Shown: positions 1 through 64,000 of the stretch, piece after piece
How positions within the stretch are numbered: the first letter of the stretch is position 1
Layout: each line of letters begins with the position of its first letter
DNA from: a virus
Virus record (IMG/VR): IMGVR_UViG_3300020424_000002
Coordinates: 1 to 64,000 of that record
Strand: one strand, 5' to 3'
DNA length: 64,000 bases
Made by a program: the position numbers and the translations under genes
The notes under the pieces: model-generated
Told to the model about the DNA's origin: nothing
Seen by the model: the letters and a program-made list of their open reading frames with translations, nothing else
Databases searched by the model: none

Positions 1-1
1 C

Positions 2-1519
2 TATAATACCTATTGGGACTATATCGTCTTCGATTTCCTTTTGTTTTTCTGCGTATAACATTGATTTTAAGTCTGCACTTGACATATCTTTAAACAATGG
101 TGTACTAACAAACCATGCAAACATAACACAATTCATTACCATATCGTCATGACAACCACCATCTGCTTGCCAAGATTGTCCTTTTGATACGAAAGTTGCA
201 AACTCTTGTATGGTATCTGTATCTCTTATATAGAGTTTTTTCTCTTCCATAATCTCTCTAAGAGCTGCACATCCCTGTGCTTTGACCTTCTTGGTCATTC
301 TAACTCCTATTCCATCTGCCTTGACTGAACTAGTCATAAACATATTTTCATATTCTAACTCATAATATAACTCTCTACAGACCATTGCACCTTGATTATT
401 ATTCTCTACAATGATAAGTGCATCGTTATATAACTTACCATATTTTGCACATATGTCTGGTAATAACATAGGAGATATCATATTATCTCTAAATGTACAT
501 ACTTGTTCAAATAAATTACCATCATGTATGTCAAATATCGTGAAAGTAGAATAGTCCATACCCTTACCTTCTGCAACATCTACAGTCATTATATACTCAT
601 GATGTGGTTTAGGTTTCTTATATACTCTGACTTGACCATATAATTCTTGAGGAGATTCAGACATTAGACCTAAAATTATGTTAGAAGGTATCAAAGTTCT
701 ACCAGTTCCTAAGAAAGAATTACCAAATTCTTGTTCAAACTGCAATTCAGATGTATTTGCAATGGTAGTTTCTTTCCATTTTTCGTCTCTGCCTGGCACA
801 TCACTCCAGTTAACTTGATAGTTTGCAAACTCATTTGACCCTGTGACCGATGACTCCCAGATACGATGAAACATATTACCTACTCCATTTGCAGTAGATG
901 TAATAATAACTTTTGAGTTTTTACCAGATGTAATAACTGGATATGTACCAGTATAAAAAGGTTCTGCATTTTCTACAAAGGCAAACTCATCTAGATAAAG
1001 AAGATTAACAGATAATCCACGAATCGATGATGTTGTAGTTGCAGATGCAATAATTCTAGAATTGTTTTCAAAATCGATACTTCCTTTGTTTAGTGCTTTA
1101 GTGCCAGGCTGTAAAAAGAATGGTACATTCTCTAACATTGTTGTTATACGAGATAACATTTCTCTAGCAGTTGCACCCTTGTTGGCAAGAATAGCAACTG
1201 TTTGTTCTGGATGAAACAATAAGTACCAAAGTAGATAGGCACAAACTGTGATTGATTTTCCGCTCTGTCTACAGGCAAGGACAATACTAAAACGATTGTC
1301 ATTAAAGTGTTCGATAAGATTTTCTTGATAGTCATATAATTTAAAAGGTACTAATCCCTCATCTAAAGAGATAATTTTAAGATATGTTGATATAAAATAT
1401 GAAGGGTCACGAGTACATCTTAAGTACTCTTGTACTTTATCATCTGTCCATTCCTCGGAAACACCCTGTCTTTTGACATTGATATTACCAAGATATCCTT
1501 CATTCTTTGGTTTCGGCAT
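2..1519 (-). CDS. gp17: Terminase large subunit (T4 gp17-like), 3' end runs off the window
   Basis: Not in the ORF track; translated manually from ATG at 1519 (MPKPKNEGYLGNINVKRQG...). Contains Walker A ACRQSGKS, Walker B LLYLDEFAF, coupling motif ITSTANG, nuclease TVDVAEG and HDDMVM. Frame is open to the window edge. Confidence 0.96.
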   Translation of the reverse strand, partial: MPKPKNEGYLGNINVKRQGVSEEWTDDKVQEYLRCTRDPSYFISTYLKIISLDEGLVPFKLYDYQENLIEHFNDNRFSIVLACRQSGKSITVCAYLLWYLLFHPEQTVAILANKGATAREMLSRITTMLENVPFFLQPGTKALNKGSIDFENNSRIIASATTTSSIRGLSVNLLYLDEFAFVENAEPFYTGTYPVITSGKNSKVIITSTANGVGNMFHRIWESSVTGSNEFANYQVNWSDVPGRDEKWKETTIANTSELQFEQEFGNSFLGTGRTLIPSNIILGLMSESPQELYGQVRVYKKPKPHHEYIMTVDVAEGKGMDYSTFTIFDIHDGNLFEQVCTFRDNMISPMLLPDICAKYGKLYNDALIIVENNNQGAMVCRELYYELEYENMFMTSSVKADGIGVRMTKKVKAQGCAALREIMEEKKLYIRDTDTIQEFATFVSKGQSWQADGGCHDDMVMNCVMFAWFVSTPLFKDMSSADLKSMLYAEKQKEIEDDIVPIGII

Positions 1520-1940
1520 TTTGTTTCTTTAATAGTTTCTGTAATTCTGCTGTAGAACCTACAAATAAATTTTGATTTGTTGTTTGATTTTTTGGTCTAT
1601 CATCCTCTAAATCATCCATCATTTTCTGTATTTGTAATAATTTTTCGGAAGTTTCGGATACTGTTTTTATAAGTTGTCCTGCGACTTCATAAGTCCTCGG
1701 ATGTTCACTTTCTTTTGCAAGGTCTAGGATACCCTCAATTGCATCCTGTCCTCTCTCTACAAGGCCGTACAGAGTGTTTCTAGTGTATTTGTAGTCTATC
1801 TGTTGTTCACCTTTTCTTTCTGTAAAACGACCATTCTCGTCTCTAGGAACTAGGTGTTTGTTAGTTTCTTTGACTACTTCTTCTGCTTCGTTGTTGATAT
1901 CTAGAAGTTCATCTAGTTTTTCATCTATTGATTGTTTCAT
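1500..1940 (-). CDS. gp16: Terminase small subunit (gp16)
   Basis: DYKYTR..LY.LVERGQDAIEGIL...EHPRTYEVAGQLIK and NLFVGSTAELQKLLK; immediately upstream of gp17. Confidence 0.93.
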   Translation of the reverse strand: MKQSIDEKLDELLDINNEAEEVVKETNKHLVPRDENGRFTERKGEQQIDYKYTRNTLYGLVERGQDAIEGILDLAKESEHPRTYEVAGQLIKTVSETSEKLLQIQKMMDDLEDDRPKNQTTNQNLFVGSTAELQKLLKKQNAETKE

Positions 1941-1954
1941 AATATATTATCCGA

Positions 1955-3232
1955 CTATGATATATTTATAGTACCACCCATTCCACTATGATTTGGACAA
2001 TAATAGTATAAAGTACTATGATTAAAACCAGCATCTACTATTATTTGTGTATAAGCACCAGATGAGCCTGAAGTTCCGACATAATTTATATATCCATTAG
2101 GCCCTAACTGAGAACCACCATTATGTGTCCCATCACTGGTTGTAGAGAATCTTATAGGATGACCACTATTTGATGTATCTGATTGTGAGAATCTATATGT
2201 TGTCCCTCTAACTAAACTAAATGTTTGTTGTTGTACACCATTGTAGTAGTATGCATTACCTGTTTCACCATATCCACTTTTAGAATCAACTGTAATTTGA
2301 TAAGTAGTAATATCTTGTCCACCAGAACTACCATCGTCATCTTGTGATTGTCCACCACCAGTTGGTATATTAAATTGGTCTTCTGGTGATTGAGAACCTA
2401 TAGCACCTATTGTTGTTCTATCAGTTAGATAGTCTGTATTATTACCATCAAAAAAGTTTATTGTTTCAGTTATATTTAAAGGGCTGGTCTCTGGGTTTGC
2501 ACTTGTTGGATTAGGTATTACTGATATTTCACTTTGTCTTCCAGCTGCACTATCTACCTGTCCATCATCTGTAATGTATGTTCTTGCACGAACATCTCTA
2601 ATAATCTCTGATTTGCCAATAGAACCATATAGATATGTTTTCATTTCAAAGTTCATTGTCCAAATAATTACTCTTCGAGATTGAAAATCACCCTCATATT
2701 GGTCATCATAAGATACATCCTGTAATACAATAGGGACATCTCTTTTTTCACTAGTGCCTGGCACTGTGGTCATTGTAACTGTAAAGTCTGGTGTAAAGAA
2801 AGGTAATATCTGTTCTACTATCTGTAATGCATCTTCGGTATTCTTTGCCATTGCATATAAACCAAATTGTATATTATAAGGAACTGGTGCAAACTGTGTT
2901 TTTAAAACTGTATTATCCGATGCATCTTGTAGTTTATATTGTTTTAATTTACCAAGTTTTCTTTCTGCATCGTAGTTTAAACCTGTAATATCAAATGCAA
3001 GTCTTGGTAAAGTCATTGCAACTCTTGATGTAGAACTGTCCATTAAGTCTGCAGCTTGGTCTAATCTTGCAATGAATTTTTGTTTTGGGCCATAGGATAG
3101 TGGAACTCTTATGTTTTGTGTTTGAGTTCCATCTGCATTATCTCTTTGAATATCAATCTCATTGAACATTGTACCAAAAACTGATACTGCTCTTTTGATT
3201 GCTTCATGATAGAAATGTGATTTACCTAACAT
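1955..3232 (-). CDS. gp15: Tail sheath stabiliser/terminator gp15 with an extra C-terminal cupredoxin-like domain
   Basis: HFYHEAIKRAVSVFGTMFN, VPLSYGPKQKF, PVPYNI, QIVEQILPFFTP. After a low-complexity linker there is a domain with HPIRFSTT...YYYCPNHSGMGG. Confidence 0.93.
   Translation of the reverse strand: MLGKSHFYHEAIKRAVSVFGTMFNEIDIQRDNADGTQTQNIRVPLSYGPKQKFIARLDQAADLMDSSTSRVAMTLPRLAFDITGLNYDAERKLGKLKQYKLQDASDNTVLKTQFAPVPYNIQFGLYAMAKNTEDALQIVEQILPFFTPDFTVTMTTVPGTSEKRDVPIVLQDVSYDDQYEGDFQSRRVIIWTMNFEMKTYLYGSIGKSEIIRDVRARTYITDDGQVDSAAGRQSEISVIPNPTSANPETSPLNITETINFFDGNNTDYLTDRTTIGAIGSQSPEDQFNIPTGGGQSQDDDGSSGGQDITTYQITVDSKSGYGETGNAYYYNGVQQQTFSLVRGTTYRFSQSDTSNSGHPIRFSTTSDGTHNGGSQLGPNGYINYVGTSGSSGAYTQIIVDAGFNHSTLYYYCPNHSGMGGTINIS
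1963..1970 (-). promoter_or_regulatory. T4 late promoter (gp16)
   Basis: TATAAATA about 22 nt upstream of the gp16 ATG. Confidence 0.65.
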
Positions 3233-3422
3233 TTTTAATTCCTAAGACATAGTTTTCTGCAGCGTTTTCTGCATACATTTCACTTTTTTCTGTATATACT
3301 TCGTCCTTTATCCAAAGTTTATCTTCAAAGAACCTACACCCAAAACCATATTCTGCTTGATATACTCTTGCTTCTTTATTTCCATGTTGAAAAGTAGATA
3401 GTTCTTTAACAAAATTTATCAT
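3222..3422 (-). CDS. Small hypothetical protein
   Basis: ORF between gp14 and gp15 (SEMYAENAAENYVLG). The second ATG (3422) lies 5 nt after a TATAAATA box, so it is preferred over 3425. Confidence 0.7.
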   Translation of the reverse strand: MINFVKELSTFQHGNKEARVYQAEYGFGCRFFEDKLWIKDEVYTEKSEMYAENAAENYVLGIKNVR

Positions 3423-3430
3423 CATAATAT

Positions 3431-4348
3431 TTATAGTGACCCAAATGGATTACTTTCCGAGAAGTCCACGATGTTTGCACCAGCAGTTTCAAAGTCTTTA
3501 TTATCTGCAAGTGGGTCATTTGGTGTTACATATTGGTCTGGTGCAGTTGTTATAGTTCTACTTGCACCAGAAGTTGCACCTACGATATTACCAGCATTTG
3601 CATTTGATGATAATACAAACATTGTATTTGTTGCTGGAACATCTGTATCATTGAATGTTATATTATTAATAATAAGTGTTTTACTACTTTCACCTTCTGA
3701 GGTATATGATACAACTTGACCAGATACAGTTTTTCCTGTATTAACAGTTTGTGTGACTGTTTCTCCATGAACAAAATCTCCAGAACCAGAACCTAATGTC
3801 ATAGACACTTGATATGCAAACGAATCTTCAACACCATCAAGTTCTGCAATACCAGTATCAAATGATTCGTGTGAGTATTCAAAAGTTTCACATTGTAGTT
3901 TGAACACATTAAGTTTACCCAACTGATAGAATGGGTTTTCATGTTCTACAAATCTAATTTCAAATACTTGGTTTCCAAGTGGGAAATAAATTAAGTCACC
4001 CTCTTGAGGTCTTGTTGATGTGACTAAGTTTTGGTCTAATGATACAAATCTATTCCATGTTCTTCTAGATAAAACGAAGGTTGCTTGGTCTCTAACTTCT
4101 ACACCAAATTTAGAAAGTAAATCTCCTTCGCCCTCAAATCCTTCGGTATTTTCAATATACATTTCAACTGAATATGCATCATCAAATTGTGAAGAAGTAT
4201 CTTCACCGAACAATTCGTCTTCATCTACAATCTTTCTTGGTAAATAAAAACATTCATGACCATAGAATCTCAAAGACTCTACAACTAAATCTTCGTGTAA
4301 GTCTTGTTCTGATTTGACTGCATGGTTAAAATATACATTAGTAGGCAT
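3431..4348 (-). CDS. gp14: Neck protein gp14
   Basis: EQDLHEDLVVESLRFYG..CFYLPR, EGDLLSKFG, RPQEGDLIYFPL, FEIRFVEHENPFYQLGK, DFSESNPFG. Confidence 0.95.
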   Translation of the reverse strand: MPTNVYFNHAVKSEQDLHEDLVVESLRFYGHECFYLPRKIVDEDELFGEDTSSQFDDAYSVEMYIENTEGFEGEGDLLSKFGVEVRDQATFVLSRRTWNRFVSLDQNLVTSTRPQEGDLIYFPLGNQVFEIRFVEHENPFYQLGKLNVFKLQCETFEYSHESFDTGIAELDGVEDSFAYQVSMTLGSGSGDFVHGETVTQTVNTGKTVSGQVVSYTSEGESSKTLIINNITFNDTDVPATNTMFVLSSNANAGNIVGATSGASRTITTAPDQYVTPNDPLADNKDFETAGANIVDFSESNPFGSL

Positions 4349-4351
4349 CGA

Positions 4352-5167
4352 TTACCCCATCATTATAGCAGATTCAGTCTGTAATAAATTACTCTGTTCC
4401 TCTAACTTTTCTATTTCTGTATTTGCATCTTCAAGGATTGTTCTACCTTGTAATGTTACTCCGCCTGGTAATTGTATACCATCAAACTTAGATAAATTTG
4501 TACCCCATTGTCTTTTAATCAATGCAGTAACATATTTCTTCAACCAGACATCATTATATACATCTGTGAATTGTGTTGGGTCTATCTTTCTATAACAATC
4601 TATGATAATATATTCACCAGATGAAACTGCATTATTCCAGTCCATATCTAGATATAATCTATTTTGTGCTTTATTGAATCTAATTGGTACTTGACCAATT
4701 AATATTTCATCTAACAATTGAATATGGTTTTGTACCATTTCATATTGCACGATAGATGTAGAAGAGATATCATAAAGGTCATTTAACCTTAATTGATATC
4801 TGAGGTCAAACATATTAAGTCCAGACTTGTCTACGAATGGAAATACTCTTAATACTGAGTAAACTGATTCTGGAAGAACAACATATCCTTGTCCTTCTTT
4901 AAATGTCATATTACTAGATATATGTGAACCTGTAGATGATTGTGACATACTTGAATCTGCTTTTTGATTTGCAAGGTCGTTATCGTTAATTTGATGTTTT
5001 AAATATGTTCGAATAGTACCATCATAATGATACTCTGCAAAGTATTGTAATGCATCGTCTATGATATCATCAATTTGGTCATCATCCACATTAATTTCTA
5101 TAACTGGTTTACCCAGTTGTCTTAATGCATATTCTTTAAGTGTTGCTTTGCTATTTGGAGCTGCCAT
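4352..5167 (-). CDS. gp13: Neck protein gp13
   Basis: LKEYALRQLGKPVIEINVDDDQI, WLKKYVTALIKRQWGTNLSKF.GIQLPGGVTL. Confidence 0.96.
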   Translation of the reverse strand: MAAPNSKATLKEYALRQLGKPVIEINVDDDQIDDIIDDALQYFAEYHYDGTIRTYLKHQINDNDLANQKADSSMSQSSTGSHISSNMTFKEGQGYVVLPESVYSVLRVFPFVDKSGLNMFDLRYQLRLNDLYDISSTSIVQYEMVQNHIQLLDEILIGQVPIRFNKAQNRLYLDMDWNNAVSSGEYIIIDCYRKIDPTQFTDVYNDVWLKKYVTALIKRQWGTNLSKFDGIQLPGGVTLQGRTILEDANTEIEKLEEQSNLLQTESAIMMG

Positions 5168-5212
5168 AACATAATCCTATTAGAAATTTATTTTTCTCTA
5201 ATACTATTTATG

Positions 5213-5464
5213 TTATTTTTGATTTGAAAGTAAGAAATCGTCTATCTTTTTGTTAATAGTATCTAAAGAATCCATCATTCTTTCCATGTCTTTATGTAAA
5301 TCTTCCTTAGAAACAAAGTCTCTATTAACTTCTTCTCTGGTACGATTGAGTAGAATTTCTAATCGTTTAAGTTCATTATGTTGTTGAATTATAAACCATA
5401 GGAAAGGCCCTACAATTCCAGTAAGAACTAGATTCCATAGTAAATGTCCTGTTTCCATATCCAT
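5213..5464 (-). CDS. Small single-TM plus coiled-coil membrane protein
   Basis: Hydrophobic N-terminal helix (LLWNLVLTGIVGPFLWFII) followed by a coiled-coil-like segment. Confidence 0.7.
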   Translation of the reverse strand: MDMETGHLLWNLVLTGIVGPFLWFIIQQHNELKRLEILLNRTREEVNRDFVSKEDLHKDMERMMDSLDTINKKIDDFLLSNQK

Positions 5465-5493
5465 AATAGATTCCTTTAGTATAATATATACAG

Positions 5494-6213
5494 TTATTTA
5501 GGGAATCTTATGTTTCCACTGTCTGGACAAACTTCAAACACTGGTATATCGTTTACCTTTCTTGCTTCTATTTCTGGATGATTGTTTAGTTCTGTCTGGT
5601 CACCTTTCCAAGTAAATGAATTATTGAATGCAATCGAAATCCTATCAAAGTCTGTTTCTAATGGTTCTACATAATGTTGCATTGCAGAAGGAAATAATAA
5701 TACATCACCCTCTCTTGGTTCTACAACAAAGTTATCTCTAGTTCTTGCAGTTACATGTATGAAGTTTGACATATGTTTTGTTTGACCACTTAAAAATTGT
5801 AAAACTCCAGAACCCCTAGTTTCTTCTGGAACAGAAATATAAGCAACACCACTATACCAACAGCCTGGATGTGTATGCACATTATTATATCCATGTTGAT
5901 AGTTTATGTTTACCCAATAATTACCATGGTCTAAAATAAAGTTTTCATGATGTTCTCCACAATGAAATGGGAATACTTCTTTATTAAAAACTTCTTCTAC
6001 ACCATTAAGTAAAGATTGAAACATTGGTCTATCATTTACACCATCTACAGACTGCCAACCAGCACCATTATTAGACCTTCTTCGTCCTATAGGGTCTTCC
6101 TTTCTCATGGTATAGCATTCTTTTTTCATTGCATCTAGTTGTTCTTGAGAGACTAAACCTAAATCAAGTAAATTTGCTTTAAACACATGCCATGAAAACA
6201 TTGGTAAATACAT
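5494..6213 (-). CDS. 2OG-Fe(II) oxygenase (TIGR02466-like)
   Basis: WVNIN...NVHTHPGCWYSGVAYISVP, PREGDVLLFPSAMQHYV, DRISIAFN. Confidence 0.88.
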   Translation of the reverse strand: MYLPMFSWHVFKANLLDLGLVSQEQLDAMKKECYTMRKEDPIGRRRSNNGAGWQSVDGVNDRPMFQSLLNGVEEVFNKEVFPFHCGEHHENFILDHGNYWVNINYQHGYNNVHTHPGCWYSGVAYISVPEETRGSGVLQFLSGQTKHMSNFIHVTARTRDNFVVEPREGDVLLFPSAMQHYVEPLETDFDRISIAFNNSFTWKGDQTELNNHPEIEARKVNDIPVFEVCPDSGNIRFPK

Positions 6214-7088
6214 TATGAATACTCCTTTCTAGTTTTGAATTTTTTTGCATAATATGGTTCAGAAACTTTATTTTTAATATCTTCCCTTTGATTCATTTCC
6301 TTTAAATCACCTTTTATATCTGTTTCAAATTTTTTATTAATTTCTTCTTTAGTTAAATATGTAATTTTACTTTTCCAAGGATATCTAACAAAAGGTACGA
6401 TTTGTACCAGTGGTGTACCTTTAGAAATTATAAAAGATTCATCTACTTTAGGATAAAAAATTAAAATATTATTTGTAGTTATCTGATTAAACTTATCAGT
6501 ATCTATAATACCTTGCCATGTAGACAAATATGGATTATCAAAAAGAAAAGGGTCAAGATAATAACAAGATGTACCTTTGGGAGTTTTTACCAAAAAATCC
6601 ATTTTAAATTTAAGTTGCATCTTGTCATCTCTACTCATTCCTTTTAGTTGCCTTGCTGGATGACCGCCGGGCCTAGATAACATATCAGTTAATTCATGTA
6701 AATCAAGTTTATTAGTTTTAATATAATCTATTGCAGCTTCTGTTTGATTTTCTTTTACTAATGTTTTAATATAAGAAAGTTTTTCTGTCGACATATCTTT
6801 TAGTGCAAAGGATATAGACACTGGTTCACCATGATTACCTTTACTTAACAAAACTAAAACTGTATGTCTATTTCTAATAAGATACCCCATAGATAACCAA
6901 TCATGCATAGATGGACATTTTTTAATAGTATCTATTTCATTACCACCAAAATCTTTAATTATTGTTGGTAGTTTTTTATACCATTCTGGTTTTACTTTTT
7001 TTGCTGGAACTGGTTCAAATAAACTATTTTCAGTGTCTATAACACACTGAAATTCTATTTCCATTTCTTTTATTGGACATTGTTCCAT
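6213..7088 (-). CDS. Conserved phage protein (DUF6065-like / dUTPase-like beta fold)
   Basis: PEWYKKLP, TIKKCPSMHDWLSMGY, GIIDTD, IISKGTPLVQIVPF; a family that I recall often accompanies oxygenase clusters in marine phages. Confidence 0.6.
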   Translation of the reverse strand: MEQCPIKEMEIEFQCVIDTENSLFEPVPAKKVKPEWYKKLPTIIKDFGGNEIDTIKKCPSMHDWLSMGYLIRNRHTVLVLLSKGNHGEPVSISFALKDMSTEKLSYIKTLVKENQTEAAIDYIKTNKLDLHELTDMLSRPGGHPARQLKGMSRDDKMQLKFKMDFLVKTPKGTSCYYLDPFLFDNPYLSTWQGIIDTDKFNQITTNNILIFYPKVDESFIISKGTPLVQIVPFVRYPWKSKITYLTKEEINKKFETDIKGDLKEMNQREDIKNKVSEPYYAKKFKTRKEYS

Positions 7089-7258
7089 AATCGCTCGTGT
7101 AAATAATATAGTATAAGTTTTATTATAAAGTCAAAAGTCATGATTGCACCAGCAACCTCAACTGAACCTGTAAGGACATAACCTATTAATCCTGTAGTAA
7201 CTGTTGCAAGTATTCTCCATGAAAATGCTTTTGCAATTGACTTACTTTGTGAGTCCAA
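7070..7258 (-). CDS. DUF2061-like small membrane protein
   Basis: SIAKAFSWRILAT...KLILYYLHERLW. Likely TTG start at 7258 after AGGAG (the track starts at 7306). Confidence 0.8.
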   Translation of the reverse strand: MDSQSKSIAKAFSWRILATVTTGLIGYVLTGSVEVAGAIMTFDFIIKLILYYLHERLWNNVQ

Positions 7259-8030
7259 GCTGTCTCCTAATTTCTGTTGCAGAAATTGATTCAGTCTCTT
7301 TATCAAAAGATTCTTGTTCTATTTTATAACCTACATCTCTTCCATAAGTTATATTGACAATGTTTGGTACTTTTTGTATAATATAATGCACATTCTCTTC
7401 ATATCCTTCACCCAGTAAAAACATTTTTATGTTTTGTTTTACTGTTTTAAAATCAAAAGGATTCTTTTTACTGTTCTTCATTGCACGAATCATAATACAA
7501 ACTTGACCTGTTTTATCATAACATCTTTTAAATAATGCAAGATGACCATCATGAAAAGGTTGAAACCTACCCAACATTTGTGTAGTTGGTTTATTAATAT
7601 CAAATCTTCTGTTCTCTGCAAGTAATTCTCTTGCAATGACTTCGGAATGTAATTCACCATTTTGGTCTTCTACCCAATAGTCAACTTCATTTTTTAAAGG
7701 TCTTTGGAATGCTTTATTTGTATCTGCATATCTACCTTTTTCTATAGTATCCATAAAGATAATATAATCTGGGTTTAAGATTTGTCTTCCTTGAGTAAAA
7801 GGACAAACAAAATCCATAATTGCAAAAGGTTTATCGGAATCTCTGCATAGGTCTTTCATTCTATGCACCTGTCTGAGTCTACCTTCTTCTGAGAAATCCC
7901 AATCATCATGTTGGGCTCGGATTGCATCAGCATTGAAATGGTCTGCATCTAAATGTTCAAGTAGACATTTAGAAATGTAAGTCTTTCCACTGCCAGGCAA
8001 TCCAAAAATTAAAATTGTTTTTGTTTTCAT
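7242..8030 (-). CDS. Adenylyl-sulfate (APS) kinase-like domain fused to an HxGH nucleotidyltransferase domain
   Basis: P-loop GLPGSGKT, HFNADAIR..DWDFSEEGR, DFVCP; C-terminal GRFQPFHDGH, YGRDVGY, ISATEIR. Confidence 0.82.
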   Translation of the reverse strand: MKTKTILIFGLPGSGKTYISKCLLEHLDADHFNADAIRAQHDDWDFSEEGRLRQVHRMKDLCRDSDKPFAIMDFVCPFTQGRQILNPDYIIFMDTIEKGRYADTNKAFQRPLKNEVDYWVEDQNGELHSEVIARELLAENRRFDINKPTTQMLGRFQPFHDGHLALFKRCYDKTGQVCIMIRAMKNSKKNPFDFKTVKQNIKMFLLGEGYEENVHYIIQKVPNIVNITYGRDVGYKIEQESFDKETESISATEIRRQLGLTK

Positions 8031-8038
8031 ACTAATAC

Positions 8039-8866
8039 TTATTGTTCTTCCCAGAGACGAACTTCATCTCCACGAACAACCATACTTGTTCTATATGGAA
8101 ATTGATTTTCTACATTGTAATCTGCATCTGGGCCTGGATGTCTATGAGTCATTGCACCATTCATAATCACTAATCTATTTGGTTTGTATTTAACTCTACC
8201 TATTTCATGAGCCCCTTCATCTTCTGGTATTCCAGAGTATTCTTCTGCATGACTATGGTATTCACTATTGTAAAAAATTAAATCTCCACCCCAATCATCT
8301 TTCCATTCTTTTTGGTCATAATAAAGAAATGATAAATTATTTAAACAATCATCTCCTAATCCTGTATCTTCGTGTACAGTTCCATCTTGTCCTTTTGTTT
8401 GTCCATTAAATCCACAATATTGAAATTTAACCCAATCAAAATGAAAGTCTTGTCTTAATTTGTGAATAAACCAATCTATCATAGAATTTCTGTAACCAGC
8501 ATTTTTTGGTGATATAGTATTTTGTTTCCACTTTGATTGATTTTTCCATCTATCACTATTTAATGCTCTTTTTTCTGCCCACCATTCTGGACTTTTTGTT
8601 TTTGGCTCCCAACCCCTATCTTTTATATTAATGTAAATAGATTCACCCCAATATAAATGTCTCATTTTATCATTACGAATTACTCTATTTTGTCTACCCC
8701 ATTTTGTAGTATTAAATCTCATTTCATACCAAGAATCATGAATACTTGCTGGTAAATAATTATCAATTACCCAGATTTGTTTAAAGGGTAAACTAGGAAT
8801 AGGTTTAGGTTTTTGCAAGAATTGAATATCTATAGGTTGCATTAACCATTCGTAATGGTTTGACAC
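8039..8866 (-). CDS. 2OG-Fe(II) oxygenase (prolyl-hydroxylase-like)
   Basis: NGQTKGQDGTVHED (HxD), W..DWGGDLIF, YKPNRLVIMNGAMTHR, YRTSMV. Confidence 0.85.
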   Translation of the reverse strand: MSNHYEWLMQPIDIQFLQKPKPIPSLPFKQIWVIDNYLPASIHDSWYEMRFNTTKWGRQNRVIRNDKMRHLYWGESIYINIKDRGWEPKTKSPEWWAEKRALNSDRWKNQSKWKQNTISPKNAGYRNSMIDWFIHKLRQDFHFDWVKFQYCGFNGQTKGQDGTVHEDTGLGDDCLNNLSFLYYDQKEWKDDWGGDLIFYNSEYHSHAEEYSGIPEDEGAHEIGRVKYKPNRLVIMNGAMTHRHPGPDADYNVENQFPYRTSMVVRGDEVRLWEEQ

Positions 8867-9504
8867 TAAACTGACCTCTTATCCTCACCGATGTCTTCTT
8901 GTCCACCATTAATATCTAAGGTATCAGAACTTTTATCGAATCTATCGTCCGCCCAAGAAGTTTCATAAAAAGTATCTTTACTTGGTATAGATGGCAATTG
9001 ATTTTCATAAAACTCGTAATCTTTTAAATCTATTTCAAGTGTTTGATTTATTTCTTCTTTTAATCTATAGTAAACACCATTTATAAAATCCATCCAATCT
9101 AAAACTCTTCTTCCAATTTGTCTTCTTGGGTCGTTTGACATTTCTCTAGATGCAATTACAAGTTGTGCTGTATTTTTAAATCCAACTTCTTCGATATTAC
9201 TTTGTAGGTGTGAAAGTCTTTCTTCGACTATATCTTCAAGGTCTTCAATTATTTGTTTTTGCATAGTTATACTTGCAGGCGGGTCACATAATCTAATATA
9301 TTCTTCTATTTCAGAAATGTGTTCTTCACTTAAAGATAAGGTTTCTTCATTTAAAACATAGTCGGTTTGATTATCAAAAGGACAATAAAATAAAACATCG
9401 TAATCAAATGAGAATTGTGGTTTTTGTGTTTTTTCATAGTTCCAACGAAGTCCTTTTTCATTGGTTATATGTAACACATTGTTGTCATCATACACTAATA
9501 ACAT
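8866..9504 (-). CDS. Hypothetical protein, possible tail-fibre assembly/chaperone-like
   Basis: Directly downstream of the repeat fibre gene, with RBS GGAG. The segment GF.N..Q....S.DPRRQ.GR.V.DWMD...LP resembles proteins that follow tail-fibre genes. Confidence 0.5.
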   Translation of the reverse strand: MLLVYDDNNVLHITNEKGLRWNYEKTQKPQFSFDYDVLFYCPFDNQTDYVLNEETLSLSEEHISEIEEYIRLCDPPASITMQKQIIEDLEDIVEERLSHLQSNIEEVGFKNTAQLVIASREMSNDPRRQIGRRVLDWMDFINGVYYRLKEEINQTLEIDLKDYEFYENQLPSIPSKDTFYETSWADDRFDKSSDTLDINGGQEDIGEDKRSV

Positions 9505-9542
9505 AATATAATCTCCATAATATAATAGTATATAGTCTGGTT

Positions 9543-11141
9543 TTAAGGCCAGGGTTTATTCAAATCACCATCCCATGTAGATACTGGTCTAGTTGCTGGT
9601 CGAGTCGATGGTCTAGTTGCTGGTCTAGTTGATGGTCGAGTCGATGGTCTTGTATTTGTTTGTTCAAAACTTGTAGGTCTATTAATTGTTTGCTCAAAAG
9701 TAGCAGGTCTACTGTTTTGTAGTTGTGCTGGTCTCGGTATTGTTTGTTCAAAACTCGTAGGTCTAGAAATTGTTTGCTCAAAGCTTGTAGGTCTACTAAT
9801 AGTAACTTCAAAACTTGATGGTCTTGGAGTTTGGAAATTAGTAGGTCTGTTAATAGTTACCTCATAAGAAGTAGGTCTATTAATGGTTACCTCATAAGAA
9901 GTAGGTCTTGGTATTGTTTGTTCATATGAAGGCGGTCTATAATTTTGTATTTGAAAATTAGCAGGTCTGTTAATAGTTCCTTGAGTTTGATAATTTGCTG
10001 GTCTATTAATAGTTTGGGTAGTTTGATAATTTGCTGGTCTAGTCCCTTGAGTCTGATAATTAGCAGGTCTATTAATAGTTTGTTCATAAGAAGAAGGTCT
10101 ACTATTTTGTATTTGAAAATTTGTAGGTCTACTATTTTGTATTTGATAATTAGCAGGTCTACTATTTTGTATTTGATATGATGGTGGTCTATACGCTTGT
10201 ATTTGAAAATTAGCAGGTCTAGGATTAGAAATCTGGTAAGTACCAGGCCTAAAAGCAGTCACTTGGAATGATGGATTTGTTAAACCAAATTTAGGATTAT
10301 AACTTCCAGCTACAGTTTGTTGATAGGATGCTGGTCTAGTCCCTTGAGTCTGATAAGAAGTAGGTCTTGGCAACGATTGAACTTGATAATACTGTGGACG
10401 ATAACCAGTAGTTTGAAAATTTGTAGGTCTACTCCCTTGAGTCTGATAATTTGCTGGTCTACTCCCTTGAGTCTGATAAGTAGTTGGTCTTGGTATAGTC
10501 ACTTCATAACTTGTTGGCCTAGGATTCGTTATCTGATAAGTTGTAGGTCTAGGATTAGTAATCTGAACATTATATGATGTTGGTCTAGGATTAGTAATCT
10601 GAACATTATATGATGTAGGTCTAGAACCTTGAGTTTGGAAATTAGTAGGTCTGTATATTGTTACTTCATAAGAAGCAGGCCTATTAATTGTTTGTTCATA
10701 AGAGCCAGGCCTAGGAATAGTTTGCTCAAAACTTGATGGTCTACTATTTTGTAATTGAGAAGGTCTAGGAATAGTTTGTTCAAATGATGAAGGTCTATTG
10801 ATTGTTTGTTCAAAACTTGATGGTCTATTAATAGTAACTTCAAAACTTGTAGGTCTAGGTGTTTGGAAATTCGTTGGCCTAGGTATAGTCACTTCAAATG
10901 AAGAAGGTCTATTAATTGTTACCTCAAAAGGTTGTTGAAATGGTTGCTGAAATCCCTGTTGAAATGGTTGTTGAAATGGTTGCTGAAAAGGTTGTTGTAC
11001 CTGTATTGTACCTGTTTGAAATTCCCATCCTGTAGGAGTTTTTCTTTTTACATCAACGACTTTCTTCCACCCAGATGGAGTTTTGACTCTCCATCCTGTA
11101 GTGTCATTCCATCCCGCTGGGGTTTTTACTTTTGAACTCAT
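9543..11141 (-). CDS. Arg-Pro repeat fibre/adhesin with mirror-symmetric repeat architecture (putative giant beta-hairpin)
   Basis: N-terminal 3x K-T-P-x-G-W motif, 6x QQPF, 40 RPxx[FYL] units, 6x RPST, C-terminal WDGDLNKPWP; directly downstream of the 1349-aa fibre. Confidence 0.8.
   Translation of the reverse strand: MSSKVKTPAGWNDTTGWRVKTPSGWKKVVDVKRKTPTGWEFQTGTIQVQQPFQQPFQQPFQQGFQQPFQQPFEVTINRPSSFEVTIPRPTNFQTPRPTSFEVTINRPSSFEQTINRPSSFEQTIPRPSQLQNSRPSSFEQTIPRPGSYEQTINRPASYEVTIYRPTNFQTQGSRPTSYNVQITNPRPTSYNVQITNPRPTTYQITNPRPTSYEVTIPRPTTYQTQGSRPANYQTQGSRPTNFQTTGYRPQYYQVQSLPRPTSYQTQGTRPASYQQTVAGSYNPKFGLTNPSFQVTAFRPGTYQISNPRPANFQIQAYRPPSYQIQNSRPANYQIQNSRPTNFQIQNSRPSSYEQTINRPANYQTQGTRPANYQTTQTINRPANYQTQGTINRPANFQIQNYRPPSYEQTIPRPTSYEVTINRPTSYEVTINRPTNFQTPRPSSFEVTISRPTSFEQTISRPTSFEQTIPRPAQLQNSRPATFEQTINRPTSFEQTNTRPSTRPSTRPATRPSTRPATRPVSTWDGDLNKPWP
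9579..10997 (-). repeat. Coding tandem repeat array (mostly 24/30/36-nt units plus terminal 12-nt units)
   Basis: Recurrent plus-strand ggtct (Arg-Pro codons) with mostly 30-nt period; 12-nt gttgaaatggtt-type and ggtcgagtcgat/ggtctagttgct units at the two ends. Confidence 0.92.
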
Positions 11142-11173
11142 TAATCAATTTCCTCATTCATTATATATTGTTA

Positions 11174-14100
11174 CTATGAGTATGTTATCCAGATATCACC
11201 TACTGCTCCATCTGAACTGCCTGGCGCAGAACTATGTATGAATACATTTCTCATTGCTTTTGCACTTGCACCAATTGTTGTATAACTTGTTGTTGCAGCT
11301 CCTGTGAATGCAGATGTTCCACTTACTGCTAAACTACTTAATGTACCAACACTTGTAATATTAGTTTGAGCTGCAGTTTGTATTGTACCTGTTACATTAC
11401 CAACTAAGTTACCAGTAATATTACCAGATGAACTAATTGAACCACAATCAACAAGGTCAGCTGCAATGTCTGCTCTAGTAATTGTTAAGTCACCACTTGA
11501 TGCACCTGTAAATGAACCTGTTCCTACTATAACTCTGTCATGTGATTCATCCCAACCTATAAACACATTTGAAGAACTTCCTCTTTCGAGAACAATACCA
11601 GAATCACCAGAAGGTGAACCAGAGTTACCTGTTCCAAGTTCTATAAGTTGGTCTTCAATAGTTGTGTTTGTTGCACTGTTGGTTACTGTTGAACCATTAA
11701 CTGTTAAGTTTCCTGTGACTACCACATTACCACTTGCAGTAATATCAGTTGCAGCTATATCTGCAAAGGTTACATCTGAGGTTGTTGATACTGCCTGTCC
11801 AATAGAAACTGTTGGAGTTGCACCCTCTGAACCAGAACCAGATACAGATACACCAGTTCCACCAGAAAGACCAGCAACATAGTTACCAGAAGTTTCTGAA
11901 CCAAGTGCAATATCATCTACTGCAAAGTTAAGTTTACCACTTGCATCATCGTAAGTAACTGCAATATTTGTTTCTGTATTTGATGATACCATACCACCAG
12001 CAACATCTTGAACTGCTTCTGTAAAGTCTGATACTGCACCACTTGTAATACTAATGTCTACATTAGATGCACTTGTTACTCTACCTTTTGAATCTACTGC
12101 TACTTGAGCAACACTGTCTGCATCACCATAAGTTGCAGCTGATACACCAGAGTTTGCAAGTGTAATTGGTAATGCAACATTACCTGTTCCATCAAATGAT
12201 TGTGCTGAGTCTGTAGTTGCATCTCCTGTTACTGTAAAGTTTCTTGAACTTGCAAGTGCTGTTGCAGATGCAGCGTTACCAGTTGTACTTCCAGAAGAAC
12301 CAGATACATTACCTGTGATATTTGCAACTAATGTACCTACTGCATATCCTGTTGCAGTAGTATCTACTGTTGTTGAAGGTACTGTTTGTGTATCTGCAAA
12401 TAATCTAAATGTATTATCTGTAGATGCATCAAAGAATAAACCACCATATTTTGCTGTCCCACCTTCTACATACTTACCATAAAAACCAAAGTCTGTTGAG
12501 TTTCCTGTATTACCAGAAGTAAATCCTTGGAAGTTTGAATCTGTTGTTGTTGAACCTGTTTGTGTTGTAGTACCTGTAACTGTCAAGTTACCACTAACTG
12601 TTAAGTTATTTCCAATAGTTACATTGGATGGTAATCCAACTGTAACAGTACCAGAACTTTCTGAGACATCTACTTCTTGAGATGTTCCAGAGAATGTAAG
12701 TGTATTTCCTAGTGCAATTGCAGTTGAGGCTGAACCATCGGATACTGTTATACTACTGTTTGAAAGTTTACTATTTGCAATAGAACCTGCTAACATACTG
12801 TTTTCTACAGTACCAGAACCTATTGTCAATGCAATACTAGTATTACCTAGGTCTGTCATAACTCCAGAACCAGTTACATCTCCTGTGTAAGATAGTGTTG
12901 GGTCGTTTACATTGAAGTCTAAAGTACCATCTGAGTCTTCATAGGTAACTGAGATACCACTTTCTGTATTAGATGATACCATTCCACCAACTACATCTTG
13001 AACTCTTTCTGTAGTATGGTAGAGGTTACTTGACCCCTCGGATAAGTTGTCTGTGTTAAATCCAGAAATACTTGTTACTAAATCGATAGTTCCATCACTA
13101 TCTTCATAAGTTGCAGTGATACCTGTTTCAGTATTTGAAGTGAACATTGCTCCTACAGTGTCTTGAATTACTTCTGATAGGTCTATATTTGAAGAACCAT
13201 CGAATGAAACACCATGAATTGTTCTTGCAGTTTCTAATGCAGTTGCAGTTGCAGCGTTTCCTGTTGTATCTTGGTTAAGTGTTCCAACTGTAAAATCTAA
13301 AGTACCATCTGCATCATCGTATGCAACTGTAATACCACTTTCGGTATTAGATGTTACCATTGCACCTACGATATCTTCTACAGACTCAGTAAGGTCTGTA
13401 ATAGTTGATGCAGTTGTACTTACTACTAAATCGATTGTGCCATCGTCATCTTGATATGTTGCACCAACACCTGTTTCAGTATTACCAGAGAACATTGCAC
13501 CAACAATGTCTTGTACTCTTTCTGCATTTATTGTTACATCACCAGATGATACAGTAAAATCTGTTCCATCAAATGTTGCAATACCTTTGTTTGTTTCTGT
13601 TGCATCTTCTACAGATATAGTTGCAGTTGAACCTTCACCCTGTGTATGAGATACATCAATACCTTCACCAGCAGATATATCTAATAGATAATTACCAGTT
13701 GTATCTGTTCCTAATGCAACCGAGTCAGCTGCAATTGTAGATGATATGGTTAAGTTCCCTGTTCCATCAAAAGTACCAGAACCAGTTACATCACCACTCA
13801 ATGCAATTACTCTTGAATTTGCAAGTGCAGTTGCTGTATCAGCATTACCTTCTAAGTCTGCAATTAATTTACCTGTTGAATGTCCTGTTCCACTTGTATT
13901 AACTGTAGTTGTAGGTTCTGATTGGTTTCCATGAAACAATCTAAACTTACTTGATTCAGATGCATCCCATAGTAAACCAGCATATTTTGTGGTTGAACCT
14001 TCAACATATTGACCATACAAACCGAAGTCTGTTGCATTTGCAGCGTTATCTTTTGCAACTTTTACTGAACCATCTGCTACTTCTAAAGTAGTAGATGATA

Positions 14101-15223
14101 CTGTTGTTGTACTTCCTTGTACTGTAAGGTTACCAGATAGAGTTAAATTGGCTGCACCAACATCTCCTGTTACTGTTAAATCGTTTCCAATAGTTACATC
14201 ATCTGGTAATCCTACTGTTACTGTTGCAGTTTCAGAACCAGAACCAGATACTTCAATTTCATTTGAAGTTCCAGAGATTCCAGCAACATAGTTTCCTGTT
14301 GTGTCTGTTCCTAGTGCAACACTGTTAGCTGCAATTGTTGTAGATATAGATGTATTTCCTAGGTCTGTCATTGTTGCAGAACCAGTTACATCTCCTGTCA
14401 AAGAAATAGTAGGGTCATTCACATTAAAGTCTAGAGTACCATCTGAGTCATCATAGGTCACTCCTATACCACTTTCTGTGTTAGATGATACCATTGCACC
14501 AACGACATCTTGAACTCTCTCAGTCGTATGATATAGGTTTGTTGAACCTTCTGTTAATTGGTCTGTGCTTGGATTTTCACCTATGTGAACATTTCCACCC
14601 ATACCACTGTGGTTTGCACAATAGTAATAATGTGGATTCATTGCATCCATTTCGAAACACACTTCTACATATGCACCAGATGAACCTGCTGTTCCTACTT
14701 TATTATAGATAGTATATCCAGAAGACATTTCTGAACCACTACCATGTGTTCCATCACTGGTTGTAGAGAATCTTAAAGGATGTGATGCATTAGATGAATC
14801 TGATTGGTCAAATCTGTAAACAACATTAGGAGAAAGTTTTGCTGTTTGTTGTGACCCACCATCTAATAAAAACTTACCACCACTTACTGTGACTACTACT
14901 TTGTGATAATATGGTGCAGTTGTATTGTTTAATTGTTGTTCTACTGCAAGGTCGATAGTTCCATCACTATCTTCATAACCTACAGTTATATTGGTTTCAG
15001 TGTTAGAACTAAACATAGCTCCCACTGTATCTTGAATGAATTCTGCACCTACTGTTGCACTAAATGTACCAGATGAATCATCATATGAAAATGATATACC
15101 TGTATGTGTTCCAGCACCGAACAGACTTGAAATCTGGTCTTGTATCGCTTCAATAGCACCTGTAGAGTCTAGTTCTCCAGATGCATTCAAAAGGTCTGCA
15201 AGATATCTTGCTTTTGTTGGCAT
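11174..15223 (-). CDS. Long tail fibre protein (modular repeats, cupredoxin-like insert)
   Basis: G/S/T/D-rich; ~8 copies of QD.VGAM.SSNTE.GI.V.Y.DSDGT.D; ATALA..R.I...GD.TG repeats; YYCANHSGMGG insert; C-terminal SSAPGSSDGAVGDIWITYS. Confidence 0.88.
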   Translation of the reverse strand: MPTKARYLADLLNASGELDSTGAIEAIQDQISSLFGAGTHTGISFSYDDSSGTFSATVGAEFIQDTVGAMFSSNTETNITVGYEDSDGTIDLAVEQQLNNTTAPYYHKVVVTVSGGKFLLDGGSQQTAKLSPNVVYRFDQSDSSNASHPLRFSTTSDGTHGSGSEMSSGYTIYNKVGTAGSSGAYVEVCFEMDAMNPHYYYCANHSGMGGNVHIGENPSTDQLTEGSTNLYHTTERVQDVVGAMVSSNTESGIGVTYDDSDGTLDFNVNDPTISLTGDVTGSATMTDLGNTSISTTIAANSVALGTDTTGNYVAGISGTSNEIEVSGSGSETATVTVGLPDDVTIGNDLTVTGDVGAANLTLSGNLTVQGSTTTVSSTTLEVADGSVKVAKDNAANATDFGLYGQYVEGSTTKYAGLLWDASESSKFRLFHGNQSEPTTTVNTSGTGHSTGKLIADLEGNADTATALANSRVIALSGDVTGSGTFDGTGNLTISSTIAADSVALGTDTTGNYLLDISAGEGIDVSHTQGEGSTATISVEDATETNKGIATFDGTDFTVSSGDVTINAERVQDIVGAMFSGNTETGVGATYQDDDGTIDLVVSTTASTITDLTESVEDIVGAMVTSNTESGITVAYDDADGTLDFTVGTLNQDTTGNAATATALETARTIHGVSFDGSSNIDLSEVIQDTVGAMFTSNTETGITATYEDSDGTIDLVTSISGFNTDNLSEGSSNLYHTTERVQDVVGGMVSSNTESGISVTYEDSDGTLDFNVNDPTLSYTGDVTGSGVMTDLGNTSIALTIGSGTVENSMLAGSIANSKLSNSSITVSDGSASTAIALGNTLTFSGTSQEVDVSESSGTVTVGLPSNVTIGNNLTVSGNLTVTGTTTQTGSTTTDSNFQGFTSGNTGNSTDFGFYGKYVEGGTAKYGGLFFDASTDNTFRLFADTQTVPSTTVDTTATGYAVGTLVANITGNVSGSSGSTTGNAASATALASSRNFTVTGDATTDSAQSFDGTGNVALPITLANSGVSAATYGDADSVAQVAVDSKGRVTSASNVDISITSGAVSDFTEAVQDVAGGMVSSNTETNIAVTYDDASGKLNFAVDDIALGSETSGNYVAGLSGGTGVSVSGSGSEGATPTVSIGQAVSTTSDVTFADIAATDITASGNVVVTGNLTVNGSTVTNSATNTTIEDQLIELGTGNSGSPSGDSGIVLERGSSSNVFIGWDESHDRVIVGTGSFTGASSGDLTITRADIAADLVDCGSISSSGNITGNLVGNVTGTIQTAAQTNITSVGTLSSLAVSGTSAFTGAATTSYTTIGASAKAMRNVFIHSSAPGSSDGAVGDIWITYS

Positions 15224-15265
15224 TTTAAATTTTCTCCCTAATTAAATCCTTTATAGTTATTTATC

Positions 15266-16504
15266 TTATTCATCTATTTCAATGAAGTTCTCACCTGTGA
15301 TTTCTTCTAATTTTCGAATCATCTTTTCCATATTGACTTTAAATCTTTTTCCTGTTATACTATTCTCAGAATAATATGTCCATTCACCCTCAGCATTGTG
15401 AGGAGATATTTGTGTGACATTACCTGCCTCATCTCTTACAAATAATTCTGCACTACTCGATACATCCTTTGCATATATGGCTGCACGATTTGTGACTCCA
15501 GATGGGTCAGATGCAAGTACTTCCATATGCACTGGCCCGATAATACCATTACCATTAGTGTTTAAGTCACCACCTAAGAATGGTTCAGTATCCAGAAATA
15601 AATTTACTTCTGGTGTATCAAATCCATATTCAATGACATCTATAACATAGTTTGGGTCTGTAAGTGCATCAACAAATGTAATTTCTGTTCCACTTCCAGA
15701 AGTCCACTGTCCTTTTTTAACTAAGATACCATTCACAAATACTTCTGTATATTTGGGAATGACACTTAATGAATTTCCATTTGCATCAGTTCCACTTATA
15801 CTTGAAGTAGATGATGCAGTAATATCATATTGATTTCTAAAAAATGGTGCAGAACCATCATAAGATTTTATAATTATAGTATCACTAACCTGTAGTCCAG
15901 CACTGAATGTTATTGTTGAAGTGTTTGTTTCTGTATAGTCTGTAGATGTTCTATTATCCATAAGAACACCATTTAAGAATACTAAGACTTTGCCTGGCGT
16001 ATATGATAAGGTATTACCATTTTCATCTGCACCAGTTAATACTGTTTGGTTTGCAGTTGCAGTGAATTCATAAACAGAAATTCCTGTTAGTTTTGCACCA
16101 GCACCAGAACCTAAAGATATTATTTCTAGATAGTCGGATGATTTTGCACCATCATCTAATACTACTGATGTTCCATTACTTGCAGTATAATCATCTGGGT
16201 CTAAAAATACACCATTTAAAAATACAAGTATTTGTCCAGCAGTATATGATAAACTTTCATTGTTTGCATCGGTGCCTGAAAATGTTGTTTGGTTTGCACT
16301 TGCATTATAAAGGTAATGAGTCATAGATTCAAATGAGCCAGACTGAACTCCTATCTCAACGATAGATTCAGTTCCACCTACACTTTTCTTTATGTATGCC
16401 TTACCATCATAGGTGTTCAATGCCAATTCACCTAACGCTAAGTCAGATGTACTTGGAATTGCACCAGCAGTAGCAGACCTTTTTAATTGGACTGTCTGTG
16501 TCAT
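15266..16504 (-). CDS. Virion structural/fibre-associated protein
   Basis: N-terminal QLKRS...P...L..GELALN..DGK fibre motif; three repeats of TA..NQT.FSG.D.NG..LSY..G...VFLNGV. Confidence 0.8.
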   Translation of the reverse strand: MTQTVQLKRSATAGAIPSTSDLALGELALNTYDGKAYIKKSVGGTESIVEIGVQSGSFESMTHYLYNASANQTTFSGTDANNESLSYTAGQILVFLNGVFLDPDDYTASNGTSVVLDDGAKSSDYLEIISLGSGAGAKLTGISVYEFTATANQTVLTGADENGNTLSYTPGKVLVFLNGVLMDNRTSTDYTETNTSTITFSAGLQVSDTIIIKSYDGSAPFFRNQYDITASSTSSISGTDANGNSLSVIPKYTEVFVNGILVKKGQWTSGSGTEITFVDALTDPNYVIDVIEYGFDTPEVNLFLDTEPFLGGDLNTNGNGIIGPVHMEVLASDPSGVTNRAAIYAKDVSSSAELFVRDEAGNVTQISPHNAEGEWTYYSENSITGKRFKVNMEKMIRKLEEITGENFIEIDE

Positions 16505-16549
16505 ATGTCACTCACTTTGTCATTAGGGTATATACCCTGTAATACTCTG

Positions 16550-16954
16550 TTATATAACAGATTCTTTTTCTAAAATTGCACTCCATGTAGAAGTGTCTAC
16601 AGTATATTTGATTTTAATCTGGTCATCTGCATAACCAAGTCCCAAATAATTCAAAACATCGTTTGGAACATTTTTAATAGTTCTTTCAACTAATTTATTA
16701 TTAGATTCCCACCAACCATTTGTTGGTGTCTCACCATCAACTCTGAATCCTAATTGTAATTCTCTACCACCCTCAGAATTATCTAATTTGAGTTTAGCAG
16801 TAAAGTTCCCACCATCACTAATAAAAACTTTACTATCTATAGATAAATAAAGTTGTTGCATTACATCATCTGGAATTTGTATATCAATCAATCGATTGGT
16901 AACAACTCTTCCTGTTCCAGAATCATCAGAATTCCATACTTTTCCATAACTCAT
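16550..16954 (-). CDS. Hypothetical protein
   Basis: 134-aa ORF with RBS AAGGA within the fibre cluster. Confidence 0.7.
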   Translation of the reverse strand: MSYGKVWNSDDSGTGRVVTNRLIDIQIPDDVMQQLYLSIDSKVFISDGGNFTAKLKLDNSEGGRELQLGFRVDGETPTNGWWESNNKLVERTIKNVPNDVLNYLGLGYADDQIKIKYTVDTSTWSAILEKESVI

Positions 16955-16972
16955 AATATATTCCTTATGTTA

Positions 16973-18424
16973 TTAATAACTACCACCATCTATTGCAGTA
17001 ATTGAAACTGCACCAGATGATACTGTAAATTCACTTGCATTAAAGGATGCAATACCTTTGTTAGTTGCAGTAGCATCTTCTGCTGATAAAGTTATACTAC
17101 CAGCACCATTTGTTACATCAATACCTTCTCCAGCAGTCAATGTTCCTAATTGCATATCTCCATTTGAAGTATGTCCCATTAGTATCTGACCATTAGTTGG
17201 TGCAGAACCATCTACACTTGTAATTGAACCAGCAAGGTCTAGTGAACCAATATCTAAATTACCTTTTGTACCAGATATTATAGAACTAGTATCTGTTGCA
17301 TCTGGAACAAATGTAAATTTACCTGTACTATCATCAAATCCGAAGAACCCTAATTTTGCAGCTGAACCATTGTGGTATCTAAACTCGATACCTCTATCTT
17401 TGTTATCGTCTGAGCCTGGAGCTGTATCTCCACCCACTACAAAGATTGGGTCATCAACTGTAACTGTTGTACTGTTTACAGTTGTTGTAGTTCCATTGAT
17501 AGTTAAATTACCATCAACTGTAAGGTTATTACCTATAGTTACATTGTCTGGTAATCCAATTGTTATTCCTTGACCACTTGCAACTGTCTCAATCTCGTTA
17601 GTTGTACCAGATATAGTTAATGATTGAGAATCTAAATCTACTGAACCTGTTCCACTGTCACCAGCAGTATCTAAATCTTGAGCAGTTATATTTGTATCTA
17701 CATAATCTTTAACTGCAGCTGATGTTGGAATTGTTGTGTCATTATCATTTGAACCAATTCCTTCACTTTCTATTACTAAGAAAGAATCGTTTAGACTTAC
17801 TGCACCACTTGATACAGTAAATTGTGAACTGTTAAATGATGCAAGACCTTTGTTTGTTGTGCTTGCATCTTCTCCTGCTATGGTGATAACATTATCACCT
17901 ACTGTTGTATCAATACCTTCACCACCAGTGAAAGTTAAAGTCTCACCAGTTGAGAATGAATCATTTGACCCACTATCTGCAGCTAATGATAAACTTGATA
18001 CTACTGTTGCAAATTCTAACTGACCAGCACCATTTGTTCGAATGAACTGTCCAGAAGAACCATCACCATCTGGTAATGTAAATGTAGTATCACTTGTTAC
18101 TGCATTTGGTGCTTTAAGTGCTACAAAGTTAGTACCATTGTCGGTATCTTCGAATAATTGTAAACTACCACCAGTTGAACTTCCATTCCCTACTTTGAAG
18201 TTTGCTGGTGTTGGTGTTGTACCATCTAAAATATCTGTATAGTATTTACCACCTAATTTTTGTATTACTGCACTACCACCACTATCTTGGGACTCGACAT
18301 ATAGGATTGCACCACTTCCACTATTGGAAGCATCCATTGAATATGCTAATTCACCTTGTTGTAGGTCAGATACAGTAGGGGCAGAAACACCTGTGCTTCT
18401 TTTTATCTGAATTACTGTTGCCAT
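16973..18424 (-). CDS. Tail fibre protein
   Basis: MATVIQIKRSTG..AP...L.QGELAY; GNLTINGTTTTVNSTTVTVDDP; KDRGIEF; C-terminal IDGGSY. Confidence 0.85.
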   Translation of the reverse strand: MATVIQIKRSTGVSAPTVSDLQQGELAYSMDASNSGSGAILYVESQDSGGSAVIQKLGGKYYTDILDGTTPTPANFKVGNGSSTGGSLQLFEDTDNGTNFVALKAPNAVTSDTTFTLPDGDGSSGQFIRTNGAGQLEFATVVSSLSLAADSGSNDSFSTGETLTFTGGEGIDTTVGDNVITIAGEDASTTNKGLASFNSSQFTVSSGAVSLNDSFLVIESEGIGSNDNDTTIPTSAAVKDYVDTNITAQDLDTAGDSGTGSVDLDSQSLTISGTTNEIETVASGQGITIGLPDNVTIGNNLTVDGNLTINGTTTTVNSTTVTVDDPIFVVGGDTAPGSDDNKDRGIEFRYHNGSAAKLGFFGFDDSTGKFTFVPDATDTSSIISGTKGNLDIGSLDLAGSITSVDGSAPTNGQILMGHTSNGDMQLGTLTAGEGIDVTNGAGSITLSAEDATATNKGIASFNASEFTVSSGAVSITAIDGGSY

Positions 18425-18437
18425 CTATTTCTCCTAA

Positions 18438-18677
18438 TTAATAAGTCCCACCATCAATATTATTGGCAGCTTCAAACTTATTCGTAGTTGCATCAAATAT
18501 AAGGGTCGTTCCACTTTGCAATGTTTCAGTAGTTGTATCTACATTCTGTAGTTCATTTAAAGATATACTACTTGCATCTACTTGTCCTATTGCAACTTGT
18601 TTCACCTGTTTATTCTGAGGATTTGCAACCTTTAATGAAATATTAGGTTGTTGAGTCACTTTTACTTGAGTAGTCAT
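18438..18677 (-). CDS. Small fibre-associated protein
   Basis: L..LQNVD.....G.TLIFD..T.KF...IDGGTY. Confidence 0.7.
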   Translation of the reverse strand: MTTQVKVTQQPNISLKVANPQNKQVKQVAIGQVDASSISLNELQNVDTTTETLQSGTTLIFDATTNKFEAANNIDGGTY

Positions 18678-18679
18678 AA

Positions 18680-19015
18680 TTAACTCCTAGAAACGCTTGG
18701 TGTCATAATTAATTGACCTTCCATTAATCTTGTTTTATCTCCACTTGCATCTGTCTGTAATACATCATAAACATATCTACCAGCTTCAATTGCAGCGGTT
18801 TGTACATCGGTAAGACTTAATGTTAAGTTCCCACCTATTCCATCATGTGAGGCAGTGAATGTTCCCTTGACTGTAGAAGAACCATGACTTTTTCTTATTT
18901 GTGCAAGAAAAGTTGAACCTGTCAAATTTAATGCAGAGTTTGTAGAATCAGTTAAAGCAATAGATATAGAAAAGTCTATACCTTGGTCTACGAATAAATT
19001 ACTGATACTTGCCAT
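18680..19015 (-). CDS. Small virion structural protein (BppU-N-like)
   Basis: NLFVDQGIDFS, LNLTG....AQIRK, LSLT..QT..I..GRYVYDV, R..EG...TP.V. Confidence 0.78.
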   Translation of the reverse strand: MASISNLFVDQGIDFSISIALTDSTNSALNLTGSTFLAQIRKSHGSSTVKGTFTASHDGIGGNLTLSLTDVQTAAIEAGRYVYDVLQTDASGDKTRLMEGQLIMTPSVSRS

Positions 19016-19047
19016 AAAATACTACCTTTTGATGTTAATTCTAGTAG

Positions 19048-19055
19048 TATTTATA
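19048..19055 (-). promoter_or_regulatory. T4 late promoter (fibre operon)
   Basis: Intergenic TATAAATA upstream of 19015. Confidence 0.75.
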
Positions 19056-19077
19056 TCTTTTGAACTTTTAGATGGTT

Positions 19078-19623
19078 TTAATAAGGCAACCTATCTATTA
19101 CTAAATGTATTCTGTCTATGTCACTTTCGTTTCTAACACCATGATTTTTTGTGTTCTCTAATTCATAAACATTACCTTTCTCAAGATAATAGTCTTTATC
19201 TAAACATTTCATGTAAACTTTTGGATTAGTAACAATTGGTATATGGTATCTTCTAGTTTTAGAAAAAATATTTTCTCTGCCAGTAGGTACATCTTGATGT
19301 TCTCTAACACTACAACCTGCTAAAAGTTTTATGAATACAGCATTTATTAATTTTGCAGGGCCATGAATACTATCTAAAGTTCTATTAATATCATCTAATT
19401 CATTAGCAAACAAAAGATATTCTTCGTGATATTCTATTTGATTGTATTCGTTAGATTGGTTTGGGTCAAAATCTCTTTTATTTGCTGACCATTTAAGAGG
19501 TATACAACGAGTATCTTCATGAGCACCACCTCTGCGTTTAGTCCAAACTTCCCATCTTTCTTGAGTAATAGGATTTAATTTTTCAATGAGATTATCGGCA
19601 TTTATAGAAAAAAGTGTTTGCAT
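19078..19623 (-). CDS. Aspartyl/asparaginyl beta-hydroxylase family 2OG-Fe(II) oxygenase
   Basis: L.AGCSVREHQD, RYHIPIVTN, G.VYELENTKNHGVRN...DRIHLVID. Confidence 0.88.
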   Translation of the reverse strand: MQTLFSINADNLIEKLNPITQERWEVWTKRRGGAHEDTRCIPLKWSANKRDFDPNQSNEYNQIEYHEEYLLFANELDDINRTLDSIHGPAKLINAVFIKLLAGCSVREHQDVPTGRENIFSKTRRYHIPIVTNPKVYMKCLDKDYYLEKGNVYELENTKNHGVRNESDIDRIHLVIDRLPY

Positions 19624-20294
19624 TAATCTGCATCTACTGTAAGACCAAAAGGATATAGAGTCCCAGTGTCAGGCAATGCTCCATTACCACTACCATCTCG
19701 AGGATAAGATTCAGATATATCATTAATATCAAGAACTACCCTTGCTAGATTAGAATTATTAGTGGAAAAGTAATTTCCATTATTATTCATCCATCGAGTA
19801 TACGCCGTAGCACTACCGCCTGGAGCAACTGCCACTACTATTATGGCACCATCATAATCACCTTCACCTTCATCTTCCCAAAAAGACCTAGCAAAATATT
19901 GAATAACACTAGTATTATTAGTATATGTATAACTATTACCCCCTGTATAATAGGTGGAAAAAGTGTTACCATATGCGAAACTTCTCCTTCGAGAAGTAAT
20001 GGTCTGATGACCTACAAAACTATGTACACTTCCACTCCAAGATGGGCCGTCACCATAGACTGCAATAGGTGCTGTTCCACGATTACTTACGCCAGGGAAT
20101 CCATCTTGATAAGCACCACGACATTGACTAAAACTTTTTGCTCCAGCTTTACTTTTTTTAAATCCTGTAAGATTTCTTATTCTTTGATGATTAAAATTTA
20201 TTGTTGTACCGCTTGTCCCGCCAGACTCTACATGGATTTGATTTAAACTTATTGGCCCTGTTGAGGGTAGTGTTGTACCTTGCCAAAAAGGCAT
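19623..20294 (-). CDS. Putative tail-fibre tip adhesin/receptor-binding protein
   Basis: N-terminal LPSTGPISLNQIHVESGGTSG...IRNL, typical of small proteins encoded after S74-chaperoned fibres; aromatic/Gly-rich C-terminal part. Confidence 0.65.
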   Translation of the reverse strand: MPFWQGTTLPSTGPISLNQIHVESGGTSGTTINFNHQRIRNLTGFKKSKAGAKSFSQCRGAYQDGFPGVSNRGTAPIAVYGDGPSWSGSVHSFVGHQTITSRRRSFAYGNTFSTYYTGGNSYTYTNNTSVIQYFARSFWEDEGEGDYDGAIIVVAVAPGGSATAYTRWMNNNGNYFSTNNSNLARVVLDINDISESYPRDGSGNGALPDTGTLYPFGLTVDAD

Positions 20295-22888
20295 TAAACT
20301 TTCTCCTTTAATGTTTTGATTTCTTCTGAAAGTTCTTTAATAGATTCTACTAAAAGACCTACAACATTACCATATCTAATTGCTAGATGACCATTACTGT
20401 TCCAGAAATTAGTTTTATATACTGCTTCTGGAAGAACCTTTTGTACTTGTTGTGCAATCAATCCAGTCATTGCTCTACCATCATTTTTATATGTCCAGTT
20501 AATTCCATCTAAAGACATTACTTTGTCTAATGCATTATTAATAGGTGTAATGTTTTCTTTTAATGTAATGTCAGATGTACCATAGTATGCTGTAATATCA
20601 CCAGTAGACCTAAGTTCTGTACCAGTTACTACTCCAAAACTTACATTAGTACCAGCACCAGATGTAAGATAACCAGAAGGATTACTACTATTATATGGTG
20701 TATATCCTAATGCAGTTGTAACCATAGATGATGTAATACCTGTTATATAACCAGCACCATTTGTTAATTGATTATTGTTTGATGGTATAGTTGGTAGTCC
20801 AGATAAACTAGAATATGCACCATTGAAATTACTTGTTCCAGCACCTATCAAATTTCTTATTTCAGTTGCTGATATTCCAGAGTTAAGAGATGGTGACGAA
20901 CCATCACTTAATATTGCTGGTGTTCCTGTGTCATTTACAATTGTTGGTAAACCAGATAAACTAGAATATGCACCATCAAAATTAATTGTTGCAGCTGTTC
21001 CAAGACCTATTACATCTCTTATTTCAGCTGCTGATATTCCAGAGTTTAAAGAAGGTGTTGAACCATTACTTGTAATTGCTGGAGTTTGTGTTACATCTGT
21101 TGAAAGGTCTATTGTTCCATCATTATCATCATAAGTAACTGTAATACCAGATTCAGTATTACTAGAGAACATTGCACCTACAGTGTCCTCAATAAATTCT
21201 GTATCAATTGAAATTGCACCACTTGATATACCAAAATGAGTTGAATTAAAAGATGCAATACCTTTATTAGTTGCACTGGCATCCTCACCAGTAATTGTTA
21301 CTGTTGAACCAGATACAGCAGTATCTATACCTTCACCACCAGCTATATCTATGGTTGTACCTTCGGTTACTGATTTACTTCCACTATCTGCCTCTACACT
21401 CCACCCAGAATATGTATCAACTGCATTTGTACTTGCAGATGTTACTCTACCAAATGCATCAATTACTAAAGCTGGGATTGCACTTGCAGAACCATATGTT
21501 CCAGCAGTTACACCACTATCTGCAAGTCCTAGTGTAACTGAATTTGTTTCTCCACCAGCATTTGATTCTGATGCAGTAAGTTCTCCAGAGTCTACATTGA
21601 CATCTGAAACATAGGGGCCAGATGTTTTTGTTCCTAGAGTTACAGCATTATTTGCAATTGCATCTGTGTCTACTGCATCGTCAGCCAACTCACTAGCACC
21701 AACTGCGTTTGCAGCTATTTCTGAACTTCCAATTGTATTCGCTGCAATATTACCACCAACAATTGTGTTGTCAGCAATCATTGAACTTACAATTGCATCG
21801 TCTCCTATTACAAAATCTAAACTACCAACACCACTACCATTATCATCATATGTGACTGTAATACCTGTTTCAGTATTACCAGAAACCATTGCACCAACAA
21901 TGTCTTCAATCTCTTCTTGAGTTTTACCTGTTGATGATATTACTAATGAATCAGAACCATCGGTATAAGTAACTGTTGTTGAACCAGTACCAGATATAAA
22001 TGCACCTACAATATCCTGTACTCTTTCTTGTAAACTACCACCTGTAAATGAAACATCTCCCTCTGCAAGTGTGACTGCACCTGTTTTACCAGCAACACTG
22101 GTCACTGGTGCATCTGCTTGACTGAATGAAATTACACCTGTTGAATTATCGTATGAGATATCTCCACTTGCAGTTATAGCTCCTCTGACTGCAGCTTGTA
22201 ATCCTTGAATATCACCTATTGCAATATCTCCACCTGCTTTTTGCAGTTTCATTCCACTTCTTAAACTTAAGTTAGCATTGACATCAACCTTGTTTGAAGA
22301 ACCACCAGCATTTAAAAATATATCTGCACCATCTGATTCTATCTGTACACCAACTCCAGATGGGGGAGCAGTGACAATACCAGTTGCATCTGCATTAATT
22401 ACAACTCCACCTGTAGTATCATGATTGTAAATAGAACCAGCACCAGTCTTAGTCCATTGTGTTGTTGCAGCTTGAGTTGCACCAGCAACACCTTCGTATG
22501 AACCTGTAAAGGATGTAATTCTTATAATGTCTGAATTTGCAGCTGATGTTGCAAGAGTAATACTTGTACCATTGGTTGCAGAATAGTCTGTACCACTTCT
22601 AAGTAGTGTACCATTCTTAAATACTAGTAGTCTATTAACAGAATACTGTAGTGTTTCACCAAAGTTATCTGTACCACTAAATGTTCTATTTGAACTTGAA
22701 CCATCTGAACCATCGAATTCAAAGTCTTGAAAAAAGAAATACTGGTCAATGATACTATTAATAGAATCTACTAAAGAACCTTTTTGACTGGTTCTAAGCG
22801 AACCTAATCCACCAACTTCATCTACTAAGTCGTTATACGATTGTCTAAACTCTTCTAAAGTTTGATTATTACTTACATTCTTCGCCAT
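20294..22888 (-). CDS. Long tail fibre with C-terminal intramolecular chaperone (peptidase S74) domain
   Basis: SDITLKENI..I.NALDKV..L.G..W, GLIAQQVQKVLPEAV, IRYGNVVGLLVESIKEL; fibre repeats upstream. Confidence 0.9.
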   Translation of the reverse strand: MAKNVSNNQTLEEFRQSYNDLVDEVGGLGSLRTSQKGSLVDSINSIIDQYFFFQDFEFDGSDGSSSNRTFSGTDNFGETLQYSVNRLLVFKNGTLLRSGTDYSATNGTSITLATSAANSDIIRITSFTGSYEGVAGATQAATTQWTKTGAGSIYNHDTTGGVVINADATGIVTAPPSGVGVQIESDGADIFLNAGGSSNKVDVNANLSLRSGMKLQKAGGDIAIGDIQGLQAAVRGAITASGDISYDNSTGVISFSQADAPVTSVAGKTGAVTLAEGDVSFTGGSLQERVQDIVGAFISGTGSTTVTYTDGSDSLVISSTGKTQEEIEDIVGAMVSGNTETGITVTYDDNGSGVGSLDFVIGDDAIVSSMIADNTIVGGNIAANTIGSSEIAANAVGASELADDAVDTDAIANNAVTLGTKTSGPYVSDVNVDSGELTASESNAGGETNSVTLGLADSGVTAGTYGSASAIPALVIDAFGRVTSASTNAVDTYSGWSVEADSGSKSVTEGTTIDIAGGEGIDTAVSGSTVTITGEDASATNKGIASFNSTHFGISSGAISIDTEFIEDTVGAMFSSNTESGITVTYDDNDGTIDLSTDVTQTPAITSNGSTPSLNSGISAAEIRDVIGLGTAATINFDGAYSSLSGLPTIVNDTGTPAILSDGSSPSLNSGISATEIRNLIGAGTSNFNGAYSSLSGLPTIPSNNNQLTNGAGYITGITSSMVTTALGYTPYNSSNPSGYLTSGAGTNVSFGVVTGTELRSTGDITAYYGTSDITLKENITPINNALDKVMSLDGINWTYKNDGRAMTGLIAQQVQKVLPEAVYKTNFWNSNGHLAIRYGNVVGLLVESIKELSEEIKTLKEKV

Positions 22889-23087
22889 TGCATTTTTCCA
22901 AAACCTGTGTCATCATCATTTTTAATTCTGACATTTCTAATTTTAATTGTTCTATCTCACCATTTTTTGCTTGTATAAGAGTTCTTCGTTTTTTATACAA
23001 AGTATAAGCATCCTTATCAGTATTTATAACTGCTTTGCTAAATTCATCTTTTACAAGATGTTTATGTCCTTCTACTTTTTTACGCAA
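22869..23087 (-). CDS. Conserved small hypothetical protein
   Basis: KVEGHKHLVKD..SKAVINTD...Y..Y plus a coiled coil; typically follows the VrlC-like gene in marine T4-like phages. Confidence 0.75.
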   Translation of the reverse strand: MRKKVEGHKHLVKDEFSKAVINTDKDAYTLYKKRRTLIQAKNGEIEQLKLEMSELKMMMTQVLEKCNGEECK

Positions 23088-26000
23088 GTGCTATACTCCT
23101 AAATGCTCTTATTGCACATGGTTCAACTGTTCTTTTACTTTGCATTACTACTTTGATTGCAAATCCTACAAACTCTTCTAAGTCTAGTGCATCATATTCA
23201 TATGACCTAAATTTGCCTGAGTCTGCATCTGGTACATTTGTAGTTGCAAATTCTGTCCATCCTAGTTCTTCAAATGGAAGAGTAGAATCTGATTTTAATA
23301 ATTTAAAGTATGTTCTTATCTGTCCATCTGCAATACCTGCTGGTCTAAATCCATCAAAGACAACTTTAAGTTGTGATGCTGGATTTTCTAATTGTACTAA
23401 TCTTGTACAGTAGATAGCTGCATTGTTATCACCTTCTGGTTCTGTTGATGCAACTGTTCCTGTATTAGTTGCAGTAGTACCAGCATCAATTCTGTTCATA
23501 ATAGTGTTTGCACCTATAGAACCGACATCAACTACTGGTGAAACAAAATCAGATGTCGATGTCATATCAAGTTCTAATTTAAATGATTTAACTCCAGACA
23601 TATTATCAGTTTCGTTTACCTCTGATGCAACAATCCCAGAATTAAATAAGAAGTTATTGTCGTTAAGAACAATTACTTCACCAGCAGAGTTTCTAGAATA
23701 ACTATTATCATCACCATTTATTTGTCCTGTAGTTGTTCTAAATATTTCAGATGTTATTCCTGTTTTAGGATGTATTATATTAGGTACTAAAGTATGCAGT
23801 ACATCGTAGTACATATTTTCTGTTGCAGTGACATCTTCACCACCACCTCTTGTAGGTTCAACTGCACCTAACATAGTAGATGGTATAGACACATCAAATT
23901 CATATGAATCCATATCAAAAGATGCAATTTGATTTGTTGCGTTGATTAAACTAATAGGTATTCCACCTAATGAATCTTCTACAGTGTTTACTGTAATTGT
24001 AACAAATGCATCTGAACCAGTACCACCAACTTGACTATTAGGAATTTGAAAAGTTTCATTAACTGCATATTGTGAGCCTGGGTTGTTTAGTTTTACTGTA
24101 CCAGATGTAATTTGATTTGTATCCGATAATGTTAAATTAAATGTTGCACTTTTACCATTTCCACTTGCAATTCCAGTTGCAGTATATGAACCAGCTGCAC
24201 CAGCAGCAGTTCCTGCTGGACTTCCTACTGTAAATGTTCTAATACTATTAGACCTATCACCTTTTACATTTGCAAGTATAACTTTAGAATCTGTATCATA
24301 CATACCATGTGCTTGATGGAATACTTTTACTCTGTCTCTATCTGCACTACCAAAAACTTGAACTGGATTGTTTTTTAGTTTTTTAACTGGTACTGCATTA
24401 TTTTCTAATACAACTTTACCAGATGATGAAGTAAACTTACATCTGTTAATATTGAATTTTAAATCTTGTAATTGTTCTGGTGTCCATGTTGAACTGTTTT
24501 GTGATTTAAATAATACACCAGCATATGGTTGTTTGTCAATTGGTTCTTTTGTATGTACATCAAAGTCACCCATTTCTGCAACCCATGTTAAATATGCATT
24601 TGAGTTTGATTCAAGTACAAAACAATATTCTGTTTGTGGATTTAAATAAACTGGTGCTGGAAAAGTAAACTTAGTAGGTGTTTGTGCATTTACACTAACA
24701 TTAACTTCATTTGGATATAAAGTTTTTTCTGCAAGAGGTAATACTTTTTGAGTTGGTGAACCATTTAACATTTGTCTAATAGAACATGTCACTGGTAAAC
24801 CACCACCATCTTTTGCACTAAAGAATACTTCGATTGAATTTATAAACACACCTTCTTCTTTTTCTATTAAGAATGATTGTGCAAGTGGGTCAACCCATCT
24901 TGTTGATGAGTTTGTTGTGACTAATTGTCCACCTCTTGCTTCGTTTACTGTTTCTTGTACTACTCTACCATTTCTTGTAGATATAAATTCTGTTTGTTGA
25001 GATGTTAATGAACCATTTGCCATAAAGTTAGTAAATGCAGATGTAGTAGATAATTCACTATCTACTGTTGCAGTATCAGTAACCTTTAATGTTCTAATAC
25101 CAGTTTCAAATCTAAGTGCATCTGTATTAGGTACAGTAAAGATTGCATTTAATTTACCTTGGTTATCTGTTTTTAATTGTGTTCCTTTTGCAGTTCCACC
25201 ACTTACACCATAAGTTGCAGATGAAGGAGTACAATGTGCATTTACTTGAACATTATCAAAAAATACATTTAATGCAGTATTTGGTTTTAACAATTCACCA
25301 GATATGGTTATATCGATAGTTCTCATGAAGTTGATTGCAGATACACCTACAACTCTATCTGCTCTTGTTTCTACAATATCTTCAACAACATTTGTGACTA
25401 TACCTGTTCTAGATTCTACTGTAGGAATAGTTCTTGTCACTGTGGTACGAACACCCCTTCTTCCTCTTCTTCTTCTGAATCTTCTTCTTCGTCCTCTTCT
25501 CCTTTCTGGTTCTGCTTCAAAGTCACCACGAGCTATACCAGAAAATCTTCTTGTCTCAATTACTTCATCTGATTGTCTTGTAATTATTGGAGCTCCTGCC
25601 CATGTTTGTTGCCAGTCATTCCATACTGTTCCTACTTCTACACCAGCTAATATTGCATCAAAATTACCTTCTTGAGAACTTATAATATTTGGTAATTGTT
25701 CCATGTCATGCCAAACATCTTTATCTGGACTTAATTCTAATCTACCTACAAAGTTTGCAACATCATATGGGTTTACATTAACTTGTTTAGATGCTTTTGT
25801 AGATGTGATATGTGTTTCTTCTGTAAATGGTAATGTAAGTAAATCACCACTTCTAGTTATTGTTGATGATAAACCACTATTATAACTTAAATCAAAATAA
25901 TTTGTTCTATGTGCTGGACGACATACTCCATTTTTCTGGTCTATTGATACACCATAATCTGGATGAAATACATCTCCGACTCCATGACCTTTGAATGCAT

Positions 26001-29000
26001 CAACAACAAAACCAGATTTAAATCTATCAAATCCATCATCATCTAAAACTTGTAATGTTTCAGTCTTCTCTTCTAACATAGAAAGTGAGACTGCTGTTTC
26101 TAATTGTGTTAGTCTTCGTTGTATACCATCTAAATCTCTCATGGTATATCTTCTATGATGTATCAGTTTAGTTTGTACTTCTCCTACATCTGGAGTAAAT
26201 GCTGGTATGAATATTTCTGCAATCTCAATTGCATTATCAACCTTTGCACCTTTTACTGGATTTTCAGATGGTTCACCTGTGACAACTATAAACTCACCCT
26301 GTGAAGATAAAAATATTCTATCTCTTCTTGGTAAATAATATTCGTAATCTATTGTTATATTAGAACCTATTTTTGCAAGGTCTGGTGCGTATCCATTTCC
26401 ATCAAAACTTGTTTGACTATAATCAAATGGTTTTACAGATATAACAGAAGAGATATCCTGTGCAGTTGACACATCATGGTCTGGATTATCTGTGACTAAT
26501 CTAGCTGCTACTGGTCTATAGTCAATTGAGTCTGCAAGGTTAAATACACCATCTTCATCAAGAGATGCAGATGGGTCAAATCTGTCTGATTCATAAACTG
26601 GTATTTCTTCTGGTGATAAGCCTGGATAAGATGCAACACCTGTAAAGTTATTTCCAGAACCATGTGTAAAGTAATCAAATACAATCATGATTGGATTTTG
26701 TGGTGCAGAACCAGATTCTTTTCTAGTAATTTTACTTAAACCATAAAAACCATCTCTTTGACCATCATCAAATATATAACTACTTGTAATATTTTTTGAA
26801 CCTTTTGTAACATTTGCAATTGTTCCAGATTTAGATGTTCCATCTACGAATGTTATTCCTTCACCACTTTGGAATAGTGGAGAGTTTTCTACATAGTAAA
26901 AGAAGTTTGATGTTCCATCGTTATCAATTAAAATACCTCTTGCACCAGAGACAACTCCTACGATTTCTGTTCCAGCATTGGTTAATGCATTTCCACCACC
27001 ATCTGGTGTATATGTAAATGATGGTGGTAAAGGTGTAGTCACAAAATCTGATGCAGACGAACCACCTGTAGGATTAAGTGCATCACCACCTTCATAGATT
27101 CCTCTTATTGCATACACATCTGCAACACCCAATGATATATCTTTATCTTGGAAACCAATTCCATAATTATTTGACACACTTGCAGAGTTTACTGTTATAC
27201 ATGCACCTTGTACAAAAGTTTTTGCATTTATGGTTGGTGTTGCTCTTTGTAAAGTTGCAATAACTTTACAAACACCAGAAACACTTCCTACATTAATTAC
27301 TACTGAATTTGTTCCAGCTCCAGTGACTTGTCCTACTCCACCTGTATCATTTAAAGCTAGTTTACTTCCATCTGGTAATGCAACATGATAATCATCTTCT
27401 GAAAATGCAACAAATGTACCATCTGATGCAGACATAGTGACTGTATTACTAGCAACTGTAATATTTTTTTGTCTTCTAATTATTTCTGTTTCAACTTGTG
27501 AAATGTCTTTAATACCTTGATTTGGTAAACCAGAGATTGCAACTGTTTGGTCTGGTCTTTGAAACTTTGCTCTTTGTCTTATTATGTTTCCTGTTATAAC
27601 TTCTGCTGTACTACTAATATCAGAAACAGATATAGAAGTATTACTACTGATTGATAGCACTGTAGTAGTATTACCATTAGGTAATAAAAGTTTATCTCCT
27701 ACTACAAGTTCTGATAAGAACCTTGATGCTGAACCTGTGATGGTATCTGCACTAGATGTTTCGGTATCTGATGTGACACTTGCACTTCCTGTTAAAAAGA
27801 AGTTATCTTCTAAAACTACATCTGCACCAAATACAGCCTGATTACCAGTTCCCCTATCTTGATGTAATCTTTTGATTTCACCAGAGTCATATATTCTAAG
27901 TGAGTTAGTTGCTTTTGTTTTACTACTATCGTTAAATACTTGTACAGTTTCGTTTGCTTGGAATGTACCTACAACACTATGTAATAACATAGTTGAGGAA
28001 CTACTTGAGTCTGTTGCAGTAATACCTGTTGCACCAGAAGATTGTCCTTTTACTTTTATACCTTGAACAAACCCAGTACCAAAATTACCAGATGCACCAA
28101 GTTTAGTAAACATTGTTATATCAAATAGATATACTTCGTCATCGGTTGAATCTGCATTACCTTCGTATGCTCTTACTCTTGCAAAACCTATTTGTTGTCC
28201 ACCACCAGTTCCATTACCAGAAGAACCTAATGCAGTATCATAAAGATTTATTGTACTGTAAGAATTTACTGGATTTTCTTCATCTATATCTGGTAATCCA
28301 AAAGTATTATTAACTCTTAAAAAATTACCAATTCTAAATGGTGATGCAACATTATTTTTTGATAGTGTTGTTCTTGCTTTGTCAAATGTTAAAAAGGTTG
28401 GAGTTTGTTTATCTACTTCAAAACCTCTTACATATGCTTTACCAGCAGATAATGTACCTATGAATTTTTCTGAGTCTCCTCTTGGACTATCAGTAGATGT
28501 ATAAACACCATTATTTGATAAATCATTTAAATGTTCTCTAAATCCTAGAGTAAAAGGTTGTAATGTATAATCACCAGATTCATCAAATGTTCTTCGTGCA
28601 AGAGTTTCTTGTAGTCTGTTATATTCTGTTATTTCTTGTTTCTTAACAACTTCACCACCAGACAATCTCATTAATTCTATAAAGTCTGTTGAGTCTGTTG
28701 CAGTTAATGATTTCTTTGCAAGAGTTAGTGTGATTGTAAGTCTATCCGCTCCTGGCGCATTTTCATTTGACGAACCAGCTGCATTATCTAATAGACTTGA
28801 ATCTTCTGTATAAGTTGTAAGTGTTTCTGCAATATCTACACCAATCTTGTAGGATGGAGTATTAGAATATTTTTCTAGTATAATGGTTTGTGCAGGCACC
28901 TTGACAAACATACCTCTAGTGTATATAATACCTTCGGATATACTAGCTGCAGAACCAACCATTGACCCTATATCTGTAGAACCACTTATTGAAAAAACTC

Positions 29001-29526
29001 TAAATTGATTATTGGATGATGCAGAAGAATAACCACCAAGATTATCTGAATTTTGAGTTACCTCATTTAGTATTTCACCATCTTGAAATTCTGTATAAAA
29101 TGTAGAACCAACATTACCTGTTGCTTGATACTTAACATGAAGTGTTAATGCATCATCTGTAGTTTTTTGACTTGTATTTACAACCTTACCTACAACTCCT
29201 GTTGTTTGTCCTTGGTAAAATTTACCTACAGATTCAGTACGAAAAGATTCAGTGGCTTGAACTCCACTTCCATTTGGATTTGTATCTTCAACCCTTACTC
29301 CAAAATATTGATTATCATAGTTAGTTCTTGCACCAAGGATGATTGCACCCTCTTTAAACATGTGAGAACCAAATCTTTCAATTTGATTTTGAAGTATTGA
29401 TTGTAATTGTGTTAGTTCCCTAGCCTGTATGGCTGCAGATGGTTTGAAAAGAACACGATGAAAATTCTTGTCCTCTGCAAAATCATCATAATAAGGACTA
29501 ACATTAAGGTCTGTTTTCTGAGCCAC
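23080..29526 (-). CDS. Large virion structural protein (VrlC-like / DUF4815)
   Basis: MAQKTDLNVSPYYDDF, RVLFKP..AIQARELTQLQSILQNQIERFG, APGADRL, LARRTFDESGDY, RFKSGFVVDAF, DPLAQSF. Confidence 0.9.
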   Translation of the reverse strand: MAQKTDLNVSPYYDDFAEDKNFHRVLFKPSAAIQARELTQLQSILQNQIERFGSHMFKEGAIILGARTNYDNQYFGVRVEDTNPNGSGVQATESFRTESVGKFYQGQTTGVVGKVVNTSQKTTDDALTLHVKYQATGNVGSTFYTEFQDGEILNEVTQNSDNLGGYSSASSNNQFRVFSISGSTDIGSMVGSAASISEGIIYTRGMFVKVPAQTIILEKYSNTPSYKIGVDIAETLTTYTEDSSLLDNAAGSSNENAPGADRLTITLTLAKKSLTATDSTDFIELMRLSGGEVVKKQEITEYNRLQETLARRTFDESGDYTLQPFTLGFREHLNDLSNNGVYTSTDSPRGDSEKFIGTLSAGKAYVRGFEVDKQTPTFLTFDKARTTLSKNNVASPFRIGNFLRVNNTFGLPDIDEENPVNSYSTINLYDTALGSSGNGTGGGQQIGFARVRAYEGNADSTDDEVYLFDITMFTKLGASGNFGTGFVQGIKVKGQSSGATGITATDSSSSSTMLLHSVVGTFQANETVQVFNDSSKTKATNSLRIYDSGEIKRLHQDRGTGNQAVFGADVVLEDNFFLTGSASVTSDTETSSADTITGSASRFLSELVVGDKLLLPNGNTTTVLSISSNTSISVSDISSTAEVITGNIIRQRAKFQRPDQTVAISGLPNQGIKDISQVETEIIRRQKNITVASNTVTMSASDGTFVAFSEDDYHVALPDGSKLALNDTGGVGQVTGAGTNSVVINVGSVSGVCKVIATLQRATPTINAKTFVQGACITVNSASVSNNYGIGFQDKDISLGVADVYAIRGIYEGGDALNPTGGSSASDFVTTPLPPSFTYTPDGGGNALTNAGTEIVGVVSGARGILIDNDGTSNFFYYVENSPLFQSGEGITFVDGTSKSGTIANVTKGSKNITSSYIFDDGQRDGFYGLSKITRKESGSAPQNPIMIVFDYFTHGSGNNFTGVASYPGLSPEEIPVYESDRFDPSASLDEDGVFNLADSIDYRPVAARLVTDNPDHDVSTAQDISSVISVKPFDYSQTSFDGNGYAPDLAKIGSNITIDYEYYLPRRDRIFLSSQGEFIVVTGEPSENPVKGAKVDNAIEIAEIFIPAFTPDVGEVQTKLIHHRRYTMRDLDGIQRRLTQLETAVSLSMLEEKTETLQVLDDDGFDRFKSGFVVDAFKGHGVGDVFHPDYGVSIDQKNGVCRPAHRTNYFDLSYNSGLSSTITRSGDLLTLPFTEETHITSTKASKQVNVNPYDVANFVGRLELSPDKDVWHDMEQLPNIISSQEGNFDAILAGVEVGTVWNDWQQTWAGAPIITRQSDEVIETRRFSGIARGDFEAEPERRRGRRRRFRRRRGRRGVRTTVTRTIPTVESRTGIVTNVVEDIVETRADRVVGVSAINFMRTIDITISGELLKPNTALNVFFDNVQVNAHCTPSSATYGVSGGTAKGTQLKTDNQGKLNAIFTVPNTDALRFETGIRTLKVTDTATVDSELSTTSAFTNFMANGSLTSQQTEFISTRNGRVVQETVNEARGGQLVTTNSSTRWVDPLAQSFLIEKEEGVFINSIEVFFSAKDGGGLPVTCSIRQMLNGSPTQKVLPLAEKTLYPNEVNVSVNAQTPTKFTFPAPVYLNPQTEYCFVLESNSNAYLTWVAEMGDFDVHTKEPIDKQPYAGVLFKSQNSSTWTPEQLQDLKFNINRCKFTSSSGKVVLENNAVPVKKLKNNPVQVFGSADRDRVKVFHQAHGMYDTDSKVILANVKGDRSNSIRTFTVGSPAGTAAGAAGSYTATGIASGNGKSATFNLTLSDTNQITSGTVKLNNPGSQYAVNETFQIPNSQVGGTGSDAFVTITVNTVEDSLGGIPISLINATNQIASFDMDSYEFDVSIPSTMLGAVEPTRGGGEDVTATENMYYDVLHTLVPNIIHPKTGITSEIFRTTTGQINGDDNSYSRNSAGEVIVLNDNNFLFNSGIVASEVNETDNMSGVKSFKLELDMTSTSDFVSPVVDVGSIGANTIMNRIDAGTTATNTGTVASTEPEGDNNAAIYCTRLVQLENPASQLKVVFDGFRPAGIADGQIRTYFKLLKSDSTLPFEELGWTEFATTNVPDADSGKFRSYEYDALDLEEFVGFAIKVVMQSKRTVEPCAIRAFRSIALA

Positions 29527-29537
29527 TGTTAGTTATC

Positions 29538-30971
29538 CTACATTTCAATTATTAGTTTAATATCCTCAATCTGGTCAGCTGCCCTTGCAACTGCACCTCT
29601 GTTTTCTAAATAGACGATATCACCAGAGTTTCTTTGTACCTCTGGATATGAACCACTTACACCACCACTTGAGATTGTTCCTTTTGATGTCGAACCTACA
29701 AATATTGTATTAGTTGCACTAAAACTATTAAAGTTTCCTACTGAATCTTCAGCTGGTAAGTAGTATATAAATCTATTTGTTGAATCTACAGAAACGACTT
29801 TTCCTACAGCAGTTCCAGATACAATTGAAGCTGCATTTGCAATAGTGTCATCAACTACTGGCATTGTTGCACCAGAGTCTAATGTAATTCTATTTAATGC
29901 ACTCAATGTAGTTGCACTTGATAAAGTGTTACCACCAGCATCTGTTGGATTTACTATCAATCCTATTTGTCTAAAATCGTTATCTGTTGGGAAATCACCA
30001 GAACCTTCTGCATACTCTAATCTTGAGTTTGCAATAACATAGTTTCCACCTAATTCTTCTACTGGGTCTGAACCATGTCCATTCTTAGGACTGATAATAA
30101 TATCAAAAGCTGCACCTGTTCCTGTAGAACTTGTTGCAGTTTGAAGTAAACCATTGTCTATACTTGCAACTGAGTAACCAGAACCTACTGCATTTATTGC
30201 TACTGCTGTAATTGCACCAGAAGATACTGTTACTGTGAGTTGTCCACTTGCACCATCTCCACTGATTGCAACATTATAGTTTCCATCTGAACCATAAGAA
30301 GAACCACCTGCTGTGACTCTTGCATGTTCGATAGTACCATCTACTGCACCATTTTCTACATCCCATTGTGCAGAGTTGTCGTCATCAGCTGCAGTTCCTA
30401 GTCCACCTACATCACCTTCAACAGCTGCTTTTGCACCAATAGTTTTTACTGGTATAAAATCAGATGTTACAAATTTAATAACATCTGATGCAGAGATAGA
30501 ATACATGTATTTCCATTTGTATCCATCTGCTGTTGTTAAGATTGATGTTGAAGTACCTGTGGGCATTACTGTTGATTGAGCACCACCATTGTTTGAGATT
30601 ACTTTATATACATTGTAATCACTGGTAACAACATAAAATGTTGATGCCCATAAGGTTGATGCACCACTACTTGCAGTGTTGCTTGAAGTATAATTATGAC
30701 GATATTCGTCATATACTGTATTTCCTGTCCAGTCTCTTCGGATAATGGCATGACTTACATCTGTAGATGAAACTTTCTTCAAAGCAACCATATTTGCATA
30801 TGCATCATACTCATCATTTAGAGAGTCTACTGGAGTAGGCGGGTTGTTGTCGTCTGTCCAAGACAATGGTCTTCCAATAAACATATACATTGCATTACCA
30901 GACTCGGTTGCACTTTGTTTAAATTCCTTTGCATTGTGGAGACGAAATTTTTCGGTAATTATCGCTGCCAT
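29538..30971 (-). CDS. gp8: Baseplate wedge gp8
   Basis: MAAIITEKFRLHNA, YMFIGRPLSW, FYVVTSDYNVYK, DGYKWKYMY, GHGSDPVEELGG, NDFRQIGLI, QIEDIKLIIEM. Confidence 0.93.
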   Translation of the reverse strand: MAAIITEKFRLHNAKEFKQSATESGNAMYMFIGRPLSWTDDNNPPTPVDSLNDEYDAYANMVALKKVSSTDVSHAIIRRDWTGNTVYDEYRHNYTSSNTASSGASTLWASTFYVVTSDYNVYKVISNNGGAQSTVMPTGTSTSILTTADGYKWKYMYSISASDVIKFVTSDFIPVKTIGAKAAVEGDVGGLGTAADDDNSAQWDVENGAVDGTIEHARVTAGGSSYGSDGNYNVAISGDGASGQLTVTVSSGAITAVAINAVGSGYSVASIDNGLLQTATSSTGTGAAFDIIISPKNGHGSDPVEELGGNYVIANSRLEYAEGSGDFPTDNDFRQIGLIVNPTDAGGNTLSSATTLSALNRITLDSGATMPVVDDTIANAASIVSGTAVGKVVSVDSTNRFIYYLPAEDSVGNFNSFSATNTIFVGSTSKGTISSGGVSGSYPEVQRNSGDIVYLENRGAVARAADQIEDIKLIIEM

Positions 30972-31011
30972 TTTATCCTTTCCTCTAAGTTAAAAAATTA
31001 ATACTAGTAAG

Positions 31012-31029
31012 TATTTATATGTATTTATA
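31012..31029 (-). promoter_or_regulatory. Tandem T4 late promoters (gp8)
   Basis: TATAAATA at 31012-31019 and 31022-31029. Confidence 0.72.
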
Positions 31030-34000
31030 CACCAGATTGTACAGAAGCTGGGTAATTTAATATCATTGTCCTACCTACATGTTCCTGTAAATCAGAAACA
31101 CTTTCTTTTGGATATAAAGTACTTATATCACTAATTTTAACACCCTCATATGGTGCTTCTACAAGTAGTCTACCTGCTTCATTTTCCATGAGTATATTAT
31201 CACCATCTTCCTGTGTTATTCTTTCCTCAAACTTAAGTGTTTGAGAGAAACTTATTTTTGCAAGGTCACCTAGTGTTGGCCCAAGTCTTTCGACTGGTTC
31301 ACCAAATGATATTGCATTTTCTTGGATTATTCTACTACCATCTTCGTATACAAGTGTATCTTGTACTTCTGATTTCATAAAGTATGAACCCAAGTTATAT
31401 GACCTTTCAGTCACAAATCTTTCTCGTTTTTCTAAATCAGTTGCATCTTCTAATGCAAGTCTAGTGCCATCTTCTAATGTTAATTCTTCGGTTGGGTCTA
31501 CTGTCCATCTGTCACCAAAGTATTGTTTTCCATCTGTAGTTAGATATGAATTATATTTTTCTGGTTCTGGTTCTGCCATTAAGAACCCATGGTCTATTTC
31601 TTCAATTAGATATGAACCATCTTCTGTTATGATAAATTCTTCATCTACATTTGCAACTGAGTTAATTCTTTTTGCATCCGATGGAACTTTGTGTCTTTCT
31701 CTACCTGTTGCAAGGTTATTAATTATAGAATCTCTATCTGCACTTTTAATTGTTTCACCCCAGTCTAGTCCACCCACATATGCAATCGTAGTTGCATTTG
31801 CACTACCTCTTAATCCTTGTTGATTTAAATCTTCTTTACTATCTGGTACTATAGTTAGTAATTTACCAGACTTAGTATTTGCACTTGCAAAAGTTTGTAG
31901 TATTGTAATGTTCTTTCTATGTTGTCTTGTTTCACCATCATAAAATTCAGATGTCAAATGTGAAGCTGCATTTGGGTCGACACTTGTTGATGGTCTACTT
32001 GGAACTGATACTGGAGAGTTATGTCCTATGTCAACCTTAACTATTCCTTCATTGACATGATGTTCTTCTACTGTCGTTGCAGTAAAGTGTGTTGTTCCAC
32101 CAGACTCATTTGTAATTGCTTCAGTTGTAAAACTTCCCAAATTTGCACCAAGTGAATCTGAACCTTCCCAAACAATAATAAACTTATTGACTGTATCATG
32201 TTCCATGACACGACCTAACTTACCAGATGATGCACCTTTAACTGTTTGACCTATTGTAATTGCATTGTTTAATGTGGTATAATAAATTCTAGTATGTGCA
32301 TAGTGTGGTAGTATTTCTAATTCTTTTATAACTTGATGACCATGTGCAGTTACATTTGCACGAATAATTCTGTCATATAATCCTACATCGGATTCTATAA
32401 TATCTTCTCCAACAATAAATGCTTGTCCAGAACCTTGGTCTGTTTTAACACTTGCATCTGTAACTGAATTAACAATTGCTTTTGAACCAGATGATGCACC
32501 AACAATACCATGTACAAACTCTATGTCTGTATCTGACTGGTCTGTTTTCCATTCACCACTTGTTTCCATAAACAAACTAAAGACACCAGGCCTACCATCT
32601 TCTGATTGAAGTTGTTTCATTGCAGTATGGTCTGGTCTGATTTGGTCAATAATTAATGTGGTAGAATTACTTGAAACAACTCTACCTGTAATAGTTGCAA
32701 TGTCTCCACTTGCAGTTTTAAATAAATTTTGTGATACTGTTTCTCCAACTGTAAATGTTGTTGAACCAGCTGGTGACATTCCTGTTGTGCTAACTGCTAA
32801 TGATAATCTGTCGTCTGCAAGGAATCTCTCTGTTACTGCAACACCATCACCATTTTCTAATATTATATTTTGTTCTTCTGCATAGAATACATCTTCTTCT
32901 CCAGATGCAACTGTACCTTCTTCTAAAATAATTTTTGCTGGGTCAATTTTAGAACCAATATAAAGTGTTGGAATAAATGACCTTGTAACTCTATCACCAT
33001 CAAATCCTTCGGTATTAGAACCAGCACGATATGTTTCTGCACTACCATCTATCTTATTACTGATTGCAACTTCACCAAAGAATATTGTACCAGCTGGATT
33101 TAATAACTGTTGAACCACTGAACGATAGTTGTTAATACTTTGACCAACTTTAATTACATATGAAAAGTCTTGATAGAACTTAGAGTCTTGAATTCTTTGT
33201 GCAGTTACAGATGGAAAACCAACATCACTTGTATAGTTTCCATCTACTTTAGATGTTGAATTATTTTTTGCACTAACTGTTGCTGGATTTCCTTCTAATA
33301 TAGTAAAACTTTTTCCATCGGATACTGTAACATGTTCTCCTATTTTAAAGAATCCTGTAATGTCTTCTAATGAAATAACTCCAGTATCACCATTAAATGA
33401 TTTTATTGTTGCAGTTGCATTACTGATACTACCAGTAACAGTTGTACCAGCAAGTGGGTTTGTACTTATTCTACCTATTACAAAGTGGTGATTAAAATCT
33501 GGAATACCTTGTGATTTATTAAAATGATTTCCAGATTCTATAACTCTTAACTTTCCTATTGAACCGATGTCATTACCATAAGGTAAAAGTCTTGCACCCA
33601 CTCCAGTAGTAAAACTGTTTTGTTTTGATGTTGCAGTAGCACCAGATGATGCACCTGTTAAAGTACTTCCTACTGTAAAAGTAGATGTATCAGTTGTAGT
33701 TTGTAATTTAGCAATAACAAGTTTTTTTGCACCTATATCATGGTCAACTAATTTACCTGTTGTAGTTCCAGATGTAATTGTTTCTCCTATCGTAAAATTA
33801 GGTGTGGTTGTTTCTGAATAAAATACTTCACCACCCACAAATGCTTGTGGAAGTGAGGTATATCCAACACCACTTGTTGTTATTCTGATTCTTGAAATTG
33901 CACCAGTTGGGTTTGCACCAGATTGGTCATAAAGTAATTTGTTTTCTCCTGTTGATTGTAATCCATCTTCCAGAATTAAAGTTGTTTCTTCTGGTTCTGC

Positions 34001-35851
34001 AAATACTTCTATTATTGTTCCAGCCTGACCAACATAATTTGCATGGGAACTGTTTGCATAAGTTCCTGTAAAAACAATAGAGTTTCCATTAAGTCCTACA
34101 TTTGCAGCTCCTCTAACTTCTTCAAATACTGAGAATGATACATTACCACCCTGTGCAGTTATGTTCTGAGATTCATCTGCCCTCTTTACTCTAACTACAA
34201 CTTTCTCTGGGTCATATACTAAAAGATTATCGTGTTTATCTTTTCCACTAAATGTAGTTTGTCCAGAAGACGCAGTAAATTCAAATGAACCAAATGTTGT
34301 TCCAGACTCTAAAAGTATGTCTCCAGAAATAGATGTAACTACACCCTGTGCAAGTGTTCCACCACTTCCTGTGTTATCAAAAACTACAAGGTCTCCATCA
34401 CTATATCCTGTTCCTCTTACATCTGGGTCTACTATAACTTTTTCTATTTTTCCATCTTCAACATTACCTATTAATGTTTTTGCAGATTGACCCACACCTA
34501 ATTCTGATTGTGGTAAATTAACTACAACATTTTCTGATTGTGAATACAATGCACCAGTAGATACTTCTTCTGATTTCATTGCACCACCAACTGCAGCTTC
34601 TGTTTGTGGTGTGTTAACTGTTTCTCTAACCATGATAGGTGTTTTACCATGGAGTTCGTTTGCAGTATTATCTGTTGATGTACCTTCTTCTAAAAGAATA
34701 AGATTGTTTGTTCCAACAACTAAGTTATCTGTTGCAGTTTCTAATTGGAATCCTTCGGTATCATCTGACTCTGCTGAGAAAAATCCTGTGTCTGTTCCAG
34801 ACTCAAGTCTGATAAGAACACTACTGTCTGTTGTGTCCATATCACTTATAATACCTCTAACAGTTGCAAGATGATACTTCCTTGAATTTTCTCTTGATTG
34901 TAATTCTACTGTGTCACCTATTGATAAACTTCCAATGTATGGCTCCATGATTACCACTTGGTAAACATTATCTCCTTCCCCACTCGTTGTTCTTGTAATT
35001 GTGTCTGCTTGAATATCGGTGACTACCTGTTGTTCGATATTTCTTTTTATTATTTTTCCTTTTGCATATTCAAGTAGATTTTCTTCTGAATGTAAATTTA
35101 ATACTGTTGATTCTGTCCATTTAGAATCAGATGGTTTTATCATGTTATCTCTAGGATAACTAACTTCTATGTCTTCGTTATATAATACTCTGAATAAGAA
35201 ATCATATGATGCCATACTACCTTTTGAAAGATAGATATTATTGATGTGTTTTGCAAGTAATCTTTTATCTGCAATTATTTTTGAATCAATTGTAGGCATG
35301 AAGTCTCTTCGGAAATATTCCAAAAAGTCTCCTGTAGTTTTATCTACATCTGCATAATCTAATAAATTATTTGCAGCGAATAATGCACCACCTTCAAAAG
35401 AGTTAACTTTTGCAGTGTACCCACTATTCTGACCAACAATTGTTTCTTCTGGTAAAAATTGTGCTTCGGTAAATACCTCGATATAAAGTTTGTTATCTAC
35501 AGTTGCAAGAACATCAATTCTTGCAGTTGCACCAGATGTAGAACCAACGACATATTCACCTATTTCCCAAAACCCTGTTTGTGTTTGACCTACAGTATTT
35601 TGTTCGAATAATATTTTTGCTTTGTCTATAGGTGATGGAGAAAAGGTTTTAGTCTCTTGTATGAGTGCCCCTTCTCCATCTTCTAATCCTATTGTCTCAA
35701 GGTCTGTGCCTTGTTCAAAGATAAGAATACCTTTCTCTAAGAAATCAAAGTAAGCAGTTAAAAACTTCTTAAATCCTTGACCTTCCTCATTCATGTACTC
35801 TGGTAAGAGTTCATGTAATTGGTCGGTTATTCTATCGTTGAGAATTGGCAT
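31025..35851 (-). CDS. gp7: Baseplate wedge initiator gp7-like
   Basis: F.KFL.AYFDFLE, Y.SKGS..SY.FLFR.LY, IQDSKFYQDFSYVIKVG, NPAGT.FFGEV; lies between gp6 and gp8. Confidence 0.85.
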   Translation of the reverse strand: MPILNDRITDQLHELLPEYMNEEGQGFKKFLTAYFDFLEKGILIFEQGTDLETIGLEDGEGALIQETKTFSPSPIDKAKILFEQNTVGQTQTGFWEIGEYVVGSTSGATARIDVLATVDNKLYIEVFTEAQFLPEETIVGQNSGYTAKVNSFEGGALFAANNLLDYADVDKTTGDFLEYFRRDFMPTIDSKIIADKRLLAKHINNIYLSKGSMASYDFLFRVLYNEDIEVSYPRDNMIKPSDSKWTESTVLNLHSEENLLEYAKGKIIKRNIEQQVVTDIQADTITRTTSGEGDNVYQVVIMEPYIGSLSIGDTVELQSRENSRKYHLATVRGIISDMDTTDSSVLIRLESGTDTGFFSAESDDTEGFQLETATDNLVVGTNNLILLEEGTSTDNTANELHGKTPIMVRETVNTPQTEAAVGGAMKSEEVSTGALYSQSENVVVNLPQSELGVGQSAKTLIGNVEDGKIEKVIVDPDVRGTGYSDGDLVVFDNTGSGGTLAQGVVTSISGDILLESGTTFGSFEFTASSGQTTFSGKDKHDNLLVYDPEKVVVRVKRADESQNITAQGGNVSFSVFEEVRGAANVGLNGNSIVFTGTYANSSHANYVGQAGTIIEVFAEPEETTLILEDGLQSTGENKLLYDQSGANPTGAISRIRITTSGVGYTSLPQAFVGGEVFYSETTTPNFTIGETITSGTTTGKLVDHDIGAKKLVIAKLQTTTDTSTFTVGSTLTGASSGATATSKQNSFTTGVGARLLPYGNDIGSIGKLRVIESGNHFNKSQGIPDFNHHFVIGRISTNPLAGTTVTGSISNATATIKSFNGDTGVISLEDITGFFKIGEHVTVSDGKSFTILEGNPATVSAKNNSTSKVDGNYTSDVGFPSVTAQRIQDSKFYQDFSYVIKVGQSINNYRSVVQQLLNPAGTIFFGEVAISNKIDGSAETYRAGSNTEGFDGDRVTRSFIPTLYIGSKIDPAKIILEEGTVASGEEDVFYAEEQNIILENGDGVAVTERFLADDRLSLAVSTTGMSPAGSTTFTVGETVSQNLFKTASGDIATITGRVVSSNSTTLIIDQIRPDHTAMKQLQSEDGRPGVFSLFMETSGEWKTDQSDTDIEFVHGIVGASSGSKAIVNSVTDASVKTDQGSGQAFIVGEDIIESDVGLYDRIIRANVTAHGHQVIKELEILPHYAHTRIYYTTLNNAITIGQTVKGASSGKLGRVMEHDTVNKFIIVWEGSDSLGANLGSFTTEAITNESGGTTHFTATTVEEHHVNEGIVKVDIGHNSPVSVPSRPSTSVDPNAASHLTSEFYDGETRQHRKNITILQTFASANTKSGKLLTIVPDSKEDLNQQGLRGSANATTIAYVGGLDWGETIKSADRDSIINNLATGRERHKVPSDAKRINSVANVDEEFIITEDGSYLIEEIDHGFLMAEPEPEKYNSYLTTDGKQYFGDRWTVDPTEELTLEDGTRLALEDATDLEKRERFVTERSYNLGSYFMKSEVQDTLVYEDGSRIIQENAISFGEPVERLGPTLGDLAKISFSQTLKFEERITQEDGDNILMENEAGRLLVEAPYEGVKISDISTLYPKESVSDLQEHVGRTMILNYPASVQSGV

Positions 35852-35863
35852 TATTAATTATCC

Positions 35864-36334
35864 TTAAGCAACAGTGTAAGAATTTCCACCTATAACAACC
35901 CAACCATATGTTGAACCTGTGTACAACATTTGGACTGAATCACCAGCACTATCAAGTTCTACATATGAACCACCAGTAAAAGTACCAGATGGACTTATAC
36001 GAACATTTTTACCGCCATCACTTACTAGAACAAAATATTTAATTTGTCCTGTAGAACCAGTTCCTACTGTTAAAGTGTCATGACTACCACTACCACTTGT
36101 TGTGATGTAGTGTGCCCATTTACCAGCTGTTGCAGTTGCTTGGTTCGAACTGAACGATACAGCTTCTGCTGATTGAGCAAATCCCAGATAATCTGGAAGG
36201 TTGTTTAAAACATTACTGACTGAAACCTTTTTATTTACTGGAGTTCCAGATGGGTCGTCAATAACATGAAGCAAGTCTTCACCTGCTATACCAGTCCCTA
36301 AATCTGATAGGGCCGTTACTTTTTTATCTGCCAT
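35864..36334 (-). CDS. Virion structural protein
   Basis: [12 protein letters not shown]....[22 protein letters not shown]-terminus; RBS GAGGA. Confidence 0.75.
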
Positions 36335-36415
36335 TTTAGTTTCCTCTCTAATTAAGCATTGTTAAAACCCACACCATGTGGGAATTCTACTTCATGCATA
36401 CACATGAATCATAGT

Positions 36416-38287
36416 TTAGGAGTAACTAGACGAGGATGTATATCCCACCCCAGCACTCGTATCACCAGATGCAATGGTGTCTGTTGCACCAGTCACATCA
36501 ATCAATGACGAGTTTATATCTAGAAGATTACTTCTAAATGCAACACTGTCATTTGAATTCGGTTTCACTGTAAAGTGAATTGTATCATCGGTATTAACTG
36601 TTGAAAGTATATTAATACCTGTTGTTGTAATTTTTCCATTTGAATAGTCTACTGTTCCTGCTTGATTATCTGCGTAGACTCTTGTTGAACCAGTAATTGA
36701 ATATCGTCTTAAATTACCATCACCATCATCATCAAAGTAAAATGTATCTGTAAATCCAGATACTAAAAAACCACTGGTTTCTAATATACCACCACCAGCT
36801 TTGTTATGACCACTATGAGGATTGTAAAAGGGATTACCACTACCAAAGTCGATAGTGTATCCTTTACTTTGATTAAAAGTAGGACTAATTGTTTTTCTAA
36901 GTTTGACAGTTGTGATATTCGAAAGAATCGAGGATTCTGCACTGTCTATGTCTTTCGCTAGAACTGAGTGCCTAAAGATACCATCAAACCCACTTAAATA
37001 AGTGCTGTCATGTGTAATAATTGCAGCTCTTACAAGTGTTTCCAGTTCAGATACAGTCTTTGTTGTTGCTTTAGGATTGTACTTAAAGTTAGTATTCACT
37101 AGAATGTCTATGACATCTGCATCAATCAATTCTGGTCTGACTGTTAACATATTTAGTGTTTTTAGTTTTTGCTTTAATATAGTTTTCTCAGAACTAGTTA
37201 ATTTGTTAACTGTCTGTGAAGGTTTAATTGCAATGAATATTTTTCCATATTGTGGTGGGTCATTATCTTCTCCACCCCAAACTGAAATTGAATCTGCGCC
37301 TGGGTATAGAGTTTGCAGTTTAGACTTATAATCGTCTACTGTGACTAATCTATTTTGTGAAGTATAAAATTTAGAAGCTGCAAACTTAATTGAATCAATA
37401 GATTCTTTATCTTTACCACCACTTGAATTTGTTTTAGTTATTAAAGTTACATCTGTGTTACCACCAACTGAATCTGTCATAGTAAATGAAGATGAACCAT
37501 CGGTATGATTTTCATTTGTTACTAGATATGAAATTGTAATTGTATCTCCATCTAAAGGTTCTGCACTAACAACACCATCACCAAAATATACTTCAAATAA
37601 TCCTTGGTCATTTTCTTGCACATACCATACTGTGCTATTTGAGTTTACAGAACTTATATCAGTTGATTGTGACCATGCAGAAGATGAACCACCTGTTGAT
37701 TGCACTGTAACTGTAATACTAGATGTATCTACGAGTTCTTCTGTAAGTGGAAATCTTTGATTTTGTATTTGACCATTGTATGCAAAGATATCAGAGTTCA
37801 TAGTTCCTTGATATATTTCAAGATTCTCAAATTTAAATACACCATTCAGAGGTGTAATTGTTTGTGATTCTAATAATACATATGGATAATTAAATCCATC
37901 ATAAACTGTTTTAAATTTATGTCCTCTATTAAGAGTTAATGATGTAGGAGTCTCACCACCAATCAAAGGATTGTTAACTTGTAAATCTATGGTTGCTGAT
38001 GAGGCAGTTGCACTTGTTGGTGTGTATCCTATTTCTTTTGCACGAGATACTACATTCTTTCTTATTTGTGCAGTATCTAAAAATAATTCAGATGCAACCA
38101 TGTTTGCATTGAACGCTGAGACATGTGAACTATATGCAAGAAGGTCTATAAGTAAACTAATATTACTTCCTTCAAAATCATAGTCTTTAAGAGTCGATTG
38201 ACCCTTTAAATAGTTTTTTAAATTTTTCGAAATATCATCGAAATCTAAATCGGTGATATTGACTTGTGAACTTTTTACTGTTGCCAT
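36416..38287 (-). CDS. gp6: Baseplate wedge gp6
   Basis: TDLDFDDI..NLK.YLK.Q..LKDYDFEGS, FLDTAQIRKNVVSRAKEIGY.P, YFGDG, QNRLVTVDDY, WGGEDNDPPQYGK. Confidence 0.96.
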   Translation of the reverse strand: MATVKSSQVNITDLDFDDISKNLKNYLKGQSTLKDYDFEGSNISLLIDLLAYSSHVSAFNANMVASELFLDTAQIRKNVVSRAKEIGYTPTSATASSATIDLQVNNPLIGGETPTSLTLNRGHKFKTVYDGFNYPYVLLESQTITPLNGVFKFENLEIYQGTMNSDIFAYNGQIQNQRFPLTEELVDTSSITVTVQSTGGSSSAWSQSTDISSVNSNSTVWYVQENDQGLFEVYFGDGVVSAEPLDGDTITISYLVTNENHTDGSSSFTMTDSVGGNTDVTLITKTNSSGGKDKESIDSIKFAASKFYTSQNRLVTVDDYKSKLQTLYPGADSISVWGGEDNDPPQYGKIFIAIKPSQTVNKLTSSEKTILKQKLKTLNMLTVRPELIDADVIDILVNTNFKYNPKATTKTVSELETLVRAAIITHDSTYLSGFDGIFRHSVLAKDIDSAESSILSNITTVKLRKTISPTFNQSKGYTIDFGSGNPFYNPHSGHNKAGGGILETSGFLVSGFTDTFYFDDDGDGNLRRYSITGSTRVYADNQAGTVDYSNGKITTTGINILSTVNTDDTIHFTVKPNSNDSVAFRSNLLDINSSLIDVTGATDTIASGDTSAGVGYTSSSSYS

Positions 38288-38706
38288 TATCGTACTCTCT
38301 GTAATATTACTTCTACTTCTTGGGGTTCTATCACACCTCTAATTCCATAATGTAAATTTATAAACATATTATTAGACTTATCTTCGTTTAAATATATTTC
38401 GTCTATTTGCACCCTAGGTTCATAAGCTTCTATTGCTTCTGTTATTTGTTTTCTTATTTCAAATTTAGTGATATCATCTGCAAGTTCAAATAAAAGACCT
38501 CTTAAGTTTGCACCAAAGTTTGGTCTAAAAGGTCTTTCATAATTATTAGTTAACATGATATTTCTTAGTGACCTTTTAATTGCATCCTTATCATACTTAA
38601 GAGTTAAGTCTTTAGAAGAAGGATGTGGGGTCAGATTTAAATCAATATCTGTATACCACCTTCTTGCAGTTATCTTGTTTTGATTCTTGAAATAATTATC
38701 ACTCAT
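38287..38706 (-). CDS. gp25: Baseplate wedge gp25
   Basis: YTDIDL...HP, AIKRSLRNI.LT..YERPF.P.FG, YEPRV. Confidence 0.95.
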   Translation of the reverse strand: MSDNYFKNQNKITARRWYTDIDLNLTPHPSSKDLTLKYDKDAIKRSLRNIMLTNNYERPFRPNFGANLRGLLFELADDITKFEIRKQITEAIEAYEPRVQIDEIYLNEDKSNNMFINLHYGIRGVIEPQEVEVILQRVR

Positions 38707-38714
38707 ACTATTAT

Positions 38715-39821
38715 TTATGTCCCTTCTAGTACTAGATTAGAAACAGATATCTCTTTTGGGAAACCAAGGAACTCTAAGAACGAACATAGAGTAAATGGTA
38801 TCGGTATACCAGATGGTATAAGCATCCCAAGATATTTTGAAAGTTTTTCTAGAACTGCTTCAAGTAACATTTGAGGTAGATTTTTTATGAAGTTATCAAT
38901 TCTATCTCTTAACTTATCTATATTCCAGTTTGGAAAATCTACTTTTTTAAACTCACCTATTTCTTCTAAATCAATTAAGTCACCTAATGTCTTTGGTAAA
39001 TCAAGTCCTACTAATTCTGCTGAATCAGCTATTTCTGATACAAGTGGTAAAGGGTATGTAAGTAATTCTGTTTGAAAATCTTTACCTGCTTCTTTAAATT
39101 GTTTTTTTAATCCCATAAGAAATTTATCGGTATCAAAATCTAGTTGACCACCATTTACAACCATGCCTGGCAAACTTAATAATAATGCTAGGTAATCTGG
39201 AAATGGGTCTGGTAATGCTTCAATTGTTTCTATTGCAGCTTCCAGAGCTTCATTTTCTAGTATCTTTGCTAGTGTACCAAAAACATTTCCTTTAAATAAT
39301 TCTTTTACTTTTGCAACAAACTCTTTCCATGCTTTAGTCATCTTAATTGCTGGTGCATCGATACCATCTGTACCATCCCAGTTTTCTAAAACAAAATCTG
39401 GAACAAGTAAATCTATTATATCATCACCAGCTTCTTGAAATTGTGTTAAGAGTTGTCCTTTGTAATCTGGGTCTGTTATTAATAGTCTAACATCAACTGA
39501 TATACCTGTAATTGGTTCTACTACAACCATAGGAACTTTTATTATTTTACTGAATACTTCTGCAAGTTTTACCAGTGGATATAATTTAAATTCTTCAATG
39601 ATTGCTTGGATTTTATTTTCCCATTCTAATTCTGGTATATCTAAAGTAATACCATCCCAAGAATGAGATAAAGGAAATGCACCTAATAATTCTTCAAGAG
39701 GTTTAATATATTCCCAACCATATTGATTCCCAATAAAAATTATTATTTTTTCTAATTCATCAGCAGTTGGTACAACAACCTTTGGACATGGGACTTTAAC
39801 TGGTGCAGTAGAAGTTGTCAT
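38715..39821 (-). CDS. Hypothetical baseplate-region protein (acidic, helical)
   Basis: 368-aa ORF coupled to gp5 (TAATG overlap), between gp5 and gp25. Confidence 0.7.
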   Translation of the reverse strand: MTTSTAPVKVPCPKVVVPTADELEKIIIFIGNQYGWEYIKPLEELLGAFPLSHSWDGITLDIPELEWENKIQAIIEEFKLYPLVKLAEVFSKIIKVPMVVVEPITGISVDVRLLITDPDYKGQLLTQFQEAGDDIIDLLVPDFVLENWDGTDGIDAPAIKMTKAWKEFVAKVKELFKGNVFGTLAKILENEALEAAIETIEALPDPFPDYLALLLSLPGMVVNGGQLDFDTDKFLMGLKKQFKEAGKDFQTELLTYPLPLVSEIADSAELVGLDLPKTLGDLIDLEEIGEFKKVDFPNWNIDKLRDRIDNFIKNLPQMLLEAVLEKLSKYLGMLIPSGIPIPFTLCSFLEFLGFPKEISVSNLVLEGT

Positions 39822-40912
39822 TAATCATACTTAGTACCATTTAATGATACATTACCTTTTATTCTTACTGCTTTAGTTTTATTCGTAAGTGTTAAATCAA
39901 TATTCCCATCAGCAGTCAAACTAATATTACCACCATCTTCGGTAGTACCTTTAGAAGCAATTAAATTATAATTACCATTGGAGAGTTCTATATCTGCACT
40001 TCCACCAATTAATATTTTCTTATCTTTTAAAGTAATCTCATAAGAGTCATTGACTATTTTCATAGTTTGAGAACCATCTGGTAATACTTCTAAACGAGTC
40101 CCAGACCTATGATACATGTGAATTCTTTCGGATGCTGGTGTGTCATCTAATTCTAGGACATGACCAGATTCAGATTCTATTACATGATTAAAAGGATAAA
40201 CTGGATTTACTACTGACTTACCTCTAGTTAATTCTTTGACTGTATTACCCTTAGACCTTTCAATCATATTATTTGGATAATTACTTGCACCACCAGTCGT
40301 TGCAATTTTATTTACATCGGAGCTAGACCTTTTAGTATAAGACTCTTTTGGATATCTTACACCTTTATCTGGATTATTAATCTTAGTACCAGAACCATCT
40401 AACTTCTGGTCTAAACTATCTGGGATTCTTGGTGAAGTGTCTAGTGCTTGAGTTAGATTCCAGTTACGACCATTATTACTATTTTTTGCACCATCGATAG
40501 AGTTGATATAATCTTTTCTAGTATCTCTACGAGGGTCATTGAATCCATGTTCGGCACTACGAGATATTGGATTAGAACCATCACCCTGTGGTATTTTCCA
40601 GTCATTACTTGGTAACCCAAACAGTGAACCCATGACTACAAAGTCTTGCATATCATATTCATCTCGGAACATACCCATGACAGTTGTACCTTCAACCAAA
40701 CCATGTGGAGACAGACCTAGACCAGACAAGGATGCTGTAGAGGTCGGCATAAGGACATCACACCAAGGTAAGTCTGGAGTTGCAATAAGAGTCTTGTCAT
40801 CGGTATGCAGTCCATAGATACGCACACGAACTCGACCAACTTGTAATGGGTCGTTTCGGTCTTCGACTACTCCTGTATAAAAGTTTGATTGTAATCCTGT
40901 AAATTTCGGCAT
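39821..40912 (-). CDS. gp5: Baseplate hub/spike gp5 (no lysozyme domain)
   Basis: GVVEDRNDPL.VGRVRVRIYGLH, DLPW, YPFNHVIESESGHVLELDDTP..ERIHMYHRSGT. Confidence 0.93.
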   Translation of the reverse strand: MPKFTGLQSNFYTGVVEDRNDPLQVGRVRVRIYGLHTDDKTLIATPDLPWCDVLMPTSTASLSGLGLSPHGLVEGTTVMGMFRDEYDMQDFVVMGSLFGLPSNDWKIPQGDGSNPISRSAEHGFNDPRRDTRKDYINSIDGAKNSNNGRNWNLTQALDTSPRIPDSLDQKLDGSGTKINNPDKGVRYPKESYTKRSSSDVNKIATTGGASNYPNNMIERSKGNTVKELTRGKSVVNPVYPFNHVIESESGHVLELDDTPASERIHMYHRSGTRLEVLPDGSQTMKIVNDSYEITLKDKKILIGGSADIELSNGNYNLIASKGTTEDGGNISLTADGNIDLTLTNKTKAVRIKGNVSLNGTKYD

Positions 40913-41289
40913 CAGTTTAATCCTAATAGTTCTCTGTACATTCGGTCTTTAGGGTCGATTATTTTTATTCTAGGTTCATGTCGTAAAGGTAGAACCTCGT
41001 AGTTATCGTCTAGGTAAATGTAAGAACAAATAATCAGTTCATCACCTATGTTGGTAAGATGAGCTCCTGCACCATTGACTGAAACTTCATTCGAACCTCT
41101 GGGTAAAGGTAGGACATAAGTCGTATGTCGGTTACCATTGGTTTTATTATAGACATCAACCTGTTCATGGACTAGGAGTCCCACCTCATCCATCCAGTCT
41201 TCGTCAATTAAAATAGAACCTTCATAATCTAAATCTACATCGGTACAAACTGCACCATGTATTTTACTATTTAAAAAACATCGTGTCAT
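40912..41289 (-). CDS. panD: Aspartate 1-decarboxylase (pyruvoyl-dependent)
   Basis: K9, H11, YEG24-S25 self-cleavage site, R54, T57-Y58 and N72-G73-A74 are all at E. coli PanD numbering. Confidence 0.93.
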   Translation of the reverse strand: MTRCFLNSKIHGAVCTDVDLDYEGSILIDEDWMDEVGLLVHEQVDVYNKTNGNRHTTYVLPLPRGSNEVSVNGAGAHLTNIGDELIICSYIYLDDNYEVLPLRHEPRIKIIDPKDRMYRELLGLN

Positions 41290-41474
41290 TATTTAATCCT
41301 TGAATGTTTACCATTCCCTTTATTATTACCAGAATCATATTCTGTTAATGCTTTAAAATATTCTCTTTTTTTAATATTAAATTTATACCAAAAAATATTC
41401 ATACCTCTAGGGTTTGAATGTTCCCCTATCATTAAAATAATACATGCAAGTAAAGGTATGAATATAAATTCCAT
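41289..41474 (-). CDS. Small hypothetical membrane protein
   Basis: Hydrophobic N-terminus; TAATG overlap with panD. Confidence 0.6.
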   Translation of the reverse strand: MEFIFIPLLACIILMIGEHSNPRGMNIFWYKFNIKKREYFKALTEYDSGNNKGNGKHSRIK

Positions 41475-41475
41475 A

Positions 41476-41616
41476 TTAAAATATCCAAAATAATAAAAGA
41501 GTAAATAATACTCCCTTAATAAAACAAATCCATGCTAATTCATAGTCATTAATACCAGTTAAATCAATAAATTCATACATCATTTCCTTATGTTTGTCTA
41601 TTATTTTTTCTAACAT
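41476..41616 (-). CDS. Small membrane protein (46 aa), not in ORF track
   Basis: MLEKIIDKHKEMMYEFIDLTGINDYELAWICFIKGVLFTLLLFWIF with a strong AGGAG RBS. Confidence 0.7.
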   Translation of the reverse strand: MLEKIIDKHKEMMYEFIDLTGINDYELAWICFIKGVLFTLLLFWIF

Positions 41617-41645
41617 ATATTTCTCCTATGTTTATTATTATTATT

Positions 41646-41739
41646 TAGGAGTCCCAGATAAACTCTAGGAGTCCCAGAACTTCCCAAGACATTTTAGGGC
41701 TGAGCAAAGGGCACAAAAAAATACCCTAGGAGTCCCAAA
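41646..41739. repeat. Three direct repeats of TAGGAGTCCCA (iteron-like)
   Basis: Copies start at 41646, 41666 and 41727; a fourth lies at 41173 inside panD. Confidence 0.85.
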
Positions 41740-41760
41740 CTACTGTCCCTTCGAGGCTCT

Positions 41761-43275
41761 CTAATATTGTGGTTCTGGCCCATGGTCTGCATGAGTATCC
41801 ATAGACACTTGATATCCATCCGAGGTGACTGTGAGTTGTGTTTCGAGTCCATCTCCTGTCCCTCTCCAAGTAATACCTTCTACAAGCATCTTGCCATTGT
41901 GCGTTATCTCATCCTTCACTGTAGTAGTCGGAGTTGGTTGTTTGATATCTATATTGATGACCATACCAGATGAAATATTAGTTCTCCCAGATATCTGAAT
42001 GTCCATACGATTACTCTCGAATAGTTTTTCTACTCTATCTCTGTTTAATTTATCACTCTCAGTCCCATATAATACACTATTTCCACTCGGATTTACTCCT
42101 TGACCCATGGAAAAAGGTGTATTATAATCAAAAGTGATAGACGCGCCTGGGTTTTCTATGATACTATCTCCCTTATGGGCAACAGTAGCGGTATCTAAGA
42201 CGCTTCCAACGCCCCCATCTGGTGGTATTCTGATAGATTCATTAGATAATCGGAAATTTGGCGCCTCACTTAAGGACTTTTTCTTGTAAGTAACTGCATC
42301 TCCACCTCTTTTTCCCTGTTTGAGAGAGAATTGTTGTGTAAATTGACTGTCAACAGTGGTCAAAGTCTTTGCAATAGGGTTATATACCTGTATAGCACCC
42401 CCATATAGGCCGTGAGAGTGATTATCTAAGACATTATGTGTGTTTCTCTTAATGTAGGAGAGTATGTCGTTCCCGCGTGCATCTACGAAGTCGTAATTAA
42501 AAGAGTCATCTCCATCTCCCATACGCGGAGCAAACTTCACATCTCCCTCTAAGTACTCTACTTTCATCATAGACTCCACATTGTGAAACTTAAAGCCATT
42601 TAATGCTGTCTGATAGAAGTAATAAGAGTCGCCCCAAGGCTTATCGGTGTCGTCTGAGGTGTGGTCTCTCAGCCACTCTAAGGTTTTATGCACTGACCAA
42701 TTAGGTACTAGGACTGAGGTTTCATCTCCCTCGGACTGAAAGACACTAAAGTAATTACCGAGTTCCTTCCCCCCTGGCGTATGCACTTTAGCATTGCTTT
42801 TATTCCCCTTAAATAATAATTTATCTTGACATATTTTATTTAATATATCTCCAGTCTTGCCTCTATACATCTGAGATATTCTCTGAGTTCTTGCTAAATA
42901 TTCCAAAGGAGAACAAAATTCTAGATTATATAATGTATTTGTAGGGTTATCTATGTCTCTGTAATGGACTGAAACATTAAATATTCGGAATACTTGGTCA
43001 ATTTGTTGGTCTGCTGGGACTATTTCTTCGTTTCCCTGTATACCACCGATATGTATTCGAATATATTCTTGACCAGTAAATCCAATACGATTAAAGAAAT
43101 TTGCAGAGTCCGCTAGTGTAATAGAACCTGTAAGAAACATCTGATAAATACTTTCAGATATCTCAAAGTCTACCATTAAATTACTTACTTCATAGGAATT
43201 ACCTTCATTATTACTAATAGTAATACTCTCAATCCTATAAGAATTAGGTTGATTTCTTCCGACTGTAATAGGCAT
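41761..43275 (-). CDS. Baseplate hub protein (gp27-like)
   Basis: I.ESIY..FLTGSITLADS, GFTGQEYI.I, YYFYQT..GF.F..VE, G....SSG.VI.I, HNGKMLV; lies between gp53 and gp5. Confidence 0.72.
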   Translation of the reverse strand: MPITVGRNQPNSYRIESITISNNEGNSYEVSNLMVDFEISESIYQMFLTGSITLADSANFFNRIGFTGQEYIRIHIGGIQGNEEIVPADQQIDQVFRIFNVSVHYRDIDNPTNTLYNLEFCSPLEYLARTQRISQMYRGKTGDILNKICQDKLLFKGNKSNAKVHTPGGKELGNYFSVFQSEGDETSVLVPNWSVHKTLEWLRDHTSDDTDKPWGDSYYFYQTALNGFKFHNVESMMKVEYLEGDVKFAPRMGDGDDSFNYDFVDARGNDILSYIKRNTHNVLDNHSHGLYGGAIQVYNPIAKTLTTVDSQFTQQFSLKQGKRGGDAVTYKKKSLSEAPNFRLSNESIRIPPDGGVGSVLDTATVAHKGDSIIENPGASITFDYNTPFSMGQGVNPSGNSVLYGTESDKLNRDRVEKLFESNRMDIQISGRTNISSGMVINIDIKQPTPTTTVKDEITHNGKMLVEGITWRGTGDGLETQLTVTSDGYQVSMDTHADHGPEPQY

Positions 43276-43281
43276 TTCTGA

Positions 43282-44007
43282 TTATTCTCTTATCATACTC
43301 TTGAATTCTCTGAGTAATTGTGGTACAAAGTCTGTTTTAATATACCTTATATTCCTCTTCGAATCATTTAGAGTTTGTTCATATTCACTATTGGTGACCA
43401 TAGTAGTGGTCTCTGAGGTTGTTTTGTTACCATCTGAGTTGATATAATGGTGTGGACTATCTGAAAAATTTCTGACCGAACTAAGAGTAAAACTCTTGGA
43501 CGACTGGGAGCCTGTGACAGTTTCGTTTACTTGGAATATACCTTGGACATCATTGAGAATTAATTGTTTATTAGTAGGGTCTATCTTGGTGACATATCCA
43601 AATGCCGAACTGGTAGAACCTACTACCTTTTCTCCCTGTAAAAATTTCGAATCCGAACTAGATACGATATCCGACTGTTGGTTGCTGACCAGTGCTTTAC
43701 CACTATATTTTCTTGCAATAAATCGTTCTAATATGGACTGAGATTTGGGCCAATCATTATAGGTTGCAAATTGGTCATTTACCATCCAGAATAACCAGTA
43801 TAAGGTTGCATCTCCATATAGTTTAGTTGCAAGGACATCTGGTCTGTCTTGGTCATTAATATAATAATATTCGTATCCTGTGACCGCTTCATCACTGTTA
43901 TCTCTGACTCTAATATTACGAAAGATGTCTTTTGCTTCTATAAGTTCACCATCATTTTTGACATCGAAGTCAATAGTTGGATAATGTTTAAAGTATTTTT
44001 CTGCCAT
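43282..44007 (-). CDS. gp53: Baseplate wedge gp53
   Basis: YFKHYPTI, DRPDVLATKLYGDATLYWLF..VND....WP, HHY, VTNSEYE..LND.KR.I. Confidence 0.93.
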   Translation of the reverse strand: MAEKYFKHYPTIDFDVKNDGELIEAKDIFRNIRVRDNSDEAVTGYEYYYINDQDRPDVLATKLYGDATLYWLFWMVNDQFATYNDWPKSQSILERFIARKYSGKALVSNQQSDIVSSSDSKFLQGEKVVGSTSSAFGYVTKIDPTNKQLILNDVQGIFQVNETVTGSQSSKSFTLSSVRNFSDSPHHYINSDGNKTTSETTTMVTNSEYEQTLNDSKRNIRYIKTDFVPQLLREFKSMIRE

Positions 44008-45390
44008 TTATTCTCCCTCTACCTTTCTCCTTACTCCCCATGTTTCAATTGTTCTTTTCCCACTTGAAATGAAATATGCTTCATACTCAGGCCCTAATTG
44101 TCTTGCATAATTTTTGGCCATATGAGCAGCACTTTTACTAGTCCATGTTCTTTTTGCTAACTCAGCATCTTCTGTTGCCTCGTCTGTTGCTTTTTTATCA
44201 TTTACTTGGTCTTTTAAGTTTGTCTCAAAATCTCTTAATTCTTTTGCAACATCTTGTTCTCTACCTCTTGCATTTGCAGCCACTCTATCAATATATCTAA
44301 TTCTATCAATGTTGAGTATTTCTTGGAAAGACAAATTTAATATAACACCATTAGGATAATGTTGCATTGCAGAGTAATCATTTTGAGAAAAACCAGTATT
44401 ATCTTCGTCTTTTTGAGGGAATGACTCAATAAATGACATATCTTTACCACCAGAATAGTCCACATCACATGCAGTTAAGAAACAGTTTTGTGGATGTTCT
44501 ATGTGTCCTAATATAGGGCCTCTAAAGTCTATACTCCACTCTGCAGGCATTAACATTTGTCTTCTATTAGCACTCATAGACATTGGTAACATCATAGTCT
44601 TAAACCAATGTATTATTTTAGTAATTTCTTCTGCATCTGCTTTATTATATGGATTTAAACTAAATGAATAACTATGATTTCTAAATGTTACTCCTTGGAA
44701 TGTATTAAATTTAGGATTACCTGTGACTACTCCACTCTGTAGTTGTTCAAATGATACTAATCCTTCTCTTATTTTGTCGTATTGTTCTCCTAACATGGCT
44801 TTAAAATCTGTGCCTCTGAACTGAGATAAATCATTAACTGCAATATCAGCAAGACCAATATCTCTGACCTCATAATCAACATTGACTGCATCTTTGACAT
44901 TATTTGGAAAATACAACATAATAGTACATTCATCTGCACTATTATATTCTTTACCAGTATCTTTATCAATGTTTAAAGATAATCCATAATCATTAGGGTT
45001 TCCCACCCCTTGCGTCTTAGTTCCAGCAGCTAATCCAGCATGTGCTTTATGGATAGTTCTGAATATAATCCAGTTGTCAACAAATCTATTATCATCTGTA
45101 GGGAATCTCATTATTTCCCTACCTTCTGGTTTAACCTCTGATGTTATTTGTGCAATAGATTCACCTATGGCTTTTTCTGCTTTTGCTCTTCCTTCTGCAT
45201 TTAATAATGCTTCTTCTGTAATTTTAGATGGAATATTAGATAATTTAATACCTGTTTTCATTGCAATTAGGTCATCTAATGCACCACTTATTTTTGAATT
45301 AAATGATGCTCTTTGACCACCAAGTGCAGAGTTTAAGTCCTCTTTAATAGAACCAAGCAGTTTTGCTTTAAGGGATTTGAAAAAATTCAT
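44008..45390 (-). CDS. gp48: Baseplate tail-tube cap gp48
   Basis: I.LYFP, NP....FQGV.FR.HSY.F.L.P.N..DA..I..II..FK, C.LT.C.VDY, LNLSFQE. Confidence 0.85.
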   Translation of the reverse strand: MNFFKSLKAKLLGSIKEDLNSALGGQRASFNSKISGALDDLIAMKTGIKLSNIPSKITEEALLNAEGRAKAEKAIGESIAQITSEVKPEGREIMRFPTDDNRFVDNWIIFRTIHKAHAGLAAGTKTQGVGNPNDYGLSLNIDKDTGKEYNSADECTIMLYFPNNVKDAVNVDYEVRDIGLADIAVNDLSQFRGTDFKAMLGEQYDKIREGLVSFEQLQSGVVTGNPKFNTFQGVTFRNHSYSFSLNPYNKADAEEITKIIHWFKTMMLPMSMSANRRQMLMPAEWSIDFRGPILGHIEHPQNCFLTACDVDYSGGKDMSFIESFPQKDEDNTGFSQNDYSAMQHYPNGVILNLSFQEILNIDRIRYIDRVAANARGREQDVAKELRDFETNLKDQVNDKKATDEATEDAELAKRTWTSKSAAHMAKNYARQLGPEYEAYFISSGKRTIETWGVRRKVEGE

Positions 45391-45433
45391 ATAAATATCT
45401 CTATAAGGTTAATGTATGTATAAGGTATTTATA
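45390..45433. promoter_or_regulatory. Face-to-face T4 late promoters between divergent gp48 and gp4
   Basis: TATAAATA on + at 45390-45397 and on - at 45426-45433, each overlapping the ATG of the opposite gene. Confidence 0.8.
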
Positions 45434-45864
45434 TGAGTTACAAGGGAAGATTCAAGCCAAAGAACTATAAAAAATATAAAGGTGACCCAACAAAAATTAC
45501 TTATCGTTCTATGTGGGAATTAAGGTTTATGAAGTATTGTGATAAGAATGATTCTATTCTAGAATGGAGTAGTGAAGAGATTATTATACCTTATCGTTCC
45601 ATTGATAATAAAGTCCATCGATATTATCCAGACTTTTGGATTAAATATAAGAACTTTGAGGGTAAGATAATTCAAGAAATAATAGAAGTTAAACCCAAAG
45701 CACAATGTGTAAGACCTAGTAAGAAAGGTAAACATTATGGTAAATATCTTCGTGAAGCAAGACGATATGCAATCAATGAGTCTAAATGGGATGCAGCGAG
45801 AGAGTTTTGTTTGGATAGAGGATATAAATTTAGAATATTAACCGAAGACCATCTAGTCAAATAG
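45433..45864 (+). CDS. gp4: Head completion nuclease gp4
   Basis: YKGRFKPKNYKKYKGDPT.I.YRS.WE, WSSEEI.IPY, HRYYPDF, IEVKP, N.SKW.AA. Confidence 0.95.
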   Translation: MSYKGRFKPKNYKKYKGDPTKITYRSMWELRFMKYCDKNDSILEWSSEEIIIPYRSIDNKVHRYYPDFWIKYKNFEGKIIQEIIEVKPKAQCVRPSKKGKHYGKYLREARRYAINESKWDAAREFCLDRGYKFRILTEDHLVK

Positions 45865-45865
45865 C

Positions 45866-45904
45866 AAGAAAGACGAGGGTTCTTATGTTTCATTCGTCTT
45901 TCTT
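45866..45904. terminator. Stem-loop between convergent genes (probable terminator)
   Basis: 11-bp inverted repeat aagaaagacga / tcgtctttctt right after the gp4 stop. Confidence 0.6.
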
Positions 45905-46024
45905 AACTCTTCCAGACCTAGGGAAGGGAGCGACCACTTCATTATTCTCCTGTCTGGGATTATCCCCTACGACCTATGGGGTCACGCCGTTACTTTATTA
46001 TAAATCCATATCTCCAAACCTCAC

Positions 46025-46282
46025 TTAAATATCTGCTTTTTCTAACATTGAAAGAGGAACTCTGTATTGTTGACCTCTCATTTGAACAACCGCTTTCTTT
46101 AGTTTAATCTCGATGATTTTACCATAAGTTTTTTTAGTCTTTTGAACTACGAAAACACCATCACCTGCTTTGAAAGATGCCTTTGCAAGTGCATCCAATA
46201 TATCTTTACCAAAATTGTAAATTTCTGCTAACTGTTCTGGAGTTTTAATCTTTGACAGTTCTTTAATTAATGTTTTATTCAT
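46025..46282 (-). CDS. Small early hypothetical protein (SH3/KOW-like C-terminus)
   Basis: FKAGDGVFVV.K.K...G.I..I..KKAVV.M....YRVP..ML; GAGG RBS and its own sigma70 promoter. Confidence 0.75.
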   Translation of the reverse strand: MNKTLIKELSKIKTPEQLAEIYNFGKDILDALAKASFKAGDGVFVVQKTKKTYGKIIEIKLKKAVVQMRGQQYRVPLSMLEKADI

Positions 46283-46306
46283 ATTTCCTCACTTAATTAC
46301 AAGAGT

Positions 46307-46336
46307 ATTATACAAAAATATGTACCTATCTGTCAA
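46307..46336 (-). promoter_or_regulatory. Sigma70-type early promoter
   Basis: TTGACA-N18(GATAGGTACATATTTTTG)-TATAAT. Confidence 0.85.
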
Positions 46337-46341
46337 AGTGG

Positions 46342-46349
46342 TATAAATA
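46342..46349 (+). promoter_or_regulatory. T4 late promoter for gp2
   Basis: TATAAATA 5 nt before the ATG at 46355. Confidence 0.8.
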
Positions 46350-46354
46350 CATGT

Positions 46355-46939
46355 ATGGCAGGATTATTCGACAAGTTAGAAAGAGAAGCCTTTAGAGGTG
46401 GAATCCAAGCAAGGACTAAAGAGTCCATGAGATGGTTTAGAACTCGTGTCTCTCAAATAAAAGGTGTCAATAGAAACCAATTGATGAAAGATGCAAGAAA
46501 TAGAAAAAGGTTCATATATGGTGACATGTATATGTACATGTATGACCCTAAACATAAACGAACCTTACCTTATTATGATAGATTCCCTCTTACTATACCA
46601 ATAGAACCAGCAAAAGGTGGTTTTTTAGGGTTAAACTTGCATTATTTACCACATACATTGAGAGCTCAGTTTTTAGACCAATTATATGACCGAACAAATA
46701 ACACTAAGTATGACGAATCAACTAGATTTAATGTCACATATCAATTACTTAAAGGTATTAGTGGTAAACCATATTTTAAACCATGTGTAAAACATTATTT
46801 AACCAGTCAGATACGAAGCAGTTTTGCAATAGTAGACTCAGCAGATTGGGAGATTGCAATATTTCTACCAACTGAATCATTTAGAAAGTCTACTATGGAT
46901 AATGTCTGGAAAGAAAGTAGGAAGAAAATAGCAGGATGA
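46355..46939 (+). CDS. gp2: DNA end protector gp2
   Basis: G.MYMYMYDPKHK.TLPYYDRFPL, GFLGLNLHYL, KPCVKHYL, W..AIFLPTE.F. Confidence 0.95.
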   Translation: MAGLFDKLEREAFRGGIQARTKESMRWFRTRVSQIKGVNRNQLMKDARNRKRFIYGDMYMYMYDPKHKRTLPYYDRFPLTIPIEPAKGGFLGLNLHYLPHTLRAQFLDQLYDRTNNTKYDESTRFNVTYQLLKGISGKPYFKPCVKHYLTSQIRSSFAIVDSADWEIAIFLPTESFRKSTMDNVWKESRKKIAG

Positions 46940-47547
46940 AATTAGAAAGATTTAAAGCACAGATAGATAATTTGCAAAGACCCAATAGATATAATATATC
47001 AATGTTTGGCACTGGTGCAAAGACTGGTGGTCTATCAATCAGAGGATTAAAATGTGAATCTGCAACTATGCCAGGCAGAGGTTTCTTTACTCAAGAGGAA
47101 TCAGAATATGGGCCTAAAAGAGCAATCCCACACAAACCACAATATGACCAATTTGATTGTTCTTTTTATATGACAAACGATTTTGAAGAAAGAGAGTTGA
47201 TTGAATTGTGGCAATCACAAATAAATTCATTTCAAAGTGGTAATTTTCACAGTAAATTTCATGATGATTATACTGGAATTATATTACTAGAAATGTTAGA
47301 TAAAAATGATTTTGTTAATTACAGATGTATCATGACTGATGCATTTCCATTACAATTAGGTGTAATAAATGTAGGATATGAGAATACAGATGTAATGAAA
47401 TTTAACGCACAATTTAGATATAGATATTGGAATAGTGAATTTACTAATTCTAAACCATCTAACCTAATTACTGGTTATTTGGATAAATATTTTTCTAAAC
47501 TTGGAAACAAGGTAAGAGGTAAAATCGAAGATGCAATCTTTGATTAA
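46936..47547 (+). CDS. Tail-tube-like baseplate protein (gp54-like)
   Basis: LQRPNRY, CESA.MPGR, F....D..ER...E.WQ, AFP, F.YRYW; lies between gp2 and gp26. Confidence 0.78.
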   Translation: MKLERFKAQIDNLQRPNRYNISMFGTGAKTGGLSIRGLKCESATMPGRGFFTQEESEYGPKRAIPHKPQYDQFDCSFYMTNDFEERELIELWQSQINSFQSGNFHSKFHDDYTGIILLEMLDKNDFVNYRCIMTDAFPLQLGVINVGYENTDVMKFNAQFRYRYWNSEFTNSKPSNLITGYLDKYFSKLGNKVRGKIEDAIFD

Positions 47548-47563
47548 TTGATAGGAGTATATT

Positions 47564-48289
47564 ATGGCATTACCTAAATTAAATACTATAGAGTATTTTT
47601 GTAAGTTACCTGTCTCTGGTAGAGAAGCAAAATACCGACCATTCACTGTAGGTGAACAAAAGGTATTACTTCAAGCACTAGAAGATGGAGAAGTTAAGAC
47701 GATATCTAACACTGTTGTCAACTTAGTTGACTCGTGTTGCACTTTAACTGAGTCGAAAGACACTGTTAGGGATTTATCGAATACAGACTTAGAGTACTTA
47801 TTCTTACAAGTAAGGATTAAGTCTGTTGGTGAAGTCACCAATGTAGTACTTGGTTGTGAAAACCAACCTACATGTGATGGACAATCTACTGTAGAAGTAG
47901 ATTTAACAAGTATTGATATTGAAGGAGAAATTAAGGATAATAAAATTATGTTAACAGATAGTGTTGGTGTAACTCTAAAAGTTCCTAATTTCAACGAAAT
48001 ACAAGCAACTATTGGAGATATAACTGAAATAGGTTCTAGTGACATATTCAGTGTATTAGCACAATCAATAGAATCTATATTTGATGCAGAAGAAGTCCAT
48101 AATAAAGGTGATTTTACAACCAAAGAGTTAAATGATTTTGTTAATGAATTATCTACAGAACAATTTAACAATATAATGGAATGGTTTAGTAGCTTACCAA
48201 AACTGATTAAGGATGTCGAATACAATTGCAGTAAATGTGGAACACCATGTAAGGTTAGGTTAGAAGGAATACAGAATTTTTTCGTCTAA
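47564..48289 (+). CDS. gp26: Baseplate hub assembly protein gp26
   Basis: MALPKLN, KYRPFTV.EQKVLL.A, DLEYLFLQVR.KSVGE, CxxC motif, LEGIQNFF. Confidence 0.92.
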   Translation: MALPKLNTIEYFCKLPVSGREAKYRPFTVGEQKVLLQALEDGEVKTISNTVVNLVDSCCTLTESKDTVRDLSNTDLEYLFLQVRIKSVGEVTNVVLGCENQPTCDGQSTVEVDLTSIDIEGEIKDNKIMLTDSVGVTLKVPNFNEIQATIGDITEIGSSDIFSVLAQSIESIFDAEEVHNKGDFTTKELNDFVNELSTEQFNNIMEWFSSLPKLIKDVEYNCSKCGTPCKVRLEGIQNFFV

Positions 48290-48474
48290 CCCTTTCTCAT
48301 GAAACACTTGCAAATTATATTCAAACAAACTTTGGTTTAATCCAACATCATGGTTGGTCACTAAACGAACTGGATGATATGCATCCATGGGAAAGGGAAA
48401 TATATGTTTCCCTACTACTACAACATCTCGAAGAAGAGGAGTTGAAGTATAAACAAGCTCAAAATAAAAGATAG
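48277..48474 (+). CDS. gp51: gp51-like hub assembly ORF with no start codon (probable -1 frameshift extension of gp26)
   Basis: Manual translation FFRLTLSHETLANYIQTNFGLIQHHGWSLNELDDMHPWEREIYVSLLLQHLEEE. The frame is closed upstream by TAG at 48256-48258, with no ATG/GTG/TTG before the conserved motif. Slippery T TTT TTC at 48277-48283. Confidence 0.8.
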   Translation, partial: FFRLTLSHETLANYIQTNFGLIQHHGWSLNELDDMHPWEREIYVSLLLQHLEEEELKYKQAQNKR

Positions 48475-48483
48475 GAGAGTATT

Positions 48484-48867
48484 ATGAGTGATAGAGAAAA
48501 GTTTAGTGGTGACATGAGTCGTAATGAGGTTGAAATTGACCTCAGTAAATTTATGGAAATGGTCACTGAGAACAACGACCTCAAACAAAAAATATTTGAG
48601 TTAGAACATGATGACAAAAAAAATCCATGGCAAAAATGGATATTTCTTGCAAGAGCAGTAGATAGTTGGAGAATATGGCCTCGTGCATTTTTAAGTGTGT
48701 ACATATTCTTAATTTACTTCGTAGTAATGTGGTTCATAGGATTAGAAGCACCGACAATGGAACAGTCTGGTCTTATCAGTATTCTGGTAGGAGCTGGAGC
48801 TGCTTGGTTTGGACTGTATGTAAATAGTGCAGCTAAAGAACACGATTCAAATAACAATAGTAAATAA
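48484..48867 (+). CDS. Two-TM membrane protein with N-terminal coiled coil (holin-like candidate)
   Basis: DSWRIWPRAFLSVYIFLIYFVVMWF...EQSGLISILVGAGAAWFGLYV. Confidence 0.65.
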   Translation: MSDREKFSGDMSRNEVEIDLSKFMEMVTENNDLKQKIFELEHDDKKNPWQKWIFLARAVDSWRIWPRAFLSVYIFLIYFVVMWFIGLEAPTMEQSGLISILVGAGAAWFGLYVNSAAKEHDSNNNSK

Positions 48868-48875
48868 ATAGTATT

Positions 48876-50813
48876 ATGGCAGAAGAACCTAAAGAAGTTG
48901 GAGCTGGGTTGGAAAAAATCTTCATGAATCGTATCGTGAAGCAAATAAAAGAATCCAATACAGAAAATACAATGACCCTTGCAGAAAAGATTGAGACTGC
49001 AATGGAAGGTATTTCTAATTTAAATGTTGCAGACACCAATAAATTAACCATGGCTACTAAAATGCAAGGTTCAATGGTCAAAGAATCAATAGATGACTTT
49101 ATAAATGAAAGTGGGATTGCAAATCTTACTAAAAATATAGACATTTTAGAATCAGACATATCTGATATGAAATCCACATTAGAAAAGAATGGTCAAGATA
49201 CCAATATATCTGCAATCAAAGAACTAGAGGAACAGAAAAGACAACTAGAAGAAATTCGTCAATATGGTAAAACTCTAAGTGGATTTGAAAGAAATGTTAT
49301 TAAAGTTTTTGGTGGTGGATTTGAAGAGTTAAAAAGGTCTGTTCAAGAAGGTGGTAACTTAACTGTTGCTGGAATTGCAACTTCATTTAAAGATAATCTT
49401 AGAGGAGACTTTGATAGAGTATTAAGTTTCTTTGGGCCTGCTGTTGGTATATTACAACAAATACCATTCCTTGGTACTATACTTACATTCATAGGACAAA
49501 GTATGAAATCAGTCTTGATTAGATTAGCAATGGCTGCCAAAGATAGAATATTTGGTAAAAAAACTGATAAGAAACGACTATCAATAGACGAAACTAATCT
49601 TAAAATAAATCAAAGGAATGTTAAACTTCAAGAACAACAATTAAGAACACAAAATAAAGCTGCAATATCTGGACAAACAGTTCTAGGTGGTGGAGATGAC
49701 CAACCAGTAGAAGCTGAAGGTGATGATGCAAAAGGTGGTGGTTCATTTAGAGCTGCATCTGTATTCTTAGGAGTTGCAGCTGCAATTGGTGGTGTTGCTG
49801 GTGCTGGATTATCTGCAGCTGCAGCTGGTATGAGTATATTTGCAAAAGGTGCTTTAAGATTTGCAGCTGCATTAGCAGTTGGTGGTCTTGCACTAGGTGT
49901 AGGGTTCACTGGTGTTTTTGGTGCATTTGCACTTGGTGAAAAGATGGGAGCATTCGATGGAATGGAAGCATTTGGTAAGGTCAATATGCTTAAAGTTCTT
50001 GGTAGTATGTTAGGTCTTGCAACTTTAATGGGAGTCTTAGGTTCAATTGTAACCTCTGGTATTGGTGCATTAATCATGGGAGCTGGTGCATTAGCAATCA
50101 TGGCTTTAGTAGGTACTTTGGTCTTGATGGGTAAAGGATTAGGTGAGTTTGCAGAGGGTATTTTACCTTTTGAAAAAATGAATATCCCTAGAATAAAAAC
50201 TAACATACAAGATATGGCAACTGTGGCTCCTGAGATTAAAGAATTAATGGATGCTGGTAGTGGTTCATTCTTTTCTTTTGGTGACCATCCTTTAAAGAAA
50301 CTTGCAGATGCATTAAGACCATATGAAGGTGATATGGGAAATGCAGCTGGAAATCTTAAAGAACTTAAAGGTGCATTAACAAATTTCGAATTACCTAAAA
50401 CAACTCTAGGAGAAGCATTGAGAGATTTCTTTGGTGTAGGTGCAATTGACCAATTAAATAGACTTGGAGAAATAGAAATAAAAGATGGACTAGGTGTTGA
50501 AATGTCTAGTCTTGGTAATGGTGTAAGTGTATTATCAAAGGCATTAAATAATTTAGATAGTACTAAAGTTGGACATTTAAAAGAACTATCAAATGCATTA
50601 GGTCGTATGAATAAAGTTGAGTTGAATTTTGGAACTGTTGGAATCCAGTCACCAACATTTACATCTGAAAATGGTGATATGACTGGTCAAACAGTTATTA
50701 ACAATGTAGTTTCAAATCCAATAAGTCAAAATAATACAACTATTAGACAAAGTTATATGGCAACTGGTTCTAAGGCAGTTCCTTCCCACATTCATTATAA
50801 TTCAATGAAGTAA
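48876..50813 (+). CDS. Tape-measure-like tail length determinant (gp29-like)
   Basis: Long helical protein with an Ala/Gly hydrophobic central region, downstream of gp26/gp51; C-terminal VINN..SN....N. Confidence 0.7.
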   Translation: MAEEPKEVGAGLEKIFMNRIVKQIKESNTENTMTLAEKIETAMEGISNLNVADTNKLTMATKMQGSMVKESIDDFINESGIANLTKNIDILESDISDMKSTLEKNGQDTNISAIKELEEQKRQLEEIRQYGKTLSGFERNVIKVFGGGFEELKRSVQEGGNLTVAGIATSFKDNLRGDFDRVLSFFGPAVGILQQIPFLGTILTFIGQSMKSVLIRLAMAAKDRIFGKKTDKKRLSIDETNLKINQRNVKLQEQQLRTQNKAAISGQTVLGGGDDQPVEAEGDDAKGGGSFRAASVFLGVAAAIGGVAGAGLSAAAAGMSIFAKGALRFAAALAVGGLALGVGFTGVFGAFALGEKMGAFDGMEAFGKVNMLKVLGSMLGLATLMGVLGSIVTSGIGALIMGAGALAIMALVGTLVLMGKGLGEFAEGILPFEKMNIPRIKTNIQDMATVAPEIKELMDAGSGSFFSFGDHPLKKLADALRPYEGDMGNAAGNLKELKGALTNFELPKTTLGEALRDFFGVGAIDQLNRLGEIEIKDGLGVEMSSLGNGVSVLSKALNNLDSTKVGHLKELSNALGRMNKVELNFGTVGIQSPTFTSENGDMTGQTVINNVVSNPISQNNTTIRQSYMATGSKAVPSHIHYNSMK

Positions 50814-50817
50814 ACCT

Positions 50818-51045
50818 TCAAGTTAACCCCATATCTTTACCCCAAGGCCCTTCATAATTAGGTGAGGGATACTTATCCTTTCTTTTGTACTTAGTTTTAT
50901 CTCGATGGACTTGAGACTGTCCATGTTTAGGTGTCACCTTGCGTGACTTAACCTTTGGTTCTTTCTTACCAAATGCCTTTTCCCAATTATCCTCGAATTG
51001 TTTATCACTGACCACTGTAGGTCTCCTTTTAGAACCTTTTCCCAT
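50818..51045 (-). CDS. Small basic hypothetical protein
   Basis: MGKGSKRRP......FEDNWEKAFGK...HRDKTKYKRK. Confidence 0.72.
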   Translation of the reverse strand: MGKGSKRRPTVVSDKQFEDNWEKAFGKKEPKVKSRKVTPKHGQSQVHRDKTKYKRKDKYPSPNYEGPWGKDMGLT

Positions 51046-51058
51046 AATTAATTAGAAG

Positions 51059-51214
51059 TGTTAAGAGCCCCTCAGTTATCCCGCTCGTTAACATGATATC
51101 CTCTGCCGCTGTCGATATCTTACCACGATTATGTACCCAAACCTCAACCATCCTACTTGGTACATTCTCTGAGTCAAGTGGTAACTCAGCCCCCTAAGTC
51201 AATCCTTTAGTGCA
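51059..51214 (-). ncRNA. Candidate structured small RNA downstream of gp32
   Basis: GC-rich intergenic region with four consecutive stem-loops, downstream of a TATAAATA box at 51220-51227. Confidence 0.5.
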
Positions 51215-51254
51215 TAGTATATTTATAATTCAAATAACTTAGGATTGACAATCC

Positions 51255-52148
51255 TTACACATCATTTGCAAGTTTTTGGAAGTATGAGATTGACTCATCT
51301 TCATCTACATCTGTTGTAGCAGTTGTAGGTTCTGCAACTGTTGGTTCTGGACTTGGAAATGCAACATCATCAAAGTCTGATGCAGTTGAAGCTGCAGTAG
51401 CAGTCGATGCTGTCATTCCTAAAACTCTGTCGAGTTTTTGTTTCAGTTCATCATAAGATTTGAACTGGTCTGGTGCAATCACCTCTTGTAGAGAATGTTG
51501 ACTATTCCAAACTGCTTCCAATTTTGCATCATCATCTGATAATGGTTTTGGAGTTGCAAACTCAGACTTATCATAGTTCCAGTAACCATCTACTTTACGA
51601 ACTTTAATTTTAAAGTCTGCACCTTCCCACAAATCAAAAGGATTCATTGGTGTTTCATCCTCAAATTGTGGTTGCATTTTGTCTTTCAACATTTCAAAGA
51701 TTTTCTTCCCATATCTGAACAGTTTGACTTGTCCTTCATTCTCTGGATGTGTTGGGTCAGAAACTACAAGAACATTAGACACATAGTGCAATCTTCTTTT
51801 TTGTTTCCTAGCAATATCTTTGTTTGCCTCTAATCCAGTATTCCACAATTCAGTATTGTGTTCTGATACTGGGTCTTTTTGATTAAGAGTAGTCAATGAC
51901 TTCTCTATATACCATCCACCTGGCCCTTGAAAACCATGGTCGAAGTATTGTACCCAAGGCATATCCTCACCTTGAGACGCAGGTAAAAATCTCACAACAG
52001 CATAACCATTACCAGTCTTATCTAAATCGATTTTCCAGTATCGGTCATCATTGTAGGATTTTGCTTCAGTTCCACCAGAAGTAGTTTCTAGTGTTTTTTG
52101 TAAGGTGTCGAATCCACCTCTAGATTTTTTTAAGTCTTGAAATGACAT
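51255..52148 (-). CDS. gp32: Single-stranded DNA-binding protein gp32
   Basis: DDRYWK..LDKTGNGYAVVRFLP, HGFQGPGGWYIE.SLTTL, YGKKIF, NPFDLWEGADFK, NYDKSEF; acidic tail. Confidence 0.97.
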   Translation of the reverse strand: MSFQDLKKSRGGFDTLQKTLETTSGGTEAKSYNDDRYWKIDLDKTGNGYAVVRFLPASQGEDMPWVQYFDHGFQGPGGWYIEKSLTTLNQKDPVSEHNTELWNTGLEANKDIARKQKRRLHYVSNVLVVSDPTHPENEGQVKLFRYGKKIFEMLKDKMQPQFEDETPMNPFDLWEGADFKIKVRKVDGYWNYDKSEFATPKPLSDDDAKLEAVWNSQHSLQEVIAPDQFKSYDELKQKLDRVLGMTASTATAASTASDFDDVAFPSPEPTVAEPTTATTDVDEDESISYFQKLANDV

Positions 52149-52196
52149 AATTATATCCTCGTATTAGCATTATATTTGCATTTTATTATTATTGTA

Positions 52197-52991
52197 TTAG
52201 AACAAGTATTCATCCAATGGAGAAACACTTAATTCATCCTTCATTATATAATAGTCTATGTTTGGAAATATGTCAACTAAAGTTTTTAGTTGGTCTGTCT
52301 GGGATATCCAACCTTGGTCACCAGTCTCAACAAGTCTGTTGTTTTCTGGGTCGTCTTCTGTCCCATAACATCGAGTTCCAGCATAGATGTTATTATATTT
52401 AGTCGAATCGTAATTCCAAACAGAATCAAATCCAACAAAAACTACATTATTGTAGTCGTGGTTCATTGATGCCATTGCAGCTGCAGTAGTACCAGCAAAC
52501 CAATTCTCAAATATGTGGTAGTCATGTTCTGGGCCACATACTTTTGAAATCTTGTAGTCATCCTCTATTCCTATTGCTTGCATTTCTAGGATACCAACAT
52601 TACCATTACCCTTTCCATGCATAGTCACTTTAGAATGACTTGGGTCTATCCATTCTCTCACTGGTACACCCATTGTTTCTTTTATTACATTATATTCTTC
52701 AAATCCTAATGGGTCATCCCATTCTCCAGAGAAGTAACATTTATTAAGTTTAGGATATCTAGACTCACAACATTCACCCATAATACTAACATCTACAATT
52801 GTGAGGTAGTCTGGAGTATAGTCTCTAAACAGTGCATTACACCCCCATATGTCCCCGCTAAGGACATTTAGGTCTAATCCTTGTCTAGATGTCCCATTAC
52901 CTATAATATATGCTGTATGACCACCATCTAGGTTCAGATATGAGTACATATCTGGTCTTAATTCTTCTGCTACGATTGCATCAACTGTCAT
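52197..52991 (-). CDS. Conserved T4-like protein with IGNG.SR / GCNA motif (DUF115/MptE-like fold)
   Basis: AYIIGNGTSR, IWGCNALFRDY.PD.L..VD, VFVGFD, NNIYAGT..Y. Confidence 0.65.
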   Translation of the reverse strand: MTVDAIVAEELRPDMYSYLNLDGGHTAYIIGNGTSRQGLDLNVLSGDIWGCNALFRDYTPDYLTIVDVSIMGECCESRYPKLNKCYFSGEWDDPLGFEEYNVIKETMGVPVREWIDPSHSKVTMHGKGNGNVGILEMQAIGIEDDYKISKVCGPEHDYHIFENWFAGTTAAAMASMNHDYNNVVFVGFDSVWNYDSTKYNNIYAGTRCYGTEDDPENNRLVETGDQGWISQTDQLKTLVDIFPNIDYYIMKDELSVSPLDEYLF

Positions 52992-53592
52992 ATATTTCTA
53001 ATACTTTTTCTTTTAACTTTTTATTGTTATATCCAATAAATCCTTGAGTCTTTTGTATCCTTCTTTGTAATTCTGGCCAAACATACTTTTCAGTTATGTT
53101 TACGCTGGAACTCCATCGTATGAGGGAATCGAGTAATACTCCAGTGGCAAAGGATATGGACTTGGATAAAATAGAGGAGACAATGATAGGATGACTAGAG
53201 CTATCAGTACTAAATAAATTGTCCAATACTCCTTCAAGTGAGTTAAGATATCTGATATCTTTCTCAAAACAGTAGAGTAAAGATTGGTTGTATTTTTTCC
53301 ATTCTGTGTAGTTTTCTTTTGCTTCTTCACCAAATAAGTCTCCTATCCAATAGTCTTTGTACATAAAGTTTGCAATGTAAAAGTCTTTAAGGTTTTCTCC
53401 ATGTTGTTTTCGTAATTTAGAAAACTGGAACTTATCAGACCTTTTGAGATAACTCTCAAACGATGCACTAACTTTACCATTATACTTGTTAAAATCATAA
53501 TCTGAATTGTAATGTAATTTGATACCAAGGTATAACTGATACGATTCATATCCGAACCTTGCATTGACATTTTCATAACCATGCCAACTCAC
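52981..53592 (-). CDS. gp59: Helicase loader gp59
   Basis: GYE.YQLYL.IKLH...YDFNKYNGK, F....R.DK..F.KL; adjacent to gp32 and gp33. Confidence 0.9.
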   Translation of the reverse strand: MSWHGYENVNARFGYESYQLYLGIKLHYNSDYDFNKYNGKVSASFESYLKRSDKFQFSKLRKQHGENLKDFYIANFMYKDYWIGDLFGEEAKENYTEWKKYNQSLLYCFEKDIRYLNSLEGVLDNLFSTDSSSHPIIVSSILSKSISFATGVLLDSLIRWSSSVNITEKYVWPELQRRIQKTQGFIGYNNKKLKEKVLEIYDS

Positions 53593-53594
53593 TA

Positions 53595-53870
53595 TTAATA
53601 CCTTCCACTTCTTTTGTAAGCTTCCAAGGCTTGTTCTTCACGAATCTTATCAATCTTAATCTTTCTCTTCCATGCATTGATTTTCTTTTGTCTTCTTGAA
53701 GAAGGTTTTTCATAATATTGTCTCTCACGAACCTCTGCAACAACACCACTTCGTTCACATTTCTTTTTGAATCGTCTCATTAAGACATCAAATGGTGGTG
53801 GGCCTGATGGTTTTTTGGGTTTTCTTCCCCATTCTTTTGACCTTTGTGGTCTTCGATTATAATGTTTCAT
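53595..53870 (-). CDS. rpsU: Ribosomal protein bS21
   Basis: [33 protein letters not shown] matches the bS21 core (E. coli [32 protein letters not shown]). Confidence 0.92.
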
Positions 53871-54097
53871 ATTGGTAGTTTACCTTTTCCTCGTTTTGCA
53901 TTTGGTTTTAACATATTATAAGATATTGCATCATTCTCTATTTTTTCTTTTAGAGGTGGTGTTATCAAATTCTTTACTGACTCTGGGTCTAGATGTTCTT
54001 TTTCACAATAGTATATTATTGCATCGATATAGTTTAATCCTTTTTGCAATACAACAGTTTCTATGGCTTCTGCAAATCTTTTTTTAGTGAGTATCAT
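53867..54097 (-). CDS. gp33: Late-transcription coactivator gp33
   Basis: F.EAIE..V....[11 protein letters not shown]...LDPE.V..LI..PLKEKI..DA...N.L. Confidence 0.92.
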
Positions 54098-54486
54098 GCC
54101 TCTTTATCGATATCCCATTTAATTCTTTTTTCATAGTTTGGTTTCTTCAACCTTGAGTCCATTTTCTCTATTCTTTGTTGTGTTCTATATGCAGATACCC
54201 AGTTACCGCCATTCCTTTCTGCTTCTTTAAATATGTAATTAGTTATCATGATTGGTATGAGGACTGCCATGTGAATTATGATTGACCAAACGATACTATA
54301 TCCTATCCAGTTCATCCAGTGCAGTGCAACTACACCAAAATAACAAGACCACATTATGAATAATGCAAGGGTAAAGTATGATTGAATTGAAGGGTCGTGT
54401 ATGTGTCTTAAAGGATTGTATCGATTGTCCATTACAACTCTCCAACAATCAATAACAAAAAACACCAGTCTTTTTAAAATATCCAT
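54094..54486 (-). CDS. Two-TM hypothetical membrane protein
   Basis: W..VMD.RYNPLRHI.D followed by two hydrophobic helices. Confidence 0.72.
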   Translation of the reverse strand: MDILKRLVFFVIDCWRVVMDNRYNPLRHIHDPSIQSYFTLALFIMWSCYFGVVALHWMNWIGYSIVWSIIIHMAVLIPIMITNYIFKEAERNGGNWVSAYRTQQRIEKMDSRLKKPNYEKRIKWDIDKEA

Positions 54487-54492
54487 AATATA

Positions 54493-54520
54493 ATTATACT
54501 ACCAAACTCTATATTGTCAA
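54493..54520 (-). promoter_or_regulatory. Sigma70-type promoter, likely leaderless
   Basis: TTGACA-N16-TATAAT, with 6 nt between the -10 box and the ATG (54486). Confidence 0.75.
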
Positions 54521-54524
54521 GTCT

Positions 54525-54974
54525 TTAATATCCATATCCATTTGGGTCTTCCCATCTACCCTGTTGGTTATGTTTTCTATGTGCAGTTTTTTCTTCCCAG
54601 TTTTCTATTGCTCGTTTGATTCCTTCTTCTGCAAGGACTGAACAGTGCAGTTTGATTGCAGGCAATTCAAGAGCATCTGCAATTTCTTTATCTTTAATAA
54701 GTTTTGCTTGTTCAATTGTTTTACCTTTAAGCATTTCAACAAACATTGTTGATGATGCAATAGCAGAACCACATCCATAAGTTTTGAACTTGACATCTTC
54801 AATTAAATCTCCATTCATTTTAAGGTCGAGTTTCATAACATCACCACACGCAGGAGCTCCAACTAATCCAGTTGCAACATTAGGGTCTTTAGGGTCGAAC
54901 CTACCGACTGCATGTTTCTCTGGATTGTTTAGAACATCTTCGAATCTTTGTACAACTTTTTTACTATATGCCAT
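54525..54974 (-). CDS. iscU: Fe-S cluster scaffold IscU
   Basis: GAPACGDVMKL, KFKTYGCGSAIASS, LPAIKLHCSVLAE; all three Cys ligands are present. Confidence 0.95.
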   Translation of the reverse strand: MAYSKKVVQRFEDVLNNPEKHAVGRFDPKDPNVATGLVGAPACGDVMKLDLKMNGDLIEDVKFKTYGCGSAIASSTMFVEMLKGKTIEQAKLIKDKEIADALELPAIKLHCSVLAEEGIKRAIENWEEKTAHRKHNQQGRWEDPNGYGY

Positions 54975-55004
54975 GATTTTTTTAAAAATTAAGATTATAA
55001 CTAT

Positions 55005-55074
55005 TATAAATATAAATGATAATTATCTATAACCAGATAGTATATCACTATTTTTAACCCTAAAACTATTTATA
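55005..55074. promoter_or_regulatory. Face-to-face late promoters for iscU (-) and the small ORF (+)
   Basis: TATAAATA on + at 55005-55012 and on - at 55067-55074. Confidence 0.6.
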
Positions 55075-55089
55075 AGGAGAACAATTCTC

Positions 55090-55227
55090 ATGATGAGTGC
55101 TGTTAATTATATTATTGAACATCGATGCGAAATTTGTGAAAAAATAAGAGAAGCTTTTTCATTTTCTTTTTTCATGTTGGCACCAATTGCAATACCATTT
55201 TTAATAATGTGGATGGCTAGTCACTAG
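55090..55227 (+). CDS. Small CxxC plus TM protein (45 aa), not in ORF track
   Basis: MMSAVNYIIEHRCEICEKIREAFSFSFFMLAPIAIPFLIMWMASH; AAGGAG RBS; TATAAATA at 55005-55012. Confidence 0.7.
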   Translation: MMSAVNYIIEHRCEICEKIREAFSFSFFMLAPIAIPFLIMWMASH

Positions 55228-55898
55228 TAACCATACATCCCTTTATAACTATCTCTAAGTTCTAATAACTTAGTGTGGTAAACTTCACTCGGTTTTTCTA
55301 TGAACAACTGACTTGTCCCATTACTCACTGCTATTAAGGTGATAATGTTCTCTACCTTCTTACCAGTTAAATCTTCAAACATTTTTGCATATGCAGTTTC
55401 TTGTATAAAATAGTTTTGTATCCATTCTGTCTTTTTTGGTTTTGCACTGGTTTTAAAATCAATGACTGATATCTCACCTTCCCACTCTGCAATACAATCT
55501 ACTCTACCAGCAAGTTGTAGGTTATGTGAATAAAGTGGTGATTCAAGTGCATGAACAGTTCCAATCTGATTTAATTCTTTTTCTACCGAAATAAATGCTT
55601 GTTGTGTAGTGGGCATTGCACCCTTAAACTTTTCTTCAAAGTTATCATTTCTAATATAGTCTTCGAATAGTTGGTGTGCAGATGTTCCATGTCTTGCAGC
55701 TTGAGTTGATATCTTGTTTGCTTGTTTTTCACCAACTTTTTTTCTCCACTTCTTAATTGCTTCTTTATTTAAAAGTCCAGTAACCGATGTCACTGATGGA
55801 TACTTCTCACCAGTTGGTGTGATATAGTATCGTTTACCATCTATATTTTCTGTAGGTAATGATTGAAAATCATAATCTAATATTTCAAAGGTCTTCAT
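55224..55898 (-). CDS. PD-(D/E)XK exonuclease
   Basis: RYY.TP.G.KYPSVTSV, W.K.VG, GT..H, E..LYS..L.LAGRVDCIAE, IDFKTS, YFIQ..AYA.M. Confidence 0.9.
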   Translation of the reverse strand: MKTFEILDYDFQSLPTENIDGKRYYITPTGEKYPSVTSVTGLLNKEAIKKWRKKVGEKQANKISTQAARHGTSAHQLFEDYIRNDNFEEKFKGAMPTTQQAFISVEKELNQIGTVHALESPLYSHNLQLAGRVDCIAEWEGEISVIDFKTSAKPKKTEWIQNYFIQETAYAKMFEDLTGKKVENIITLIAVSNGTSQLFIEKPSEVYHTKLLELRDSYKGMYGY

Positions 55899-56110
55899 GG
55901 AAATATTCTTTGTGGTTTTACATCCTCTGTCATTGCATCAAGTTCATTTATATCATGTTTACCATGAATTGTGACCTTAAATGTATCATCTGCTTTAATA
56001 AACTCTACCTCAAATGGTAGGTCATAACCTTTACCTTGTAGAATTGCAACTCTATCATTAAACTCTCTGTATTCGTCTCTTGTTAGTATTGTAGGTTTAA
56101 GTTCCATCAT
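55895..56110 (-). CDS. Hypothetical protein
   Basis: Probable start at MMELKP after GGGAG. Confidence 0.65.
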   Translation of the reverse strand: MMELKPTILTRDEYREFNDRVAILQGKGYDLPFEVEFIKADDTFKVTIHGKHDINELDAMTEDVKPQRIFP

Positions 56111-56693
56111 TATAACTCCCATATTCTTTACTTCCTATTGGCCCTGTATATGCAATATCAAATGATATTGAATATGATGGTTTATGACTATGCCATACCA
56201 CTGAATGTCCTATCCAAGATGGATGTATAATCACTTTACCTTTAGGCATATTAGTAAAAGGTGTGTAATCTTGATTAAAATCCGAAGGTTTTTCAACTTC
56301 TGGAAAATACATGTTTTGATATCCAGCATTAGGATTTACATAATATGTAGTATGTCCAGCATCTTCTGGAAAAAATGTTCCAGCCCATGAACAATTTTGA
56401 TGCCAATGAACTGGTAATGCGCTTCTAGTTTCATCATATACATTTAACCATAACTGATTAATTTTCATAGGTTGTTTAACAAAACCTACTTCAACTATTA
56501 AATTATTTGCACACTCTAATATCTTTTCCTCTAATTCTGGTAAATCTAAATCTAATACATTAGAATTAACAACACCTTTTCTATTATGTCCATCTACAAA
56601 TTTTTCATCTTTTGGTATTTCATATTCGTAATCAATATCACCAAGAAAAAATGGTGTTTGAAACATTCCTAGTACAGATTCATTCTCTTTCAT
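56097..56693 (-). CDS. 2OG-Fe(II) oxygenase (TIGR02466-like)
   Basis: WLNVY, PVHWHQN.SWAG.FF, G.VIIHPSWIGHSV, SISFD. Confidence 0.75.
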   Translation of the reverse strand: MKENESVLGMFQTPFFLGDIDYEYEIPKDEKFVDGHNRKGVVNSNVLDLDLPELEEKILECANNLIVEVGFVKQPMKINQLWLNVYDETRSALPVHWHQNCSWAGTFFPEDAGHTTYYVNPNAGYQNMYFPEVEKPSDFNQDYTPFTNMPKGKVIIHPSWIGHSVVWHSHKPSYSISFDIAYTGPIGSKEYGSYNDGT

Positions 56694-57252
56694 GTTTCAA
56701 ATCTTTACAGATTGCTTTATATGTACCAACCTGTTCTCCAGTTTCAACCACTCGTTGAACTCCTGTTTCAGTTATAATACCATCGTTGTTTACAAATGAT
56801 GTATTTTCTGTCTCTAGTGTTTGACCTACTAATATAGCTTTATCATAGGTATGACTAATTTCTATCATAGGACAAAATCTTCTCATTGCAAATAAACAAT
56901 TAAGACCAGCAGTTGCATCACTAATAGCTCCTCTTGCAGGCCCACCCATTTTTGTCCTAGGGTTGTTTTCCACTGAATGAAATTCTTTTACAGTTAAAAG
57001 AGTAATAAATCCTTGTGCTTGTCCTTCTTCAACTCTGACTCTCCATCCCCAAAAGAAATCTGGGTCAATCCAGTTACATGATATCATTTGATTAAATGCA
57101 GAAGGTCTATTTTGTTTTTGGGTTTGAGAAAAGACACCTTCTCCTTTAATCAATCCCCTATCTTTTGATTGGGCTTTCATAGTTTCTATTAAAGTCTCAT
57201 CACTTGCAAAGGGACTAAATCCTTCATTTTTTATATATTCTTTTATATTCAT
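56680..57252 (-). CDS. Hotdog-fold (PaaI-like thioesterase) protein
   Basis: GG..RGAISDATAG......F.P.IEIS.TY.K.I.VG pattern. Confidence 0.5.
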   Translation of the reverse strand: MNIKEYIKNEGFSPFASDETLIETMKAQSKDRGLIKGEGVFSQTQKQNRPSAFNQMISCNWIDPDFFWGWRVRVEEGQAQGFITLLTVKEFHSVENNPRTKMGGPARGAISDATAGLNCLFAMRRFCPMIEISHTYDKAILVGQTLETENTSFVNNDGIITETGVQRVVETGEQVGTYKAICKDLKHERE

Positions 57253-57575
57253 TCTTTTATTATACCTTGTCTTTTTTGAATCTCTACATGTTTTTTAATG
57301 ACTTCATCTGTCTTAACTTCTTTTGCACTTCTTCTACGATGTGTCTTTGCAAGTTCTGACCTAGGATGTTTATCTGCAACTTTAGACAACACCTCATTAA
57401 ATCCACCAGACTTACCAAAATCAGTTCTTGAACCAACATTTGATACAATGTTAGGTGATGAAATTCTTTTTTCAAGATGTGGATTGTCTTCTGCAAACTT
57501 ATCTAAGTCTTTATAAGACATTCTATGTTCTTCCATTTCATCTGTTTTGGTATTGTAGAATTCATATGTAGGCAT
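57249..57575 (-). CDS. FmdB-like conserved phage protein (Cys-less)
   Basis: MPTYEF.NT.T.E..E..MS...L..F..DNP.L, GGF.EVL.K....HP.S. Confidence 0.72.
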   Translation of the reverse strand: MPTYEFYNTKTDEMEEHRMSYKDLDKFAEDNPHLEKRISSPNIVSNVGSRTDFGKSGGFNEVLSKVADKHPRSELAKTHRRRSAKEVKTDEVIKKHVEIQKRQGIIKE

Positions 57576-58138
57576 TATGATGCGTATCCAGCGTGTGTTT
57601 CAAAATTCATAAACTCTGGCACTGGTCTATTAGTCCACTTTGCAAAGTCTTTCTTGTAGTTTATATAGTAGTTCTTATATGCTTCTACTACATTTGTTTG
57701 TTTGACATCATCTGGCATTGCAAGATATGGGTCAACATATGGTTCTACATCAATTTGCATTGGTGCAGACTGTAACATTTCTCTGAGTTTTTTATCTGTT
57801 AGATGCACTTTACCATAACGATGTGTATACTCATCACATAGATGTGTCCACATTTGATATAACCAGTTGTAATGATTCTGTGATGCTCTAACCCATAAAT
57901 TACTAGGATGTTTCACATGGGATGCTTTGTATAAAGTTTTTTCCATTTTAGGTAGTGGATGTTTCCATCTTTGTATTCTACGACCACCTAGAGTCTGAGA
58001 TACATATGGGTCTCCATCAATAACACGATGTGCAGTTGACATCAACTGTGCATATTCGATAATCATTTTGACCACATGTTTATCACAATGCATTTCTGCA
58101 CATGTTTTTGGGTCTTTGTCTAAGTAAAAAATATTCAT
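57575..58138 (-). CDS. Pyrimidine-dimer DNA glycosylase / DenV-like protein
   Basis: MNIFYLD.DP..CA..HCDKHVVKMI.E.AQL.STAH, YK..H..HPS..W.R, EY..RYGK.H, AMPD. Confidence 0.85.
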   Translation of the reverse strand: MNIFYLDKDPKTCAEMHCDKHVVKMIIEYAQLMSTAHRVIDGDPYVSQTLGGRRIQRWKHPLPKMEKTLYKASHVKHPSNLWVRASQNHYNWLYQMWTHLCDEYTHRYGKVHLTDKKLREMLQSAPMQIDVEPYVDPYLAMPDDVKQTNVVEAYKNYYINYKKDFAKWTNRPVPEFMNFETHAGYAS

Positions 58139-58144
58139 AATATA

Positions 58145-58173
58145 ATTATAACCTCATAGTTATTTTTTGTCAA
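58145..58173 (-). promoter_or_regulatory. Sigma70-type promoter, likely leaderless
   Basis: TTGACA-N17-TATAAT, with 6 nt between the -10 box and the ATG (58138). Confidence 0.8.
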
Positions 58174-58933
58174 AGAAAAAAGTTGCAGAGTTTCTAGGAA
58201 AAGGTGCTTCCCAAGATACACCTGTCACTTTATGAAATATATCTCCACGAAATACCACTGCACTACCACCTTTTGGACATGCAGTTGCACGAACAAAGTC
58301 TATATCGTCATTCCAAAACAAAGTTTCTCCACCCCATTTTCTTAAATCCCATATGTCTGTTGGATTAAGATAAACTATTGCACTGTAATCCATGTAATCT
58401 TGATGAGCCCAACTAGAATCTCCATGTTGAAATGCATGGACATAACAGTTATTGTAATCTTTTACTTCAAGACCTAATGCCTCTTCAAAATGTGGTTTAA
58501 AAGTATTCCATATCTCATCAACTGTATTATGCACTACTGGATGATGTTTAAATATATCTACAGGTAATCCCCATTCTTGACCTTCTTTATCCCAGTATGC
58601 TTCATTACCATCGTCTTTTTGTTTGTATGCTCTTCCAGCTGCTTTTGTAAATGCTTCTTGACTTCGAGATACATTCATATACCAAGTATTTTTTTCTAAT
58701 GTGCCTGTTATCTTATTAGAAAAACCACCTTCCTCTCTTATTTTTTTTATCATTTCTGGGTCACCAGTTTTATCCATACTAGGATGTGGTGGATTACCAC
58801 CATATGCAAGAAATCCTTGTATAAATGAACCATGATTGTATAAATCAGTCCACCACTTTGCAACTCTTCCTTGTTGTTCAACATCGTCAATAAGAAATAT
58901 TTCTTCACCCATTAAGTCTATATTCTTATGCAT
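58160..58933 (-). CDS. 2OG-Fe(II) oxygenase (prolyl-hydroxylase-like)
   Basis: AHQD, SAIVYLN, WD..KWGGETLF, P.GG.AVVF.G.IFHKV, R.S..F. Confidence 0.85.
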   Translation of the reverse strand: MHKNIDLMGEEIFLIDDVEQQGRVAKWWTDLYNHGSFIQGFLAYGGNPPHPSMDKTGDPEMIKKIREEGGFSNKITGTLEKNTWYMNVSRSQEAFTKAAGRAYKQKDDGNEAYWDKEGQEWGLPVDIFKHHPVVHNTVDEIWNTFKPHFEEALGLEVKDYNNCYVHAFQHGDSSWAHQDYMDYSAIVYLNPTDIWDLRKWGGETLFWNDDIDFVRATACPKGGSAVVFRGDIFHKVTGVSWEAPFPRNSATFFFDKK

Positions 58934-59255
58934 TTGCTAATCTCTTTTCTTTTCTTTTTCTTGCAACTTCTCGTTTTTTTAATTGTGCTTGAACGATAAT
59001 TCGTTCTTTCTTATTGAGACAACTAATATCTTTAGGGCCCCAGACTGTACCAATACGAGTTAGTTTATCACATGCAGTTAACATATGATTCCATACATCA
59101 TCTTCTGCACTTCCATTTCTATCTGTTTCGAATTCTTTTCTACTGAATCGTAGAGAGGTTGTTTTGTTCTTTTCTGCATACTTAGAGATTTCTCTACCTA
59201 GTTCTGCATAAAACATTTCTTTTGGTGTAATATCGTAATTACTAAATTTGTTCAT
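58926..59255 (-). CDS. Early hypothetical protein
   Basis: AGGA RBS and an upstream sigma70 promoter. Confidence 0.72.
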   Translation of the reverse strand: MNKFSNYDITPKEMFYAELGREISKYAEKNKTTSLRFSRKEFETDRNGSAEDDVWNHMLTACDKLTRIGTVWGPKDISCLNKKERIIVQAQLKKREVARKRKEKRLANA

Positions 59256-59288
59256 AATATAGTCCTATCATAGTATAAAATGGGTTTT

Positions 59289-59318
59289 AGTATATCAAAA
59301 AATGTACCTATAAATCAA
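59289..59318 (-). promoter_or_regulatory. Sigma70-type early promoter
   Basis: TTGATT-N18(TATAGGTACATTTTTTGA)-TATACT with an extended -10 TG; the spacer is nearly identical to that at 46313-46330. Confidence 0.75.
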
Positions 59319-59320
59319 AT

Positions 59321-59740
59321 TTATTTTTCTGGAAACAGTTGAATAACATTATCCTTACTTTTAGGTTTTTCTTTTGATTCTTGTTTATCTTGTTCATCAA
59401 TTTCTTTTTGTAGTTCTGGTGGGATAGAATAACCTAAATTATTAAGATAGTCTCCTAGGATATATGGGTCTAACATATCTTGATTCCACTCTTGTTCTTG
59501 TAGTAAATCATGACCATCTTCTTGTATTAAGTTCTGTCTACTTCTGAGATAGGTGTCACATATCATTGAAAGATGTGTAACTGCTTTGTAAAGTGATAAC
59601 CAATCGTTACTCATTTGGATTGAATTATCATAATCATCTGCAAATGCAATTGACATTTTTTTGAACCATCCATCATCACTATTGACAATCAATGCAATGT
59701 CTCCTCTTTTGAGTTTAAGAATATGTTCTTTATCTGTCAT
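59321..59740 (-). CDS. Hypothetical protein
   Basis: Acidic ORF ending KDNVIQLFP. Confidence 0.72.
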   Translation of the reverse strand: MTDKEHILKLKRGDIALIVNSDDGWFKKMSIAFADDYDNSIQMSNDWLSLYKAVTHLSMICDTYLRSRQNLIQEDGHDLLQEQEWNQDMLDPYILGDYLNNLGYSIPPELQKEIDEQDKQESKEKPKSKDNVIQLFPEK

Positions 59741-59742
59741 AT

Positions 59743-60876
59743 TTAACTGATATTTTTACCAAATTCTACTTGTACTGAGTCTGGTATTACTTGAGTTCCA
59801 TCATTAAACCCTGCTTCATCTGGAAAGTGTTGTTTCATATCAATACCACCTTCTAAATTTTGATTACTAGTATGTTGAGCTATTATTGGATGTCCAGCTG
59901 GTAATCCAAAAACACCACTATCGATATCTTGTAATGTAGTTTCTACTCTTGCACCACCTACAAAGTTATAACATTCTTTTAGCACTCTTGCTTGTCCTAT
60001 TACCTGTGGTGTATGTGTTACCCAAATATTATCTTGTTTTGAACTTCTTCCATATCCATTTGCAATACACCAGTTATCAACTTCACTTGTAATTGCAGTG
60101 TTATCATTCTTTACCCACTCCATTTTATATTTCATGCCAGCACCAGATACTAAAAAATCATTCATACATGTTAGTTTTGTAATATATGTTTCACCAGCTG
60201 TGTCTTGTTGAAGATGTCTCTCTGTATCATTTGGTGCTGGATATTCACCTGTTGTACCTTGGAATTTTGAAGCTGCATATTGTTCATCTGTTGTTGCTAA
60301 TGGGCCTTCTGATATTCTTGCTCTTGTTCTTTTTGCAACTGTGGCTTCTGGATTAACTTCATTACACATTGCTTTTTTGTAATCAGATGCATATCTCCAG
60401 CATACACCTTTCTTAATAGAAGTAAATTCATCATCTTTAGTAACTTCTGTATCACCTATCCAAAAAGTAGTAGGTATTGAATATGCATCAAGTCCAGAGT
60501 TTCCTACCCACATACCAGCACCATAATTTGCAGTGTCATTTTCGTCCTCACCACTTAATGCTGGAATAACACCCATGGGTTTTCCATCTGAATTTTGTGA
60601 ACCTGTAACATTAAGTTGTTCTGGTAATTCTTCTACTTTGTTATAGTTTCTTTGTGAATCTACAAAAAACTTACCATCATATGCACTGTTATCTTTAAAC
60701 TTACCATCACGAACTATTGAACCTTCGTAATGTGTTTTCCATAATGCTCTAAAATCTGCATCTGAACATGGAGTTACATGTCCTTCATTGGAAGTAAATG
60801 TTGCCATGGATTTTAATTCATATGAATTGTCTTCTACCCATGAAGGAATAGTTTGTCCTATTGCATCTGTAGCCAT
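59743..60876 (-). CDS. Hypothetical protein
   Basis: 377-aa ORF with GAGG RBS; no motif recognised. Confidence 0.78.
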   Translation of the reverse strand: MATDAIGQTIPSWVEDNSYELKSMATFTSNEGHVTPCSDADFRALWKTHYEGSIVRDGKFKDNSAYDGKFFVDSQRNYNKVEELPEQLNVTGSQNSDGKPMGVIPALSGEDENDTANYGAGMWVGNSGLDAYSIPTTFWIGDTEVTKDDEFTSIKKGVCWRYASDYKKAMCNEVNPEATVAKRTRARISEGPLATTDEQYAASKFQGTTGEYPAPNDTERHLQQDTAGETYITKLTCMNDFLVSGAGMKYKMEWVKNDNTAITSEVDNWCIANGYGRSSKQDNIWVTHTPQVIGQARVLKECYNFVGGARVETTLQDIDSGVFGLPAGHPIIAQHTSNQNLEGGIDMKQHFPDEAGFNDGTQVIPDSVQVEFGKNIS

Positions 60877-60878
60877 AA

Positions 60879-61298
60879 TTAACCTCTAGTTACTTTTTTA
60901 ACTCTTTCAATTTGTTGATTTATAATTGCCTTACGATTAGGCCAATAGATGTATTCTTTGTCCTCATTTTCCATGAGTTTGTGCAGAAGAGGTAAGATAA
61001 GTTCTTCTGCATCTGCAAGTTGTGATTTCAATTTTGATACTGCAACATCTGTAGAACTTCCTACATTTGTTTTTGCCTCTTCCAATTCATCTAGTGCATT
61101 AGATACTAATTTGTTGAGAACATCAACTTTTGCATCTAAATTTTCTATCTGTTCAGAATTAACTGCTCCTTTAGATGACTCTGCAACTTTCTTAAGGTCT
61201 TCTGCAATCTTCTCATTAAGAGCTGCACTTTCCCCTGTTTTAGTTGTAAGTTCATCTTGGTCTACAGCAGTGAAACCAAAATCGAAATTATCTGCCAT
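60879..61298 (-). CDS. Conserved coiled-coil hypothetical protein
   Basis: FDFGFTAVD.DEL, I.PLL..L..N.DKEYIYWPNR. Confidence 0.78.
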   Translation of the reverse strand: MADNFDFGFTAVDQDELTTKTGESAALNEKIAEDLKKVAESSKGAVNSEQIENLDAKVDVLNKLVSNALDELEEAKTNVGSSTDVAVSKLKSQLADAEELILPLLHKLMENEDKEYIYWPNRKAIINQQIERVKKVTRG

Positions 61299-61609
61299 TA
61301 CTTCTTACCTTTACTTCTTTTTATTTTTTCTCTTGCATCAATAACTGGTTCAACAGTTTCATTACCTTCTGTTTTACCACCATCAAGAGTAGATTCAACT
61401 TCTTGTTGTTGTGCAAGTTGTTGTCTAATCTGTGCTTGAGTTTGACTTTCTGCAATTAGTATTTCTCTTAATCTTCCGATTGTTGAAAACTCTTCTGCTT
61501 TAAAAGTTCCTCTACTCGCTGCAGTATCAATAACTGCAATCATTTGTGCAAGTTCTTTTAAACCTAAAATCTGTGTTTGCATCAAATCAACTTTTTCTAC
61601 TTGTTCCAT
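61298..61609 (-). CDS. Hypothetical protein
   Basis: L.....VID.A.SRG.FKAEE.S.IG.L; GGAG RBS. Confidence 0.75.
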   Translation of the reverse strand: MEQVEKVDLMQTQILGLKELAQMIAVIDTAASRGTFKAEEFSTIGRLREILIAESQTQAQIRQQLAQQQEVESTLDGGKTEGNETVEPVIDAREKIKRSKGKK

Positions 61610-61637
61610 AATATCTCCATACTATATTTTATTCCAA

Positions 61638-61949
61638 TTAATCTAAAGGATTACTTGGAAACCTTTTGATTGTTACTGGGACATCACCTGTCTGAGTATC
61701 AATCTGTTTAATTACTGGTTCTTCTATGTTCCAATCACATGTAATGTTTGTGCCTGGCACGAACCATTTACTTAAGTCCCTATTGTAAATCATTTCATGA
61801 ACGAATCCACTCATAGGGTCTATAATCTTTAACAATCCCATTACTGGGTCATAATGACGAACCTCTGCAATTCTACTTACACCATTATCAGTGTAGGTAA
61901 TTGCTCTGTCTTCATCGGTTAAACCCAGTCTGTTAATTGCCTTTTCCAT
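61638..61949 (-). CDS. Hypothetical protein (late, likely leaderless)
   Basis: TATAAATA at 61955-61962, 5 nt before the ATG. Confidence 0.72.
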   Translation of the reverse strand: MEKAINRLGLTDEDRAITYTDNGVSRIAEVRHYDPVMGLLKIIDPMSGFVHEMIYNRDLSKWFVPGTNITCDWNIEEPVIKQIDTQTGDVPVTIKRFPSNPLD

Positions 61950-61969
61950 AGTAGTATTTATATCAATAC

Positions 61970-62665
61970 TTACTTAGGAGTTAAGTCAAATCCAGCATCT
62001 TCACAAATTTCTTTGGTAATAGATTTGAAAGGCATAGTCTTATCTTTAATTGCAAGTAAGAACTCTGCTTCAGATTTCTCAAGTGACCTTAAAGTGTTTA
62101 GGAATATTTCTTCCTGTTTTGCAACTTTGCTTGTACTGTTTGCAAGACCACCTTTTACCCAATATTGCATTCTTTTGAATACACGAATAAATCTCTCTGG
62201 AGCCATATCCATTGCACCCTCTGGTGTGTCTGGGTCTCCAATTTGAGTTCCTTCTGGTATACCTTCTGGTAAAGTAAACTGAACTCTGTCATCAAATGCA
62301 GCTTTAAGTGCATATTTGACATCGTTTCTACTAGTAAACTGTTTTAAAATATCAATTTTAGATTGTTTACCTTTTGTTTCTTCAACTAATCCTAGTATCT
62401 CTACAATACTTGGATTTCTTGGAAGGTCTTTAACAGTTCTAACTTTAGTATCAGGCCCATCAAGAACTTTCTTTTGAGTTTTCCCAAGAGGTTTTTCATA
62501 TTTGGACATGACATCAGCTGCATCATCTACTGCTGATGGTGGTGATGCTTGTTTTGTTAAAACTGCATCTGCTTTCTCTAAAGCAACTTCTTGTTCTTTT
62601 TCTTGAACAATTTTCTCTAGAGTTTTTTTGTTTAACGACCCTTTAGGTCTTCCTCGTTTTGCCAT
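61970..62665 (-). CDS. DUF6433-like conserved T4-like protein with an N-terminal AT-hook
   Basis: KRGRPKGS; EIL..V.......KI..L, FD..V.F.LPEG.P, E.IF...L..L...EAE.L.AIKDK. Confidence 0.7.
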   Translation of the reverse strand: MAKRGRPKGSLNKKTLEKIVQEKEQEVALEKADAVLTKQASPPSAVDDAADVMSKYEKPLGKTQKKVLDGPDTKVRTVKDLPRNPSIVEILGLVEETKGKQSKIDILKQFTSRNDVKYALKAAFDDRVQFTLPEGIPEGTQIGDPDTPEGAMDMAPERFIRVFKRMQYWVKGGLANSTSKVAKQEEIFLNTLRSLEKSEAEFLLAIKDKTMPFKSITKEICEDAGFDLTPK

Positions 62666-62667
62666 AA

Positions 62668-63513
62668 TTAAAAGTCTCCAATACTTTCTTGTAAATCCAT
62701 CAATCTGTTATTGATAAAGTATGTTAGTAATCCACCTCTTGGTGCAACTACAACATTATCAAACTCTTGAAGAATTTGTTCTTTGTATTTACTAGGTATA
62801 TAGGACAAATCTATAAGACTCCTATTCCTAGATAAATTCCTGTCTATCTCACTGTCATTCATGACGAGAGGGTCTTTGATAGTGTCTCTTTTCTTCTTAG
62901 ACAAAGGTCTCTGTCTCGACCCAGACACAAATACATCATCTTGAGATAAACAGTTAGGAACACCATCCCCAGTATCACCACTAATTATGTGGTCATTGAG
63001 ATACTCCAAAGCTTGTTCCTGTGTTAATTTAATATCTTTCTTTGTGATAGGTGAAAACTGTCTAACCTTACTGTATCTCTGTAATTGTTGAAAGTCTTTA
63101 TCTCCACTGATAATCATAATGTTTTCAGTGTCACCATACTTTTCACAAAGTGTCCCTATTATATCATCTGCTTCACATTTTGATATGTAGATATATTTAT
63201 AAGGAAAATTATACTTTAATTCTTCTCTGATTACAGATATACAATCGAATATTTGATTCCAATCTTTGGTATCTTTATCTCTAGTTTTTTTACGATTTGC
63301 CTTGTAGTATGGGAATACATCTTTTCTCCAAACATTATAAGAATCGTCTGCAAGGACTAACTCTCCATATTTGTTTTTGTATTTCTTACGATACATTGCA
63401 AGTGATTTAAGTGCAATGTGTCTTACTAGGTCTTCACTGATAGGTTCTTGTCCACCTCTGGTTGATGCCATTAGTGATGCAATTAGAACCTGTGTTAGGT
63501 CTACTATAATCAT
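62668..63513 (-). CDS. rnh: T4-type RNase H (5'-3' exonuclease)
   Basis: MIIVDL.Q, WRKD.FPYYKANR, EADDII, IISGDKDFQQLQ, GD.GDGVPN.LS. Confidence 0.95.
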   Translation of the reverse strand: MIIVDLTQVLIASLMASTRGGQEPISEDLVRHIALKSLAMYRKKYKNKYGELVLADDSYNVWRKDVFPYYKANRKKTRDKDTKDWNQIFDCISVIREELKYNFPYKYIYISKCEADDIIGTLCEKYGDTENIMIISGDKDFQQLQRYSKVRQFSPITKKDIKLTQEQALEYLNDHIISGDTGDGVPNCLSQDDVFVSGSRQRPLSKKKRDTIKDPLVMNDSEIDRNLSRNRSLIDLSYIPSKYKEQILQEFDNVVVAPRGGLLTYFINNRLMDLQESIGDF

Positions 63514-64000
63514 TCAGTTCTTAATAATATAATGTGTTCGTTTATTCTTCCAGTTGGTTTAGATGATTTTGTGTTTATTTCATCTAATACTTTACTTAAT
63601 ACTATTTTACCACCTTCTTGGATTCTGTCAAGGAAATGTTTTGTCCTGTTTCCAATCTTTTTAGTTGCACTGTATTTTCCAAAGTTTTGAATAGTTGTTC
63701 CTTTCACTCCAAGACCAGCTCTATCTTCTGATTCATATTTGGTAATCTCTTTGGTTTTGGTATTGAATGCCCATAGTTGTCCAGACCCTACAATTAACTC
63801 TGGATTAATTGATGTAAGATGATACTCTGTATCAGTTATCTTGTAGTTTAACTTTTTAGTTTGTTCTTGTGCAGAGTAAACTTTTTTTCTTCTAGTTTTC
63901 TTCTGACCCATTTTACCTTTTGCATACTTATCACATTCTTCTCTGATACCACAAACATATTTGTATGCATCCCTTAGTCCTTTTTTAGATAAGAATGAGT
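63510..64000 (-). CDS. Conserved hypothetical protein, 5' end beyond the window
   Basis: The frame stays open upstream of the track's ATG (SFLSKKGLRDAYKYVCGIREECDKYAKGKMGQ); L.SI.P..I.G...LW.FNTK, VKGTT..F, GRINE..ILL. Confidence 0.8.
   Translation of the reverse strand, partial: SFLSKKGLRDAYKYVCGIREECDKYAKGKMGQKKTRRKKVYSAQEQTKKLNYKITDTEYHLTSINPELIVGSGQLWAFNTKTKEITKYESEDRAGLGVKGTTIQNFGKYSATKKIGNRTKHFLDRIQEGGKIVLSKVLDEINTKSSKPTGRINEHIILLRTE

What the first reader, a model, noticed from the sequence alone, without database searches (positions are those of the whole stretch)
5494..11141. Candidate fibre-tailoring cassette: hairpin protein + chaperone-like gene + hydroxylases + APS-kinase fusion
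Seen: directly downstream of the Pro/Arg/Ser/Thr/Tyr/Asn-rich hairpin gene, in one tightly overlapping run within the late structural module, are a chaperone-like ORF (8866), a prolyl-hydroxylase-like 2OG oxygenase (8039), an APS kinase/HxGH nucleotidyltransferase (7242), DUF2061 (7070), a DUF6065-like protein (6213) and a TIGR02466-like oxygenase (5494). Established: such genes are usually filed as auxiliary metabolic genes, and 2OG-Fe(II) enzymes hydroxylate Pro/Arg/Asn/Asp in proteins. Inference: this is a substrate-plus-tailoring-enzyme system (RiPP- or collagen-like logic) that decorates the ~46 RP motifs of a virion fibre, rather than reprogramming host metabolism.
Basis: inference. Interest (0 to 1): 0.78.

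Follow-up and report, generated by a model that had tools for sequence, protein, structure and literature searches.

The report
Phage fibre repeat protein with oxygenase module
One lineage of uncultured marine T4-like phages always encodes a proline-rich repeat fibre protein followed by the same four fast-evolving genes, two of them intact iron/2-oxoglutarate oxygenases, which makes the fibre a testable but unproven candidate substrate for them.

Summary
All seven ORFs exist as described, on the minus strand, tightly packed between a 1349-aa fibre gene and neck gene gp13. The repeat protein has exactly 46 RP motifs, mostly 10 residues apart.

Family labels are only partly right:
- TIGR02466 and DUF2061 are solid.
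- The "prolyl-hydroxylase-like" gene is a divergent PF13640-type oxygenase with intact HxD...H and RxS residues.
- The "DUF6065-like" gene has a dUTPase-superfamily fold.
- "Chaperone-like" rests on weak leads.
- "APS kinase" is only kinase-domain similarity; the fused transferase is closest to NMN adenylyltransferases.

In more than 100 related viral loci, the repeat protein, o212, the PF13640-type oxygenase, the dUTPase-fold protein, the TIGR02466 oxygenase and a small membrane protein occur all together or not at all, in fixed order. They mark one clade on the gp13 tree, so this counts as one evolutionary event. Four of these core genes (o212, both oxygenases, the dUTPase-fold protein) diverge as fast as the repeat protein, while the kinase fusion stays about 93% conserved. 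That fusion is absent from two of three subclades and also occurs in unrelated phages.

Fibre tailoring by the oxygenases is plausible (about 0.4) but not shown. Sulfation is unsupported. First readers of this scan noted the same cassette in three other genomes.

The parts
11174..15223 (-). 1349-aa fibre protein directly upstream. Its C-terminus is ...GAVGDIWITYS. It is context and the likely attachment partner of the repeat protein.
   Evidence: ORF. PHROG hits to tail fibre and structural proteins. C-terminal sequence. A homologous fibre gene always precedes the repeat gene in relatives.
9543..11141 (-). Repeat protein (REP), 532 aa. It has three N-terminal K-T-P-x-G-W motifs, six QQP(F/Y) units, 46 RP motifs (mostly decapeptides such as RPTSYEVTIP), a central non-repeat NPKFG segment, a (TRPx)6 tract and a conserved C-terminal WDGDLNKPWP. 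It is the candidate substrate.
   Evidence: Translation. Repeat count and spacing. Alignment with 7 relatives, with invariant ends and variable repeats. The KTPxGW coding motif occurs only here in the window, 3 copies against 0 expected.
8866..9504 (-). o212: 212-aa acidic protein with an N-terminal six-strand beta domain, a helical bundle and a disordered acidic tail. It may be a fibre assembly factor, but the evidence is weak.
   Evidence: No Pfam, PHROG or NCBIfam hit. Model pLDDT 84. No significant PDB match. Weak BFVD rows to DUF4376 proteins and tail assembly chaperones. Atlas leads at 0.84-0.86 to XkdW, Caudo_TAP_N and DUF4376. It always lies directly behind the repeat genes, or behind GT8like in subclade II.
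8039..8866 (-). P4H-like gene: a divergent PF13640-type Fe(II)/2-oxoglutarate oxygenase with H165-x-D167...H241 and R259-x-S261.
   Evidence: PF13640 at 24.3 bits, below the cut-off. The catalytic residues are invariant in 24 sequences down to 32% identity. Five of ten sampled remote homologues (about 200 aa and two larger fusion proteins) pass the PF13640 cut-off.
7242..8030 (-). kinNT: a P-loop kinase (APS-kinase-like, residues 1-120) fused to a minimal HxGH/ISxTxxR nucleotidyltransferase (residues 150-262) that is closest to NMN adenylyltransferases. It is a subclade-specific insert and probably acts on a small-molecule nucleotide.
   Evidence: Pfam and NCBIfam hits. phrog_10255. Family profile against PDB: APS kinase 2yvu at E 2.4e-10 for residues 5-85, NMNAT 1f9a at E 4e-8 for residues 149-193. 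Homologues in unrelated phages. Alignment and motifs.
7070..7306 (-). DUF2061 small membrane protein. It overlaps kinNT by 65 nt and travels with it.
   Evidence: PF09834 at 75 bits. Present only where kinNT is present.
6213..7088 (-). o291: a dUTPase-superfamily-fold protein with a helical insert. It keeps motif I-IV-like residues (D63, S174, D196/D198, Q229), no motif V was seen, and it evolves fast.
   Evidence: Model pLDDT 79. Foldseek dUTPase rows at probability 1.0, E about 3e-3. VIA Z 8.2, rmsd 3.3 over 124 residues to ASFV dUTPase, with ranks 1-14 and 17-23 dUTPases, dCTP deaminases or herpesvirus dUTPase-related proteins. Motif III/IV alignment to chlorella-virus dUTPase. Invariant residues. 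phrog_7084. Atlas neighbours carry DUF6065 in 23-30% of members.
5494..6213 (-). TIGR02466/PF13759 oxygenase with invariant H113-x-H115...H180 and R191-x-S193.
   Evidence: over cut-offs. Invariant residues in 36 orthologues.
5213..5464 (-). o83: 83-aa protein with one transmembrane helix and a coiled coil. It is the last gene of the conserved block, directly before gp13.
   Evidence: Sequence. phrog_12220 and phrog_462. Present in every module-bearing locus that reaches this position.
4352..5167 (-). gp13-type neck protein. It is the downstream boundary and the phylogenetic marker used here.
   Evidence: phrog_211. 55% identity to Pelagibacter phages Mosig and HTVC008M. Tree.

Best explanation
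This is a lineage-fixed fibre-accessory module of a clade of uncultured marine T4-like myophages, sister to the HTVC008M/Mosig pelagimyophages.

The Pro/Arg/Gln-rich repeat protein probably docks by its KTPxGW motifs onto the tip of the preceding 1349-aa fibre (inferred). It is co-inherited with four cytoplasmic proteins:
- o212, a possible assembly factor.
- A PF13640-type Fe(II)/2OG oxygenase.
- A dUTPase-fold protein of unknown activity.
- A TIGR02466 Fe(II)/2OG oxygenase.
An 83-aa membrane protein (o83) completes the block.

The most likely mechanism (inferred, not shown) is that one or both oxygenases hydroxylate residues of the repeat units late in infection, before or during fibre assembly. 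Proline is the most plausible target. In one subclade a GT8-like transferase would then add sugar, as in collagen or plant hydroxyproline-rich glycoproteins.

The kinase-nucleotidyltransferase fusion and DUF2061 are a later insertion with a separate, conserved small-molecule (nucleotide cofactor) role. They are not part of the fibre chemistry.
For: Shown:
- The ORFs and their tight packing within the structural block.
- All-or-none occurrence and fixed order REP > [GT8like] > o212 > P4Hlike > [kinNT, DUF2061] > o291 > TIGR02466 > o83 > gp13, in loci seeded independently on P4Hlike (44 loci), gp13 (80 loci) and o291 (79 loci).
- In the gp13-seeded sample, all 9 module-bearing loci with enough upstream DNA have a repeat ORF scoring 30 or more. 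All 60 module-free loci score 4 or less, and 16 of those have at least 6 kb upstream.
- The module persists through gp13 divergence to 56% identity and P4Hlike divergence to 28%, although the region is described as hypervariable (PMC7029224).
- Three different repeat flavours (RPxxYExTI; HRSPFTYQ/QEPNIRS; RPATGTYPAQ/QQPYGF) keep the same enzymes. All are rich in Pro preceded by R or Q.
- Catalytic residues of both oxygenases are invariant.
- Within the near group, mean identity to the window is REP 60%, o212 55%, P4Hlike 65%, o291 61% and TIGR02466 68%, against kinNT 93% and gp13 94%. Identity of the four core genes tracks REP (Spearman 0.58-0.80). kinNT lies between them and does not (0.31).
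- A GT8-like gene lies between the repeat genes and o212 in subclade II.
- No N-terminal signal sequences are visible in the enzymes (read).
- Contigs from RNA libraries of three studies bridge the REP/o212 junction.
Against: - All carriers form one clade (1 change on the gp13 tree). The linkage could therefore be plain vertical inheritance of a fixed block.
- The sister clade has a remote P4Hlike homologue (Mosig_00058, E 3e-8) and TIGR02466 paralogues in the same slot, beside glycine-rich fibre proteins that lack RP repeats.
- PF13640 and TIGR02466 do not fix a substrate, and no hydroxylated peptide is known.
- o291 has a nucleotide-enzyme fold with motif-like residues, which fits protein tailoring poorly.
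- o212 has no significant match to any chaperone.
- The identity correlations rest on 15 non-independent loci.
- RNA-library contigs may include carried-over DNA and give no timing.
Confidence: 0.4

Rival explanations
1. The enzymes are ordinary accessory or auxiliary genes of the host-recognition island. They act on host metabolites or cytoplasmic envelope precursors. They sit beside the repeat fibre only because this clade inherited the block as a unit.
For: - The slot between the fibres and gp13/gp14 is a known hypervariable island holding fibres plus unrelated enzymes in pelagimyophages and cyanomyophages (PMC7029224).
- Mosig and HTVC008M fill the slot with 2OG oxygenases, ferrochelatase, haem oxygenase and pcyA.
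- The module has a single origin.
- Two remote PF13640-type homologues lie in contigs without any Pro-rich protein within 8 kb.
Against: - Within the clade the block is not variable at all.
- The four core genes evolve as fast as the fibre, and in step with it, while the small-molecule-type kinNT embedded among them is highly conserved.
- The gene order places the enzymes between the fibre genes and the neck genes, with overlapping stops and starts.
Confidence: 0.3
2. The core proteins serve fibre assembly or structure rather than covalent tailoring of the repeat protein. Alternatively, the oxygenases modify another virion protein such as the 1349-aa fibre. On this view o291 is an exapted dUTPase fold, as in herpesvirus tegument proteins.
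For: - o291 matches herpesvirus dUTPase-derived non-enzymatic proteins (pp71 at Z 6.7, ORF10 at Z 5.8) as well as true dUTPases.
- Its fast evolution is untypical of housekeeping dUTPases.
- o212 has weak tail-assembly-type leads.
Against: - Both oxygenases keep their metal and 2OG ligands strictly.
- o291 keeps motif I-IV-like polar residues invariant.
Both points argue for catalysis or ligand binding.
Confidence: 0.12
3. The cassette modifies nucleotides or phage DNA. The dUTPase-like protein, the kinase-nucleotidyltransferase, the oxygenases and, in subclade II, a glycosyltransferase would act as in base hypermodification pathways.
For: - dUTPase-superfamily fold of o291.
- Nucleotide-type domains in kinNT.
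- kinNT homologues lie near a DNA ligase and a helicase loader in Stenotrophomonas phage DLP_6.
Against: - Neither oxygenase matches the TET/JBP or AlkB families; they match PF13640 and PF13759.
- kinNT is absent from two of three subclades.
- o291 evolves too fast for a core nucleotide enzyme.
- The block is embedded in structural genes.
Confidence: 0.08
4. The kinase-nucleotidyltransferase fusion is a minimal PAPS synthase that supplies sulfate for tyrosine or serine sulfation of the fibre (the +80 Da idea).
For: - The kinase-domain profile finds APS kinases first (2yvu at E 2.4e-10).
- Near-group repeats carry Y/F-E pairs.
- kinNT is present only in the subclade with those repeats.
Against: - The transferase half is closest to NMN adenylyltransferases, not ATP sulfurylase.
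- PF01747, PF00685 and PF13469 find nothing in the 146-kb record.
- The same fusion occurs in unrelated phages without such fibres.
- L032 and L034 keep only the transferase half.
Confidence: 0.05

Closest known systems
Chlorovirus PBCV-1 prolyl 4-hydroxylase with the virus's own (Pro-Ala-Pro-Lys)n repeats
   Same: A virus encodes both a P4H-type Fe(II)/2OG oxygenase and Pro-rich repeat proteins that are plausible substrates.
   Different: - There the activity on the repeat peptides was measured; here nothing is measured.
- Here the oxygenase is a very divergent PF13640 relative.
- Here it is part of a fixed six-gene block with a second (TIGR02466) oxygenase and a dUTPase-fold protein, inside a phage tail-fibre operon.
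Host recognition cluster (HRC) of pelagimyophages and cyanomyophages (Zaragoza-Solas et al. 2020, PMC7029224)
   Same: Same genomic position, upstream of the neck genes. The island holds fibres plus seemingly unrelated enzymes, including glycosyltransferases. An Asp/Asn beta-hydroxylase is core to the group.
   Different: The HRC is described as non-syntenic and hypervariable, and its transferases are read as acting on host LPS. The block here is invariant in order and content across a whole clade and co-diverges with one fibre protein.
Hydroxyproline-linked glycosylation systems: Skp1 in Dictyostelium and Toxoplasma, plant HRGPs, mimivirus collagen hydroxylase/glycosyltransferase L230 (from my own knowledge)
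   Same: The logic of oxygenase followed by glycosyltransferase acting on Pro- or Lys-rich repeats. Subclade II carries a GT8-like gene next to the repeat genes.
   Different: No evidence of hydroxyproline or sugar here. The GT8-like gene is absent from the window's own subclade. The repeat chemistry is different (R-P-x-x-Y/F decapeptides).
Tandem 2OG-oxygenase arrays of marine cyanomyophages such as Syn9
   Same: PF13640, PF13759 and TIGR02466-type oxygenases of unknown substrate clustered near structural genes of T4-like marine phages.
   Different: Those arrays vary in copy number and content. Here exactly two oxygenases are fixed, each as a single orthologue, together with a repeat protein.
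NadR, COASY and PAPS synthase (two-domain kinase + HxGH nucleotidyltransferase enzymes)
   Same: kinNT joins a P-loop kinase to an HxGH/ISxTxxR nucleotidyltransferase.
   Different: The domain order and size differ (262 aa in all). Neither half reaches an equivalog cut-off. The substrate is unknown.

Membership tests
TIGR02466 / PF13759 (2OG-FeII_Oxy_5), ORF 5494-6213 | HMM score over the curated cut-offs | tested here: met
   TIGR02466 at 91.9 bits against 62.5; PF13759 at 75.7 bits against 27.
TIGR02466 / PF13759 (2OG-FeII_Oxy_5), ORF 5494-6213 | Conserved metal and 2OG ligands | tested here: met
   H113, H115, H180, R191 and S193 are invariant in 36 orthologues.
PF13640 (2OG-FeII_Oxy_3, P4H-type oxygenases), ORF 8039-8866 | HMM score over the gathering cut-off | tested here: not met
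   24.3 bits against 27. Remote homologues of the family's profile (P0074, P0078, P0084, P0091, P0158) do pass at 30-37 bits. It is therefore a divergent relative rather than a scored member.
PF13640 (2OG-FeII_Oxy_3, P4H-type oxygenases), ORF 8039-8866 | HxD...H facial triad and RxS 2OG-binding motif | tested here: met
   H165, D167, H241, R259 and S261 are invariant in 24 sequences.
Prolyl 4-hydroxylase (functional class) | Hydroxylation of peptidyl proline | not testable with these tools
   No biochemical data. The family profile found no solved-structure relative by sequence at E up to 1.
APS kinase (PF01583), N-terminal half of ORF 7242-8030 | HMM score over the cut-off, with a match beyond the P-loop | tested here: inconclusive
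   The single sequence scores 19.7 bits against 21.1. The family profile finds APS kinases first in PDB (2yvu at E 2.4e-10 over residues 5-85), including the D-x-D-x-x-R region.
HxGH nucleotidyltransferases (PF01467), C-terminal half of ORF 7242-8030 | HMM over the cut-off, HxGH motif and ISxTxxR motif | tested here: met
   29.7 bits against 21. FHDGH and ISATEIR are conserved. The nearest solved relatives are NMN adenylyltransferases.
PAPS synthase | ATP sulfurylase domain joined to an APS kinase | tested here: not met
   PF01747 has no match in the record. The transferase half matches NMNAT-type enzymes.
DUF2061 (PF09834), ORF 7070-7306 | HMM over the cut-off | tested here: met
   75 bits against 23.1.
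DUF6065 (PF19541), ORF 6213-7088 | HMM match | tested here: not met
   No hit at E up to 1 for 13 family members or in the six-frame genome search. The only support is an Atlas lead: neighbouring clusters carry PF19541 in 23-30% of their members.
dUTPase superfamily, ORF 6213-7088 | All-beta dUTPase fold | tested here: met
   VIA Z 8.2, rmsd 3.3 over 124 residues (6kz6). Ranks 1-14 and 17-23 are dUTPases, dCTP deaminases or herpesvirus dUTPase-related proteins. Foldseek probability 1.0. Model pLDDT 79.
dUTPase superfamily, ORF 6213-7088 | Five catalytic motifs of trimeric dUTPases | tested here: inconclusive
   Motif III/IV-like GIIDTD and GTPLVQIV align to chlorella-virus dUTPase at E 0.36. 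Motif I/II-like residues are invariant. No motif V-like Gly-rich arm is seen in the sequence.
Tail-fibre assembly chaperones, ORF 8866-9504 | Sequence or fold match to a known chaperone family | tested here: inconclusive
   No HMM hit. BFVD rows to DUF4376 proteins (E 5.6e-3, probability 0.72) and tail assembly chaperones (probability 0.14 or less). Atlas leads at 0.84-0.86. PDB searches gave only generic helical bundles.
Pelagimyophage host recognition cluster (PMC7029224) | Located upstream of neck gene gp14 among fibre genes; non-syntenic and hypervariable | tested here: inconclusive
   The position fits. The block itself is invariant within its clade, which is contrary to the hypervariable description.
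RiPP systems | Short precursor with leader and core, plus dedicated recognition and protease components | tested here: not met
   The candidate substrate is a 532-aa fibre-type protein with docking motifs. No RiPP-class family was hit in any cassette ORF.

The most novel reading that the evidence does not exclude
The block is a dedicated maturation pathway for a phage tail-fibre protein. Two Fe(II)/2OG oxygenases hydroxylate the R-P-x-x-Y/F repeat units, and a GT8-like enzyme glycosylates them in one subclade. A dUTPase-fold protein and o212 act as new, co-evolving pathway components. This would give abundant marine phages a collagen- or HRGP-like modified fibre.
Probability: 0.3. Interest if true: 0.8.

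Novelty: new variant of a known kind. Interest (0 to 1): 0.55.

Why it matters
Marine T4-like phages carry many Fe(II)/2OG oxygenases whose substrates are unknown. They are routinely filed as auxiliary metabolic genes. Here two of them are locked, across a whole lineage that is widespread in marine metagenomes, to one rapidly evolving proline-rich fibre protein, and they diverge in step with it. That gives a concrete substrate candidate and a simple experiment.

If confirmed, it would show enzymatic hydroxylation, and possibly glycosylation, of a phage receptor-binding appendage. It would change how such "AMGs" are annotated. It would also add a dUTPase-fold protein to protein-maturation chemistry.

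If refuted, the block is still a clean clade marker, and it is a counter-example to the idea that the host-recognition island is uniformly hypervariable.

Tried and rejected
- Megablast of the region, and tblastn of ORF 8039 and ORF 6213, against 50,697 phage records: no match. This means only that no isolate record in that collection, as served here, is close enough; the tool warns that records of the window's own or a very near genome may be left out.
Contexts of the metagenomic homologues P0005-P0049 could not be read that way, so IMG/VR loci were used instead.
It gave only 9 loci, although these revealed subclade III.
- Profile searches of P4Hlike, o291 and GT8like against PDB sequences gave nothing significant.
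- Foldseek and VIA searches for o212 gave only generic helical bundles.
- A second homologous-protein run with the o291 alignment listed only close relatives.
- An alignment of remote P4Hlike homologues was too divergent to seed a scan. A single remote homologue (P0074) gave two loci made of oxygenase-type ORF arrays with no Pro-rich protein. Two loci are too few to weigh.
- Exact T4 late-promoter TATAAATA: none on the minus strand between 19048 and 3435. Only ATAAATA-like sites lie upstream of the 1349-aa fibre gene and gp13, so promoter assignment is left open. The sigma-70-type scan was below the shuffle expectation.
- Literature searches for TIGR02466/PF13759, DUF6065, DUF2061 and phage fibre hydroxylation found no functional data.
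- The strict "mirror/hairpin" reading was not tested further. The two terminal blocks are a direct duplication of unit order, but that order is itself symmetric.
- RNA-library contigs cover parts of the block, but parts without cover carry no meaning.

Full report
**What is there**

The window is the first 64 kb of a 146-kb IMG/VR virus record, estimated 81% complete. Its neck protein gp13 (4352-5167) is 55% identical to those of Pelagibacter phages Mosig and HTVC008M and of Methylophilales phage Melnitz, and 46-51% identical to cyanomyophage proteins. The phage is therefore an uncultured marine T4-like myophage near the pelagimyophages.

They are joined by overlaps of 1-65 nt or gaps of 8-38 nt. 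They lie between a 1349-aa fibre gene (11174-15223) and the neck genes gp13 and gp14. An 83-aa transmembrane/coiled-coil ORF (5213-5464) completes the run.

**The repeat protein**

The 532-aa product of 9543-11141 has these parts, in order:
- Three K-T-P-x-G-W motifs. Their coding pattern occurs nowhere else in the window.
- Six QQP(F/Y) units.
- 46 RP dipeptides, 30 of 45 spacings being exactly 10 residues. Typical units are RPTSYEVTIP, RPANYQTQGS and RPANYQIQNS.
- A central non-repeat segment.
- A (TRPx)6 tract.
- A conserved WDGDLNKPWP end.

The upstream fibre ends in ...GAVGDIWITYS. This ending recurs in a distant relative's fibre. End-to-end docking of the two proteins is plausible but inferred.

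The N-terminal block 78-143 and the C-terminal block 422-487 repeat the same unit order (10, 8, 10, 10, 10, 8, 10). That is a direct duplication. Because the order is itself symmetric, a mirror reading is not excluded.

**The enzymes**

- ORF 5494 is a clear TIGR02466/PF13759 oxygenase. H113, H115, H180, R191 and S193 are invariant in 36 orthologues.
- ORF 8039 scores just under the PF13640 cut-off. H165-x-D167, H241 and R259-x-S261 are invariant in 24 sequences down to 32% identity. A profile search of 1.84 billion representatives found 620 relatives. Of ten remote relatives sampled (eight of about 200-265 aa plus two larger fusion proteins), five pass PF13640. It is a divergent P4H-type oxygenase, and proline specificity is not established.
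- ORF 7242 joins a P-loop kinase to a minimal HxGH/ISATEIR nucleotidyltransferase. The family profile finds APS kinases first for the kinase half (E 2.4e-10) and NMN adenylyltransferases for the transferase half (E 4e-8). NCBIfam ranks NMNAT models first.
- ORF 7070 is DUF2061.
- ORF 6213 has no Pfam hit, and PF19541 (DUF6065) does not match. Its model (pLDDT 79) has a dUTPase-superfamily fold: Foldseek probability 1.0, and VIA Z 8.2 with rmsd 3.3 over 124 residues. Ranks 1-14 and 17-23 are dUTPases, dCTP deaminases or herpesvirus dUTPase-derived proteins. GIIDTD and GTPLVQIV align with dUTPase motifs III and IV. The Atlas gives DUF6065 only as a lead.
- ORF 8866 models as a beta domain plus a helical bundle plus an acidic tail (pLDDT 84). 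It has no significant structural match. Only weak tail-assembly-type leads exist.

**Distribution**

Three independent seeds were used.

1. Seeding on ORF 8039 gave 44 IMG/VR loci at 28-90% identity. Every locus long enough shows fibre > repeat protein > o212 > P4Hlike > (kinNT, DUF2061) > o291 > TIGR02466 > o83 > gp13.
2. Seeding on gp13 is blind to the cassette and gave 80 further loci.
   - The five core genes are present together or absent together.
   - All 9 module-bearing loci with enough upstream DNA carry an ORF rich in [RQ]xP..[YFI] motifs, scoring 30-68.
   - All 60 module-free loci score 4 or less, including 16 with at least 6 kb upstream.
3. Seeding on o291 gave 384 confirmed stretches. 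All 66 new loci fetched show the same order.

Three subclades differ in repeat flavour and in one accessory gene:
- Subclade I, which includes the window: RPxxYExTI repeats, with kinNT and DUF2061.
- Subclade II: two repeat ORFs with HRSPFTYQ, QEPNIRS and RQPLIYQ units, plus a 505-544-aa (654 aa in one locus) GT8-like gene. Nine of 15 members match PF01501, and the FxDxD motif is invariant.
- Subclade III: RPATGTYPAQ and QQPYGFQQNY repeats, with neither accessory gene.

**How much the co-occurrence is worth**

On a gp13 tree of 111 distinct sequences, the 52 module-bearing rows form one side of a single branch (SH-aLRT 100), so one change suffices. The association is therefore one evolutionary event, and common descent can explain it.

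Two further observations go beyond descent.
- The block lies in what is described as a non-syntenic, hypervariable host-recognition cluster (PMC7029224), yet it is never broken up within the clade.
- Among 15 distinct near relatives (gp13 at least 88% identical), mean identity to the window is 60% for the repeat protein, 55% for o212, 65% for P4Hlike, 61% for o291 and 68% for TIGR02466. It is 93% for kinNT and 94% for gp13. Identity of the four core genes tracks that of the repeat protein (Spearman 0.58-0.80), whereas kinNT does not (0.31), although it lies between them. Gene-specific fast evolution in step with the fibre fits proteins that deal with a fast-changing macromolecule. These 15 loci are not independent, so this is suggestive only.

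**Evidence that cuts the other way**

- Mosig and HTVC008M have glycine-rich fibre proteins in the equivalent position. Their slot holds other oxygenases, ferrochelatase, haem oxygenase and pcyA.
- Mosig_00058 is a remote P4Hlike homologue (E 3e-8), and Mosig also has TIGR02466 paralogues. Related oxygenases therefore sit beside fibres that lack RP repeats.
- The dUTPase fold of o291 is not an obvious protein-tailoring fold.

**The kinase fusion**

- It is absent from subclades II and III.
- L032 and L034 keep only the transferase half.
- Homologues at about 40% identity occur in Xylella, Stenotrophomonas, Xanthomonas and Clavibacter phages. There they lie beside a COG3236 gene (Bacata), or among genes that include a DNA ligase and a helicase loader (DLP_6).
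- No ATP sulfurylase or sulfotransferase family matches in the record.
It is best read as an independently mobile small-molecule enzyme. The proposed +80 Da sulfation has no support.

**Expression**

No terminator-like site falls in the intergenic gaps. Contigs from RNA libraries of three studies bridge the repeat-gene/o212 junction (9066-9608, 9119-9615, 9130-9615). Two more bridge the fibre/repeat-gene junction. This is compatible with co-transcription. DNA carry-over cannot be excluded, and no timing is available.

**Verdict**

The most likely reading (about 0.4) is a clade-fixed fibre-accessory module in which the two oxygenases modify the repeat fibre protein. An inherited accessory island is the main rival (about 0.3).

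The kinase fusion and DUF2061 should be taken out of the model.

Earlier first-reader notes of this scan describe the same cassette in three other genomes, which agrees with the distribution found here. Follow-up notes describe analogous Pro-repeat plus oxygenase (plus DUF6065-like) pairings in unrelated phages. Those were not checked here. If verified, they would supply the independent origins that this clade alone cannot.

Noticed in passing
L036:4846-6678: In one subclade II relative the first repeat protein ends in an intein/Hint domain (PF14890, E 1e-9). The domain closes with ...LVHN, followed by 11 residues and a stop. The next ORF, 4 nt later, continues the repeats. This may be a self-cleaving C-terminal module on a fibre repeat protein.
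   Followed up: partly
window 19078-20294 (-), with 20294-22888: A second fibre-plus-hydroxylase arrangement. An Asp/Asn beta-hydroxylase (PF05118, E 2.7e-11) is chained by TAATG overlaps behind a 223-aa ORF and an 864-aa fibre-type gene. PMC7029224 lists this hydroxylase as core to pelagimyophages.
   Followed up: partly
L036:7906-9444, L045:5063-6691 and 17 other loci: Subclade II carries a 505-544-aa (654 aa in one locus) protein with a C-terminal GT8-like domain (invariant FxDxD) and an unassigned N-terminal half of about 300 aa. It always lies between the second repeat gene and o212.
   Followed up: partly
L008:10408-10920 (Pelagibacter phage Mosig, Mosig_00058): The gene annotated 'putative DNA endonuclease V' (phrog_274) matches the P4Hlike family profile at E 3e-8. 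It is more likely a small 2OG oxygenase, so the PHROG label looks misleading.
   Followed up: partly
L032:10848-11282 and L034:10848-11282: Here kinNT is reduced to its 144-aa nucleotidyltransferase half, with the kinase domain lost, while DUF2061 is kept.
   Followed up: no
window 6213-8866 compared with near relatives: Mosaic evolutionary rates within one operon: fast (REP, o212, P4Hlike), slow (kinNT, DUF2061), fast (o291, TIGR02466), slow (gp13, gp14; o83 is intermediate at about 79%).
   Followed up: yes
window 9543-11141: The two terminal repeat blocks (residues 78-143 and 422-487) share the same unit order. That makes them a direct duplication rather than a strict palindrome.
   Followed up: partly

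Follow-up and report, generated by a model that had tools for sequence, protein, structure and literature searches.

A mirror-symmetric Arg-Pro repeat protein of a marine T4-like phage that probably folds into one very long beta-hairpin fibre

A gene in the tail-fibre region of an uncultured T4-like marine phage encodes a protein whose two arms mirror each other in the lengths of their repeat units and are complementary in the types of these units. The gene was found in a window of 64,000 nucleotides of viral DNA (positions 1 to 64,000 of IMG/VR record IMGVR_UViG_3300020424_000002). The mirror pattern is real and lies far beyond chance. The protein is probably a fibre of the virion in which a single chain is folded back antiparallel on itself, a design that appears not to have been described before. 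The coordinates of the gene, its domains and its neighbours are given in Table 1.

Table 1. Features of the mirror-symmetric gene and the genes on either side of it
Feature	Coordinates (nt)	Strand	Extent	Basis or remark
Putative hairpin-protein ORF	9543-11141	(-)	532 aa	
N-terminal domain, three K-T-P-x-G-W repeats	10998..11141	(-)	aa 1-48	Conservation among homologues
Six QQ(P/G)F tetrads	10926..10997	(-)	aa 49-72	Sequence reading; last tetrad overlaps unit 0 of arm 1
Arm 1, 20 Arg-Pro units	10332..10934	(-)	aa 70-270, 201 aa	Unit cutting at Arg-Pro
Tip, P-K-F-G turn motif	10245..10331	(-)	aa 271-299, 29 aa	Invariance in homologues; loop in model
Arm 2, 20 units	9645..10244	(-)	aa 300-499, 200 aa	Reversed length string equals arm 1; complementary types
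Five (S/A)TRP tetrads	9585..9644	(-)	aa 500-519	Sequence reading
C-terminal peptide, W-D-G-D ... K-P-W-P, plus stop codon	9543..9584	(-)	13 aa	Conservation among homologues
Downstream acidic ORF	8866..9504	(-)	212 aa, pI 4.3	Without known family
Upstream acidic fibre protein	11174..15223	(-)	1349 aa, pI 4.05	PHROG tail-fibre and structural-protein matches

The mirror architecture becomes visible when the protein is cut at each Arg-Pro. The unit lengths of arm 1 are then (10) 10 8 10 10 10 8 10 10 10 10 12 12 10 10 10 10 10 11 10, where the bracketed 10 is the last 10 aa of the N-terminal piece, taken as unit 0. This arm holds two units of 8 aa, 15 of 10, one of 11 and two of 12. Arm 2 begins with seven units of 10 aa, continues with 12 12, four further units of 10 and 8 10 10 10 8 10 10, and is followed by five 4-aa xTRP units. 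The arms are separated by a centre of 29 aa with YNPKFGL at aa 281-287 (nt 10281-10301). Mirror partners are of equal length in 19 of 20 cases, the exception being an 11:10 pair. A preliminary description of this DNA had listed the same unit lengths, the central YNPKFGL and mirrored arms with one 1-residue bulge, and Arg-Pro cutting reproduced all three. It had also named shuffling as a check for chance symmetry; when the 40 units were permuted, 19 of 20 equal partners were reached in 1 of 200,000 permutations.

The partners named in that description could be followed residue by residue in the window. NFQTP faces QLQNS both times, and QTQG-type units face units of the QIQN/QITN type. Of the 10 Glu-type pairs, nine set EVTI against EQTI/EQTN, and the remaining pair is EQTI:EQTI. 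Six QQPF tetrads near one end and six RPxx tetrads near the other had been claimed, and both sets are present, the former as QQ(P/G)F.

To extend this beyond one protein, 45 marine loci were collected, 41 of them with complete ORFs. Homologues with unpaired insertions or deletions had been named beforehand as what would refute the design, and the design passed this test. Perfect length mirrors were found in 32 of the 41 complete ORFs, with 18 different length strings, and for most strings only 1 in 10^3 to 10^7 orderings of arm 2, at unchanged composition, would give the mirror. In every mirrored protein the arms are equal, with 20 or 21 units and 198-206 aa. This arm length is held despite variation from 1 to 7 in the number of 8-mers and from 0 to 5 in the number of 12-mers. 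The window protein and L007, its 95% twin, carry one 1-aa bulge.

Seven of the 41 ORFs (L015, L019, L023, L026, L039, L040 and L043) are exceptions that lack units in one arm only. Outside the gap, five of them share 95-99% identity with a second locus of this family. The closest locus to L023 and to L040 is a perfect mirror, L026 and L039 match other one-arm variants best, and L043 is an arm-1/arm-2 fusion that is 91% and 86% identical to L021. L015 (87% identical to L001) and L019 (75% to L025) are more diverged. Collapse of repeats during short-read assembly, or recent deletion, could account for all seven variants. Should they prove real and functional, the pairing rule would admit exceptions.

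The tip does not follow the mirror constraint. Its length among homologues is either 29 aa or 50-61 aa; most relatives have the longer form, with an extra P-x-G-P-W element, and the window has the short form. Such free variation is as expected for a loop or knob. The window lineage does without the P-x-G-P-W element, which weakens the case for the tip as a receptor-binding site. The P, K and G of the turn motif are invariant in 29 sequences, and in the window and three relatives the repeats reach right up to the 29-aa centre.

Mirror partners are also complementary in type. EVTI and EQTI units (V:Q) stand opposite each other in 260 of 292 mirror pairs, leaving 32 pairs of the same type, and this falls to about 50:50 when the arms are shifted by 1-3 units. 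The two 8-mer types are complementary in 88 of 89 mirror pairs and the two 12-mer types in 80 of 88; QTQG is matched with QIQN (I:G) in 82 of 93. Partners differ at 522 key positions, compared to 415 +/- 9 with arm-2 units shuffled among slots of equal length. Among the non-complementary pairs, Q:Q (25) is more frequent than V:V (7), in line with a clash between two bulky residues. Change is paired as well. When homologues were compared in pairs, units and their mirror partners usually changed together (phi 0.74; 0.15-0.27 for shifted partners), which by analogy resembles the joint change of the two sides of an RNA stem.

How the symmetry arose was considered at the DNA level. The DNA had been described as not being an inverted repeat, and indeed 0 inverted repeats were found, which rules out a DNA-level palindrome as the cause of the mirror. 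The same description had held that ordinary tandem duplication does not make this symmetry. It missed a 253-nt direct repeat with 77% identity between the outer blocks of the arms (9646-9898 and 10678-10930), and direct duplication therefore contributed in the window lineage, so that the earlier statement needs softening. Duplication is ruled out as the sole cause, since the complementary mirror persists in relatives whose arms are unlike each other. In L005, for example, one arm is EVTI-rich and the other EQTI-rich, so that the arms are not direct repeats of each other, yet they are perfect complementary mirrors.

One might still suppose that the pattern has no structural meaning and is a by-product of duplication, or of chance in a low-complexity and possibly disordered protein. 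The direct repeat would suit this, as would the length string of the outer blocks, 8-10-10-10-8, which is a palindrome in itself, and a full-length AlphaFold2 monomer run with a 7-sequence alignment was uninformative (pLDDT 30.6). We find this explanation barely credible. It does not account for the complementary mirrors of L005-type proteins, the 18 mirrored length strings, the loss of complementarity at shifted registers or the permutation result in the window. As a separate observation, the 253-nt block, besides its palindromic lengths, is nearly its own 'reverse complement' in unit types.

Structure prediction points to a hairpin. The central 170 aa (aa 200-369), modelled by AlphaFold2 with 29 homologues, gave a confident model (mean pLDDT 87) in which this region is predicted to be a single long two-stranded hairpin. 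The model consists of eight strands, a loop and eight strands, with one 7-residue strand per unit. In arm 1 units 13-19, these strands are parted by R-P-x breaks, and the sole non-strand stretch of the model is residues 79-92, the tip. A monomer prediction had been suggested in advance as a check, and for the central 170 aa one long hairpin is what it returned. Together with the mirrored homologues and the complementarity at shift 0, it supports the earlier proposal of antiparallel arms that turn at NPKFG and of insertions and deletions that occur in pairs. Three copies of the central 170 aa, run with the alignment, gave a trimer prediction score of 0.02 (mark 0.42), which speaks neither for nor against oligomerisation.

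The exact register may differ from the one that had been proposed. The residues that had been listed for a register of i+j=570/571 with Arg facing aromatic residues are as stated (F52, F72, R78, R269, Y302, F492, R498 and R518), but a register shifted by two residues, near i+j=568/569, is favoured by the strand limits of the model and by covariation between positions 1/2 and 8'.

Another possible explanation is that the arms pair between chains. Antiparallel chains would then form a rod of roughly double the length, in which either end carries both an N- and a C-terminus and the tips meet in the middle. All the mirror and covariation evidence would be satisfied equally by this arrangement. The AlphaFold monomer model is compatible with it too: in monomer mode covariation is always read as lying within the chain, so the model does not discriminate between the two. 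Nevertheless, we think pairing between chains unlikely. N-P-x-x-G is a strong former of local turns, and P-K-F-G is invariant. The 29-aa centre of the window protein and three relatives looks like the hairpin continuing until that turn closes it, and a tip that varies freely from 29 to 61 aa is easier to reconcile with a terminal loop than with the midpoint of a two-fold rod. Phage fibres normally attach at one end, which in a folded-back chain would be made up jointly of the conserved pieces at the N- and C-terminus. These points lead us to infer pairing within one chain.

A compact body of two layers was also weighed, in which each arm would form a beta-meander sheet and the sheets would pack face to face, with each unit on its mirror partner. 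This body would likewise need equal strand lengths and complementary inward residues. Strands of seven residues with 3-residue breaks would, taken alone, fit a meander, and unit-length steps of +/-2 residues keep the in/out pattern of a strand in a meander or a hairpin. It nonetheless seems quite improbable. The nearest structures to the model are long single hairpins aligned about its centre and not sheets of the meander kind. A residue before proline prefers extended conformations, which makes x-R-P a poor tight turn. In a two-stranded ribbon, free NH groups lie at positions of the same parity, and it is at such positions (8 and 10 of the 10-mer) that the prolines recur, as would fit protection of the ribbon edge.

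In the single-chain hairpin that we favour, the chain would run out for about 225 residues, reverse at the invariant N-P-K-F-G turn and return antiparallel. Since the chain would be folded back there, the conserved N-terminal (K-T-P-x-G-W)x3 domain and the C-terminal peptide would lie side by side at one end, with the variable tip at the other, and the QQ(P/G)F tetrads, judging from their order in the sequence, may stand opposite the C-terminal xTRP tetrads. Each arm would be made of 20 short beta-strand units, each closed by Arg-Pro, and unit k of arm 1 would pair with unit 19-k of arm 2 (numbered 0 to 19 from the outer end). A partner would have to match in length (8, 10 or 12 aa) and be of the complementary type: in the central positions that face inward, one unit would bear the bulkier residue (Val, Ile or Tyr) and its partner a small or polar one (Gln, Thr or Gly). 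The irregular succession of unit lengths and types would serve as a register code, leaving a very repetitive sequence with just one fully matched alignment of its arms. The ribbon would be at most about 70-75 nm long if fully extended. We know of no precedent for a free two-stranded ribbon 70 nm long, and one may be too unstable without oligomerisation; further oligomerisation of the ribbon is plausible. The fibre would presumably be attached through its termini and may contact the host or be whisker-like.

A bolder reading, on which we are evenly divided, is that the protein represents a new class of fibrous protein, a 'beta-duplex'. This would be a hairpin of about 60-75 nm whose register is held by a complementary unit alphabet (EVTI:EQTI, the two 8-mer types, the two 12-mer types and QTQG:QIQN). 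The unit 'sequence' would drift freely through mirrored compensatory evolution while about 200 residues per arm are held. If the hairpin is real, it would exceed all known beta-hairpins in length, about five-fold, and would be the first protein in which a pairing code between repeat units and compensatory evolution are visible in natural sequences. It would bear on how a repetitive beta-sequence avoids register slip or aggregation, here by irregular unit lengths, large/small complementarity and prolines at would-be free edges. It would also bear on how fibre length is fixed genetically and on the design of long, thin, programmable beta-ribbons.

The protein had no family in Pfam, PHROG (E<=0.001), NCBIfam or the PDB, where the sequence search gave no match. 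The only Pfam model above its whole-protein cut-off was Keratin_B2 (PF01500; 31.6 bits compared to 28.7), and no single stretch passed. The hallmark of Keratin_B2 is the Cys-rich penta- and decapeptide repeat of mammalian keratin-associated proteins. The window protein has 0 cysteines, so that membership is ruled out and the match reflects decapeptide periodicity and composition only. A beta-solenoid or pentapeptide-type repeat was rejected as well, given that no Pfam repeat family matched and that mirrored lengths and types are unexpected for a solenoid, in which the repeats are stacked in parallel register and the two halves of the array do not constrain each other. Neither the region nor the protein was matched in 50,697 phage records (megablast and tblastn), to which the low-complexity filter and the exclusion of the window's own record may have contributed, and no cultured phage was seen to carry the protein. 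A word-indexed protein search returned only one 374-aa fragment-like match and an unrelated TPR protein. From 1.84 billion representatives, a profile search retrieved fragments of the family, many unrelated eukaryotic proteins with tandem decapeptides and two giant proteins whose 38-aa super-repeat is direct and of a different kind, but no second mirror family. In the literature on hairpin or ribbon fibres and on decapeptide repeats, the searches turned up no account of a mirror-hairpin design.

At the level of structure, no significant match to the model came from Foldseek (PDB and BFVD), VIA-align wide or the ESM Atlas. The nearest structures by Foldseek and VIA-align were weak (Z ~2, E >= 0.02) and comprised the phi29 collar and the pore stems of lysenin, aerolysin and anthrax PA. 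The collar and the stem hairpins align around the centre of the model. Like the proposed fold, the toxin stems and the phi29 lower collar (5gaq, 5ec5, 3j9c and 6qz9) are long two-stranded antiparallel hairpins. However, they have about 35-50 residues per arm and occur only as staves of a multi-chain barrel, whereas the window protein has about 200-225 residues per arm, is repetitive and is not obviously part of a barrel.

Other comparisons can be made by architecture. The needle at the tip of the T4 long tail fibre, gp37, was reportedly described by Bartual and colleagues in 2010 (PDB 2XGF). Like the proposed hairpin, it is a beta-structured phage fibre whose chain runs out to the distal end and back, leaving both ends proximal, and both genes belong to a T4-like tail-fibre module. 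The needle differs in being short (about 15 nm), a knitted trimer with His-x-His iron sites and free of a repeat-unit code, in contrast to the roughly 200 residues per arm of 8/10/12-aa Arg-Pro units with mirror complementarity seen here. Seven iron sites lie along the gp37 needle (PMC6957217). His-x-His is absent from the window protein (0 histidines) and from its relatives, some of which have a single His in their 12-mers. Membership of the gp37-type long tail fibres was rejected, with no PHROG match, no PDB sequence match and only a compositional match in Pfam. In SMC/MukB each arm is a long antiparallel coiled coil formed within one chain, which folds at a hinge (PMC2141774). As in the hairpin reading, the chain folds back, the termini meet, the hinge or tip lies opposite and the arms are matched in length. 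The SMC arms, however, are alpha-helical coiled coils joined to an ATPase head, and the window protein is modelled as all-beta, has a proline every 8-12 residues and lacks an enzymatic domain.

Genome position invites a comparison with T4 fibritin. In T4, wac stands between fibre gene 12 and genes 13-14-15. Fibritin (wac), the whisker fibre, has a comparable position, a similar size (486 compared to 532 aa) and a conserved N-terminal anchor. It differs in being a trimer with a parallel coiled coil and a foldon at its C-terminus. An all-beta model with a proline every 8-12 residues rules out a fibritin-type identity, as this sequence cannot form a coiled coil. Fibritin_C (PF07921) had no match in the 146-kb record, and the control genomes were equally silent.

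The gene ends the tail-fibre gene set of a T4-like structural module and has the same place in all loci, with homologues of gp13/gp14/gp15 five genes beyond it. With about 42-44% identity in baseplate gp6, Methylophilales phage Melnitz and Pelagibacter phage HTVC008M are the nearest cultured relatives. In this abundant group of marine T4-like phages the protein, if it is what we propose, would be a fibre type not recognised so far; annotation of their tail fibres is poor (PMC7029224). While the arms drift between homologues, the termini stay 95-97% conserved. The N-terminal domain has a mean pairwise identity of 0.95 (28 homologues), with mostly invariant residues, and the C-terminal peptide one of 0.97. 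Short beta-strands are predicted for the N-terminal domain with low confidence, and its K-T-P-x-G-W motif is absent from all other ORFs in the window. This domain is probably an anchor to the virion or to another fibre. The numbers of QQ(P/G)F and xTRP tetrads are constant across all homologues.

The protein is basic (pI 10.7) and lies between two acidic ones. The gene of the 1349-aa fibre protein is always directly upstream in the loci compared, making its product a possible attachment partner. The 212-aa ORF lies directly 3' in every locus that reaches that far, with 44-97% identity, and had no match in Pfam, PHROG or NCBIfam. Its acidity and position suggest a candidate assembly partner for the basic protein. 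The 212-aa ORF and the gene of the mirror-symmetric protein are the most divergent genes of the block.

The preliminary description of the 532-aa hairpin protein stated that the lengths of its Arg-Pro-ended units in one arm are mirrored in the other, and this observation was confirmed. Cutting after each Arg-Pro reproduced the unit lengths and, with the last 10 residues of the N-terminal piece taken as unit 0, gave 20 units per arm on either side of a 29-aa central piece bearing the NPKFG motif. The lengths are 10 10 8 10 10 10 8 10 10 10 10 12 12 10 10 10 10 10 11 10 in arm 1 and 10 10 8 10 10 10 8 10 10 10 10 12 12 10 10 10 10 10 10 10 in arm 2 when read in reverse. Mirror partners (unit k of arm 1 and unit 19-k of arm 2, counted from 0) were equal in length in 19 of 20 cases, a score equalled by 1 of 200,000 permutations of the 40 units. 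The exception is one 11:10 bulge, which is shared with L007, a 95% identical twin from an independent assembly. The tetrad runs at both protein ends and all residues named in that description are present and, as it reported, no inverted repeat was found in the gene DNA.

Scans of viral and of metagenome contigs, one each, gave 45 homologous loci, all marine, with 47-95% identity. Insertions and deletions had been proposed to occur in both arms together, and this prediction withstood the comparison of homologues that could have refuted it. Among the 41 complete ORFs, the window's own included, 32 are perfect length mirrors, and 18 distinct length strings were found; seven ORFs lack units in one arm only. 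For most strings, a mirror would arise in one in 10^3 to 10^7 orderings of arm 2. Three loci (L003, L004, and L033) share the mirrored string 10 10 8 10 8 10 8 10 8 10 8 10 10 12 12 10 10 12 12 12, L005 has four 8/10 alternations followed by five 12-mers, and L006 and L008 carry three 12-mers in place of two in both arms. In every mirrored protein the arms are equal in unit count (20, rarely 21) and in length. Since this length always falls at 198-206 aa, despite 1 to 7 8-mers and 0 to 5 12-mers, arm length is conserved and unit order is not.

The seven one-arm variants are L015, L019, L023, L026, L039, L040, and L043. Outside the gap, five of them are 95-99% identical to some other locus of the family: L023 is 99.2% identical to L017 and L040 95% identical to L033, both partners being perfect mirrors, and L039 is 99.3% identical to L026, which is itself short of arm-1 units. 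L043 consists of arm 1 fused to arm 2 and shows 91% and 86% identity to L021. Greater divergence is seen in L015 (87% to L001) and L019 (75% to L025). Contigs shorter than 2.5 kb carry four of the seven variants. These losses may be the expected collapse of near-identical tandem units in short-read assembly, which they match, or they could be real recent deletions.

Mirror partners are complementary, not alike. Ten-residue units with an EVTI core stand opposite EQTI units in 260 complementary pairs, compared to 32 alike, and this split becomes about even once the partner is shifted by one to three units. Other units follow the same rule: 8-mers of the x-Q-x-Q-N-S type face the x-x-Y-Q-T-x type (88 of 89 pairs), 12-mers of the Y-N-Y-Q-I-Q-N type face the Y-Q-T-Q-G type (80 of 88), and QIQN-like 10-mers face QTQG-like ones (82 of 93). 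Complementary partners numbered 522, compared to 415 +/- 9 after arm-2 units were shuffled between equal-length slots. Where the state of a unit differs between two homologues, the difference coincides with one at the mirror partner (phi 0.74), much more than at the neighbours of that partner (phi 0.15-0.27). The rare non-complementary pairs are more often Q:Q (25) than V:V (7), which would make sense if a pair of bulky side chains clashed and a polar pair did not. Q:Q pairs would then offer a route for compensatory change.

The claim that tandem duplication did not generate the symmetry holds for the family, but overlooked a direct repeat of 253 nt with 77% identity in the window, which links the eight outermost units of one arm to those of the other. 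Under the pairing code, the unit string of this block nearly equals its own reverse complement; a single block, once duplicated, can therefore work in both arms. In L005 and similar relatives, an EVTI-rich arm is paired with an EQTI-rich arm. These arms are not direct repeats, yet they are still mirrored, which rules out duplication as the general cause. As the origin of the mirror, chance or plain duplication is excluded, with practically no probability left to it.

Physical pairing of the two arms is supported as well as sequence analysis permits. A model of the whole chain, built with seven sequences, carried no usable information (pLDDT 30.6). Residues 200-369, the central 170 aa (seven units, tip, seven units), were modelled with 29 homologues (alignment A2) and gave a mean pLDDT of 87, with four of five models above 80. 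In the model, eight strands precede a loop (model residues 79-92) and eight follow it; each unit contributes a 7-residue strand (positions 2-8) and then a break at R-P-x. Structural comparison of the model gave weak matches, the best of them to the longest hairpins known from the PDB: the collar of phi29 and the pore stems of lysenin, aerolysin, anthrax PA, and binary toxin. VIA-align superposed model residues 46-123 on the lysenin stem hairpin, and Atlas matches were likewise centred on the tip. Because the neighbours are long hairpins and the matches centre on the tip, the central segment is predicted to be a single long two-stranded hairpin, as first proposed, with no known counterpart at that length. 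Antiparallel pairing between arms of different chains would be consistent with all the covariation, but agrees less with an invariant turn motif and a tip that varies freely, and we consider it unlikely. Matched strand lengths would likewise be required by a two-layer meander sandwich; this fold is quite improbable given the structural neighbours of the model and the poor turn-forming ability of x-R-P.

The preliminary description placed the arms in a register of i+j = 570, or 571 in the bulge, with Arg opposite an aromatic residue. Another register, two residues away, is favoured here. The predicted strand limits are identical in both arms, which would make the unit boundaries flush, with position a opposite L-a and Pro opposite Pro. 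Pooled mutual information peaks at 5:5', 5:7', 7:5', and 7:7'. Inside V:Q pairs, the covarying variable positions are 1 with 8' (z 11.9), 2 with 8' (z 5.1), and 8 with 1' (z 5.7), which fits the flush register, although the sequences are non-independent. Strand limits and covariation, the latter from these non-independent sequences, thus point to i+j of about 568, or 569 within the bulge. In either register, one face carries the odd positions (aromatic at 3, Val/Gln/Ile/Thr at 5, Ile/Asn/Gly at 7, Arg at 9) and the other the even positions (Ser/Asn at 2, Glu/Gln at 4, Thr/Gln at 6, Pro at 8 and 10). In beta-ribbons, prolines of the same parity would take sites whose NH points away from the partner strand, and prolines at such sites are a known protection of free sheet edges.

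Across the family, identity is 95-97% in the N-terminal 48 and the C-terminal 13 residues. Conserved ends with a drifting remainder are the usual pattern of fibres, in which the attachment end is conserved while shaft and tip vary. The tips of most relatives (compared in L001-L005 and L009-L037) are long, at 50-61 aa, and include a conserved P-x-G-P-W element. No tip is shorter than that of the window's lineage, from which the element is lost or was never present. The hairpin gene follows fibre genes and lies shortly before gp13-gp14-gp15, a slot we take to be comparable to that of wac (fibritin) in T4, so the protein may equally well act as a whisker-like fibre or as a tail fibre.

Features of the hairpin gene and its surroundings
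Feature	Position	Strand	Remarks
Hairpin ORF (P0001)	9543-11141	minus	single ORF, 532 aa
Tip (centre piece between the arms)	10245-10331	minus	short form, 29 aa; also in L006-L008
Direct repeat, two copies	9646-9898; 10678-10930
212-aa ORF	8866-9504	minus	acidic, pI 4.3; no family; directly downstream of hairpin gene wherever the contig extends
Two 2OG-Fe(II) oxygenase genes and P-loop kinase/cytidylyltransferase-like fusion	5494-8866	minus	between hairpin gene and gp13; order kept in all loci
gp15 homologue (sheath stabiliser, residues 4-251)	1955-3232	minus	extra C-terminal domain, residues about 317-423

The virus record is 146 kb and about 81% complete, and the window, its first 64 kb, has a G+C content of about 34%. 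The gene sits in a T4-like structural module that encodes gp6-like and gp7-like baseplate wedge proteins, a number of tail-fibre proteins, and structural proteins of very large size; downstream are homologues of the adaptor gp13, the head-closure protein gp14, gp15, and the large terminase. The extra domain of the gp15 homologue matches tail-fibre PHROGs. Since its nearest cultured relatives by gp6 are Methylophilales phage Melnitz (43.5%) and Pelagibacter phages HTVC008M and Mosig (about 41%), the record is an uncultured marine myophage close to the pelagimyophage group, in whose genomes tail fibres could not be identified (PMC7029224). In every locus reaching far enough, the order is a 412-aa fibre, a 1349-aa fibre, the hairpin gene, the 212-aa ORF, a 2OG-Fe(II) oxygenase, a kinase/nucleotidyltransferase-like gene, a 291-aa ORF, and a second oxygenase. 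The products of the oxygenase and kinase-like genes might conceivably modify the fibre protein, which is rich in Pro, Arg, and Asn. Within the block, the hairpin gene and the 212-aa ORF diverge most; the latter is 44-97% identical across loci and diverges in step with the former. The hairpin protein is strongly basic (pI 10.7, net charge about +34) between acidic neighbours (pI 4.05 upstream, 4.3 downstream), and the 212-aa product is a candidate chaperone or partner of the fibre, while the 1349-aa fibre may be what it attaches to; gene order and charge are in keeping with both.

No sequence family was found for the hairpin protein in Pfam, PHROGs, NCBIfam, or the PDB. A Keratin_B2 match was rejected as compositional because the protein has no cysteine. 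The closest principle among phages is the T4 gp37 needle, in which each chain runs to the tip and then back. That needle carries iron sites along its length (PMC6957217), and membership of the hairpin protein fails on sequence and on His-x-His sites. Outside phages, the SMC/MukB arm comes closest in principle: it is a long antiparallel coiled coil formed within one chain by folding at a hinge (PMC2141774), and the hairpin protein would be its beta-strand counterpart. Pore-stem hairpins are closest in shape, but are five-fold shorter than the proposed hairpin and never free-standing. A literature search returned no described protein whose repeat units follow mirror complementarity. We class the protein as a phage fibre of known fold-back topology in a new architecture; whether it proves a new class of fibrous fold is evenly balanced.

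Arg-Pro repeats were also seen elsewhere. Two giant proteins, P0004 (3333 aa) and P0015 (2985 aa), have Ig-like repeats at the N terminus together with extended arrays of units that are about 10-18 aa long, end in Arg-Pro (G-R-P-H-A-F-A-H-A-E-F type), and are ordered as a direct 38-aa super-repeat with no mirror. The family profile matched them with E-values of 8e-45 and 5e-18, respectively, and they are possibly another Arg-Pro repeat fibre family. P0017, an arthropod-like cuticle protein, has R-P-V-S-F-Q-Q-T-S-A decapeptide repeats resembling the phage units, most likely through convergence of composition. P0002 is a database entry of 374 aa with peptidase M16 Pfam domains; 9% of the query aligns with it at 96% identity, and it probably represents a chimeric or wrongly called ORF, its contig being 1.7 kb long.
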